From Eledone cirrhosa (Eukaryota), in NCBI GenBank assembly GCA_964016885.1, contig OZ024752.1, positions 49,972,001 to 50,036,000 on the forward strand: 64,000 nucleotides of DNA. Reading direction: 5' to 3'. Of the stretch, positions 1 to 64,000 are shown in pieces. The position numbers and the translations under genes were made by a program. Each line of letters begins with the position of its first letter. Position 1 is the first letter of the stretch. The notes under the pieces were generated by a model. The model did no database searches. It saw nothing but the letters and a program-made list of their open reading frames with translations, and had not been told where the DNA came from.

Positions 1-74
1 ATTACCTTCTTGCTAGCTACCCAACCTTCTTGCTAGCTACCCAACACCCCTCCCTCCCACCCCCACACACCACC

Positions 75-150
75 ATTGCTATTACGTGGACCAATCATAA
101 AACAGAGCCCCCACGTATCACCAGTATTATTACGCGGACCAATCAGAAAC
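75..150 (+). promoter_or_regulatory. Duplicated ~48-bp block with two CCAAT boxes in the LINE 5' UTR (candidate internal Pol II promoter)
   Basis: TATTACGTGGACCAATCA (CCAAT at 91) and TATTACGCGGACCAATCA (CCAAT at 139) both match the NF-Y consensus RRCCAATCA. Function is inferred. Confidence 0.35.
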
Positions 151-269
151 CAGAGGCCTATACTATCGCTTGCCTGGTTGCCTTTCGATATACGATATAT
201 GATGGATGGATGGACTGCGGAATCCTGGAGAGTGGAGGTGAGAGAGAAAAATCTGGACGCTCAGCGACA

Positions 270-3200
270 ATGCCAAAGATAAAGACAAATTCACCCCTTG
301 GACGAGAATGCGAGCACTCCTCATTGTTTCGACCGCGGACGGCTAACATAACCCCATCGCCCCCCGCCCCTCACCGCCCCCAACCCCCAAACGCAATCCA
401 AAACTTCAGAGTTGGTACCATAAATGTAGGCACCCTAAAGGGTCGCGCTAACGAGGTTGTAGAAATGCTTGAACGTAAGGAGGTCGATGTTTGTTGTATT
501 CAAGAGACCAGGTGGAGGGGTGGGTCTGCTAGGTTCATTGAGGGTAAAAAACGTTGTTATAAGCTTTTCTGGGTGGGAAACGACGATGGGCTGGGTGGAG
601 TAGGAATCATGGTAGCAGAAAAGTGGGCAGATAAGATAATAGACGTAAATAGAGTGAACGACAGAATAATTAAAATACGACTTGTCCTCAATAGAACTAC
701 GGTGACAGTAATATCTGCGTACGCACCCCAATCCGGACTGCCCGGCACTATAAAAGACAGATTCTATGAGACACTGATGCTCACTACCTCCCAAATATCT
801 GACAGTGACTATATAATTATTGCAGGCGACCTAAATGGTCACGTTGGGCAACATTGTGACGGCTACGACGAAATCCATGGAGGCTATGGGTTTGGTACTA
901 GAAATGAGGAAGGCTCCAGAATCCTGGAATTCTGTGATGCAAATAACCTAACTATCTGTAACACTAACTTCAAAAAACGTGACAATCACCTGATCACCTA
1001 TAGATCCGGGGAACACACAAGCCAGGTAGATTATATCCTTACCAGAAGACGTGACAGAGTGTCTGTTGTTAACACTAAATCCCTCCCCCATGAAGAATGC
1101 ACCTCCCAACATAGACTGATAATTAGCGACCTCATAGTCAGGACGAGACGTACTCGACAACAGAAGAGGACTATCCTCAGGAGGAAAATATGGAAGCTAA
1201 AGGACCCCACAGCCAGGAATAAATTTCAAAGCATATTACTTGATGCTTTCGACAGTAAGGAAGAACATTTAGAGTCGGACAATATAGAGGGAGAGTGGGA
1301 ATTTCTGAAAGCAAACCTGCTGTTGGCGACAGACGAGGTCTGTGGCTGGAGCAGGCCTGTAGGCAGGAGGAGAGTAACATGGTGGTGGAACAGTAAGGTG
1401 GAGGGGTCAATTAAGGCCAAAAAGCAGGCTTGGAAAGTATGGCGGGATGGGGGAAGTAGAGAGGACTATCAAGTGGCCAGGAGGGAAGCTAGGAGACAAG
1501 TGTACTTAGCAAGAAGGGAAGCTGAGGAAAGAAAGTTCAAGCATGTTCTACAACGCGATGACCAAAAACGTGAGGTGTTCAGGATTGCTAGGCAATGCGT
1601 CAAGGAAAACCGTGATATTGTCGGGGAGAAGTGTGTACTAAACGACGATGGCACACTTGCCATCACCGACGCTGATAAGAAGGTAGCTTGGAAGTGTCAC
1701 TATGAAAGGCTTCTAAATGAGGAGAATAATTGGGAGAAAGGCAGTCTCCCCCATATCGACCCAATAGAGGGACCAGCAGTGTTAGTCGAGGGGAGTATAA
1801 TAAGTAAGGCAATCAAGGATATGAAGACTGGTAAGGCGGCTGGGCCTTCGGAAATAGTTGCTGAGATGCTGAAGGCATCTGGCACGGTGGGACACACCAT
1901 GGTCACCCGCATAGTTAACCAAGTCGTACAGAACGGGGTTGTTCCGAAGGACTGGCATAGCAGCATCATCGTTAACTGTTATAAGGGTAAAGGAGACCCC
2001 CTAGATAGGAGTAACTATAGAGGCATTAAATTAATCGACCAGGTCATGAAGGTCACGGAAAGAGTAATAGCGCAACTAATCAGAGAGAGAATTGACCTAG
2101 ATGAAATGCAGTTCGGGTTTGTGTCAGGCAAAAGTACCACAGACGCTCTTTTCATAGTACGACAACTACAAGAGAAGTACCTAGCTAAAGGTAAACCCCT
2201 CTACTTAGCTTTTGTCGACTTGGAGAAAGCCTTCGACAGAGTCCCCCGCTCCATTATCTGGTGGGCTCTTAGAAAACTAGGCGTTGACGAATGGCTTGTG
2301 AGGGCTATACAAGCCATGTATAAAGAAACAGTCAGCAAGGTTAGAATTAACAACGAATATAGTGAAGAGTTTAGCGTAAAAGTCGGCGTCCATCAGGGCT
2401 CTGTTCTCAGTCCACTACTATTTATTATTGCCCTTCAGGCCATAACAGAGGAGTTCAAGACAGGCTGCCCATGGGAACTCCTATACGCAGACGACCTGAC
2501 ACTCATAGCGGAATCAATGGCCGAGCTAGAGAAGAAATTCCAAACATGGAAGCACGGCCTAGAGTCAAAAGGACTTAAAATTAACCTGGCTAAGACCAAA
2601 GTACTAGTTTGTAGGAAAGAAAACAAGGCGGCGGTCCCTTCTGGGAAATGGTCGTGCTCGGTGTGTAGGAAAGGCGTAGGTAGAAACTCCATTTTATGTC
2701 CTAAATGCAAAGTATGGGTGCATAAAAGATGTAGTGGGATCACAGGTAGGCTAACTAAGAACATAGATTTTACATGTGGCCGGTGCTCTGGTGCAATAAG
2801 TAGCAGCAAGTGCCCACAAACTACTAGCTCTTTCAATTGCGCAGAGGGTTCTATAGAAATAGTGGACAGCTTCCGTTACCTGGGCGATAAAATCAGCAGT
2901 GGGGGAGGGTGCTCTGAAAGTACTGTAGCTAGAGTCAGAACTGGTTGGAAAAAGTTCAGAGAGCTTATACCACTATTAGCTGCTAAAGGGTTCTCACTAA
3001 AAATGAAAGGCAGGTTGTACGATGCCTGCATACGAACAGCAATGCTGCATGGCAGTGAGACCTGGGCATTGTGTGCAGAGGATATACGCAGACTAGAGAG
3101 GAACGAAGCTTGCATGCTCCGCTGGATGTGTAACAGTAATATACGTGAACGGCAAAGCATAAACGAACTAAGGAATAAATTAGAGATAAGAGGGATCAGA

Positions 3201-3440
3201 TGTTGTTTACTCGAGAGAAGGCTACGTTGGTATGGACACGTGATGCGCATGAAAGTCGATAGCTATATAACAAAGTGCAGGGCAATAAAGATAGACGGTA
3301 GTCACGGAATAGGCAGACCTAGAAAAACCTGGGACGAGCTGATAAACTCCGACATCACACACTTACACCTCTCCAAGACAATGTCACTGGACCGAGACCT
3401 TTGGCGGTACTCAGTAACAGAGAAGACCCGCCTTACCTAA
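270..3440 (+). CDS. RTE LINE ORF: APE endonuclease, reverse transcriptase and PHD-type zinc finger (1056 aa from ATG270; in-frame ATG also at 210)
   Basis: APE motifs: GTINV, CIQETRW, SAYAPQ, GDLNGHVG, QVDYIL, SQH. RT motifs: NYRGIKL, QFGF, FVDLEKAFDRV, GVHQGSVLSPLLF, YADD, GLKINLAKTK, FRYLG. RTE C-terminus: LHGSETW, RRLRWYGHVMR, GRPRKTW. No stops or frameshifts. Confidence 0.95.
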   Translation: MPKIKTNSPLGRECEHSSLFRPRTANITPSPPAPHRPQPPNAIQNFRVGTINVGTLKGRANEVVEMLERKEVDVCCIQETRWRGGSARFIEGKKRCYKLFWVGNDDGLGGVGIMVAEKWADKIIDVNRVNDRIIKIRLVLNRTTVTVISAYAPQSGLPGTIKDRFYETLMLTTSQISDSDYIIIAGDLNGHVGQHCDGYDEIHGGYGFGTRNEEGSRILEFCDANNLTICNTNFKKRDNHLITYRSGEHTSQVDYILTRRRDRVSVVNTKSLPHEECTSQHRLIISDLIVRTRRTRQQKRTILRRKIWKLKDPTARNKFQSILLDAFDSKEEHLESDNIEGEWEFLKANLLLATDEVCGWSRPVGRRRVTWWWNSKVEGSIKAKKQAWKVWRDGGSREDYQVARREARRQVYLARREAEERKFKHVLQRDDQKREVFRIARQCVKENRDIVGEKCVLNDDGTLAITDADKKVAWKCHYERLLNEENNWEKGSLPHIDPIEGPAVLVEGSIISKAIKDMKTGKAAGPSEIVAEMLKASGTVGHTMVTRIVNQVVQNGVVPKDWHSSIIVNCYKGKGDPLDRSNYRGIKLIDQVMKVTERVIAQLIRERIDLDEMQFGFVSGKSTTDALFIVRQLQEKYLAKGKPLYLAFVDLEKAFDRVPRSIIWWALRKLGVDEWLVRAIQAMYKETVSKVRINNEYSEEFSVKVGVHQGSVLSPLLFIIALQAITEEFKTGCPWELLYADDLTLIAESMAELEKKFQTWKHGLESKGLKINLAKTKVLVCRKENKAAVPSGKWSCSVCRKGVGRNSILCPKCKVWVHKRCSGITGRLTKNIDFTCGRCSGAISSSKCPQTTSSFNCAEGSIEIVDSFRYLGDKISSGGGCSESTVARVRTGWKKFRELIPLLAAKGFSLKMKGRLYDACIRTAMLHGSETWALCAEDIRRLERNEACMLRWMCNSNIRERQSINELRNKLEIRGIRCCLLERRLRWYGHVMRMKVDSYITKCRAIKIDGSHGIGRPRKTWDELINSDITHLHLSKTMSLDRDLWRYSVTEKTRLT

Positions 3441-3829
3441 ATATATAGTAAAACCTACTCCAGCCAGTAGGCATCTCTAACAAAATACACCCCGTCCCAC
3501 CACCCCCACCCGATCCACACCACCCCGTTCTATGTAAAGTTATGTTGGTGCCGCGCCATCGAGGCCGAAACAAATGAGATCGTGTAGGTGTCACGACAAA
3601 AAAACACACAGTCCACGCTGTAATGTGGCCGTGTAGGCAACACGGTAAAAACCTCCCAGACCCACACTGTAAATGTGGTTGGTGTTAGGAAGGGCATCCA
3701 ACTGTAGAAAACCTGCCAGACAGTCCTATGCGAGCAAGACAATCACTCTTGCCTCAAGTGGGACTACCCCCGTCCAAACCCATGCAAGCGTGGAACACGG
3801 ACGTTAAACGTTGATGATGATGATGATGA

Positions 3830-3874
<45 letters not shown>

Positions 3875-3997
3875 TGAAAAGTTGGACGGGAACAAAAACA
3901 GAGAAGCAAACAAATAAAGGTTTATTAGGTTCACGCTCTCTCTATATATAAATATATTTATATATATATTTCCCAAGCAGGGAAAAGCGGACATAAA

Positions 3998-4032
<35 letters not shown>

Positions 4033-4191
4033 ATATACACACATTTATATATATCATCATCATGTCCGTTTAAATCTTTTTTTTTAAATATATATATATA
4101 TATATAATAAATGAAGTAATTCCGTCGGAAAGGTCCAGGAAAAAAGAGTGCTCTATGTAGGTAACAGAGCTTATTAGTTATTACATAACTA

Positions 4192-4248
<57 letters not shown>

Positions 4249-4332
4249 AAATACATATGTATGTACACAAACATATATACATAGATGCACACAAACATTA
4301 TATATCTATAAATATATATATATATAATACAT

Positions 4333-4377
<45 letters not shown>

Positions 4378-4380
<3 letters not shown>

Positions 4381-4535
4381 AAAAAGTATGACCCCGACGG
4401 CAGAGCTCAAGCCGTTTCGACGGCTATTTCTGGACCAGAAATAGCCGTCGGGGTCATACTTTTTCCTACTACACTAAGTATTGAGTACTCTAGTGCGTTA
4501 TGGTCCATCTGGTTCCTTACCACAATTCCTTTGTT
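4378..4535. mobile_element. Short fold-back repeat (family A, Penelope-like fragment) inside (TA)n
   Basis: TAGGAAAAAGTATGACCCCGACGGC ... GCCGTCGGGGTCATACTTTTTCCTA inverted arms; the same family occurs at 18252-18440, 42148-42340 and 50545-50593. Confidence 0.6.
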
Positions 4536-5089
4536 ATATATATATATATATATATATAGTCTAACCCATGCTAGACATTAAACGATGATGATGATGATGA
4601 TATATATATACATGAATGACAGTCGATCGACTTTCGTCAAATCGGACCGAGGAAACAATGTGGTCTTTCCAATTGCTAATACTATCTATCGGTCGCAACT
4701 CCAGGTAGAAGGAGCAACGTGAAATAAAGTGTCTTGCTCAAGGACATAACGCATATATATATATATATACAATATATACAATATATATATATGTGTGTGT
4801 GTGTGTGTATTAAATGAGGAATAATGACTCAATAAGACTGTAATCTCAACTCCCCCCCACCCACCCACCCCCACCCCACCAATAAAAGAACTGCCACCTC
4901 AAGAACTACATGCCGTACTCTATTAATCAGATATAATCCTTGTATTTATTGATAAACAGGATCTTGAAGTTGAGGCTTTGGGACTTGGTTTTATTACTCA
5001 TATTTAATAGATATTCACACAGACAGGTGATAGTGGGGAGTGAGAGGGGCAGGAGGGGGCGGGGGCATATAGAGGGGGAGATAGTCAGA

Positions 5090-5392
5090 CAAGGAGAGAG
5101 AGAGAGAGAGAGGGGCAGACAGAGTGAGAGAGAGGGGGGATAGAGGAGACAGAAGGAGAGATAGACAGGGAAGGAAAGAGAAATAGGGAGAGAGAGAGGC
5201 AGCGAGAGAGAGGGAGAGAGAGAGAGAGAGCAAGACAGAGTGTGAGAGAGGAAAAGAGAGCAAGACAGGATGAGAGAGAGAGAGAGAGGGAGGGAGAGTC
5301 AAACAGACAGTGAGATTGACAAACAAAGAGAGAGAGAAATAGAGAGAGAAAGGGACAGAGAGAGAGTGAGACAGACGGCGAGATAGACAGGA

Positions 5393-5423
<31 letters not shown>

Positions 5424-5430
5424 GAGAGAG
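5090..5430. repeat. (GA)n-rich polypurine tract
   Basis: Degenerate GA dinucleotide repeat, directly visible. Confidence 0.9.
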
Positions 5431-5550
5431 GATATGTGTGTATGTGTTGTAGTTGTATGTATGTGAGTAATATATGAAGTCAACATTTTGTGCTGGAAGA
5501 AACATGTTAATCTTTCTAAATTCTGGTGAAGGCTGGTGGGAGGTGAGGGC

Positions 5551-6348
5551 TGGTGGTGGTGGTGGTGGTGGTGTTGGTGGTGGTGGTGGTGGTGGTGGTG
5601 GTGGTAGTTGGTGGTGGTGGTGGTTGGTGGTGGTTGTGGTAGTGGTGGTGGTGGTGGTGGTGTTGGTGGTGGTGGTGGTGGTGGTAGTTGGTGGTGGTGG
5701 TGGTTGGTGGTGGTGGTGGTAGTGGTGGTTGTGGTGGTGGTGTTGGTGGTTGGTGGTGGTGGTGGTGGTGGTGGTGGTTGTGGTGTTGGTGGTGGTGGTG
5801 GTTTATGTGGTAGTGGTGGTGGTGGTGTTGGTGGTTGGTAGTTGTTGGTTGTGATGGTGGTAGTGGTGGTGGTAGTGGTGGTGTTGGTGGTTGATGGTGG
5901 TGGTTGTGATGGTGGTTGTGATGGTGGTGGTGGTGGTGATGGTGGTGGTGGTGTTGGTGTTGGTGGTGGTGGTGGTGGTGGTGATGGTGGTGGTGGTGGT
6001 AGTGGTGGTGTTGGTGGTTTATGTGGTAGTGGTGGTGGTTGGTGGTTGGTAGTGGTGGTGGTGGTGGTAGTGGTGGTGTTGGTGGTGGTGGTGGTTGTTG
6101 GTGGTGGTGGTGGTGGTGGTGGTGGTAGTGGTGGTAGTGGTGGTGTTGGTGGTTTATGTGGTAGTGGTGGTGGTTGGTGGTTGGTGGTGGTGATGGTAGT
6201 GGTGGTGTTGGTGGTTGTTGTTGTTGGTGGTCGTGGTGGTGGTAGTGGTAGTGGTGGTTGGTGGTCGTGGTTGTGATGGTGGTGGTGATGGTGCTTGTGG
6301 TGGTGGTGGTGGTGGTGATGGTGGTGGCGGCAGTGGAAGTGGTGGTGG
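5551..6348. repeat. Complex (GGT)n trinucleotide repeat with internal block duplications
   Basis: GGT/TGG repeats; the block GGTTTATGTGGTAGTGGTGG recurs three times. Confidence 0.9.
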
Positions 6349-6594
6349 AGGCTAAGGTGGTAGTGTAATAATCTCCCTTTCATGCAATGCCTATGACATG
6401 TGCCTCCGTCAACAATATCCTCAACCATAACAGACTCCTACAGTTCACGATAAACTTTCTCTGTGTAATAAATAACAACAAAAGCTATCGCTACGTTACT
6501 TTGAAATGTATATAAATGTAAGGAATTCACTTAAGTCTTTCACTCTTACAAACAATCTTAGTTTAGTTGAAAGGTCTTCAAAGTACATATGTGT

Positions 6595-6676
<82 letters not shown>

Positions 6677-6836
6677 TTGATTAAATCTAGTATAACAAAG
6701 CAGCTTCCCACAATAGGGATATATATATATATATATATATCATCATCATCATCATCATCATCATTTTACGTCCGCTTTTCCCTGCTTGCAAGGGTGGGAC
6801 GGGTCTTAAATATATATATATATATATATATATATT

Positions 6837-6878
<42 letters not shown>

Positions 6879-6896
6879 CGTATATATATATATATT

Positions 6897-6931
<35 letters not shown>

Positions 6932-7251
6932 ATATATATATACATATATAAATATAAATATATAGATAGATAGATGTACATATATATGTATTATATTTAT
7001 ATATATATATAGAAAGATATACATATATGTGTAATAGTGATATATTCATTTTGATACTAAACACTTTTACTTTGTCACCAGTACTGTACAACAAAAGGTT
7101 TCTCTCTCCAAACAAAAGACCGGGTGCATGATGTGGTGTGTGATGTGGTGTGTGATGTGGTGTGTGATGTGGTGTGATTTTACATGGTAGTGAGACATGG
7201 GTAGTGAATGCAGAGGATATGTTAAGCCTGGAGGGAAATGAAGCAACCCTG

Positions 7252-10200
7252 CTGTTAATGTGTACAGTTAATGTACACTGTTAATGTGTACAGTTAATGT
7301 GTACAGTTAATGTTCACTGTTAATGTGTACAGTTAATGTGTACAGTTAATGTACACTGTTAATGTGTACAGTTAATGTACACTGTTAATGTGTACAGTTA
7401 ATGTACACTGTTAATGTGTACAGTTAATGTACACTGTTAATGTGTACAGTTAATGTACACTGTTAATGTGTACAGTTAATGTACACTGTTAATGTGCACA
7501 GTTAATGTACACTGTTAATGTGTACAGTTAATGTTCACTGTTAATGTGTACAGTTAATGTGTACAGTTAATGTACACTGTTAATGTGTACAGTTAATGTG
7601 TACAGTTAATGTACACTGTTAATGTGTACAGTTAATGTGTACTGTTAATGTACACTGTTAATGTGTACAGTTAATGTACACTGTTAATGTGTACAGTTAA
7701 TGTACACTGTTAATGTGCACAGTTAATGTACACTGTTAATGTGTACAGTTAATGTTCACTGTTAATGTGTACAGTTAATGTGTACAGTTAATGTACACTG
7801 TTAATGTGTACAGTTAATGTACACTGTTAATGTACACTGTTAATGTGTACAGTTAATGTGTACTGTTAATGTACACTGTTAATGTGTACAGTTAATGTAC
7901 ACTGTTAATGTGTACAGTTAATGTACACTGTTAATGTGCACAGTTAATGTACACTGTTAATGTGTACAGTTAATGTGTACAGTTAATGTACACTGTTAAT
8001 GTGTACAGCTAATGTGTACAGTTAATGTACACTGTTAATGTGTACAGTTAATGTACACTGTTAATGTGTACAGTTAATGTGTACTGTTAATGTACACTGT
8101 TAATGTGTACAGTTAATGTACACTGTTAATGTGTACAGTTAATGTGTACAGTTAATGTACACTGTTAATGTGTACAGCTAATGTGTACAGTTAATGTACA
8201 CTGTTAATGTGTACAGTTAATGTACACTGTTAATGTGTACAGTTAATGTACACTGTTAATGTGTACAGTTAATGTGTACAGTTAATGTACACTGTTAATG
8301 TGTACAGTTAATGTACACTGTTAATGTGTACAGTTAATGTACACTGTTAATGTGTACAGTTAATGTGTACAGTTAATGTACACTGTTAATGTGTACAGCT
8401 AATGTGTACAGTTAATGTACACTGTTAATGTGTACAGTTAATGTACACTGTTAATGTGTACAGTTAATGTACACTGTTAATGTGTACAGTTAATGTGTAC
8501 AGTTAATGTACACTGTTAATGTGTACAGTTAATGTACACTGTTAATGTGTACAGTTAATGTGTACAGTTAATGTACACTGTTAATGTGTACAGCTAATGT
8601 GTACAGTTAATGTACACTGTTAATGTGTACAGTTAATGTGTACAGTTAATGTACACTGTTAATGTGTACAGTTAATGTACACTGTTAATGTGTACAGTTA
8701 ATGTGTACAGTTAATGTACACTGTTAATGTGTACAGCTAATGTGTACAGTTAATGTACACTGTTAATGTGTACAGTTAATGTACACTGTTAATGTGTACA
8801 GTTAATGTACACTGTTAATGTGTACAGTTAATGTACACTGTTAATGTGTACAGTTAATGTACACTGTTAATGTGTACAGTTAATGTACACTGTTAATGTG
8901 CACAGTTAATGTACACTGTTAATGTGTACAGTTAATGTACACTGTTAATGTGTACAGTTAATGTGTACAGTTAATGTACACTGTTAATGTGTACAGCTAA
9001 TGTGTACAGTTAATGTACACTGTTAATGTGTACAGTTAATGTGTACAGTTAATGTACACTGTTAATGTGTACAGTTAATGTACACTGTTAATGTGTACAG
9101 TTAATGTGTACAGTTAATGTACACTGTTAATGTGTACAGCTAATGTGTACAGTTAATGTACACTGTTAATGTGTACAGTTAATGTGTACAGTTAATGTAC
9201 ACTGTTAATGTGTACAGTTAATGTACACTGTTAATGTGTACAGTTAATGTGTACAGTTAATGTACACTGTTAATGTGTACAGCTAATGTGTACAGTTAAT
9301 GTACACTGTTAATGTGTACAGTTAATGTACACTGTTAATGTGTACAGTTAATGTACACTGTTAATGTGTACAGTTAATGTACACTGTTAATGTGTACAGT
9401 TAATGTACACTGTTAATGTGTACAGTTAATGTACACTGTTAATGTGCACAGTTAATGTACACTGTTAATGTGTACAGTTAATGTACACTGTTAATGTGTA
9501 CAGTTAATGTGTACAGTTAATGTACACTGTTAATGTGTACAGCTAATGTGTACAGTTAATGTACACTGTTAATGTGTACAGTTAATGTGTACAGTTAATG
9601 TACACTGTTAATGTGTACAGTTAATGTACACTGTTAATGTGTACAGTTAATGTGTACAGTTAATGTACACTGTTAATGTGTACAGCTAATGTGTACAGTT
9701 AATGTACACTGTTAATGTGTACAGTTAATGTGTACAGTTAATGTACACTGTTAATGTGTACAGTTAATGTACACTGTTAATGTGTACAGTTAATGTGTAC
9801 AGTTAATGTACACTGTTAATGTGTACAGCTAATGTGTACAGTTAATGTACACTGTTAATGTGTACAGTTAATGTACACTGTTAATGTGTACAGTTAATGT
9901 ACACTGTTAATGTGTACAGTTAATGTACACTGTTAATGTGTACAGTTAATGTACACTGTTAATGTGTACAGTTAATGTACACTGTTAATGTGCACAGTTA
10001 ATGTACACTGTTAATGTGTACAGTTAATGTTCACTGTTAATGTGTACAGTTAATGTGTACAGTTAATGTGTACAGTTAATGTACACTGTTAATGTGTACA
10101 GTTAATGTACACTGTTAATGTACACTGTTAATGTGTACAGTTAATGTGTACTGTTAATGTACACTGTTAATGTGTACAGTTAATGTACACTGTTAATGTG

Positions 10201-13200
10201 TACAGTTAATGTGTACAGTTAATGTACACTGTTAATGTGTACAGTTAATGTACACTGTTAATGTGTACAGTTAATGTACACTGTTAATGTGTACAGTTAA
10301 TGTACACTGTTAATGTGTACAGTTAATGTACACTGTTAATGTGTACAGTTAATGTGTACAGTTAATGTACACTGTTAATGTGTACAGTTAATGTACACTG
10401 TTAATGTGTACAGTTAATGTACACTGTTAATGTGTACAGTTAATGTACACTGTTAATGTGCACAGTTAATGTACACTGTTAATGTGTACAGTTAATGTTC
10501 ACTGTTAATGTGTACAGTTAATGTGTACAGTTAATGTACACTGTTAATGTGTACAGTTAATGTACACTGTTAATGTACACTGTTAATGTGTACAGTTAAT
10601 GTGTACTGTTAATGTACACTGTTAATGTGCACAGTTAATGTACACTGTTAATGTGTACAGTTAATGTTCACTGTTAATGTGTACAGCTAATGTGTACAGT
10701 TAATGTACACTGTTAATGTGTACAGTTAATGTACACTGTTAATGTGTACAGTTAATGTACACTGTTAATGTGTACAGTTAATGTACACTGTTAATGTGCA
10801 CAGTTAATGTACACTGTTAATGTGTACAGTTAATGTTCACTGTTAATGTGTACAGTTAATGTGTACAGTTAATGTGTACAGTTAATGTACACTGTTAATG
10901 TGTACAGTTAATGTACACTGTTAATGTGTACAGTTAATGTACACTGTTAATGTGTACAGTTAATGTACACTGTTAATGTGTACAGTTAATGTACACTGTT
11001 AATGTGTACAGTTAATGTACACTGTTAATGTACACTGTTAATGTGTACAGTTAATGTGTACTGTTAATGTACACTGTTAATGTGTACAGTTAATGTACAC
11101 TGTTAATGTGTACAGTTAATGTGTACTGTTAATGTACACTGTTAATGTGTACAGTTAATGTGTACAGTTAATGTGTACAGTTAATGTACACTGTTAATGT
11201 ACACTGTTAATGTGTACAGTTAATGTGTACTGTTAATGTACACTGTTAATGTGTACAGTTAATGTACACTGTTAATGTGTACAGTTAATGTACACTGTTA
11301 ATGTGTACAGTTAATGTACACTGTTAATGTGTACAGTTAATGTACACTGTTAATGTGTACAGTTAATGTACACTGTTAATGTGTACAGTTAATGTGTACT
11401 GTTAATGTACACTGTTAATGTGTACAGTTAATGTGTACAGTTAATGTGTACAGTTAATGTACACTGTTAATGTACACTGTTAATGTGTACAGTTAATGTG
11501 TACTGTTAATGTACACTGTTAATGTGTACAGTTAATGTACACTGTTAATGTGTACAGTTAATGTGTACTGTTAATGTACACTGTTAATGTGTACAGTTAA
11601 TGTACACTGTTAATGTGTACAGTTAATGTTCACTGTTAATGTGTACAGTTAATGTGTACAGTTAATGTACACTGTTAATGTGTACAGTTAATGTACACTG
11701 TTAATGTGTACAGTTAATGTACACTGTTAATGTGTACAGTTAATGTACACTGTTAATGTACACTGTTAATGTGTACAGTTAATGTGTACTGTTAATGTAC
11801 ACTGTTAATGTGTACAGTTAATGTACACTGTTAATGTGTACAGTTAATGTGTACAGTTAATGTACACTGTTAATGTGTACAGTTAATGTACACTGTTAAT
11901 GTGTACAGTTAATGTACACTGTTAATGTGTACAGTTAATGTACACTGTTAATGTGCACAGTTAATGTACACTGTTAATGTGTACAGTTAATGTACACTGT
12001 TAATGTGTACAGTTAATGTACACTGTTAATGTGTACAGTTAATGTACACTGTTAATGTGTACAGTTAATGTACACTGTTAATGTGCACAGTTAATGTACA
12101 CTGTTAATGTGTACAGTTAATGTTCACTGTTAATGTGTACAGTTAATGTGTACAGTTAATGTACACTGTTAATGTGTACAGTTAATGTACACTGTTAATG
12201 TACACTGTTAATGTGTACAGTTAATGTGTACTGTTAATGTACACTGTTAATGTGTACAGTTAATGTACACTGTTAATGTGTACAGTTAATGTGTACAGTT
12301 AATGTACACTGTTAATGTGTACAGTTAATGTACACTGTTAATGTGTACAGTTAATGTACACTGTTAATGTGTACAGTTAATGTACACTGTTAATGTGTAC
12401 AGTTAATGTTCACTGTTAATGTGTACAGTTAATGTGTACTGTTAATGTACACTGTTAATGTGTACAGTTAATGTACACTGTTAATGTGTACAGTTAATGT
12501 GTACTGTTAATGTACACTGTTAATGTGTACAGTTAATGTACACTGTTAATGTGTACAGTTAATGTGTACAGTTAATGTACACTGTTAATGTGTACAGCTA
12601 ATGTGTACAGTTAATGTACACTGTTAATGTGTACAGTTAATGTACACTGTTAATGTGTACAGTTAATGTACACTGTTAATGTGTACAGTTAATGTACACT
12701 GTTAATGTGTACAGTTAATGTACACTGTTAATGTGTACAGTTAATGTACACTGTTAATGTGTACAGTTAATGTACACTGTTAATGTGTACAGTTAATGTA
12801 CACTGTTAATGTGTACAGTTAATGTTCACTGTTAATGTGTACAGTTAATGTACACTGTTAATGTGTACAGTTAATGTACACTGTTAATGTGTACAGTTAA
12901 TGTACACTGTTAATGTGTACAGTTAATGTACACTGTTAATGTGTACAGTTAATGTACACTGTTAATGTGCACAGTTAATGTACACTGTTAATGTGTACAG
13001 TTAATGTTCACTGTTAATGTGTACAGTTAATGTGTACAGTTAATGTACACTGTTAATGTGTACAGTTAATGTACACTGTTAATGTGCACAGTTAATGTAC
13101 ACTGTTAATGTGTACAGTTAATGTTCACTGTTAATGTGTACAGTTAATGTGTACAGTTAATGTACACTGTTAATGTGTACACTTAATGTACACTGTTAAT

Positions 13201-15623
13201 GTGTACAGTTAATGTACACTGTTAATGTGTACAGTTAATGTACACTGTTAATGTGTACAGTTAATGTACACTGTTAATGTGTACAGTTAATGTACACTGT
13301 TAATGTGTACAGTTAATGTACACTGTTAATGTGCACAGTTAATGTACACTGTTAATGTGTACAGTTAATGTTCACTGTTAATGTGTACAGTTAATGTGTA
13401 CAGTTAATGTACACTGTTAATGTGTACAGTTAATGTACACTGTTAATGTGTACAGTTAATGTACACTGTTAATGTGTACAGTTAATGTACACTGTTAATG
13501 TGCACAGTTAATGTACACTGTTAATGTGTACAGTTAATGTTCACTGTTAATGTGTACAGTTAATGTGTACAGTTAATGTACACTGTTAATGTGTACAGTT
13601 AATGTACACTGTTAATGTACACTGTTAATGTGTACAGTTAATGTGTACTGTTAATGTACACTGTTAATGTGTACAGTTAATGTACACTGTTAATGTGTAC
13701 AGTTAATGTGTACAGTTAATGTACACTGTTAATGTGTACAGCTAATGTGTACAGTTAATGTACACTGTTAATGTGTACAGTTAATGTACACTGTTAATGT
13801 GTACAGTTAATGTACACTGTTAATGTGTACAGTTAATGTACACTGTTAATGTGTACAGTTAATGTACACTGTTAATGTGTACACTTAATGTACACTGTTA
13901 ATGTGTACAGTTAATGTACACTGTTAATGTGTACAGTTAATGTACACTGTTAATGTGTACAGTTAATGTACACTGTTAATGTGTACAGTTAATGTGCACA
14001 GTTAATGTGTACAGTTAATGTACACTGTTAATGTGTACAGTTAATGTACACTGTTAATGTGTACAGTTAATGTGTACAGTTAATGTGTACAGTTAACGTG
14101 CACAGTTAATGTGTACAGTTAATGTGTACAGTTAACGTGCACAGTTAATGTGTACAGTTAATGTACACTGTTAATGTGTACACTTAATGTACACTGTTAA
14201 TGTGTACAGTTAATGTACACTGTTAATGTGTACAGTTAATGTACACTGTTAATGTGTACAGTTAATGTACACTGTTAATGTGTACAGTTAATGTACACTG
14301 TTAATGTGTACAGTTAATGTGTACAGTTAATGTACACTGTTAATGTGTACAGTTAATGTGTACAGTTAATGTACACTGTTAATGTGTACACTTAATGTAC
14401 ACTGTTAATGTGTACAGTTAATGTACACTGTTAATGTGTACAGTTAATGTACACTGTTAATGTGTACAGTTAATGTACACTGTTAATGTGTACAGTTAAT
14501 GTACACTGTTAATGTGTACAGTTAATGTGTACAGTTAATGTACACTGTTAATGTGTACAGTTAATGTGTACAGTTAATGTACACTGTTAATGTGTACAGT
14601 TAATGTACACTGTTAATGTGTACAGTTAATGTACACTGTTAATGTGTACAGTTAATGTACACTGTTAATGTGTACAGTTAATGTGTACAGTTAATGTACA
14701 CTGTTAATGTGTACAGTTAATGTGTACAGTTAATGTACACTGTTAATGTGTACACTTAATGTACACTGTTAATGTGTACAGTTAATGTACACTGTTAATG
14801 TGTACAGTTAATGTACACTGTTAATGTGTACAGTTAATGTACACTGTTAATGTGTACAGTTAATGTGTACAGTTAATGTACACTGTTAATGTGTACAGTT
14901 AATGTGTACAGTTAATGTACACTGTTAATGTGTACACTTAATGTACACTGTTAATGTGTACAGTTAATGTACACTGTTAATGTGTACAGTTAATGTACAC
15001 TGTTAATGTGTACAGTTAATGTACACTGTTAATGTGTACAGTTAATGTACACTGTTAATGTGTACAGTTAATGTACACTGTTAATGTGTACAGTTAATGT
15101 ACACTGTTAATGTGTACAGTTAATGTACACTGTTAATGTGTACAGTTAATGTACACTGTTAATGTGTACAGTTAATGTACACTGTTAATGTGTACACTTA
15201 ATGTACACTGTTAATGTGTACAGTTAATGTACACTGTTAATGTGTACAGTTAATGTACACTGTTAATGTGTACAGTTAATGTACACTGTTAATGTGTACA
15301 GTTAATGTACACTGTTAATGTGTACAGTTAATGTACACTGTTAATGTGTACAGTTAATGTACACTGTTAATGTGTACACTTAATGTACACTGTTAATGTG
15401 TACAGTTAATGTACACTGTTAATGTGTACAGTTAATGTACACTGTTAATGTGTACAGTTAATGTACACTGTTAATGTGTACAGTTAATGTACACTGTTAA
15501 TGTGTACAGTTAATGTACACTGTTAATGTGTACAGTTAATGTACACTGTTAATGTGTACACTTAATGTACACTGTTAATGTGTACAGTTAATGTGTACAG
15601 TTAATGTGTACAGTTAATGTACA
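7252..15623 (+). repeat. Satellite array of 644 13-bp monomers (A=GTTAATGTGTACA, B=GTTAATGTACACT), mostly as a 26-bp AB dimer
   Basis: Monomer starts at 7254 and 15613 differ by 643x13, so phase is conserved end to end. Rare variants: GCTAAT, GTGCAC, GTTCAC, GTGTACT, CACTTAAT. Confidence 0.98.
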
Positions 15624-15757
15624 TGAATGATAAAGCATGGATGAGCTGAGAGAAATGCTGGGTATACAAAGAATCAGATGTAGCATGCAGAGTAGAGAAA
15701 AAGGAGAGGAGACTGCTCTGGTATGGACATGTGATGCATATGGATGGTGGTTGTTGG

Positions 15758-16049
15758 TAAGGGCCTTGTTTCAGCGGGGTACCAGGGGATAAGCCCCCCC
15801 ACACACACACACACACACACTTTTTCAAACATCTATGTTTTAATTTTTGTTTATTTTATATAATAAATTCTTTTTAAGCTTATTTTTTTATATCTGAACT
15901 TCATTAGAATATATAAAATTTAATTAGCATAAAATCTTACTTGTGTTAGGGTCTGGGGAAGGCATCATAAGCAATACTAACATGCTCCTTTAAGGACCAA
16001 CAAATGTTGGTTTGTACCCCTCACATTTTAAAGACAAACAAGGCCCCTG
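15758..16049. mobile_element. hAT-type MITE inserted in the RTE relic
   Basis: Imperfect TIRs TAAGGGCCTTGTTT / AAACAAGGCCCCTG; 8-bp TSD GTTGTTGG at 15750-15757 and 16050-16057. Confidence 0.75.
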
Positions 16050-16247
16050 GTTGTTGGGTTAAAAGATGCCAAGAAACCCCAGTAGAAGGAAGCTGTAGTT
16101 GAGGGAAACCGAGGAAGACTGTGAAATGTGATCTCAAATTGCTGAAGTTGAGAGAGGAGATGACAAAGGACCGCAGTGAATGGAGAGATGCTGTCTTGGC
16201 AAAGACACATCCAACCCAAGTAAGCATGGAAAGGCAGACGTAAAACA

Positions 16248-16251
16248 GTGG

Positions 16252-16289
<38 letters not shown>

Positions 16290-16508
16290 GTGATGGTGGT
16301 GATGACGATGATGATGATGGTGATGACAACGATGATGATGATGATGGTGGTGATGGTGGTGATGATGGTGATGATGGTCGTGATGGTGGTGATGATGGTG
16401 ATGATGATGGTGGTGATGATCGTGGTGATGATGATAATGATGATGATGATGGTGATGATGGTAGTGATGACGATGATGATGATGATGGTGACAGCAACAA
16501 TGACACCA

Positions 16509-16559
<51 letters not shown>

Positions 16560-16620
16560 GCGATGGTGATGATGATGGTGATGATGATGATGATAGCAAT
16601 GACAACAATGATGATGATGT
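16248..16620 (+). repeat. Expanded (GAT)n/(GGT)n tail of the RTE relic
   Basis: Directly follows the RTE 3' terminal motif. Confidence 0.85.
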
Positions 16621-17108
16621 ATGTATGTATATTATGAAACAGAACACTGTTGCAACTCAAGAAACTAACATCTGGCAATTATCAAACATAGAATTATTGG
16701 ATAAGCTAGAAGAAGTCAATTCCCTTTGAATAGATCAATAATGGCTATACATTAAATTAATCTATTGATTATGTAACTTATGTAGTCATTTTCTTAAATT
16801 CCATTTAGAACCTCATATAATTTCAATTGATATATGCAAAATGAAGTCTAAGTGTTTCTTTTAATGCTTCTATTTATATTTAACAGTCTTTTATAAAATG
16901 TTTAAGCACCACTAAAATCAAAGTTTTTCAAAGACACAGAATTAAAAATAGAAGACTTCAAGATGAATATAAAAATCTTTAAAGTATTTTTATATATAAT
17001 TAATTAGCACTATTTGGCCAGTACTTCAAAAAACAAAAATGTCTCTGAACTTAGAATATTTTACTTTATTGGTCTATGATAGTGGTGTGATGGTTAAAAG
17101 TGAGTTAA

Positions 17109-17190
17109 CCCTTTAGCATTTAAACTAGTCATATCTGGCCAGAATTCTCTCACCTCTTTCTGTTAAAACCGGTCATAAATGGTCCCTTTT
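17109..17190 (+). mobile_element. Left end of a TTAA (piggyBac-like) MITE, same family as 34879-35582
   Basis: TTAA|CCCTTTAGCATTTAAACTAGTCATATCTGGCCAGAATTCTCTCACCTCTTTCTGTT contains one copy of the 44-bp unit. Confidence 0.75.
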
Positions 17191-17744
17191 ACCACACTAG
17201 CATGGAAAATGGACATTAAACGATGATGATGATGATGATGATACATATATATATGATCGCTATATATATATATATATATTGTATACATATATATATATAT
17301 ATATATATATAGTATATTGTTTATATAGAGATATTTTTAGCTTAGTCAAGACCATTAATTATAAAAGATATTTCTAATTTATCTTTCTGCTAAATTGGCA
17401 GCAAATAATTTAAACTGGAATTGCAGTTTCTTGATTTATATTTATTAGTAAAAGAAAAAAAAACAAGAAAAAAAAACATACAGATAAAAATGAAAAAAAA
17501 ATGTTTTCCTTTTTGTTTTTTTTTATTTAATAACTGATCTTCAAAATTCAAATAGTTTATGTTGCTGCTGTCAAAATTTGGCACCACTTCATCACTCAGT
17601 TTGGATTTGTATGTTAATAAATGTTTAATATAATAATAGAGAACATCTGATGAGGATGTTGACTAACTACAATAACATTTCAATATCTTACACACACTTC
17701 TTCATTGAATGTAAATATTGAACACCAAACAATTTAATCATCAT

Positions 17745-17795
<51 letters not shown>

Positions 17796-17952
17796 ATAAT
17801 AAATGTAAAGACTAAAATCCGAAAATAAGAATTATATGTATATATATATATATATATATACGTTATTCCGGGTTGAATCGGAGGTAACCACAGTAAGTAA
17901 GGTACTCAATACATAGCAGAGTATAACAGTTTTAATATAGATGAGATTCTAC

Positions 17953-17989
17953 AGGACTAGAACTGTTTCATTCATTAGAAATCATCAGG
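17953..17989 (-). ncRNA. Minimal hammerhead-ribozyme-like core (Penelope-type), 5' strand of stem I missing
   Basis: Minus strand reads CTGATGA-TTTC-TAAT-GAAT-GAAAC-AGTTCTA-GTC. Confidence 0.45.
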
Positions 17990-17998
17990 AAAAAATGT

Positions 17999-18032
<34 letters not shown>

Positions 18033-18089
18033 ACATTTTTTCCAATTCTAACCTGCCTGCCCCCTCAATCTATCTTATTTCTCATTCTT

Positions 18090-18126
18090 TCTTCTGATGA
18101 AGGACTAACGTCCAAAACGTTAAGAC
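18090..18126 (+). ncRNA. Minimal hammerhead-ribozyme-like motif (Penelope-type) with G12>A substitution
   Basis: TCTT-CTGATGA-AGGAC-TAAC-GTCC-aAAAC-GTT-AAGA; stem I TCTT/AAGA, palindromic AACGTT in place of stem III. Confidence 0.5.
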
Positions 18127-18206
18127 CCTCTTCTTGCTATATCAAGCGTTAACCTAATATATCCCTTCCATATACTGTACCGATTGTCTTATTTTTGTTT
18201 ACCTTT

Positions 18207-18251
<45 letters not shown>

Positions 18252-18253
<2 letters not shown>

Positions 18254-18435
18254 CGAAGGAAATGTGGTAAGGAACCAGGTGGACCATAACGCACCAAAGT
18301 ACTCAATACTTGAGGTAGTAGAGTGGGTAATAGGAACCAGTAAGACCCCGACAGCTGAGCTCAAGCCGTTTCGACGGCTAATTCTGAATTAGCCGTCGAA
18401 ACGGCTTGAGCTCAGCTGTCTGGGTCTTACTGTTT

Positions 18436-18440
<5 letters not shown>
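18252..18440. mobile_element. Family A fold-back fragment in (TA)n with ~55-bp near-perfect inverted arms
   Basis: TAGGAACCAGTAAGACCC..CGGCTAATTC-T-GAATTAGCCG..GGGTCTTACTGTTTCCTA. Confidence 0.65.
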
Positions 18441-18474
<34 letters not shown>

Positions 18475-18482
18475 TATATATA

Positions 18483-18512
18483 CTAGCAGAATGACCCGGC
18501 ATTGCTCGGGAT
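18483..18512 (-). mobile_element. Helitron-type 3' terminus
   Basis: Minus strand reads CCCGAGCAATGCCGGG hairpin, 8 nt, CTAG, then T of a (TA)n tract. This is the canonical Helitron hairpin + CTRR end. The 5' end was not identified. Confidence 0.6.
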
Positions 18513-18695
18513 TCTAAACATGGATTGGCATGTTTATCCCTCCTTTCTGAAACAGTACAAAGAAGTACGGAATACCTCAGCCTCAGGATGGTGTCTACAT
18601 TTTGTGCATACAATGCTAAAGGGTTAAGGTGTTAATTTCCCTGCAAAAATGAACTTTGTATATATACGAGGACATATCATATACAAGGCATATGT

Positions 18696-18864
18696 GAAGG
18701 TGCATGGCTTAGTGGTTAGAGCATTGGGCTTGCAATCGAAAGGTTGTGAGTTCAATTCTCGGACCGGGTGATGTGTTGTTTCCTTGAGCAAGACACTTTA
18801 TTTCACGTTGTTCCAGTTTACTCAGCTGTAGAAATTAGATGATAGGACTGGGGTCCCTATCATT
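18696..18864 (+). mobile_element. tRNA-headed SINE, 3'-truncated (family of 24792-25131)
   Basis: A box TGGCTTAGTGG, B box GAGTTCAATTC, core CCTTGAGCAAGACACTTTATTTCAC. Confidence 0.8.
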
Positions 18865-19429
18865 AAATCACCCAAGACACCTCCAACGAGATATACCTTG
18901 GAGGAGGCCAGCTAAACCTGCATAGGTGTGAGCTGTCACACACATATCAACTACAAAGACTTTTATCTTGATAATTTTTTTGATGTGTTATGGTTAAATA
19001 CCGCTGGTGGTCATTTTTTCTTCCAGTAGTAACAAATAAGAAATTAATAACAAATCAAGCATTCTAATAACTAATGAATATTATAGTTAAAATAGAAAGG
19101 AATTCCATCTTGGTTGCATTATCTGAAAGAATGTTAGAATAAATCACTACTTGACGAATAAAATAAAATAAAATAAAATAGTAATTATTTAAATAAATGC
19201 ATACTTAATTCAAAAGAACAAATTAACAAGATTTGTCACTTTCAAAATCACTCTATCACTCTATCTTCTAAACACACACACACACAACAAAAAGAAACAA
19301 TGACAGCATTCTTTTTTCTCAACTAAAAGATCAGAAAATAACGGCCAGCCACAATATGTCATTAATAAAACAGTTCTCCACACCCTTTATCAACAGCACA
19401 TACAAACATACAAACATAAATACACATTC

Positions 19430-19487
<58 letters not shown>

Positions 19488-19517
19488 ATATATAATATAT
19501 ATATATATATGTTTATA

Positions 19518-19567
<50 letters not shown>

Positions 19568-19999
19568 CATACACACACACATATGTATGTGCATGTATAT
19601 ATATATATATATATATATTCACACAAACACACACACAAATAAACATATGTATGTGTGCATATATATAGATATATATATGTGTGTGCATGCACATATGTAT
19701 ACACACACATATATACATGTGTGTGTTGGCATGTATGTACATATATTTTATCATCTTGTAACACTCTTCTGACTGCAAGAAATCACTTTGCATCTAATTA
19801 CTTTGGAAGTCAAATGAGTTTGTCACTATATTTAGTTCATTTGTCTTGCTCATTTTCAATTTGTATCTTTCTAGCTGTGTAAGGGGGGGGGGGGGAGAGG
19901 AAGAGGCGGTGGAGCACTCTTCAGCACCACAGTCAACTAATCACAGTAACAGCACTTGAAACATAATCTCATCTCTGGACATGTATACAAAATGTTTAA

Positions 20000-20736
20000 C
20001 CCTTTAGCAAATACATTACTCTATATATACTTTTAGATTTTCACAGTAAAGATTTTATTTCACATAATATCTCACATAACATTTACATTACTCTATATAT
20101 ACTATTGTATTTTCATGTTAAAGGCTTTACCACACATAATATCTCACATAACATTTACATTACTCTATATATACTATTGTATTGTCACAGTAAAGGCTTT
20201 ATTTCACATAATATCTCACATAACATTTACATTACTCTATATTTACTATTGTATTTTCATGGTAAAGGCTTTACCTCACATAATATCTCACATAACATTT
20301 ACATTACTCTATATATACTATAGTATTTTCATGTTAAAGGCTTTACCTCACATAATATCTCACATAACATTTACATTACTCTATATATACTATTGTATTT
20401 TCACAGTAAAGGCCTTACCTCACATAATATCTCACATAACATTTACATTACTCTATATATACTATTGTATTTTCACAGTAAAGGCTTTACCTCACATAAT
20501 ATCTCACATAACATTTATATTACTCTATATATACTATTGTATTGTCACAGTAAAGGCTTTATTTCACATAATATCTCACATAACATTTACATTACTCTAT
20601 ATATACTATTGTATTTTCATGTTAAAGGCTTTACCTCACATAATATCTCACATAACATTTACATTACTCTATATATACTATTGTATTTTCATGGTAAAGG
20701 CTTTACCTCACATAATATCTCACATAACATTTACAT
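20000..20736 (-). repeat. ~10 x 72-bp tandem array grown from the right subterminal region of the TTAA MITE family
   Basis: Begins TTAA|CCCTTTAGCA; the unit is the reverse complement of ~35500-35572 in the intact MITE. Confidence 0.9.
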
Positions 20737-20890
20737 GACGGCCCTTTCTGTTCTGAGTTCAAATCCCACCGAGGTTAACTTTGCTTTTCATCCTTACGGG
20801 GGTCGATAAAATTTAGTACCAGTAATGCACTAGGGTCGATTTAATCTACTTTCCCTGCCCTCAAAATTGCTAGCCTTGTGTCTATATTTA
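20737..20890 (+). mobile_element. SINE with core CCTTTCATCCTTACGGGGTCGATAAAA (Meta-domain-like); many copies in the window
   Basis: B box GAGTTCAAATCCC, conserved core, (ATT)n tail. Other copies at ~28390, 36805, 39100, 46985, 52440-52740, 54660, 60005 and 60210. Confidence 0.8.
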
Positions 20891-20904
20891 TTATTATTAT
20901 TATT

Positions 20905-21207
20905 CTTTGAGTCTCAGTCATTAACGTTATTTAACTGGAAAGTTTGTTGGAATGAATATCAAGTCGCTACCTGCAGCCTCAGATATTCAGGACGTATCAG
21001 AGGGTTGTTGCTGTTCCCAGCAAGCATGCCTTATGAAGTGTTCCAAAAAGCAGGGCTGGACTAATATTTTTTAACCATCCTTGGAAACTCCTTGAGATAG
21101 TACCTAGTGCTCCTATGACAATTGGGACGACCTTGATTTGATGACAGTCCCAAATCCTTTTTACCTCCCACTTTAAATCCCGGTATCAGTTAATTTTCTC
21201 CCTCTCC
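20905..21207 (-). mobile_element. 5'-truncated R4/Dong-clade non-LTR retrotransposon 3' end in (TAA)n
   Basis: Minus strand translates EREKIN*YRDLKWEVKRIWDCHQIKVVPIVIGALGTISRSFQGWLKNISPALLFGTLHKACLLGTATTL*YVLNI*, the REL-type C-terminus. (ATT)n flanks both sides. Confidence 0.8.
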
Positions 21208-23374
21208 TATTATTATTATTATTATTATTATCATCAAGGGCGGTGGAGTAATACACTGGGGAAATTGCTGGCCTTGTGCCAAAAGTAGAAACAATCATTA
21301 TCTTCATTATCATTATTAACCTCAACTGAAACATTATAATTAATTCCCCTTTACTACTTGATCTACCTTAAATGTCCATCCAGAAGCATGTGACCTAAAG
21401 CCTTCCTGTCACGTGACCTCAAACCTGACTGTCATGTGACCTGAAACCTGTCTGTCATTATCCATTACTGCTGCCCTGCAGGTAGATTTCAATTAGATGT
21501 AAAATAACTATAGCTTCTTTTACTATTTTTATTAATTATTTATTTCGTTGTTAAATAATTTGCAGTAAGTTATACGATAAACTAATTAAATATCTGCTGT
21601 CATCTAGTGAAAAGCATGGCTGAATTTGAAAGAAACTAAAAGAATGATCTGCGAAAAGGGAAAAAAACGTCCGAAAAACACAGAGAAGAATGAAATAATA
21701 AAAGATTGAGAATGAATGACAGAACATAAATCAAAATTGTTGAATGAAAAGTCTTATTTTGTAGATGGAACAAAAATATCTCCACTAATAACTGAACTTT
21801 ACATTGATTAATATACAGTGCAGCAATTAGTGCAAGAAATTATTCATATAGTATGGTGGTGGGTGGTTGGTTGGTTGGCATTTTTTTTTTTACATGTTTC
21901 TACACATGTATGTGTGTATATATATGTGTGTGTATATATATGTGTGTGTATATATATGTGTATGTATGTGTATTAGTATGGTGGTGGGTGGGTGGTTGGT
22001 TGGCATTTTTTTTTTACATGTTTCTACACATGTATGTGTGTATATATATATATGTGTGTGTATATATGTGTGTGTATATATATGTGTATGTATGTGTATG
22101 TGTATGTATATATATATGTGTGTGTGTGTATATATGTGTGTGTATATATATGTGTGTGTATATATATGTGTATGTATGTGTATGTGTATGTGTGTGTGTA
22201 TATATATGTGTATATATATGTGTGTATATATGTGTATGTGTGTATATATATGTGTATGTATATATATGTGTATGTGTATGTATATATATATATGTGTGTG
22301 TATATATGTGTGTGTATATATATGTGTGTGTATATATGTGTGTGTATATATGTGTATGTGTGTATATATATGTGTATGTGTGTATATATATGTGTATGTA
22401 TATATATGTGTATATGTGTATGTATATATGTGTGTGTATATATATGTGTGTGTATATATGTGTATGTGTGTATATATATATGTGTATGTATATATATGTG
22501 TGTATATATATATATGTGTGTATGTATGTGTGTGTGTGTATATGTCTGTGTTTATGTTTTTTGGCGTACATATTTCTTTGTGTGTCTGTGTGTGTATATA
22601 TATGTGTATGTGTGTGTATATATATGTGGTTGTGTGTGTGTCTCTCTCTGTGTTTGCGTGTGTCTATGTTTTTTTGTGTTTGCACATATTTGTTTGTGTG
22701 TGTGAGTGTGTGTGTATTTTTGTGTGTGTTTTTATAAATGTGTGTGTGTGTGTGCGTGTGTGTGTCTGTCTATTTTTTGTGTGTTTATACATATTTATGT
22801 GTGTACATATTTGTTTATGTTTGTGTGTTTGTACATATATGTGTGTGTATATGTATATGTAATTGTACAAATGTGTGTGCGTGTGTGTGTCTGTCTATTT
22901 TTTTGTGTGTTTATACATATTTATATGTGTGTACATATTTGTGTATGTTTGTGTATGTTTGTGTGTGTTGTACATATATGTGTGTATGTATGTTTATGTA
23001 TAGGTAATTGTACACGTGTTTGTGTATTTGCACATACATGAGTGTGTGTGTATGTGAATGTGTTTGTATTTGTTCACACATGCATGTTTGAGAGTTATTG
23101 GTCCTTTCTAAGTTCATAGCAAAAAAAATAAAAAAAGAATTTACAAATAAAAATTAAAAATCAAGGGAAAATTTAATACGAAATTTTAATGAAAAATAAG
23201 CTGTAATTTCTTCTATTATTGAAATATTTGAAATATATTTTTTATCAAGAATATCCATTTTCTAGTATGGCAGGTCACATATGTATCTCTATAAATCAGT
23301 TACATACATTAGTGTGTTGTTTTTATTGATATACATATGCAAACATGCATAAAATCTCTCTACCACTCTCTCCC

Positions 23375-23446
<72 letters not shown>

Positions 23447-23514
23447 TCTATCTATCTATCTGACGAACATGAGAGTACACAGAAGAAACTCCAGAGTAAA
23501 AGGATTCAATATTG

Positions 23515-24040
23515 GCCCATTGGTGGATGGGTGCTACACGAGAATGCTGAGGATCGCTCTGAATGATCAGTATTCACTGAGGATGAAAAACTCAGAGCTG
23601 TACGGGAGCCTCCCAAAAGTCAGCTCAAAAGTGACACAGAGGAGACTGAGGTTGGCTGGACATGCTCACCGACATCCAGAGTTGACACTGCACTCAGTGC
23701 TTCTGTGGGAGCCCTCTACACAGAGACACTAGAAGAGGGAGACCGAGGATATATATATATATATATATATACAGAGCTCCAAAGTGACACAGAGGAGACT
23801 GAGGTTAGCTGGACATGTTCACCGACATCCAGAGTTGACACTGCACTCAGTGCTCCTGTGGGAGCCCCTGCATGGACACACTGGAAGATGAAGACCAAGT
23901 TTGACATATGTTGATGCCCTAAGGACAGACACTGGTCTCTTGGAGACGCAGGACATGGCAGCGATGATGAGGGACAGAGACCGCTGGAGAGAACTCATCC
24001 ATGGATCCCGGGAATTTTACCTGCCCTAGATAGATAGATA
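23515..24040 (+). mobile_element. Second RTE-like LINE family, 3' fragment with internal duplication and (TAGA)n tail
   Basis: DGCYTRMLRIALN..NSELYGSLPKVSSKVTQRRLRLAGHAHRHPELTLHSVLLWEP; ~90-bp segment repeated after a (TA)n insert; then TYVDALRTDTGL..MRDRDRWRELI..LP*. Confidence 0.8.
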
Positions 24041-24208
24041 TATATACACATACATATACTTATAATTATGCATGTACACAAGGATATTGGGAAAACAAGT
24101 TTTTTTTTTTCAAAAGTCATTTAAAAATGAAATGGCTTGCATTATATATATATATAAAGTACCAGTAATGCACTGGGTATTTACTGGCCTTGTGCCTAAA
24201 GTAGAAAC

Positions 24209-24264
<56 letters not shown>

Positions 24265-24791
24265 TGAAAATATATACATATATACACAAGTATAGACATA
24301 TATATGGGCTAGCCCAACAAATACGAATTTAGCTCGATACAGGAGTTAATAAAAATCAATTATTCAGAGTCTAATACAATTAACTTATATATATATATAA
24401 ATATACAATATATTAACAAATGGAAACTATATTTATTTATAAAACCATATTTATTCTATTATACATATATCAAGGGCCACTAAGGCAAATTATGGTGCGT
24501 TTTCTTCAGATAAAATACAATACAGATTAGTTTTATAAATAAATATTGACATACCCTGAAAAATATAAATATAACCTCTGCATATATATATATATTGCAA
24601 ACTTGACTGTCACCACAGAATATGAACCTGAAGATTGCGAAAGCATGAAAGTACTTGTTCAATTAACACTTAACATCTAATATTCTACCAAACTATTTCA
24701 TTCTAATACCATTATAATTTTAAAGGATTGTAAATAAAATGAGTAAATCAGACAAAGTTGGAATTCCTTTTATTAATATATATATATATAT

Positions 24792-25131
24792 GGAGGCACA
24801 TGGCTTAGTGGTTAGAGCATTGGCCTTACAATCGAAAGGTTGTGAGTTCAATTCTCAGACCGGGTGATGTGTTGTTTCCTTGAGCAAGACACTTTATTTC
24901 ACATTGCTCCAGTTTACTCAGCTGTAGAAATGAGATGATAGGGACTGGGGTCCCTATCATTCCACTGCAAAGTGGTCGTGCAGGTGCCACGACAAAAAAG
25001 CACCCAGCACTCACTGTAAATGAGGTTGGTGTTAGGAAGGGCATCCCGCTGTAGAAATCAAGCCAGAATCAGTTCCCGTCCCACCCTTGCAAGCAGGGAA
25101 AAGTGGACGTAAAATGAAATGATGATGATGA
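24792..25131 (+). mobile_element. Full-length tRNA-derived SINE with RTE-derived 3' tail
   Basis: A box at 24801, B box at 24844. The 3' half (CACTGTAAATGAGGTTGGTGTTAGGAAGGGCATCC..GGACGTAAAA..(GAT)n) matches the LINE 3' UTR at ~3580-3833. Confidence 0.88.
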
Positions 25132-25195
25132 TATATATATCGTTTCTGAATTTGTTTAGCAAGATTTATTGGCAACATGACCCTCCCAAAGTATG

Positions 25196-25237
<42 letters not shown>

Positions 25238-25240
<3 letters not shown>

Positions 25241-25405
25241 GTTTTCTATTTTTAGGCACAAGGCCAGCAATTACCCAGTACATTACTGGTACTTTATTTT
25301 ATCGACCCCGTAAGGATGAAAGGCAAAGTTAACCTCAAATCCGGTCAAGATTAACTTTTCCTTTCATCCTTACGGGGTCGATAAAATAAAGTACCAGTAA
25401 TACAT
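25238..25405. mobile_element. Head-to-head (inverted) duplication of the SINE core
   Basis: ATTACTGGTACTTTATTTTATCGACCCCGTAAGGATGAAAGG..CCTTTCATCCTTACGGGGTCGATAAAATAAAGTACCAGTAAT. Confidence 0.8.
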
Positions 25406-26622
25406 AATGCTGCCTATAGAGTTAATAAGAGTTTAAATAAGTATACGTATGTAAATAAGCAAAATAATTAAGAGCAAAGCTTACAAAATGCGACATGGCA
25501 CAAATAATTATATAGGTATATATTTATCTTCTACTTCTTCTACTTCTTCTTGAAATCATTTATGTACATGTATTGGTTAATTAAGTGCTTTCTCCTCCCC
25601 CACCCGACCTCTCACCTCAACCGTTTTATTTTCAAGTATGTATCATCTCATTTTCTCTCTTTCTTTATAAAGTTCTTCATCTTTTTTTTGTCTTAATTTC
25701 TTTTCTGTGTATGTGTGTGCATGTGTGTGTGTATGTATGTGTGAGCGTGTGTGTTCTTATTATATTTATTATTGTTGTTGTTATTGTTGTAATTGTATTT
25801 ATTGTTGTTATTTTCATTTTTATTAGTTATTATAATTATTATAATTATTATTATTATTATTATTATTATTTTATTGTCAACACCTTTGAATTATTGATCT
25901 CTCTCTCTCTATATATGTTTCGTTACAATTCACATTATCTTGGATTCAACTATACTCTATCTCTACCCGATATTTTTACATATTTCTTATTTATTTTATT
26001 TTATTTTATTTTTCACCAACACATGGTTCTTTTTTCTTTCTCTTTTTCCCTCTTTTACATACATCTTTTTTGTATTTTCCCTCTATGTCTTTTTTATATA
26101 TTTTATTTTTATATACATCATCTTTATTTCTCTATACATTTCTTTTCTTTTCTTTACTTTCCTTTCATAGTATATCTTCTTTATTTATTTCCTTACATCA
26201 GTTTTTTTTTAAAAAACCCAGAAAAATGCAAAAAAGTTTCTCTGAGTAATAACATATTAAAATGTAAGGTTCAACAGAAGCATTAATCATGATAGAGAAG
26301 TGGCTCCTATATGTACTGTATACTGTAGTATATGGTGAACATTATCTGTCAGAACTAAAGGATAAATGTAGAGGCACAGCTTGTAGATACAACAACATAC
26401 TATTTATTGTCCTTGCAACCATTTAACAGCTTTTTCTGGGGTCTTTTCCCAATCCCTGTAAAGTCTTTTGTTAACATAAAACTTTCACTTTTGCATCAGT
26501 CAGTCATTTTTGCTTTCTTCCAAACTATTTTATTATTTAAAACATTACAAAATTACAAACTATATAACACATTGTGTGGGTGGGGTTCAGATATAGTGAA
26601 TCTATATTGTATCTCTATGTAT

Positions 26623-26657
<35 letters not shown>

Positions 26658-26671
26658 GTTATTCCGGGTTG

Positions 26672-26769
<98 letters not shown>

Positions 26770-27065
26770 ATATATATATATATATGAACTTCCTTTTGTT
26801 CATATTTTTTCTAATATTGACTAAATATATATATGTATGAAAACAGGGAGAAAAAGGCGATTATTAGGAAGAAAAATATATTTTTTTCCTTTTTATTTTT
26901 TTCTCATATATATATGTGTATGTATATATATATATATGTACATACATATGTATATATATATACATACACATACATACATATGTATATATATACATACACA
27001 TATATATATATGTATATATGTGTGTATATATATATATATGTGTGTGTATATATATATATACACAC

Positions 27066-27098
<33 letters not shown>

Positions 27099-27118
27099 TG
27101 CATATATGTATATATGTG

Positions 27119-27154
<36 letters not shown>

Positions 27155-27452
27155 ATATATATATATACATACATAATACATATATATATATATACATATA
27201 CATTTATAAATATACATCATGATGATACACACACACATACACACACATATATATATGTGTGTGTATGTGTGTACTAAGAGTGGGAAATGAAATTTCGTTT
27301 CATTTTTTTCCGTTTATATATATATAAATATACATATATATACTCACATATGTGCAGAGAGAGAGACAGAGAGAGAGAAAGAGGGGACACACACACACAC
27401 ACACATATATGTGTGAATCTGTGTTTGCATGAAAGAGAGAAAGAGAAAGTGA

Positions 27453-27535
<83 letters not shown>

Positions 27536-27578
27536 AGGAAAAAATGTAAATAAAATCACCACACACATATACATATAC

Positions 27579-27609
<31 letters not shown>

Positions 27610-27640
27610 AGGAAGAAATGTAAATAAAATCACCACACAC

Positions 27641-27690
<50 letters not shown>

Positions 27691-27988
27691 ATATGTATAT
27701 GTGTGTGGTGATTTTATTTACATTTTTTCCTTTCTATTTCAATGGAACTAATCACCTCTATACTGACAACCATATATAATATAACTGTTCAAGGGTCTGC
27801 AATAAAACTTATCTCTGCCAACTAATAGATAAAATAAAATAGGAAATGAATGTTTATTGACAAAACGTTTAGAAATTTGAAGACATTTATTTGGTATCAT
27901 GGATATTTATCTCTGTTAATTCTATAGCTTGGGAATATATATATATATATATATACATGTATATATATATATACATGTATATATATAT

Positions 27989-28062
<74 letters not shown>

Positions 28063-28217
28063 ATATATATATTATATATAATGTAAAATATATAAAAATA
28101 ACGTATAGGGTTTATTTAGATGCCGTGATACTATTGTGAAGATGTAAAGGTTCATTTATTTCAATCACACTAAATATTTATTATTGAAAAGAATACTACT
28201 ACTACTACTACTACTAC

Positions 28218-28218
<1 letters not shown>

Positions 28219-28248
<30 letters not shown>

Positions 28249-28385
28249 AAGAAGAAGAAGAAGAAGAAGAAGAAGAAGAAGAAGAAGAAGAAGAAGAAGA
28301 AGAAGAAGAAGAAGAAGAAGAAGAAGAAGAAGAAGAAGAAGAAGAAGAAGAAGAAGAAGAAGAAGAAGAAGAAGAAGAAGAAGAA
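28219..28385 (+). repeat. Pure (GAA)n tract, ~55 units
   Basis: Uninterrupted AAG repeat adjoining a SINE tail. Confidence 0.95.
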
Positions 28386-29122
28386 TACTTGTTTCTACTT
28401 TTGGCACAAGGCCAGCAATTATTTATGGGTACATTACTGGTACTTTATTTTATCGACGCCGTAAGGATGAAAGGCAAAGTTAACACTCCATGCTTTGCAG
28501 CATTGAGTTACGACCCTTAATAATAATAATGATAATTATTTCTTTATTAGCCAGGAAGGGCTCACATTAAGGAAACATTAAACACAATACAGGACGATAC
28601 AGCGTGAGTTTTTCTTTTATGTAAAATAAAATCTATAAACATAATAATAACAATATTTATATATTGCCAAAGCTCTTTCGTCACACATTCTGTGACCTCC
28701 TCAGTGATTACAACACACAAAAACAAGATTGTGTAGGAGAGAACAAAAGAGAAAGACACAAAATAAAAAGCTAGACATTGAGGAGGTCACATAATAATGA
28801 TATCTCTCCATGAAAACTGTGAATCATTGCAGAACAATCCTCTTTACCATTCCATTTGATAAATTAGAATATTGATGTAAATCATAATTCGTGAACTATA
28901 TTTGTTAGTTTGTTGGTTTCTTTGCCCATATTCAACTTACTGGGAAAATATGACGATATAAGCTTTCTTATTATTAAGTCTTTATAAGTTAAGTGATATG
29001 AATATTAATATGGGATAGGCTTCCATACTGTCAGTGATATGGTAGCCTCTCTCATATACAAACCTCCCCATAAGTAAGCATCGTAGAGTCTCACTGTATA
29101 TACATGCATATGCTGGCTTGCA

Positions 29123-29314
<192 letters not shown>

Positions 29315-29363
29315 TGTTTCTTTATTAGCCACAGGGGCACAAAAGAAGGGGACAAATACAAAT

Positions 29364-29398
<35 letters not shown>

Positions 29399-29528
29399 TA
29401 TTTCTTTATTAGCTACAAGGGCGCACAAGAAAAGGGGACAATAGATAGATAGATAGATACATAGATAGATAGATATGTTTCTTTATTAGCCGCAGGGGCA
29501 CTAAAGAAGGAGACAAATACAAAGGGGG

Positions 29529-29530
<2 letters not shown>
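29315..29530 (-). mobile_element. Three tandem ~45-bp retroelement 3' ends within (ATCT)n
   Basis: Minus strand TTTGTCCCCTTCTTTTGTGCCCCTGTGGCTAATAAAGAAAC + (ATCT)n repeated three times; related ends at ~28540 and ~60374 sit next to (ATT)n. Confidence 0.55.
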
Positions 29531-29561
<31 letters not shown>

Positions 29562-29579
29562 TCATAGATACATAGATAC

Positions 29580-30854
29580 GTGCATACATACATGTGCACT
29601 CACACACATACATAAGTACGTATGTACATATATACATGCATACATACATACATGAATACATACATACATATACACATATAGACATACACACACATATACA
29701 TACATATATACATACATACATACAAACAAAACATATAAAACATACATACACACATACATATACACTTATATATATACATACATATAAAACATTCATACAC
29801 ACATACATACATACATACATATACACATACATATATACATACGTACATGCATACATACATACATACATACAAAACATACATATATATATATATATACATA
29901 CATATAAAACATACATACATATACACATACATATATACATACGTACATACATATATACATACATACAAAGCATACATACATATAAAACATACATACACAC
30001 ATACATACATATATATACTTACATATATACATACATACATATATACATACATACAAAACATACATATACATATACACATACATATATACATACGTACATA
30101 CATATATACATACATACATACAAAGCATACATACATAAAAAAAATACATACACACATACATACATATATATACTTACATATATACATACATACATATATA
30201 CATACAAAACATACATATATATATACACATACATATATACATACGTACATACATATATACATACATACATACAAAGCATACATACATATAAAACATACAT
30301 ACACACATACATATATATACTTACATATATACATACATACATATATACATACATACAAAACATACATATATATATACACATACATATATACATACGTACA
30401 TATATACATACGTACATATATACACATACATATATACATACGTACATACATATATACATACGTACATACATATATACATACATACAAAGCATACATACAT
30501 ATAAAACATACATACACACATACATACATATATATACTTACATATATACATACATACATATATACATACATACAAAACATACATATATATATACACATAC
30601 ATATATACATACATATAAAACATACATACATACATATACACATACATATATACATACGTACATACATATATACATACATACATACAAAGCATACATACAT
30701 AAAAAAAATACATACACACATACATACATATATATACTTACATATATACATACATACATATACACATACATACATATATACAAACATACATACATATATA
30801 TACTTACATATATACATACATATATACATACATACAAACATACATACAAAACAT

Positions 30855-30860
<6 letters not shown>
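29580..30860. repeat. Complex (CATA)n/(TA)n microsatellite with block duplications
   Basis: Recurring landmarks ATACGTACATAC, ACAAAGCATAC and ATACTTACAT. Confidence 0.9.
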
Positions 30861-30911
<51 letters not shown>

Positions 30912-31350
30912 TGCATACATGTCTTGGCTGCTTATGTAAGTGTTTGATATACATCACAGAGACATCATATCAATGGAAGATTTGTTGCCGAATCTCTCAC
31001 TAATCCACATTCCATTGTGAGTATTTAAGTAGTTTAAGGTTAGGAATATATAGAAAGAGATTCCAGCTAATCCAGATCTTCGGAGCTTTTAGCAGCTGAC
31101 AGACACATCTAAGGCAGCATTAGTAAGTAATATGGAATGAAGAATTACTACAATTTGGGAGAGTTTATGGACTGGATCCAAACTTATTTAAATTCACTAA
31201 AGTAAATACATATACATTCTTTTATTCCTTGGCTGGTTTCAGCCATTAGACTCCAGCCATGAAGGAATTTAGTTCATCGTATCGACCCCAGAATTTAAAC
31301 TTTGCAAGTCTGTTAACTTGTAACTTATTTCATTGCCAACATTTTTGTTG

Positions 31351-31383
<33 letters not shown>

Positions 31384-31446
31384 TTTACGTCCGCTTTTCC
31401 CTGCTTGCAAGTGGTGTAAAATACAGACACAATGATATATGTAAAT

Positions 31447-31478
<32 letters not shown>

Positions 31479-31510
31479 GAAATATAAGAATCAAAGAACT
31501 GTTCAAAACA

Positions 31511-31570
31511 TTATTGAGCTTACAGCTGTTTCCTCCAAACCGAGGTTTGGATTCTTCGGAGCAATTTATT
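31511..31570 (-). ncRNA. Minimal type-I hammerhead-like motif (Penelope-type), CCGAAGA variant
   Basis: Minus strand reads GCT-CCGAAGA-A-TCCAAACC-TC-GGTTTGGA-G-GAAAC-AGCT-GTA-AGC: stem I GCT/AGC, 8-bp stem II, palindromic CAGCTG at stem III. Confidence 0.55.
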
Positions 31571-32376
31571 AATGAATGGACAGTTATATGACCTCCTTTT
31601 CAGCCAAGAGACATACCGATACATATGCAAATATTGTGGGTCAACATTCATTACAGAATTTAGAGTGGCAGTACACACTTCGAGATTACATTCATATTAA
31701 AAGGTACAATCAAAAATCAAAAATACAGGTTAAAATACAACATGAAGATAAGCGGTTATATAGTGCAAATGTTATATGTGTGGCAAGCACAACTGCTCTG
31801 TAAATCATCTGATGTTTTTACATTGAGCTACTTAACTTACTGGTAATAAGGTAGTAATACATTACTGCCTACCACTATTTAGGGTTTGTATAAAAAATAC
31901 ATATAACTGCATAAGGTTTTTGTATTTACATAACCATAAATAGTATAATTAATACTATATATATATATATTTTTATCATTTATTTTGTTTGACCTGTTTA
32001 GTTTGATTTGTTTTTTGGCTTAGGTGGTTAATGCCTTCTTGATCACTTTTTCAGTTTGTATGGCGTTTTAACATATTGTTTAGTTCTAGTTTTCCTAACT
32101 ATTGGAGCACTTGCCAGCATTTCTACGATTTTGCGTTTCGTTTCGTTTTTTCTACCAGCCGAAATACGATTCTCGCTGAATTTATATTTATATATATATA
32201 TACATATATATACATTGCTCCAAAATGGCTGACTGAATACAGATGTGCTATTTCTAAAGAAACATTTTTTCCATTCTTTCTTCTTACACTCTATCTTTCT
32301 ATTTCATTGAGACTTTCAGACTCTTTTCCTACTATATCAAGTGTTAAACTTATTTCTGTTTACATTTTACATATAG

Positions 32377-32437
<61 letters not shown>

Positions 32438-32497
32438 AATATATATGTATATATATATATATATTTATATATACATCTATCTATATATATATATACA

Positions 32498-32581
<84 letters not shown>

Positions 32582-32582
<1 letters not shown>

Positions 32583-32848
32583 CAGGCTTCTGCAGTTTCT
32601 GCCTAACAATTTTCAACCAAAATACAACATTGGTGGTAAGCCCTGGTGGTAAACCCTGGTGGTAAGCCCTGGTGGTAAGCCCTGGTGGTAAGCCCTGGTG
32701 GTAAGCCCTGCCGAAGGTACCACACAGTAGGACTGAACCCCAAACCATGTTTATGAAGCAAACTAGCATACCATACCACACCACACCACACTACACTACA
32801 CCACACTACACCATACCAAACCACACCACACAGCTATATCTGTACCTA
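32582..32848 (-). mobile_element. Degenerate tRNA-derived SINE with internal 6 x 13-bp (TGGTGGTAAGCCC) and (CACAC)n expansions
   Basis: Minus-strand B box GGGTTCAGTCC at ~32730-32740; tandem units at 32631-32710. Confidence 0.6.
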
Positions 32849-33105
32849 TTACAGAGTTAGAAATGGATAAAAATTACAACTGAACATTTGCTTTCCCAAT
32901 GAAACTTGAAGCCTGATTTTACTATAAATTGATTATCAAGAAATCTGCTTTCACCTTAGCTTTGTTTTGTTTCCTATGTTTTAATAGCAAAACAATTCCG
33001 ATACTAAGCATGACCTTAATAAATTATCCCTTATTGTACATATATTGGATTTCTACTCATTACTTATGAATGTGAAAAGCATTTTCTTGCAGCTATCTGA
33101 GTATA

Positions 33106-33176
<71 letters not shown>

Positions 33177-34878
33177 ACGAATGTATGAATGTATATGTGT
33201 GTGTATATATATATATATATATACACAAATATATACATATCTATGTATATATACATATATATATAAATATATATACACATATATACACGCACACATATAT
33301 ACATATGTATATATTTATATATAAATGTATATGTATATACAAATTTGTGTGTATATATATATATATATACATACACACACATATGTATATATGTATATAT
33401 ATAAATGTATATACATATATAGATACACACACACATCTATATATATATATATAGAGAGAGAGATAGATAGATAGATAGATAGATAGATATGCATATATAT
33501 ATATATGTGTGTGTGTGTGTATATATATATATATTTATATATAGGTGTGTGTATATATATATATATTTATATATAGGTGTGTGTACAGTATATAAATAAA
33601 ACCTATATGAGATATTGAATATTAGGTCATGGGCTATGATATTCATCATTTTTAATTATTATTGTTTTATTCATATATTTAATAAATAATAAGCATTAAT
33701 TTAACATTTTTTTACATCTTATACACATTTTTATTTTTTACTTTTTATCCTCTTTTTTTCAAGGCTTATCTACTTATTTTATTGATTTCAACTGCCCCCT
33801 AGAGGCTAAAAAACACCACAATTCCAGTTATCTTCCCCTACTCTACCATTCTAATATTTCACTACTTAAACTAAATTTTAAGATACTCGAAGTGACAGAA
33901 ATGGGGGAGATTTCTGCAAGAAAATTAAATTAAAGGATAATTTATATGAACAGAACAGTCAGCAGTTTGTATTTGGTAGCTTCTTAGGTTCTTAGCTTCT
34001 TAGCATGACACATTTCTATGTCTTGGTTGTCTTGAAGAATCCAGTAAATAATTAGTAAAAATTAATGTATTAATTTTCATAAATTTCCTCCCCTTCACCA
34101 TGACTGCCACCACCACTAACACCACTACTACCACTACCACCACTAATACAACCACTACCACTAACTCCATCACCACCAACAACACCAGTACCACCACCAC
34201 CATTACCACCACCACCACTAACACCACCCAACACCACCAACAACACTACCACTAACACCACAAACACCCCCAATACCACCACTACCACTAACACCACCAC
34301 CAACACCACTACCACCCCCACTAACATAACCACCACCAACAACAACAACAACAACAACACCAACCCCACCACCATGACCATTATCACCAACACCACCACT
34401 ACCATCAACACAACCACTACCACACCCCACTAACATAACCACCACCACCAACAACAACACCCCCTCTAACACCGCCACCACCACCACTACTACCAACACC
34501 ACCACTACCATCAATACCCCACCACCACCAACAACAACAACAACACCACCACCAACAACAACACCCCCTCCAACACCACTTTGCTTTATTGATCATTTCA
34601 TTTCTACATAAAAGACATTCCAAATAAATAAAAATAAATAATAAATAAACACAAATAAATATATATAGAAAAAAAGGAAAAAAAGGAGAAAAAGGAGAAA
34701 AAAAGAAGAAAAGAAGAAAGATATAATGAGTGAATATTCTTTCACTGTTTCGACATCTAAGAAACTTACAAAGCATGGGAATAAATTTTCCCTATTGATT
34801 TTAGAAATGTCTATTTTTTTCTAGTGAAGACATCTGTCAAAAGTCCTGTTTCTTGCTTCTTACTCTATGTTACATTAA

Positions 34879-35582
34879 CCCTTTAGCATTTAAACCAGCC
34901 ATATCTGGACAGAATTCTCTCACCTCTTTCTGTTCAAACCAGCCATATCTGACCAGAATTCTCTCACCTCTTCCTGTTCAAACCAGTCATATCTGACCAG
35001 AATTCTCTCACCTCTTTCTGTTCAAACCAGTTATATCCAGCCAGAATTCTCTCACCTCTTTCTGTTCAAACCAGCTATATCCAGCCAGAATTCTCTCACC
35101 TCTTTCTGTTCAAACCAGCTATATCCGGCCAGAATTCTCTCACCTCTTTCTGTTCAAACCAGCCATATCCAGTCAGAATTCTCTCACCTCTTTCTGGTCA
35201 AACCAGCCATATCCAGTCAGAATTCTCTCACCTCTTCCTGTTCAAACCAGCTATATCTGACCAGAATTCTCTCACCTCTTTCTGTTCAAACCAGCTATAT
35301 CCAGCCAGAATTCTCTCACCTCTTTCTGTTCAAACCAGCTATATCCGGCCAGAATTCTCTCACCTCTTTCTGTTCAAACCAGCCATATCCAGTCAGAATT
35401 CTCTCACCTCTTTCTGGTCAAACTGGTTGTAACCAGCCACTCATTCTGATGTTAAGGTGTTGTTCTCAAAATAAATTATATCAAATTCTCATAGATTCGA
35501 TATTATGTGAGATATTATGTAAGATAAAGCCTTTACCATGAAAATACAATAGTATATATTGAGTAATGTAAATGCTAAAGGG
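34879..35582 (+). mobile_element. piggyBac-like MITE (TTAA TSD, 14-bp TIR) containing a 12 x 44-bp array
   Basis: TTAA|CCCTTTAGCATTTA ... TAAATGCTAAAGGG|TTAA; unit AAACCAGCCATATCTGGACAGAATTCTCTCACCTCTTTCTGTTC from 34892 to 35419. Confidence 0.9.
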
Positions 35583-35725
35583 TTAATTAGAAGAGTTTTC
35601 ATTGAAATTCATCCAAAAATATGTGGACAGTTCTTGTAAATGACCTCAACTTTTCATTTTTTTTTTTTTAACTGATAAAAGTACCCAGATTCTAACTATT
35701 GACCTAAACAAAATACATGTATATG

Positions 35726-35770
<45 letters not shown>

Positions 35771-35913
35771 CTTCTATTTCTTACTCTATCTTCTGATAAC
35801 TAGAGTCAAGCGTTAAACTAATATATTTCTTCCATGTACCGTGCCATTATTTTTGTTATTTCTGTTTACCGCATATATATATATATATATAGAAACACAT
35901 ATATATATATATC

Positions 35914-35995
<82 letters not shown>

Positions 35996-36766
35996 TATAT
36001 CTAAATATATATATATATATAAGTGTGTGTGTGTGTATATATACATATTTGACTATATAAATACAATTTAGATTGTATGAGATATATTTTTAAAATATAT
36101 AAATCCTATTTCCGAGCCGTTAAATTTTAGAAGACATTGTAAATGGTAAATGACCATATTTTTTCTTTTGACACACTACATCTGCTCAAGTGAAAGAAAT
36201 CATGTAAATTTATTTTGACATATTTTTCCAAATAAGTAAGAAGAAAAAATAATAATAATAATAATAATTCTAATATTTTCTTTATTTCTTTCTTTCTCTA
36301 CGCAGTGTTTAACATTTCGCAGTACTTAATTCTCTAAGAATATATACAGATATTAATTCTTGAGGGATCAGTGATATACTATTACAGTGAAAGAGTCAAA
36401 CCATTTAATCAGATACATACATAAACTAGTGCTCTACCATATTTTCTGTAAACCATCATTCTCTTCGCATCATTTTTTTTTTTTTTTTTTTTTAAATAAA
36501 AAGATTGAGACATGGAAACGCAATTTTCCAGAGAATAAGTAATACGTTCCTTCACATATGTTGTATCTTGTCACATATTGATTTCACTGTCAAACATCAC
36601 AGCTGGTGTGACATTTAGCAGATAAAATTGCACAGTTAACAAAATATAAATACAGAATCAACATAGCATTAAAATATAGATATATAATTTTTTTGAAAAG
36701 AAATGAAAAAAAAAATCTTCAGTAAACTATTCTGAGTATATCAAACCTCTTTGTTCTTCCATACCC

Positions 36767-36806
<40 letters not shown>

Positions 36807-36955
36807 TGTTTCTACTTTTGGCAGCAATTACCAGCAATAACCCAGTGCATTACTGGTACTTTATTTTATCGACCCCCGTAAGGATGAAAGGCAAAGTCAA
36901 CCTCGGCGGGATTTGAACTCAGATCATAAAAGGGACGTAACTCAGAAAGTAAATA

Positions 36956-36999
<44 letters not shown>

Positions 37000-37372
37000 A
37001 AAGATAAAGAACAGCAATAACTACAACATCAAGTTTCGTTTTCATTATGTACTGTAGGAAAACCAAACTAGTGGAAAATCATCAGTGACACTAAAATGGT
37101 CCAATTTATCATTCTTTAAAAATCCCCACTGACAGAAACTAATAAAGGGAGAGAAATAAGAAAACAAAACAAGAAAGAAAAAAAAAGCATAGGATAGGAA
37201 AAAAAAAAAGGTAGAGCCGAGCCAGAGAGTAGGTATGGAGGGAGGGAGAGAGGGGTGGGGGTGGGGGGGTAAGTGTGTTACAGAGAGAGAAAAGGGGGAG
37301 AAGAGGGAGGGAGACAGGAGGGGGTGGAGAAGAAAATCAGCAATGATTTTAGTTTTTCTATTCATGTGTCTT

Positions 37373-37407
<35 letters not shown>

Positions 37408-37794
37408 GAACAAGAGCAAGAGAGAGAGACAGTGAGAGAGAAAGGGAGAGAGAGAGAGAGATACAGAGAGAGCAAGAGAAAGAGAGAAAGAGAGAGAGAG
37501 AGAGAGACAAGGAAAGTCTAAAGTAAATTACAAATGCACAGTTAGTTTCATTGAGAATTCAAATTATTTATAGTAAGACTGTGTGATAATTTTCTCATAA
37601 GCACCAACATCATACAATAAATAAAGTATTGACCAACTTCAGATGACTCATGAGAGGGAGGGAGAGGGAGAGGGGGAGTGGGAGGGAGGAAGGGGAGGGG
37701 GGATGGAAAATAAAATGAAATAAAAAGAAATAAAATTATTTTTTGAAAACTAATTCTTTAGGTGTTTCACACAGGAGAATGAAAACCGTGACAT

Positions 37795-37848
<54 letters not shown>

Positions 37849-39022
37849 ATACACATATATATTTATATATATATGTGTGTGTATACACACATATATATAA
37901 ATACAGATACATATACATACATACATATACATACATATACATACATATATATATATACATACATACATATACATCCATATACATACATACATACATATAC
38001 ATACACACATACATATACATACATATACATACATACACTTACATACATATACATACATACATATACATACATATACATACATATATATACATACATACAT
38101 ATACATACATACATATACATAGATATATATACATACATACATATACATACACTTACATACATACATATACATACATATACATAAACACATACATATACAT
38201 ACATATACATACATATACATACACTTACATACATACATATACATACATATACATAAACACATACATATACATACATATACATACATATACATACATATAC
38301 ATACATATACATACATATACATGTATATACATACATATACATACATATACATACATACATATACATACATATACATACATATACATACATACATATACAT
38401 ACATATGCATACATACTCTTACATACATACATATACATACATATATATATATATATATACATACACACCTATACATATACATACACACAAATACATACAC
38501 ACATACATATACATACATATATATATATACATACACACCTATACATACATACACACAAATACATACACACATACATATACATACATGCACATATACATAC
38601 ATTCACACAGATATATACGCATACACTCTCGCTGTATATATCTATCTATTGATCTGTCTAATTATCTCCACCCTCTCTCTCTCTCTCCTCCCTATCTCCT
38701 CCCTATCTCCTCCCTCTCTCTCCCTCTCTCTCTCTCTATATATATATACTCCTCCCCCTCTCTCTCTCCCTTCATCCTCCCTCTCTCCCCCTCTCTCTCT
38801 CTCTCTACCCCCCCTCTCTACCCATCCCCCATATCTCTCCCCCTCTCTCATTCTACCCCTCCCCTCCCCCCATCTCGCTCCCCCTCTCTATCTCTACCCA
38901 TCCCTCTCTCTCTACCCATCCCCCTATCTCCCCCACTCTCTCCCCCCTCTCTCTACCCCCCTCTCTCTCTCTACCTCACCCCCTCTCTCTCTCTACTCCC
39001 CCTCTCTCACTCTCTCTATCTA

Positions 39023-39063
<41 letters not shown>

Positions 39064-39099
39064 CTTATATTAGTTCACATGCTTTGTATTAATGTATAT

Positions 39100-39292
39100 A
39101 ATTGTTTCTACTTTAGGCACAAGGCCAGCAATTAACCCCAGTGCATTACTGGTACTTTATTTTATCGACCCCGTAAGGATGAAAGGCAAAGTTAACCTCG
39201 GCGGGATTTGAACTCACAAAGTAAAGGGCCATAACTCTATGCTGAAAAGCTGGGCGTCTGATGCTCTACCGATACTGCCAATCCACTGCCCT
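39100..39292 (-). mobile_element. Near full-length tRNA-headed SINE (Meta-like core)
   Basis: Minus strand: GGCAGTGGATTGGCAGTATCGGTAGAGC head, B box GAGTTCAAATCCCGCCGAGG, core, AGTAGAAACAATT end. Confidence 0.8.
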
Positions 39293-39324
39293 ATTAATGT
39301 ATATACTACATGAGTGTGTGCGCA

Positions 39325-39362
<38 letters not shown>

Positions 39363-39467
39363 CGTGTTTTAATATTTAATGCATATATAGTATATATCTA
39401 TATAGATATATGTATGTATATATCTATATAGATATATGTATGTATATATCAATATAGATATATGTAT

Positions 39468-39499
<32 letters not shown>

Positions 39500-40077
39500 A
39501 TATCTATATAGATATATGTATGTATATATCTATATAGATATATGTGTGTATATCTATATAGATATATGTATATGTATATCTATATATGTGTGTGTGTGTG
39601 GGAATCCATGTACATATTTATGTGGTTTAATGTTTAATATATATTTAGTTGAATATATGTATGTATTTATATATGCGATTGTGGTACATGTGTGTGTATT
39701 TATATATGTATGTATGTATGTATGTATGAATATATGTATGTGTGTATGTATGTATGTATGTATATATGTATGTATGTATTATGTATGTATGTATGTATGT
39801 ATGTATGTGTGTATGTATGTATGTGTGTATGTACATTATGTATATATGCATATCTGGATGTTATGTATCTAAGTATGTGTGTATTTATATATGTGCGTAT
39901 GTATGTATGTATGAATGTATATATGTATATGTGTATATATGTATGTCTTGAATTATTGAAATTCATAGAGCAGTCCAGTTTATATATTTACTCACATTAA
40001 GATTCCATATAGAAATTTAAAAGAAAGAAACAACAAATTATAAAAATCAAAAACCAATAGTAAATATATATATACAT

Positions 40078-40127
<50 letters not shown>

Positions 40128-40299
40128 GTATATGTAAATATATATAATATATATACATATAAATATATATATATAAGTATATATGTATATATATGTATAT
40201 GTAGACATAAATATTTATATATATATATACTATGTATACATAAATATACATATATATATTTACATAAATATATATTTGCATATATATATATATATTTGC

Positions 40300-40333
<34 letters not shown>

Positions 40334-40373
40334 TTGCATATATATATATATTTGCATATATATATATATTTGC

Positions 40374-40405
<32 letters not shown>

Positions 40406-40536
40406 TTGCATATATATATATATACATATATATATCATATATATATATATCATTCATCATCATCATTTCATTTTACGTCCACTTTTCCCTGCTTGCAAGG
40501 GTGGGACGGGAACTGATTCTGGCTTGATTTCTACAG

Positions 40537-40577
<41 letters not shown>

Positions 40578-40590
40578 CATATATATATAT

Positions 40591-40637
<47 letters not shown>

Positions 40638-40967
40638 AATACACACACATATATAATCCTAGGTGGAAACAAAAGACAATTATCTCAGTACACCATATCC
40701 AAACATCTTATATATATTCATATACATGCTTCTAAAAAGTTTACATTATTCATTTACACCATAAAAGCTGAAGTGGGTATTGAATGTCAGTGGAGAGGAG
40801 TTATATGTATGGCGTTGATTAAAGTGTTGTAGTAAAAGCAATAGAACCTTTCAATAGATAATCTAAAGCCAATATTGTTGTGGGGGGGAGGGGTTTATAT
40901 CATTTGTGATATCGCTTTACATATATCAATTATACACTTCATCAATATATAACATAAATAATATAAT

Positions 40968-41065
<98 letters not shown>

Positions 41066-41270
41066 TATATATATATTTATATATATATATATATATATAG
41101 ATAAATCTACCAAGATAATTTTGTACATAGATCTGTTGAATATGCATGCCAATTCTAACACATATATATCCTAGAAACGATCGTTAAATAATGAACTTTT
41201 TTTGTTTAATATAAGGAACTGTTTCATTGTTTTATTCATTATTTGTTTAATATTTTATATATATATATAT

Positions 41271-41540
41271 CATTCATTATCATCATTTCATTTTACGTCC
41301 ACTTTTCCCTGCTTGCAAGGGTGGGACGGGAACTGACTCTGGCTTGATTTCTACAGCTGGATGCCCTTCCTAACACCAACCTCATTTACAGTGAGTGCTG
41401 GGTGCTTTTTTGCCATGGCACCTGCACGACCACTTTGCAGTGGAATGATATGGACCCCAGTCCCTATCATCTCATTTCTACAGCTGAGTAAACTGGAGCA
41501 ATGTGAAATAAAGTGTCTTGCTCAAGGAAACAACACAACA
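41271..41540 (-). mobile_element. 5'-truncated copy of the RTE-tailed SINE
   Basis: Reverse complement of ~24865-25131; a further 3' piece lies at 40450-40538. Confidence 0.85.
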
Positions 41541-41541
41541 C

Positions 41542-41575
<34 letters not shown>

Positions 41576-42028
41576 GTGTATATATATTTATATGTATACA
41601 ATATATATGATATATATAATGATAAACATCGATTGCCAAATAAATTAACTATGGAGATATAAAAGATACAGAAGCAAAAACCAACCAAACAGTGAGTGTG
41701 TTCTGTTATTATTTCTGGGAATATTACAACAATATGACCCTCCCCAAGTATAACGATATATATATATATATAAACACACATACACACACACACACACAAA
41801 TATGTATACAAATAATATGTCATATAGATGTATATATACATATAATATGCCATTCAGGGAAAAGCAGGGAAAAGCAGACGTAAAAATGATGATGATGATG
41901 ATATACAACAAAATTTAATATAGAAATGACTTCTACAAGACTAGAACTGTATATTTTGTTGTATACACTCTACTAATGTATTGAGTACTTTCCTTACTGT
42001 GATTACCTGATTGAACCTGGGACTGACA

Positions 42029-42143
<115 letters not shown>

Positions 42144-42147
42144 ATAT

Positions 42148-42336
42148 AACAAAGGAATCGTGGTAAGGAACCAGATGGACCATAACGCACCAGAGTACTC
42201 AATACTTAGGGTAGTAGAGTGGGTAATAGGAAAAAGTATGATCCCAACGGCAGAGCTCAAGCTGTTTCGACGGCTATTTCTGGACTGAAATAGCCGTCAA
42301 AATGGCTTGAGCTCTGCCGTCGGGGTCATACTTTTT

Positions 42337-42340
<4 letters not shown>
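42148..42340. mobile_element. Family A fold-back fragment in (TA)n
   Basis: Same sequence and hairpin arms as 4378-4535 and 18252-18440. Confidence 0.65.
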
Positions 42341-42371
<31 letters not shown>

Positions 42372-42451
42372 ATAATAATAAAATTGAAGACTAAAATCCA
42401 AAGAGGGCTCGATAAAGAAAATATATATCAAATATATAAGAACCGTAGAGC

Positions 42452-42663
42452 AAATATTTATTAAAATAACAGATTAAAGTTTAAGCAAAGAATCGCTGCT
42501 TTCACCCTTAACGGGATCTTCTGAAACTAACAAAGGTTGCAACGTTTTTTGAAATATCCAGTTCTGCGTTTACAGATTGACTTTGTTAGTTTCAGAAGAT
42601 CCCGTTACGGGTGAAAGCAGCGATTCTTTGCTTAAACTTTAATCTGTTATTTTAATAAATATA
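42452..42663. repeat. ~80-bp near-perfect inverted repeat (family C) with ~45-bp spacer
   Basis: TATTTATTAAAATAACAGATTAAAGTTTAAGCAAAGAATCGCTGCTTTCACCC..ACTAACAAAG and its reverse complement; single arms at ~50735-50805 and ~56782-56840. Confidence 0.85.
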
Positions 42664-43170
42664 TATATATATATCCATATGTGGTTGACAGTTGAGGGAA
42701 AAGAGTACTCGATGCCAAATTAGAGTTTGAATATTTATTTTATTAAGGCTAAACAGTGAGTCTTGTTACTCTGGAGTTTCTACTGCTACTGCTCATTAGT
42801 GTGTCATGTGATAACAAACAGGTGAAACTCCACAGTAAAAACACTCACTGTTGTTCTTTCACCATTCTGAGCCGTGCTGGACATTGGGTCATTCCTGGGT
42901 GGTTTGTCCATGGAGAAAAGGTTGCTAGCTTCTTATTCAGCTCTTCTCCATTTCTGGAGAAAGTTATGATGTGGGTGATCATCTACAACCCTTCCCATGA
43001 TGCAACACAACCAATTTTGAGGGTGGGGAGGGATAAAAGACGAAATAAACCAAAAATACAATGATGTATATAATAGCAGGACCTATGGAATACTCGGCAT
43101 TACAGGAGTGACCTGAAGAGCTATGAGGTACAATTTAACAATATGAAAGGAGAGGAGAAGGCATCTAGAT

Positions 43171-44346
43171 CAGGCATGTCAAACTGAGGGAACCCCGAGG
43201 GCCTCATGGGTCACATATGTGTTGTCTGAGGGCCACATGGGTCACATATGTGTTGTCTGAGGGCCACATGGGTCACATATATGTTGTCTGAGAGCCACAT
43301 GGGTCACATATGTGTTGTCTGAGAGCCACATGGGTCACATATGTGTTGTCTGAGGGCCACATCTGTCACATATGGTTGTCTGAGGGCCACATGGGTCACA
43401 TACATGTTGTCTGAGGGCCACATGGGTCACATATGTGTTGTCTGAGGGCCACATGGGTCACATATGTGTTGTCTGAGGGCCACATGGGTCACATATGGTT
43501 GTCTGAGGGCCACATGGGTCACATATGTGTTGTCTGAGGGCCACATGGGTCACATATGTGTTGTCTGAGAGCCACATGTGTCACATATGTGTTGTCTGAG
43601 GGCCACATGGGTCACATATGTGTTGTCTGAGGGCCACATGTGTCACATATGTGTTGTCTGAGGGCCACATGGGTCACATATGGTTGTCTGAGGGCCACAT
43701 ACATGTTGTCTGAGGGCCACATGGGTCACATATGTGTTGTCTGAGGGCCACCTGGGTCACATATGTGTTGTCTGAGGGCCACATGGGTCACATACATGTT
43801 GTCTGAGGGCCACATGGGTCACATACATGTTGTCTGAGGGCCACATGGGTCACATATGTGTTGTCTGAGGGCCACATGGGTCACACATGTGTTGTCTGAG
43901 GGCCACATGGGTCACATATGTGTTGTCTGAGGGCCACATGGGTCACAAATGTGTTGTCTGAGGGCCACATGGGTCACATATGTGTTGTCTGAGGGCCACA
44001 TGGGTCACATATGTGTTGTCTGGGGGCCACATGGGTCACAGATGGTCTGAGGGCCACATGGGTCACATATGTGTTGTCTAAGGGCCACATGGGTCACATA
44101 TGTGTTGTCTGAGAGCCACATGTGTCACATGTGTTGTCTGAGGGCCACATGGGTCACAAATGTGTTGTCTGAGGGCCACATGGGTCACATATGTGTTGTC
44201 TGAGGGCCACACACGACAACTAACTGTGCACATTACAGCTAATATTTTTTATTTTATATTATGAAGATAAAACATGCTCACACTGTAAAAACCTTTGTGT
44301 GGGCCACAGGTGTGGTTGTAAAGGGGCCGCATGTTTGACATGTCTG
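43171..44346. mobile_element. hAT (Charlie-type) MITE containing a ~33 x 31-bp array
   Basis: TIRs CAGGCATGTCAAAC / GTTTGACATGTCTG; 8-bp TSD ATCTAGAT at 43163-43170 and 44347-44354; unit GAGGGCCACATGGGTCACATATGTGTTGTCT from 43197 to 44211. Confidence 0.92.
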
Positions 44347-44789
44347 ATCTAGATTATTCTGGTTGAAAAGAATTTAATGAAAGGGTCAATAAAGGTCACT
44401 TGGGACACAGGGTAAAGCTTGATCAACCTCAATTGGGTCCCCTGGATGATAAAAATTTATTAAGTAAGACATGAAACATCCAGTGACTTTAGGGTACCAC
44501 ATTGATGATGTCTTCAAGTATTTACATCAGAAGATATATGAAGAATTTGAACTAAAAGGTTTTTTGTCTATAAGTAGCAGCAAATTAACAGAAGTACTAA
44601 CATTATGCTGGAGCATATACACTGCCTCATAACCTCCTCTTGTAAGGAAAATAGTGCAGTGAGTATATACACACAGTTAATATGGAAATATAAACTCTTT
44701 AAAATACTTTTATAAGAAATGTATTGAACACATAAACTATCATTTGAGAATCAATAAAGTCAACCAAATATTTTAATAGAAAATTTTTA

Positions 44790-45350
44790 AATAATCAATT
44801 CTTTTGATATTAAACTGCATAAAACTGCTCTTGTTTCTACGATACAAATTGTTTGTTTTAAAATGTTTATATTTATTTAAAAACCTTCCACCATAATTTT
44901 ATTTAACAACTTTTTGTTAAGTTTTGCTACAAACATCAGCTTGATAATGAGGAAGTTATTTTAATAAATTCTTCCAAATTCATGATTATTTTCAAAATAA
45001 TTTGAAAATGTTCAGCATTGTACATCACTAGAAATGTGGTAACAAAAGAGTTAAATAAAATTGTTATTAACTCTCAAAGCTAATATATGTTTAACAAGAA
45101 ATTCTCTTGGGAAATACATTAGCTCTTTTGATGATAATTTGCTTGCTTTAACCATTTTGTTACCTAACTGCCTGAAACCACCCTTGCTTCTACAAAACTG
45201 TTTTAAAGTGTTTATATTTACCTAAAAACCTTCCATCGTAATTTTATGTAAGAACCTTTGCTAAGTTATGCTCAAAACACCAGCTTAATAATAAGTAAGT
45301 TAGTTATCCCCTTAAATTCTTGATTATTTTCAAAATTATTCAAACATCAA
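44790..45350 (+). mobile_element. Two diverged tandem copies of an older TTAA-type MITE
   Basis: First copy ends GGTAACAAAAGAGTTAA (45054); second starts TTAACCATTTTGTTACC (45148); both contain AAAAACCTTCCA..TAATTTTAT. Confidence 0.55.
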
Positions 45351-45359
45351 CTATATTAC

Positions 45360-45533
45360 AGTGTAAATGAGGTTGGTGTTAGGAAGGGAATCCAGCTGTA
45401 GAAATCAAGCCAGAATTAGTTCCCGTATAAGCAAGACAAGGTCACCCGACCTGACATTGCCCACAACAGCACAACCCATCTAACCCATGCTAGCGTGGAA
45501 GAACGGACGTAAAACTGTGATGATGATGATGGT
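45360..45533 (+). mobile_element. RTE-type 3' tail (SINE or LINE end)
   Basis: GGTTGGTGTTAGGAAGGG..CTAACCCATGCTAGCGTGGAAGAACGGACGTAAAAC..(GAT)n. Confidence 0.8.
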
Positions 45534-46113
45534 GTCACCAATCAAAGAATATAACCACCACCTCCACCAATCAAAGACTAGAACCACCACCTCCACCAAT
45601 CCATAATAACAACAACAACAACAACAACAATAAGCTTCAAGAGAGAAAGACAATTTAAAAATAAATGAAAATTGAAAGCAAATGAGAATAAATGATTTAT
45701 ATGAACTGAACTAGAATGACAGTAGGATCTTGTACGTTGAAAAAACACATTTCTAAGAAACAAGCATTAATTACCATAATTCTGCTGGCTCATCTTACTA
45801 TATAACAGCTATATATACATGTGTGTGTATATAATAGATCTATGTACATGTGTGTGTATATAATAGCTATATATACATGTCTGTCTATATAATAGTTATA
45901 CACATATCTCTCTAGATAGCTACATATACGTGTCTCTCTCTATATAAAGGCTATAAACACGTGCCTATTTAATAACTATATACACATGTCTGTCTATATA
46001 AAGGCTATATAGACATATGTGTCTATATAATAGTTATCTACACAAATGTCTATATATTTCTATTTCTTCTGTTTAGTTATACAACTCACTACAAATTGTA
46101 GGGCAGTATGCTA

Positions 46114-46174
<61 letters not shown>

Positions 46175-46563
46175 TACTGGTGGCTTATATATTATATATT
46201 ATATATATATATATATATATGCCGTCTAACCCATGCTAGCGTGGAAGAACGGACGTAAAACGGTGATGATGATATATATATATATATAATATATATATAT
46301 ATAACCCACCAGTATATATATATATATAGTTTTGCAAGAGGAAACATAATAGCACCACTGACGATGTTGCAGATGTGCAACGAAAGAACTTTGTTAGACT
46401 ATATATATGTGTTTGTGTCTATATTGTATCTGTATTTTTGACCGTTGGTCAGTCAATGGCAACATTGAGGACCGAATAAATTAAATTAACCGATATAAAG
46501 GACACAGAAGCAAAAACCAACCAAACAGTGTGTTCTGTTATTAATTCTGGCAATATTATTACA

Positions 46564-46639
<76 letters not shown>

Positions 46640-47119
46640 CATACACACACATACATACATATGTAGCTTATTATGTGAATGTGTCTCCAAGAAAATATAT
46701 TCTCTCTGCCATACCACTGAATCATTTGGTTTTTAGAAACATCTTGTTTTCACATAGTTTAACAGATTTCAGCATAATTGATTGAATTTAATTAAATTGA
46801 ATCCTAAGTTGATTAATACAGTCAATGTATATTTTGATACTTTATGTTAATTAAGCTCTCGTTCAGTTGATGTGAATAAATTCTTAACACAACTGCTTAT
46901 AGCTTATACAAGCTCTGTTATAAAGAATGTCAGTCAAAAGCTGTAAGACTTGTTGGCTTTAGAAATTAATCAACCTATAATAATAATTTCTAGTATAGGC
47001 ACAAAGCCAGTAATTTTGGGGAGGGGAAAGTCAATTAAATCGACCCCAGTGCATGACTGGTACTTTATTTTATCGACCCCGTAAGGATGAAAGGCAAAGT
47101 TAACCTCAGCGGGATTTGA

Positions 47120-48356
47120 ACTCACGTGGACATGCCTACAAAATCAGAAAACAGCACAGCTCCCATGACTTTCGGAAACATTTTTTCATGCTCAGAGTTG
47201 CTGAAGCATGGAACAAACTACCTGCATCAGTTGTTAGCTGTCGAGACACTGCATCCTTTAAAACCTCCATGGAACAAACTACCTGCATCAGTTGTTAGCT
47301 GTCGAGACACTGCATCCTTTAAAACCTCCATGGAACAAACTACCTGCATCAGTTGTTAGCTGTCGAGACACTGCATCCTTTAAAACCTCCATGGAACAAA
47401 CTACCTGCATCAGTTGTTAGCTGTCGAGACACTGCATCCTTTAAAACCTCCATGGAACAAACTACCTGCATCAGTTGTTAGATGTCGAGACACTGCATCC
47501 TTTCAAACCCCCATGGAACAAACTACCTGCATCAGTTGTGAGCTGTCGAGACACTGCATCCTTTAAAACCTCCATGGAACAAACTACCTGCATCAGTTGT
47601 TAGCTGTCGAGACACTGCATCCTTTAAAACCTCCATGGAACAAACTACCTGCATCAGTTGTTAGCTGTCGAGACACTGCATCCTTTAAAACCTCCATGTA
47701 ACAAACTACCTGCATCAATTGTTAGCTGTCGAGACATTGCATCCTTTAAAACCTCCATGGAACAAACTACCTACATGAGTTGTTAGCTGTCAAGACACTG
47801 CATCCTTTAAAACCTCCATGGAACAAACTACCTGCATCAGTTGTTAGCTGTCAAGACACTGCATCCTTTAAAACCTCCATGGAACAAACTACCTGCATCA
47901 GTTGTTAGCTGTCGAGACACTGCATCCTTTAAAACCTCCATGTAACAAACTACCTGCATCAATTGTTAGCTGTCGAGACATTGCATCCTTTAAAACCTCC
48001 ATGGAACAAACTACCTACATGAGTTGTTAGCTGTCAAGACACTGCATCCTTTAAAACCTCCATGGAACAAACTACCTGCATCAGTTGTTAGCTGTCAAGA
48101 CACTGCATCCTTTAAAAGCTCCATGTAACAAACTACCTGCATCAATTGTTAGCTGTCGAGACACTGCATCCTTTAAAACCTCCATGCTTCCTGAGATTTG
48201 CCAGCACTACACCTGATACACACACACACATGTATTTCATGACTCATACACTATTCACCTCCCTGACATTTGTATATTATTCTATGTACTATATACGCAC
48301 CTTTGATGAGTTGTAGTACACCTGAACACTGTACACAATAATTTCATTATTATTAT
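47120..48356 (+). mobile_element. CR1/L2-group LINE 3' end containing a 16 x 61-bp array
   Basis: RGHAYKIRKQHSSHDFRKHFFMLRVAEAWNKLPASVVSCRDTASFKTSM matches the CR1-type C-terminus. CATG at 47207 and 48183 are exactly 16x61 apart. (ATT)n tail at ~48345. Confidence 0.88.
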
Positions 48357-48517
48357 ATCGTTAACAACTACCTTTGTAAGCTGGAACTAATTTATCATGT
48401 GATTCATCAGCAGATATATTTATGTATTTATCTATGTGTTTATGTGTTGTCGTTGTTGTTGTTGTTGCTGTTGTTGTTGTTGTTGTTGTTGCTGTTGCTG
48501 TTGTTGTTGCTGTTGTT

Positions 48518-48552
<35 letters not shown>

Positions 48553-48725
48553 TATTCCAGCTATTTCAACAAAATTTTATTTACATTCATTGCAAAGATT
48601 CTGATAGTCAAAGGAAAAACAAAACAAAAAAACAACAAAACAATTGACTGATACATTTATATAGATGTGTGTCTGTGTATGTATATGTGTGTGTATCATC
48701 ATCATCATCTCCATTTTTACATCCG

Positions 48726-48764
<39 letters not shown>

Positions 48765-48775
48765 CATATGTATAT

Positions 48776-48809
<34 letters not shown>

Positions 48810-48903
48810 ATATATACATATATATATATACATATACATATATATATATATACATATATATATATACATACATACATATTTATATATATATACATACATA
48901 AAT

Positions 48904-48937
<34 letters not shown>

Positions 48938-49343
48938 ATATGTATATATATAAAATCAATCAATCCTTGCATCGATTATATTTACTTTTCTTGTAACTGT
49001 GAGGCGGAGAAGTGTCTTTAATTTCCTTTTTCTTAGCACCCCGGCCCACCCCACCACCTCAACACATATTTTGTGTCAAGTTAATCAATAATACAAAAGC
49101 AAATATGTGATAATAATTGAATTTTTCCAATAAGTATTTGAAAAATAGATCTACTGTCATGAATCTTTCTCCTCAAATACAACAAATTTTTGCAATTGAG
49201 ATTAAATTTTTTACATTCCAACTGCGATTCTGTTTACATTATTTCCAAAGTCTTATAGTCTTATATATATATATATCACATCCAATCATTCAATACTTAA
49301 GTAGTATGTATGTATATATATATATATACACACACTCACACAC

Positions 49344-49378
<35 letters not shown>

Positions 49379-49389
49379 TATATATATAC

Positions 49390-49472
<83 letters not shown>

Positions 49473-49474
49473 TA

Positions 49475-49512
<38 letters not shown>

Positions 49513-49545
49513 CACACACACACATATATATATATATACACACAC

Positions 49546-49580
<35 letters not shown>

Positions 49581-49920
49581 AATGAAATTTCGTTTCATTC
49601 TTTTTCCATATATATATATATATATATATGGAAAAAGAATGAAACGAAATTTCATTTCTCACTCTTAGTACGGCTGATACTTAAGTGTAAGTATGTATGT
49701 ACACGTACATACATATATGTATACAGACGTACAGTAGTATGTATATATATATATATATATATATAATTATACATACATGCACACATATATATATATGTAC
49801 GTATGGGTTTACCGAACATTTATTATAATGTTCGGTTTGTTTGTAAACAAACAGCCCTAATTACGCCGTACAGTGTTCAGGCAACCATCGTCGCTTTTTG
49901 CTCAACACTGACACAGGAAC

Positions 49921-49954
49921 GATGTACTAGTTTCAAGCTTATTAGCTATCATCA
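49921..49954 (-). ncRNA. Minimal hammerhead-like core truncated at its first C by a (TA)n tract
   Basis: Minus strand reads TGATGA-T-AGCT-AATA-AGCT-T-GAAAC-TA-GTA-CATC. Confidence 0.4.
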
Positions 49955-50403
49955 TATATATATATATATAACATAAAACGAAAAATCAGTGATGCATCTG
50001 AACTCAATTTATTGTGCTACAATTGTTTCCCTGGCAGACAGCTTGAGACGCGATCATTGTGTGGATCTGTCTGATTCTAGACCCGGATGTTCGACGGACA
50101 CGTCTAATGATTTCGGAGCATATTCTCTCACATATATATATATTTGTATGTATGTGTATATATATATTTGTATGTATACATATATTTATATATACATACA
50201 TATGTATATATACACAAATATATATATATATATGTGTGTGAGTGCGTGTAATTTTAATATTTTACTTATTCTTATTTTTATATTCACTTATCTCTGTATA
50301 TCTTTTTTTCTCAACTGTAAGAAGTACCGGATACTCCCCCTAGTCTGTCATGGCTTACTAGCTCTATACGGACGTTTAAATCTATTGAATAAATAAATTC
50401 TAT

Positions 50404-50511
<108 letters not shown>

Positions 50512-50590
50512 TTATGCATGACCATATACAGTATATATATATATGAATAGATTCAGGACCCCGATGGCTGAGCTCCAGCCATTGCGACAG

Positions 50591-50692
<102 letters not shown>

Positions 50693-50878
50693 CAATAATG
50701 ATTATGAAGACTAAAATCTGAAGAGGGCTCAATAAGTTTCAGAAGATCCCACAATTGGGTGAAAGTTCCGATTATTTGCTTAAACTTTATTCTATACTAA
50801 TAATAAATATATATATATACACACCTATGCATGACCATATACACATACACACACACACAAACACACAGACACACACAC

Positions 50879-50910
<32 letters not shown>

Positions 50911-52187
50911 GTACCTATGTATGTATGTGATGTTTGTTTGTGCGTAAATATATATACATATGTGTGTGTGTGAGTGTGTGAAAGCATGTGTGCTCAACAC
51001 ACAAACACACTCACTTAACTAATATATATCCATGTCCTTTATAAACAAACATAAAAGACTGCTTGTCTTTCCTCTTTACATTAAATCTTTACAGTTTCAC
51101 GATTATTTTACTTCACTTGCAGGCATATTAACAATATATATTTTCATTTTCTATCCCAATTACTTGGCTGCCCTTCAGCACACAACAAATAATCTCCAAG
51201 ATAGATAATAGATAAAAGTGAAGAATATAATTCAACTTCAGAGTAAGACATTATATACAGTATATTATTAATTCGTTAGAAAGAAAATTAAGACAAAAAA
51301 AAATACAGAGAGAGGGAGAGATTGAATGGAAATATATCTATATCTGTCTATATATAAGTGACAATGTTTCAGACATCGAAGTAAACAGCTATTAATCTCA
51401 AACATTTATCTACAAAAAAAATAAAAAAATAATAATAATAAAATAATAATTCTTCCTAAGTTATGATTACTTTCAAATTATTTGCAAGCCAGAGAAACTT
51501 TTTTGATAATCAAAGAATGTTATTAGACTAAAAGATGTGAAATATTGGAGGAGTTTTTGAGGGGTATTTTCTGTGTTTTTTAGTTTGGTTTTCTTTCTAG
51601 TGTTATTTAAACAGGTAAGTAAATTACCAAGAAAATATGCAGCAAAAGGCATTGATCATACATTTAGATTCTGTTGTATTTAGCAGCTGGTTCCACAAGA
51701 CAATAAAATATTTGTCTATCTTATATCTAGTTTGTTTCTTTATTTATTGAAACGTATTTTGTTGTGTCTTTTGTTGTTTATTTTAAAGATATATATATAT
51801 ATACACAATCATGTAAGCTTTCAGAGCCTCGATATTTATTGAAACATATTTTGTTGTTGTGTCTTTTGTTGTTTATTTTAAAGATATATATATACAATCT
51901 TGTAAGCTCTCAGAGCCTCGAGATGAATGCCAAAATAAATGAAGAAAAGCTTAAATTATTCCAATGAATTGGAAGAGGATTAATTTCTGTTTTCCATGTA
52001 ATTATATTGGGGAGAAATCTAAAACTTCATTAACTAACTAGCAAAGCTGGGATGTTGTTCTATCTGTGTTCAACATAGTGTTTGTCATATGCTGGGTTGG
52101 GGCCTTCCTCACACTGATTCTTTACAGTATGTGGAATATGTGTAGTTAGTTTAAACGTGATAACTAGCAAGATCGATGTCATCATCG

Positions 52188-52229
<42 letters not shown>

Positions 52230-52305
52230 CCACCATCATCATCATTATCACCGTCATCGCCATCATCATCACCATCACCATCATCATCATCACCATCACC
52301 ACCAC

Positions 52306-52343
<38 letters not shown>

Positions 52344-53710
52344 CCATCATCATCATCATCGTCATCACCACCACCACAATCATCATCACCATCACCATCA
52401 CCATCATCCTCCTCATCATCATTATGACCTTATCATCATCATAAAGTACCAGTCACGCACTGGGGTCGATTTAATCAACTTCCCCCACCCCTAAAATTGC
52501 TGGCCTTGTGCCTATATAAGAAACCATTATTTTCCATAGCTTGGGCTGTGGATTGGCAGTATCAGTAAAGAAAGCATCAGATACCAAGCTTTGCAGCATA
52601 GAGTTACGTCCCTTTATGATCTGAACTCAAATCCCGCAAAGCTTAACTTTGCCTTTCATCCTTACGGGGTCGATAAAATAAAGTACCAGTAATACACTGG
52701 GATAATTGCTGGCCTTGTGCCAAAAGTAGAAACAATTATTTGCTATTTAATCATAAAGATTGTATTTGTAAGAAAACTTCACAAAAGTTTGAGTTTGGAA
52801 GACTTTAATTTAAATAGAAACGCTTTAAAACGGGTGATTTTATTTCATAGAATCAGAGGGGGTTCCAGGAAGGTTGGTATCAGTAGGGTTAAATCAAATA
52901 TTGGTAAGAAAGGTTTCTGAAATGTATTCTTCCAACCATACACCTTTCTCCTTCAAGTTATGCCAATATAAGAAATCGTTAATACAGGAATTCAATGGAA
53001 CTATTATTCTCAAATAATCTTTACTAACAAATATAGACATTTAATAAAACACTATTAAGGGAGATGAGAAGAGGGGTGAATATAGTTCTCCAGAAACAGC
53101 AACATGCCTTGTTAGTTTTTTGAGGGGAAATTTTTTTATTATTTTATTAATTATTATTATTTTTTTTATTTTTTTTTTTTTTATTTTATTAATTATTATT
53201 ATTTTTTTTTTTTTTATTCTTAAATAAGTAATTTGCTATTATAAAATATTCTGCTAATATCAATGTTATCAGATCGTGACAATAAATATTATTGTAAATT
53301 ATGACGAAATATTTTGTAAATATCAATAAAAATCAACTTGAAGTACTTATAAGAAATGTAAGAATGGTTTGCTAAACTGATTAATAGCAAAACAATCAAT
53401 ATCAGATTTTCGCTAATTTCTGTGTTGTACTACTATATAAGTGCAAATATTGAGTTCATTTATTTCCTTATTATATCACCATTATCACCATCATCATCAT
53501 CATCATCATCATTATCACCATCATCATTATCATCATTATCATCATTATCATCATCACATCATCAGCATTATCATCATCATCGTCATCATCTTCATCATCA
53601 TCATCATCGTCATCACCGTCATCATTTAATATCAGTTTTCCTTGCCACACACACACAAAACACACAAACACATACAAACGCATTCACACACTTACAAACA
53701 CACCCACATG

Positions 53711-53743
<33 letters not shown>

Positions 53744-53967
53744 ACATAAATACACTCACACAGACACACACAAACGATAAAAAGAAGAAAAAATACAAGA
53801 AAAATGTCTCCTCTCACTTGTTTCTATAAATCCCGCTGAGGGGATGCTCCAGCATGGCCACAGTCTAACGACAGAAGCCAGTAAAATAAAAACAAACAAA
53901 CCCCCCAAAAACTATGTAAAATTATGATTAAAAAATAATTAAAAAATACAAGGAAAATGACTCTCAC

Positions 53968-54235
53968 CTATTTCCATAACCGGCATTGAAGTCTTCTCTA
54001 AAGTAACTTTCGGTAGAATCCACTTTTGCTTGTCTTCATCCCACTGAGCTTCATTTTTTATCTTATCCAGATTATAATAATTCAAGTCCCTTCGTAAACA
54101 CGGTTGGATTTGTTCTAGAATTGCTTGGAAAAGTTGGACCTGTCTTTCTTGTTTCTGAATTGTCTGGATATAATCAATGCGTTCAACTTCAAATTCTGAC
54201 TGGATGTCGGAGAATTCGCTTTCTAAGTGGACGAC
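53968..54235 (-). CDS. KIF17: Internal coding exon (268 bp, phase 0 to 1) of a kinesin-2 KIF17/OSM-3-like gene
   Basis: Polypyrimidine tract + CAG acceptor and G|GTGAGA donor. Peptide VVHLESEFSDIQSEFEVERIDYIQTIQKQERQVQLFQAILEQIQPCLRRDLNYYNLDKIKNEAQWDEDKQKWILPKVTLEKTSMP matches the KIF17/OSM-3 motif DLQSEF..DYL.TIR.QE..L.QVQP..RRDCNY.NL.KI....WDED...W. Confidence 0.85.
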
Positions 54236-54307
54236 CTGATGATATAATGAAAACAAAATAAAATAAAATAAAATAAAATAAAATGAAATAAAATCAGAAG
54301 AACATTT

Positions 54308-54473
54308 GTGTGTATTTATCAAATGTGTTGATATCATTGTTAAACACGTGTATTTATTAAATGTGGTGATATCATTGTTAAACACTTGTATAATTATCAA
54401 ATGTGGTGATATTGTTAAACACTTGTGTATTTATTAAATGCGGTGATATCATTGTTAAACATGTGGTGATATC
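54308..54473. repeat. Short ~38-40-bp tandem repeat (4-5 copies) in the intron next to the acceptor
   Basis: AAATGTGGTGATATCATTGTTAAACAC recurs. Confidence 0.75.
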
Positions 54474-55369
54474 AAGGTCTAAATCTAACCTTGGTTGGCA
54501 GAGTTAGTATCACAAGGGTTAACACAACATGAAATGTTGTCCAGAAAAGTGGATTTGGCTGTGGTCTGAATACACATTCAGATTCAAACTTAATACCAAT
54601 TCCCAGCCATATCAATTGAGCATGTATTTAATTTTATCTTGTATTATTTTAACCTTCTATAGGCTGGTGGATTGGAAATATCAATAGAGCATTGGACAAC
54701 ATTCTTTGTAGCATAGAGTTATATCCCTTTATGTTCTAATTTCAAATCTTGCTGAAGTTAACTTTGCCTTTCATCCTTACGGGGTCGATAAAATAAAGTA
54801 CCAGTAATGTACTGAGATAATTGCTGGCCTTGTGCCAAAGGTAGAAACAATTATTTGAAGCTTCTAGAAAATTGTTAAATATTCTTACCATATTAGTGTA
54901 AATAAGATATTCCTATTGCAACAGACATTTCATGCTAAATATTTTACTTAATCACTCAAGCTTGTAAAATTTAAGGTTTCTTGTGGAATCAAAGAAAATC
55001 AGAATTAAATCTTCAAGAAGCTTAGGTAAAAACGATACAAGCTCAATCTGGAATTTGATCAAGTGTGTAAAAAATAATCTCAAAGAAACCTCAAGAAAAA
55101 TCCTTCAATATCTACAATTATTATGCAGCACACTTAAGGGTGCTTAATTATAAATTAATTCTAGCAATACACATACATACATAAGTATGTAGATACATAC
55201 ATAGACACATACATACATATATACATAGACACATACATACATATATACATAGACACATATATACATAAATACATACATACGTACATATATACATACATAC
55301 ATAGACCCATACATACATACATACATACATACATACATACATACATACATACATACATACATACATACA

Positions 55370-55840
55370 TAAGGAGAATATTTATGCAGAACTGATGAGA
55401 AATCTGCAGATACTCCACCCTGATTACACCTTCAGATTTATGCCTTTGATTACTGGGGCACTGGGGTATGTTAGTAACTGCCTCAGTACAAATCTTGAGA
55501 AGCTAGGCTTCACAGGAACAGAAAGAACACAACTAGTTAGGAAATTACAAGTACAATCCATTAATGGAACAGTAGAAATATATAAAAAATTCCAAAAATT
55601 TTGCATCTAATAACTGCATATACACATGTACAGATACAAAGCATATACACATGCACACATACAACTCAAAACATCCACATCCACACATACAATAACATCC
55701 ATATCTACACATGCATGCATACATACATATCTACCTAGTTGATGTTGTGTAAATTCCAATGAGAGAGTCTTGTGTCTATGTTAGAAACCGACTCTCTCTC
55801 TATTGGTAAAACTTTGTGAGATTATAAAACCAGAAGAACA
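55370..55840 (+). mobile_element. 5'-truncated R4/Dong-like (REL) non-LTR element in (CATA)n; a second 3' end at ~56265-56372
   Basis: YAELMRNLQILHPDYTFRFMPLITGALGYVSNCLSTNLEKLGF..RKLQVQSINGTVEIYKKF; 3' UTR ACCTAGTTGATGTT..AAATTCCA..GAGTCTTG present twice; flanked by (CATA)n. Confidence 0.7.
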
Positions 55841-56536
55841 TACATAGACACATACATACATACACACATACATACATAATACATACATATATACATACAT
55901 ATATACATTCATACATACACATATAGATACAGAAACACAAGCACATGTATATATATATATATAACTCAAAACATACAAACCCACATATGCAATAACATCC
56001 ATACCTTCACACACACATACATACATTCATACATATATATATATATATATATATATCTATAGATATATACGTACATACATATATACATATATACATTCAT
56101 ATTTACACATAGATACAGAAGCATATGCACATGTATACATATAAACCCACATATGCAATAACATCCATACCTGCACAGACACACAAATACACACACACCT
56201 ACACAACCACACACACAAACACATACGTACACACACACACACACACATACATATATACACGTTTACCTAGTTGATGTTATCTAAATTCCAGTGAAAGAGT
56301 CTTGTTTCTATGCAACAGAAATAAGCTCTTTCTTACTATTGGTGAAAATTTATAAAATAGTAACACAAGAACACCTCACACATATACACACATGCATACA
56401 TAAATACACACACATATATACACATACATACATGCATACACACATCTTAATACAAACATATATATACACACACTTATATATATATATGTGTATATATAAA
56501 TATATATATATATATATGTGTGTATATATAAATATA

Positions 56537-56619
<83 letters not shown>

Positions 56620-56644
56620 GTGTGTATATATAAATATATATATA

Positions 56645-56724
<80 letters not shown>

Positions 56725-56877
56725 TATATATATTAATAATAAATGTGAAGACTAAAGTCCAAAGAGGATTATATATATATTCCTGTTAAGGGTGAAAGCA
56801 GCGATTCTTTGCTTAAACTTTAATCTGTACTTATAATAAATATATATATATATATACACACACAAACACACACACAC

Positions 56878-56910
<33 letters not shown>

Positions 56911-56912
<2 letters not shown>

Positions 56913-57931
56913 AGAATATAGATTTTATATGTGGCCGGTGTTCTGGTGCAATAAGTAGCAGCAAGTGCCCACAAAATACTAGCTCATTTCATTGCACAGA
57001 TGGTTCTATAGAAATAGTGGACACCTTCCGTTACCTGGGTGACAAAATCAGCAGTGGGGGAGGGTGCTCTGAAAGTACAGTAGCTAGAATCAGAACTGGA
57101 TGGAAAAAGTTCAGAGAGCTTATACCACTATTAGCCGCTAAAGGGTTCTCTCTAAAAATGAAAGGCAGGCTGTATGATGCCTGCATACAAACAGCAATGT
57201 TACATGGCAGTGAGACCTGGGCATTGTGTGCAGAGGATATACGCAGACTGGAAAGGAATGAAGCTTGCATGCTCTGCTGGATGTGTTATAGTAATATACG
57301 TGAACGGCAAAGCATAAACGAACTAAGGGAGAAATTAGGAATAAGAGGGATCAGATGTTGTTTACTCAAGAGAAGACTACATTGGTACGGTCACGTGATG
57401 CGCATGAAAGATGACAGCTGTATAAAAAAGTGCAGGGCGATAATAATAGACGGTAGCCACGGAGTAGGCAGACCCAGAAAAACCTGGGACGACTTGATAA
57501 ATTCCGACCTCACACACTTACACCTCTCCAAGACAATGTCACTGGACCGAGATCTTTGGCACTACACAAAGCGAAACCTACAGTCAGTAGGCACCTCTAA
57601 CAAAAATACACCCCTGTCCCACTACCCCCACCCCATCCACACCACCCCCTTCAATGTGAAGTTATGTTGGTACCACAACATCCAGTCCGAAACAAATGAG
57701 GTCGTGTAGGTGGCACGACAAAAAAAACACACAGTCCACGCTGTAATGTGGCCATGTAGGTAACACGGTAAAAACCTCCCAGTCCACACTGTAAACGTGG
57801 TTGGTGTTAGGAAGGGCATCCAGCCGTAGAAAACCTGCCAGACAGTCCTATACAAGCAGGACAACAAATCTTGCCTCAAGTGGGAAAACACCCGTCCAAA
57901 CCCATGCAAGCGTGGAAGATAGACGTTAAAC

Positions 57932-57963
<32 letters not shown>
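56911..57963 (+). mobile_element. 5'-truncated sister copy of the RTE LINE at 1-3833, inserted in (TA)n
   Basis: Aligns to 2756-3833 (KNIDFICGRC..DRDLW, 3' UTR, (GAT)n); a short deletion removes the native stop codon. Confidence 0.95.
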
Positions 57964-57964
<1 letters not shown>

Positions 57965-59474
57965 ATATATATATATATATATATATAAGAAATACTTAGA
58001 ATATTGGTTAATAAAACATAAAACTGAGAAATGGTGAATAGAACTTTGAGAAGGAAACATACATAATTTATGTTAATACGTATAACTCTTCTAATATTAT
58101 CTACATTTAATTAGTGATTAAATAAATAAATAAATAAATCCAGGCATGGTCTTGTGATTTCCATAATAAAAATTCTATCCTTATACATACACAAACACCA
58201 TAAAAAACAACAACAATGACAACAACTGCAAAATTCATGTAAAAGAAATAAGAAAATTATTTCAAAAAGATACACACACGAGACTATCATTTCATTTTTT
58301 TTTTTTCCTGTATTATTTAATTTGTAATTATCAAGATATAAATACTAATAATATTTATTTCAGATAGGATAGAAAGCAGTTAGTGGTTTTGTTTGAAAGA
58401 GGCAGTTCAAACTTGGAAAATCAACTGATGATATAAAGGGACTTATAATTAAAAAAGGTGTAAAATTTCAAAACTATATGAAGAAGGCTGGAGATGACAC
58501 TTTAATTAACCTCATTATTTCATGAAGTTACTCATATGTAAAACGTTTCATTATTTTTACACATATTTAAAATTTTTTTGTTTTGTTTTGTTTGGTGAGG
58601 GGGGGGGGGTCTTCTTCTTCTTCCCACTAGTTAGTATTCTATTGACTGAAGGAGATTCTTGCATCTATTACTGAAGACAAAAAAAAAAGGTTTGTCTAAT
58701 AACATCCACACATAAATAAATATATACACATGCACACACACAAATATATACATATATAAATATATATATATATATGCACATAAATACATACATACATACA
58801 TATACACACACACATATATATATATGTATGTATACATATACATAAATACATACATGCATACCTAGCTACATACATACATACATTGATACATACATAAATA
58901 TATACATACATTCATACATACATACATTTATACATACATAAATACGTACATACATGCATACCAAGCTACATATGTACATACATACACGTACATTCACACA
59001 CATACATGCGCACACACATACACACCCCCACATATGCACACACACACATACATACACGCACACACACACACATACATACATACATACATACATACATACA
59101 TACATACATACATACATACATACATACATACATACATACATACATACATACATAAAAACAAAAATTGAAAATAGGATTGAAAATTTTATTTTTTTCAAAT
59201 TTCAAAATTTATTTCAAAATATTTCTTTATTTCTTTATTCATTTATTTTTAAATTTTTTTTAAAAATTCTTATAAATAAAGATAAAATTTGAAATTATTA
59301 CAGTTCCACAGCAAATTAATGTTCTGCAAAAATCTATGAAAGCCTTCATAGATTCTAATTCCTCGGGTTATTTTGAAAATGAAAGTTTTAAAAATATTAT
59401 TTAACCAAAAAAAGAAAAAAATGATATATATCATTAGTTATATAGATAAAGTGTATGATTGTTGTTGTTTTCAC

Positions 59475-59510
<36 letters not shown>

Positions 59511-59874
59511 TTATTACTGAACTGTTCAGAGTGGTTTTTTTTTTTTCAAATTACAAGATTTCATCAAGTAAAACTGTGTGGAATAATAATTTTAGAAGGT
59601 TTCTTTTCAGACAGGGAGCTTTCAAAGAATTTATAAGTTTATCCTTGCAGGGTTCATAGTTACCCTATGACCCTATGGGGGATATGATCAACTAAACCCT
59701 TTCAAAGCAATATAATGACCCAATATGGCTGATATGATCAACTAAAGCCTTTCAATACACTGACCCAATATGGCTACAATCTAATGACTGAAACTGGTAA
59801 ATGAATAAAATACAAAAAATAACATAAAAATAAAGGTTTGAATGCCATCACATAGATAAATCTAAGAAACACAC

Positions 59875-59913
<39 letters not shown>

Positions 59914-60877
59914 AAATTAAATTTAAGTTGAAAACAAAGACATTAATTATTTGGTAGATTTTTTTTAGTGAATGATAAAAAAAAATGCATATAATAATAA
60001 TAATAATTGTTTCTACGTTTGGCACAAGGCCAGCAATTACCCCAGAGCATTACTGGTACTTTATTTTATGGAACCCATAAGGATGAAAGGCAAAGTTAAC
60101 CTCGGCGGAATTTGAACTCAGAATGGCAAGGGCCGTAACTCTATGCATAAAAGCATGGCGTCCGACCCTCTACCGATACTGCCAATCCACCGCCCTTATG
60201 ATAATAATAATAATTGTTGCTACTTTTGGCACAAGGCCAGCAATTACCCAGTGCATTACTGGTACTTTTTATTATCGACCCCGTAAGGATGAAAGGCAAA
60301 GTCAACCTCGGCGGGATTTGAACTCAGATCGTAAAGGGACGTAACTATGCTGGAAATGATAATAATAATAATGGTTTCTTTATTGGCCACAAGGGTTAAC
60401 AGGAAGAAAAACATTACAGACGGTACAGGACGATACAAAGTGGGTTTGGGCCATGTAAAAAAGGTTATAACAAGAAGATAGAAATGTCAACAAAAAAAAA
60501 AAAAATCAAACATAAAAATATTTAAAAAATTACAACAACAATAATGATAATAAAAAAAGTATAAAATAGATGTGTTGAAACTATTTTAGGATTAAAATTT
60601 AGAGGAAAGCCATTAATCAAAATCAGGTTTTTGAAAAATGACAATCACTCATAGATGAGCTGTAAGAATTGTTTAATAGTAACTAGTATTTCTTTTGGTA
60701 ATTCTTGTGTCCTGATAAATCAAACCTGAATGAGACGACGGTTTATTTATTGTATTTATTTTGTGTGTGTGTGTATGTATGTGGTATGTGTGTGTGTGTT
60801 TGTGTATGTGAGTGTGTGGTGTATGTGTGTGTGTGTACTTTGCCCTGTTTTTAATCATCATCGTCCTCCTCATTAAA

Positions 60878-60988
<111 letters not shown>

Positions 60989-61254
60989 GCATACAAACAC
61001 ACACACACATACACACACATACACACACATACATACACACATACACACATATGTATTGACCCTCATTTCATTCCAACTAGGCCCCAGTTGACATTTTAAT
61101 GGATTTTTCTGAAGAATTCTTTTAAAATGCAAATGGTCTACTAGCAGACTCACAGCACCATTGTTCACTGAACTACCACTGTTTGACGTCATCATTTTAA
61201 CTGTTACCATCTTAGGCTGCCATGTAAATGACAGCTGGTGAAGGTGTGACCTGA

Positions 61255-62300
61255 CAGACAGCCAACCAACCAGCCAACCAGCCAGACAGCCAGCCAACCA
61301 GCCAACCAGACAGCCAGCCAACCAACAAACTAACCAGCCAGCCAACCAACAAACTAACCAGCCAGCCAACCAACAAACTAACCAGCCAACCAACAAACCA
61401 GACAGCTAGCCAACAAACTAACCAGCCAACCAGACAGCTAGCCAACAAACTAACCAGCCAACCAGACAGCTAGCCAACAAACTAACCAGCCAACCAGACA
61501 GCTAGCCAACAAACTAACCAGCCAACCAGACAGCCAACCAACCAACCAGCCAACCAACCAACCAGCCAGCCAACAATCCAGCCAACCAACAAACCACCCA
61601 ACCAACCAACCAGCCAGCCAACCAACCAGACAGCCAACAAACAAACCAACCAGCCAACCAACAAACCAACCAACCAACTTGCCAACTAACCAGCCAACCA
61701 TCCAGCCAGCCAACCAACCAGCCAACCAACAAACTAACCAACCAGCCAACCAACAAACTAACCAGCCAGCCAACCAACCAGACAGCCAACCAACAAACCA
61801 ACCAGCCTAGCAGCCAACCAGACACCTAGACAGCCAACCAACCAGACAGCCAGCCAACCAGCCAGCCAGCAAACCAACCAGCCAACCAGCCAGCCAGACA
61901 CCTAAACAGCCAGCTAACCAACAAACCAGCCAGCCAACAAACCAACCAGCCAGCCAACAAACCAACCAGCCAGCCAACAAACCAACCAGCCAACCAACCA
62001 ACCAGACAGCCAGCCAACCAGCCAGCCAGCAAACCAACCAGCCAACCAGCCAGCCAGACACCTAGACAGCGAGCTAACCAACAAACCAACCAGCCAACAA
62101 ACCAACCAGCCAGCCAACAAACCAACCAGCCAACCAACCAACCAGACAGACAGCCAACCAGCCAGCCAGCAAACCAACCAGCCAACCAGCCAGCCAGACA
62201 CCTAGACAGCCAGCTAACCAACAAACCAACCAGCCAACAAACCAACCAGCCAACCAACCAACCAACCAACCAACAAACCATCCAACCAGCTGGCCAGCCA
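61255..62300. repeat. Complex (CCAA/CCAG)n tetranucleotide array with higher-order blocks
   Basis: Recurring CAGACACCTAGACAGC and AACAAACTAACCAGCC landmarks. Confidence 0.9.
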
Positions 62301-62741
62301 TCCATTCCACTAAACAGAGGTCTACCCACCTAGAACTAGAACTAGAACTAGAGAGAGAGAGAAAGAGAGAGGGAGAGAGAGAAAGAGAGAAAGAGAAGGG
62401 AGGGAGGAGGGATACAGACAAAGGACTGAACCCAGTTAGTTGTTGGAATCTGAAATAGTCTAAGGGCTTTAGTATTTGTAAGGGGAATAGGGGTTATATT
62501 GCAGATAAAAGTGTAGGTTGGTATAGAGAGATGAGAGAGGGAAGACTGAGGGAAGAATCAGATAACATGGTGGATTCATTGGATTATGTAAAAATATGCA
62601 AATGAAATGGAGGACAAGAATTCAACAATATGAAAATGAGCTTATTAGAATAATTATCAGCATTTTAATAATCACCCAGGCTGGTAATTAATTTTTTTTT
62701 TCTAATCCATATGAAGACCTGGAATCCAGGCCAACCAAATA

Positions 62742-63125
<384 letters not shown>

Positions 63126-63212
63126 ACAGTGGCAAAGAATGCTGCAGTTTTAAGAAGATATTGAAGTAATAAACACTTTGAGGAAAAGAAAGAAAAGAAT
63201 CTCTGTAGAAAC

Positions 63213-64000
63213 CACCCAGCCCACACTGTAAAGTGGTCATGTAGGTGTCATGACAAAAAGCACCCAGTCCACACTGTAAAGTGGTCATGTAGGTGTCACA
63301 ACAAAAGTAACCAGTCCACACTGTAAAGTGGTCATGTAGGTGTCACAACAAAAGCAGCCAGCCCACACTGTAAAGTGGTTGTGTAGGTGTCATGACAAAA
63401 AGCACCCAGTCCACATTGTAAAGTGGTCATGTAGGTGTCACAACAAAAAGCACTCAATCCACACTGTAAACTGGTCATGTAGGTGTCACAACAAAAGCAC
63501 CCAGTCTACACTGTAAAGTAGTCATGTAGGTGTCACAACAAAAAACACCCAGTCCACACTGTAAACTGGTCATGTAGGTGTCACAACAAAAAACACCCAG
63601 TCCACACTGTAAACTGGTCATGTAGGTGTCACAACAAAAAGCACCCAGTCCACACTGTGGTCATGTAGGTGTCACAACAAAAAGTACCCAGTCCACACTG
63701 TAAAGTGGTCATGTAGGTGTCACAACAAAAAGCACCCAGTCCACACGGAAAAGTGGTAATGTAGGTGTCACAACAAAAAGCACCCAGTACACACTATAAA
63801 GTGGTCATGTAGGTGTCACAACAAAAAGCACCCAGTCCACACTGTAAAGTGGTTCTGTAGGTGTCACGACAAAAAGCACCCAGTCCACACGGAAAAGTGG
63901 TTGTGTAGGCATCACAACAGAAGTACCCAGTCCACACTGTAAAGTGGTCATGTAGGTGTAACAACAAAAAGCCTCAGTCCACACTGTAAAGTGGTTGTGT
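63213..64000 (+). repeat. ~47-48-bp tandem array (16 or more units, runs off the window) derived from the RTE/SINE 3' UTR
   Basis: Unit CACCCAGTCCACACTGTAAAGTGGTCATGTAGGTGTCACAACAAAAAG matches LINE UTR ~3580-3675 and SINE ~24965-25020. Confidence 0.9.

What the first reader, a model, noticed from the sequence alone, without database searches (positions are those of the whole stretch)
7072..16270. 8.4-kb satellite grew from 26 bp of RTE ORF2 coding sequence, with both flanks preserved
The left flank reads ..[17 protein letters not shown] and the right flank resumes MCTVNVH-E**SMDELREMLGIQRIRC, collinear with LERNEACMLRWMCNSNIRERQSINELR of the intact LINE. The seed CTGTTAATGTGTACAGTTAATGTACA has GTTAATGT twice, 13 bp apart, which explains both monomers A and B. 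The host LINE is old (stop codons, later MITE insertion) while the array is very homogeneous, so expansion or homogenisation came long after insertion. This would be a locus where satellite origin is resolvable to the base pair.
Basis: seen in the sequence. Interest (0 to 1): 0.75.

Follow-up and report, generated by a model that had tools for sequence, protein, structure and literature searches.

The report
Single-locus minisatellite born inside a dead LINE
An 8.4-kb array of 13-bp units, found at only this place in the assembly, interrupts an old broken LINE retrotransposon copy and most likely grew there from about 20 bp of the element's own coding sequence, which is a well-known and ordinary way for minisatellites to arise.

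Summary
Window 7252-15623 is 8,372 bp, exactly 644 head-to-tail 13-bp units with no indels, organised as A/B dimers (26 bp) and blocks of up to 546 bp.

If all but one dimer is removed, the flanks rejoin in frame. They then align as one piece to the window's intact LINE ORF and to 23 of 31 sibling LINE copies. A 291-bp MITE with a 9-bp target duplication lies further downstream.

The array family occurs nowhere else in the 3.0-Gb assembly: every match at 3 mismatches or fewer lies in this array. Growth in place from LINE coding sequence is therefore well supported.

GTTAATGT occurring twice is not ancestral. In the siblings it occurs once, and both monomers match that one 13-mer (10-11 of 13) better than the 13-mer next to it (7 of 13). 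The ancestral repeat at 13-bp spacing is ATGTGCA, which fits the direct-repeat model of minisatellite birth.

The right edge is sharp. The left edge is blurred over about 7 bp, with a net loss of 3 bp. "RTE" fits but was not tested by phylogeny.

This is a single-locus minisatellite, not a satellite family, and a new member of a known kind. Interest is modest.

The parts
7072..7251 (+). Left flank: the 5'-truncated, decayed LINE fragment, matching ORF residues of about 1000-1040 of the window's intact LINE
   Evidence: blastn to sibling copies starts at 7088. tblastn covers 7177-7278. Homology over 7072-7087 was judged by eye from the translation only.
7129..7176 (+). A perfect 12-bp x 4 tandem repeat (TGATGTGGTGTG) inside the same LINE fragment
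   Evidence: TRF gives 100% matches. Siblings carry a single GT-rich stretch here.
7252..15623 (+). The minisatellite array: 644 x 13 bp. Monomer counts are A (CTGTTAATGTGTA) 256, B (CAGTTAATGTACA) 231, C 76, D 25, E 15, F 15, G 14, H 9, I 2, J 1.
   Evidence: There are no indels. Only unit positions 2, 11 and 12 vary commonly.
8452..10031 (+). The youngest part of the array: about 2.9 perfect copies of a 546-bp (42-monomer) higher-order block
   Evidence: The longest perfect run at lag 546 is 1,033 bp starting at 8452. The monomer map shows the block.
15624..15757 (+). Right flank: the LINE coding sequence resumes (TGAATGATAAAGC...), with in-frame TGA and TAA at 15628-15633
   Evidence: Siblings match from inside the last unit onward at 75-80% identity.
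15758..16048 (.). A 291-bp MITE-like insertion with terminal inverted repeats; target-site duplication GGTTGTTGG at 15749-15757 and 16049-16057
   Evidence: 5,064 first-look candidates in the genome, 40 of them scored, with matches at 85-89% identity. One search gives the duplication coordinates. Siblings run through the empty site.
16049..16251 (+). The 3' end of the LINE fragment: ORF C-terminus homology up to about 16216, then a short 3' UTR
   Evidence: tblastn covers ORF residues 1088-1145. blastn to siblings reaches 16260.
16252..16594 (+). The LINE's (TGA)n tail, expanded to about 113 copies
   Evidence: TRF. All 9 of 9 siblings that reach the 3' end stop in a short run of TGA/ATG-type triplets.
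3..3862 (+). Comparator: a related, intact-looking LINE with a 1,145-aa open frame (open at its 5' end) and a 3' UTR reaching at least 3862
   Evidence: One search lists the ORF. Pfam finds Exo_endo_phos, RVT_1 and PHD. The stretch 2756-3862 matches a second partial copy at 56911-57987 at 88% identity.

Best explanation

Shown directly:
- the array and its structure;
- collinearity of the two flanks;
- the sibling state at the seed;
- restriction of the motif to this locus in the assembly;
- the age of the host copy.

Inferred order of events:
1. An old LINE copy inserted, 5'-truncated, and decayed. One change was A to C at unit position 1, which is now present in all 644 units.
2. The stretch ATGTGCA-ATGTTA-ATGTGCA (20 bp) misaligned on its direct repeat, giving a 13-bp tandem duplication. 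This is the Haber and Louis type of initiation.
3. Point variants at unit positions 2, 11 and 12 produced monomers A and B. Variant F (CTGTTAATGTGCA) still matches the progenitor at 12 of 13 positions.
4. Unequal exchange in 13-bp register amplified dimers, then trimers, then blocks of up to 546 bp. The last such events were very recent.
5. Exchange or conversion at the left edge overwrote about 7 bp of flank.

No function is implied. The array is most likely neutral repeat turnover.
For: Collinearity:
- One tblastn alignment crosses the junction once the array is removed.
- 8 of 11 and then 23 of 31 sibling LINE copies give a single blastn alignment spanning the retained dimer. The 8 that miss begin at or inside the seed.

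Ancestral state (23 siblings):
- The majority reads ...GCATGCTT TGATGGATGTGCA ATGTTAATGTGCA TGAATGAC..., so ATGTGCA stands twice, 13 bp apart.
- Identity to the second 13-mer is F 12, A 11 and B 10 of 13. Identity to the first 13-mer is 7-8 of 13.
- The array ends ...ATGTACA|TGAATG, which is a partial unit equal to the second copy of the direct repeat.

Locus specificity:
- The exact 26-mer occurs 152 times in the genome, and all 152 are in the window.
- At 3 mismatches or fewer there are 361 matches in the genome, and all 361 are in the array.
- A 34-nt pattern of core plus AC linker gives 643 forward and 5 reverse matches, against 5 and 1 for the control. A looser core-only pattern has 642 matches in the window, all in units that carry the AC linker.

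No parallel expansion:
- A search for two copies of the ancestral 13-mer gave 8 hits, and none is an expanded LINE copy.

Age contrast:
- The host differs from the sibling majority at 19 of 195 sites (9.7%). The sibling median is 11.5%.
- Inside the array there is a 1,033-bp perfect repeat at lag 546.

Read depth:
- In run X1 the array unitig has depth 1,214 and the unique flank has depth 5, a ratio of about 243.
- The commonest 31-mers occur 218 times in the assembled array.

Published context:
- 23% of human minisatellites and satellites derive from transposable elements.
- Flanking direct repeats in those cases are most often 7 bp (passages of PMC3389668).
Against: - No unexpanded allele or orthologous locus could be examined, so growth in place rests on comparison with paralogous LINE copies.
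- The left boundary does not fit a clean duplication. The host reads CTGTTA where siblings read CTTTGATGG, a net loss of 3 bp, so an extra conversion or deletion step has to be assumed.
- The direct repeat is seen in a majority of decayed copies. Two of the 7 loci whose contexts were printed (L058 and L056) and sibling L050 read ATGTGCG or ATGTGCGTG at the second repeat, so the active element may have carried a CpG there and only a 6-bp repeat.
- One sibling, L062, has GTTAATGT twice 13 bp apart without any expansion.
- Run X1 may come from the same sample as the assembly, and its flank depth rests on a single 160-nt contig.
- Reads across the right junction could not be obtained.
Confidence: 0.8

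Rival explanations
1. One reading: a 26-bp seed of two adjacent LINE 13-mers, already carrying GTTAATGT twice, expanded as a dimer. Monomer A would descend from the upstream 13-mer and B from the downstream one.
For: The dominant periodicity is 26 bp: identity is 92.4% at lag 26 against 80.3% at lag 13. One unexpanded sibling LINE copy, L062, reads TGGTTAATGTACA ATGTTAATGTGCA, with GTTAATGT twice 13 bp apart. Such a state can therefore exist before expansion.
Against: In the majority of 23 siblings the upstream 13-mer is TGATGGATGTGCA. Monomer A matches it at only 7 of 13 positions, all of them also shared with the downstream 13-mer, but matches the downstream 13-mer at 11 of 13. Recombinant monomers C (76) and D (25) show that exchange happens in 13-bp register. 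The host is 3 bp shorter than siblings exactly where the upstream 13-mer should lie.
Confidence: 0.12
2. The array formed elsewhere and was inserted into the LINE fragment, and the resemblance to LINE sequence is coincidental.
For: None specific. The genome holds many other kb-scale 13-bp minisatellites with GTTAGTGT-like or GTTAATAT-like cores.
Against: No copy of the family exists outside this locus. The units match the interrupted LINE sequence at 10-12 of 13 positions. The flanks rejoin with only a 3-bp loss, with no target-site duplication and no foreign sequence. The other 13-bp arrays have unrelated linkers.
Confidence: 0.02
3. The tandem repeat was already present in the source LINE (a master copy with an internal variable repeat) and was copied in at insertion.
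For: Some LINEs carry internal repeats. In this window a 48-bp unit of the LINE 3' UTR also forms an array at 63209-63995.
Against: None of the 31 fetched sibling copies shows any duplication at this site. The genome search for two tandem ancestral units found no expanded LINE copy. All units carry a change, C at position 1, that 0 of 23 siblings have.
Confidence: 0.02
4. The array is real, but its assembled length or internal order is an assembly artefact.
For: Perfect 546-bp blocks are hard to assemble. Only one run that might be independent was available, and it may be the source sample.
Against: The depth ratio of about 243 in X1 unitigs agrees with 218 occurrences of the commonest 31-mers in the assembly. 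The array is in perfect 13-bp phase and has structured variant domains.
Confidence: 0.05

Closest known systems
Minisatellites derived from transposable elements and started by short flanking direct repeats. This is the Haber and Louis model and covers Alu-derived minisatellites (Jurka and Gentles), both as described in Ahmed and Liang 2012 (PMC3389668; passages read).
   Same: A segment of a transposable element bracketed by a roughly 7-bp direct repeat becomes the repeat unit. The array ends in a partial unit equal to the repeat. Expansion is by local duplication.
   Different: The unit is very short (13 bp) and the array very long (644 units, 8.4 kb) with higher-order blocks. The source is LINE coding sequence in an invertebrate-type, repeat-rich genome rather than a human Alu. 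Per the passage read, the majority of the 6,817 human arrays left unexplained by the two models have only two units.
Satellites with homology to LINE ORF2: PROsat of Phodopus roborovskii, Pvc20 of the harbour seal, and chicken HinfI/CR1. All are listed in the review PMC9659126 (passages and table rows read).
   Same: Tandem repeats whose monomer derives from the coding region of a non-LTR retrotransposon.
   Different: The review calls those satellite DNAs (satDNA), whereas this array stands at one locus. Here both LINE flanks are still attached. The reviewed passages do not say how many loci those satellites occupy or whether their flanks are preserved.
Classical satellite DNA with higher-order repeats
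   Same: Head-to-tail monomers, dimer and higher-order periodicity (26 bp up to 546 bp), local homogenisation, and domains of variants.
   Different: It is not multi-locus and not abundant, making up about 0.0003% of the assembly. Nothing shows a heterochromatic or centromeric setting.

Membership tests
TE-derived minisatellite started by direct repeats (Haber and Louis type) | The progenitor sequence has a short direct repeat (5-10 bp) bracketing the future unit | tested here: met
   The majority of 23 siblings has ATGTGCA twice, 13 bp apart. Caveat: the second copy may have been ATGTGCG in the active element.
TE-derived minisatellite started by direct repeats (Haber and Louis type) | The array flanks are collinear with the progenitor element | tested here: met
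   A single tblastn alignment crosses the junction. 23 of 31 siblings give one blastn alignment spanning it. There is a net 3-bp loss at the left edge.
TE-derived minisatellite started by direct repeats (Haber and Louis type) | The array ends in a partial unit that corresponds to the second copy of the direct repeat | tested here: met
   The array ends ...GTTA ATGTACA and is followed by TGAATG, matching the sibling ATGTGCA TGAATG.
TE-derived minisatellite started by direct repeats (Haber and Louis type) | An unexpanded allele or orthologue exists | not testable with these tools
   No relatives of G000 are held. The RAD-seq runs X2-X4 hit only other LINE copies.
Satellite DNA family | Abundant, and present at many loci or in large blocks | tested here: not met
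   All 152 exact matches and all 361 matches at 3 mismatches or fewer lie in this one array. The core-plus-linker pattern finds nothing above control level outside it.
Satellite DNA family | Head-to-tail monomers with higher-order repeat structure | tested here: met
   644 units in phase. A 546-bp block is repeated about 2.9 times without a single difference.
RTE clade of non-LTR retrotransposons (defining features recalled, not taken from a call) | One long ORF with an N-terminal AP-type endonuclease followed by reverse transcriptase | tested here: met
   The window's LINE ORF has Exo_endo_phos at residues 50-267 and RVT_1 at 580-780 of the 1,056-aa query. It also has a PHD finger at 796-839, which I do not recall as an RTE feature.
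RTE clade of non-LTR retrotransposons (defining features recalled, not taken from a call) | A very short 3' UTR ending in a simple repeat rather than poly(A) | tested here: inconclusive
   Met for the host fragment's family: 9 of 9 siblings end in a short run of TGA/ATG-type triplets about 35 bp after the ORF homology. Not met for the window's intact LINE, whose 3' UTR is at least 420 bp.
RTE clade of non-LTR retrotransposons (defining features recalled, not taken from a call) | The reverse transcriptase groups with RTE reference elements in a phylogeny | not tested
   No reference RTE sequences were available from a tool. A paper search did not settle whether RTE elements carry a PHD finger.
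MITE (the insertion at 15758-16048) | Short, non-coding, terminal inverted repeats, target-site duplication, high copy number | tested here: met
   291 bp long. Its ends are AAGGGCCTTGTTT and AAACAAGGCCCCT. The 9-bp duplication is confirmed. There are 5,064 first-look candidates in the genome, with scored matches at 85-89% identity.

The most novel reading that the evidence does not exclude
This is a proto-satellite caught at the single-locus stage. Its founder-like monomer is still present: variant F matches the LINE progenitor at 12 of 13 positions. Its seeding direct repeat can still be read in the sibling copies. The genome around it repeatedly builds kb-scale 13-bp minisatellites. If individuals or sister species carry shorter or unexpanded alleles, the locus would give a stepwise, near base-level record of how coding DNA of a dead retrotransposon turns into satellite-like DNA. 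It might also reveal a genome-specific bias towards 13-bp units.
Probability: 0.12. Interest if true: 0.55.

Novelty: new member of a known kind. Interest (0 to 1): 0.3.

Why it matters
It is a clean, well-bounded example of tandem-repeat birth inside a transposable element. The progenitor sequence, the short direct repeat that probably started the duplication, a founder-like monomer and recent block amplifications can all be read at one locus. That makes it a useful teaching case and a candidate variable marker.

It does not open a new question. Transposable elements are already known to account for about a quarter of human minisatellites and satellites (PMC3389668), and satellites derived from LINE ORF2 are on record (PMC9659126). 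In this window tandem expansions are everywhere, including two more inside the same LINE fragment.

Tried and rejected
- Reads across the right junction (read laying on 15546-16251) were requested nine times and never answered because the machine was busy.
- On the left junction the RAD-seq runs X2-X4 covered only other LINE copies. Their reads end at GCATG sites that the host copy lacks, so they say nothing about alleles of this locus.
- A loose core-only pattern (GTTAATGT three times at 13-bp spacing, 3 mismatches or fewer) gave 1,252 forward and 830 reverse hits, of which 642 are in the window. The hits elsewhere turned out to be other 13-bp minisatellites with unrelated linkers: on C5 around 104.92 Mb, C2 around 307.78 Mb, C19, C1, and C12 around 6.83 Mb, plus a 7-copy array on C24. 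They were rejected as relatives.
- L056, a perfect 13-bp tandem pair similar to the ancestral unit, has no LINE homology at that site and was rejected as chance.
- A DNA fold of 130 nt of the array is more stable than shuffled versions (z -3.46; 1 of 200 shuffles folds as well). This only weakly suggests that hairpins help slippage and is not used as evidence.
- This scan's earlier findings held nothing on this genome or topic.
- Paper searches for a PHD finger in RTE elements did not settle the clade.
Full report
**1. The observation**

Tandem Repeats Finder reports one dominant array at 7252-15620: period 26, 321.9 copies, 92% matches and 0% indels.
- Cut at 13 bp, the stretch 7252-15623 is exactly 644 units (8,372 bp) in unbroken phase.
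- Seven of the 13 positions are invariant in 644 of 644 units. Three more are at least 97.8% invariant. Only positions 2 (T 296, A 348), 11 (G 364, A 265, T 15) and 12 (T 346, C 298) vary commonly.
- There are ten monomer types: A CTGTTAATGTGTA 256, B CAGTTAATGTACA 231, C 76, D 25, E 15, F 15, G 14, H 9, I 2, J 1.
- C and D are recombinants of A and B, so exchange occurs in 13-bp register.
- Identity is 80.3% at lag 13, 92.4% at lag 26 and 90.4% at lag 546.
- A 546-bp block of 42 monomers is repeated about 2.9 times from 8452, with 1,033 consecutive positions identical at lag 546.
- Variants E, F, D and G lie in the left and middle parts of the array, and variant H lies at the right end.

**2. 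The flanks**

The window holds an intact-looking LINE with a 1,145-aa open frame at 3-3440. Pfam finds Exo_endo_phos, RVT_1 and a PHD finger in it.
- tblastn of that ORF against the rest of the window hits 7177-7278, 15595-15696, 15704-15742 and 16055-16216, in collinear order.
- After 7278-15623 is removed in a script (8,346 bp, a multiple of 3), one alignment crosses the junction. It covers ORF residues 1014-1072 with 30 of 59 identities, a single 1-residue gap at the left edge and E 2e-13.

**3. Sibling copies and the ancestral state**

The right flank finds a large family of closer LINE copies in the genome: 2,461 first-look candidates, of which 40 were scored, at 75-80% identity. I held 31 of them.
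- 8 of the first 11 and 23 of all 31 give a single blastn alignment that spans the retained dimer. The other 8 begin at or inside the seed.
- Nine of the 23 also run through the MITE site to the 3' end.
- In the alignment of these 23 the majority reads ...GCATGCTT TGATGGATGTGCA ATGTTAATGTGCA TGAATGACAAAGC... The host reads ...CCCTGCT GTTAATGTGTA CAGTTAATGTACA TGAATGATAAAGC...

Three things follow.
- GTTAATGT occurs once in the ancestor, not twice.
- Monomers F, A and B match the second ancestral 13-mer at 12, 11 and 10 of 13 positions, and the first at only 8, 7 and 7. Both main monomers therefore descend from one 13-mer.
- The ancestor does carry a 7-bp direct repeat, ATGTGCA, at exactly 13-bp spacing, and the array ends in a partial unit (ATGTACA) that corresponds to its second copy.

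This is the arrangement that the direct-repeat model of minisatellite initiation requires. Ahmed and Liang describe that model and report that flanking repeats of TE-derived tandem repeats are mostly 7 bp (PMC3389668; passages read).

The left edge is less clean. The host has CTGTTA where siblings have CTTTGATGG, a net loss of 3 bp. The simplest inference is that array sequence overwrote a few bases of flank. The origin is therefore resolved to the base on the right side and to about 7 bp on the left.

**4. Is the repeat present elsewhere?**
- The exact 26-mer occurs 152 times in the 3.0-Gb assembly, and all 152 are in the window.
- With up to 3 mismatches there are 361 matches on the forward strand and 0 on the reverse, and all 361 are in the array.
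- A 34-nt pattern of three cores with the AC linker gives 643 forward and 5 reverse matches, against 5 and 1 for the control. A looser core-only pattern has 642 matches in the window, all in units that carry that linker.
- The looser core-only pattern does hit elsewhere. Those hits are other 13-bp minisatellites with unrelated linkers.
- A search for two tandem copies of the ancestral 13-mer found 8 places. One is in the window. Five are ordinary or truncated LINE copies. One (L056) is unrelated.
- No sibling copy is expanded.

**5. Read support**

One public run, X1, holds part of the stretch. It is stored as contigs and may be the source sample of the assembly.
- The unique left flank has word depth 5 and the array unitig has depth 1,214, a ratio of about 243.
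- The commonest 31-mers occur 218 times in the assembled array.
- This rough agreement argues against large hidden arrays and against gross misassembly.
- The RAD-seq runs X2-X4 covered only other LINE copies.
- I did not lay reads on the whole array, so reads that skip it could not be sought. The right junction call did not complete.

**6. Age**
- Outside the seed, the host differs from the sibling majority at 19 of 195 sites (9.7%). This lies within the sibling range of 7.9-15.4%, median 11.5%.
- The host has in-frame TGA and TAA at 15628-15633, a frame change before 15704, a 13-nt insertion that siblings lack, and a 291-bp MITE at 15758-16048. The MITE has a 9-bp target duplication, and its genomic copies are 85-89% identical to it.
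- All 644 units carry C at position 1, where 0 of 23 siblings have C. That change either came before the expansion or was swept through the array.
- Together with the perfect 546-bp blocks, this supports an old insertion and a later, partly very recent, amplification.

**7. Context**

Tandem expansion is commonplace here. TRF lists more than 170 rows in 64 kb.

The same LINE fragment carries two further expansions:
- a perfect 12-bp x 4 repeat at 7129-7176;
- a (TGA)n tail of about 113 copies at 16252-16594, where 9 of 9 siblings have only a short run of TGA/ATG-type triplets.

A 48-bp x 16.6 array at 63209-63995 is homologous to the 3' UTR of the window's LINE.

**8. What is known**
- A review lists satellites with homology to LINE ORF2: PROsat, Pvc20 and chicken HinfI/CR1 (PMC9659126; passages and table rows read).
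- Ahmed and Liang report that at least 23% of human minisatellites and satellites derive from transposable elements (PMC3389668; abstract and passages read).
- The finding is therefore a new, unusually tidy member of a known kind. It is a single-locus minisatellite rather than a satellite family.
- The 'RTE' label fits the domain order and the short, simple-repeat-tailed 3' end of the host family. It was not tested by phylogeny, and the PHD finger and the long 3' UTR of the intact copy leave it open.

**9. Verdict**
- Confidence in the direct-repeat, 13-bp-unit account is about 0.8.
- Interest is 0.3.

Noticed in passing
window 63209-63995 (runs off the window end): A 48-bp x 16.6 tandem array (88% matches) is homologous at 75-80% to the 3' UTR of the window's LINE (3580-3679), which itself holds about two copies of the unit. 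This is a second LINE-derived array in the same window.
   Followed up: partly
window 47207-48186: A 61-bp x 16.1 array with 96% matches. One frame of the unit reads WNKLPASVVSCRDTASFKT. From memory this resembles a C-terminal motif of CR1/L2-type LINE ORF2 proteins, so it may be another array derived from coding sequence (the motif is recalled, not tested).
   Followed up: no
window 16252-16594: The LINE's (TGA)n tail has about 113 copies here. All 9 of 9 sibling copies have only a short run of TGA/ATG-type triplets.
   Followed up: yes
window 7129-7176: A perfect 12-bp x 4 repeat (TGATGTGGTGTG) lies inside the same LINE fragment, derived from a GT-rich stretch of the LINE.
   Followed up: partly
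L062 (G000:C28:67474837-67474862): A sibling LINE copy whose upstream 13-mer reads TGGTTAATGTACA, so GTTAATGT stands twice 13 bp apart without expansion. It may be an intermediate or a chance variant.
   Followed up: partly
G000:C5:104923172-104927392, C2:307783394-307794261, C19 around 35.4-39.7 Mb, C12:6832725-6833091: Other kb-scale minisatellites with a 13-bp period and GTTAGTGT-like or GTTAATAT-like cores but unrelated linkers. 13-bp arrays seem frequent in this genome.
   Followed up: no
window 15681-15693 (approximate): A host-specific 13-nt insertion (AGAGTAGAGAAAA) relative to all 8 aligned siblings and to both LINE copies in the window.
   Followed up: no
window 5551-6348; 20012-20736; 34892-35423; 43197-44211: More long arrays: (TGG)n with 261 copies, 72-bp x 10, 44-bp x 12 and 31-bp x 33. 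The whole window is exceptionally rich in tandem repeats.
   Followed up: no
window 56911-57987: A second, partial copy of the window's LINE. It is 88% identical to 2756-3862 and shows that the 3' UTR of that family reaches at least 3862.
   Followed up: partly
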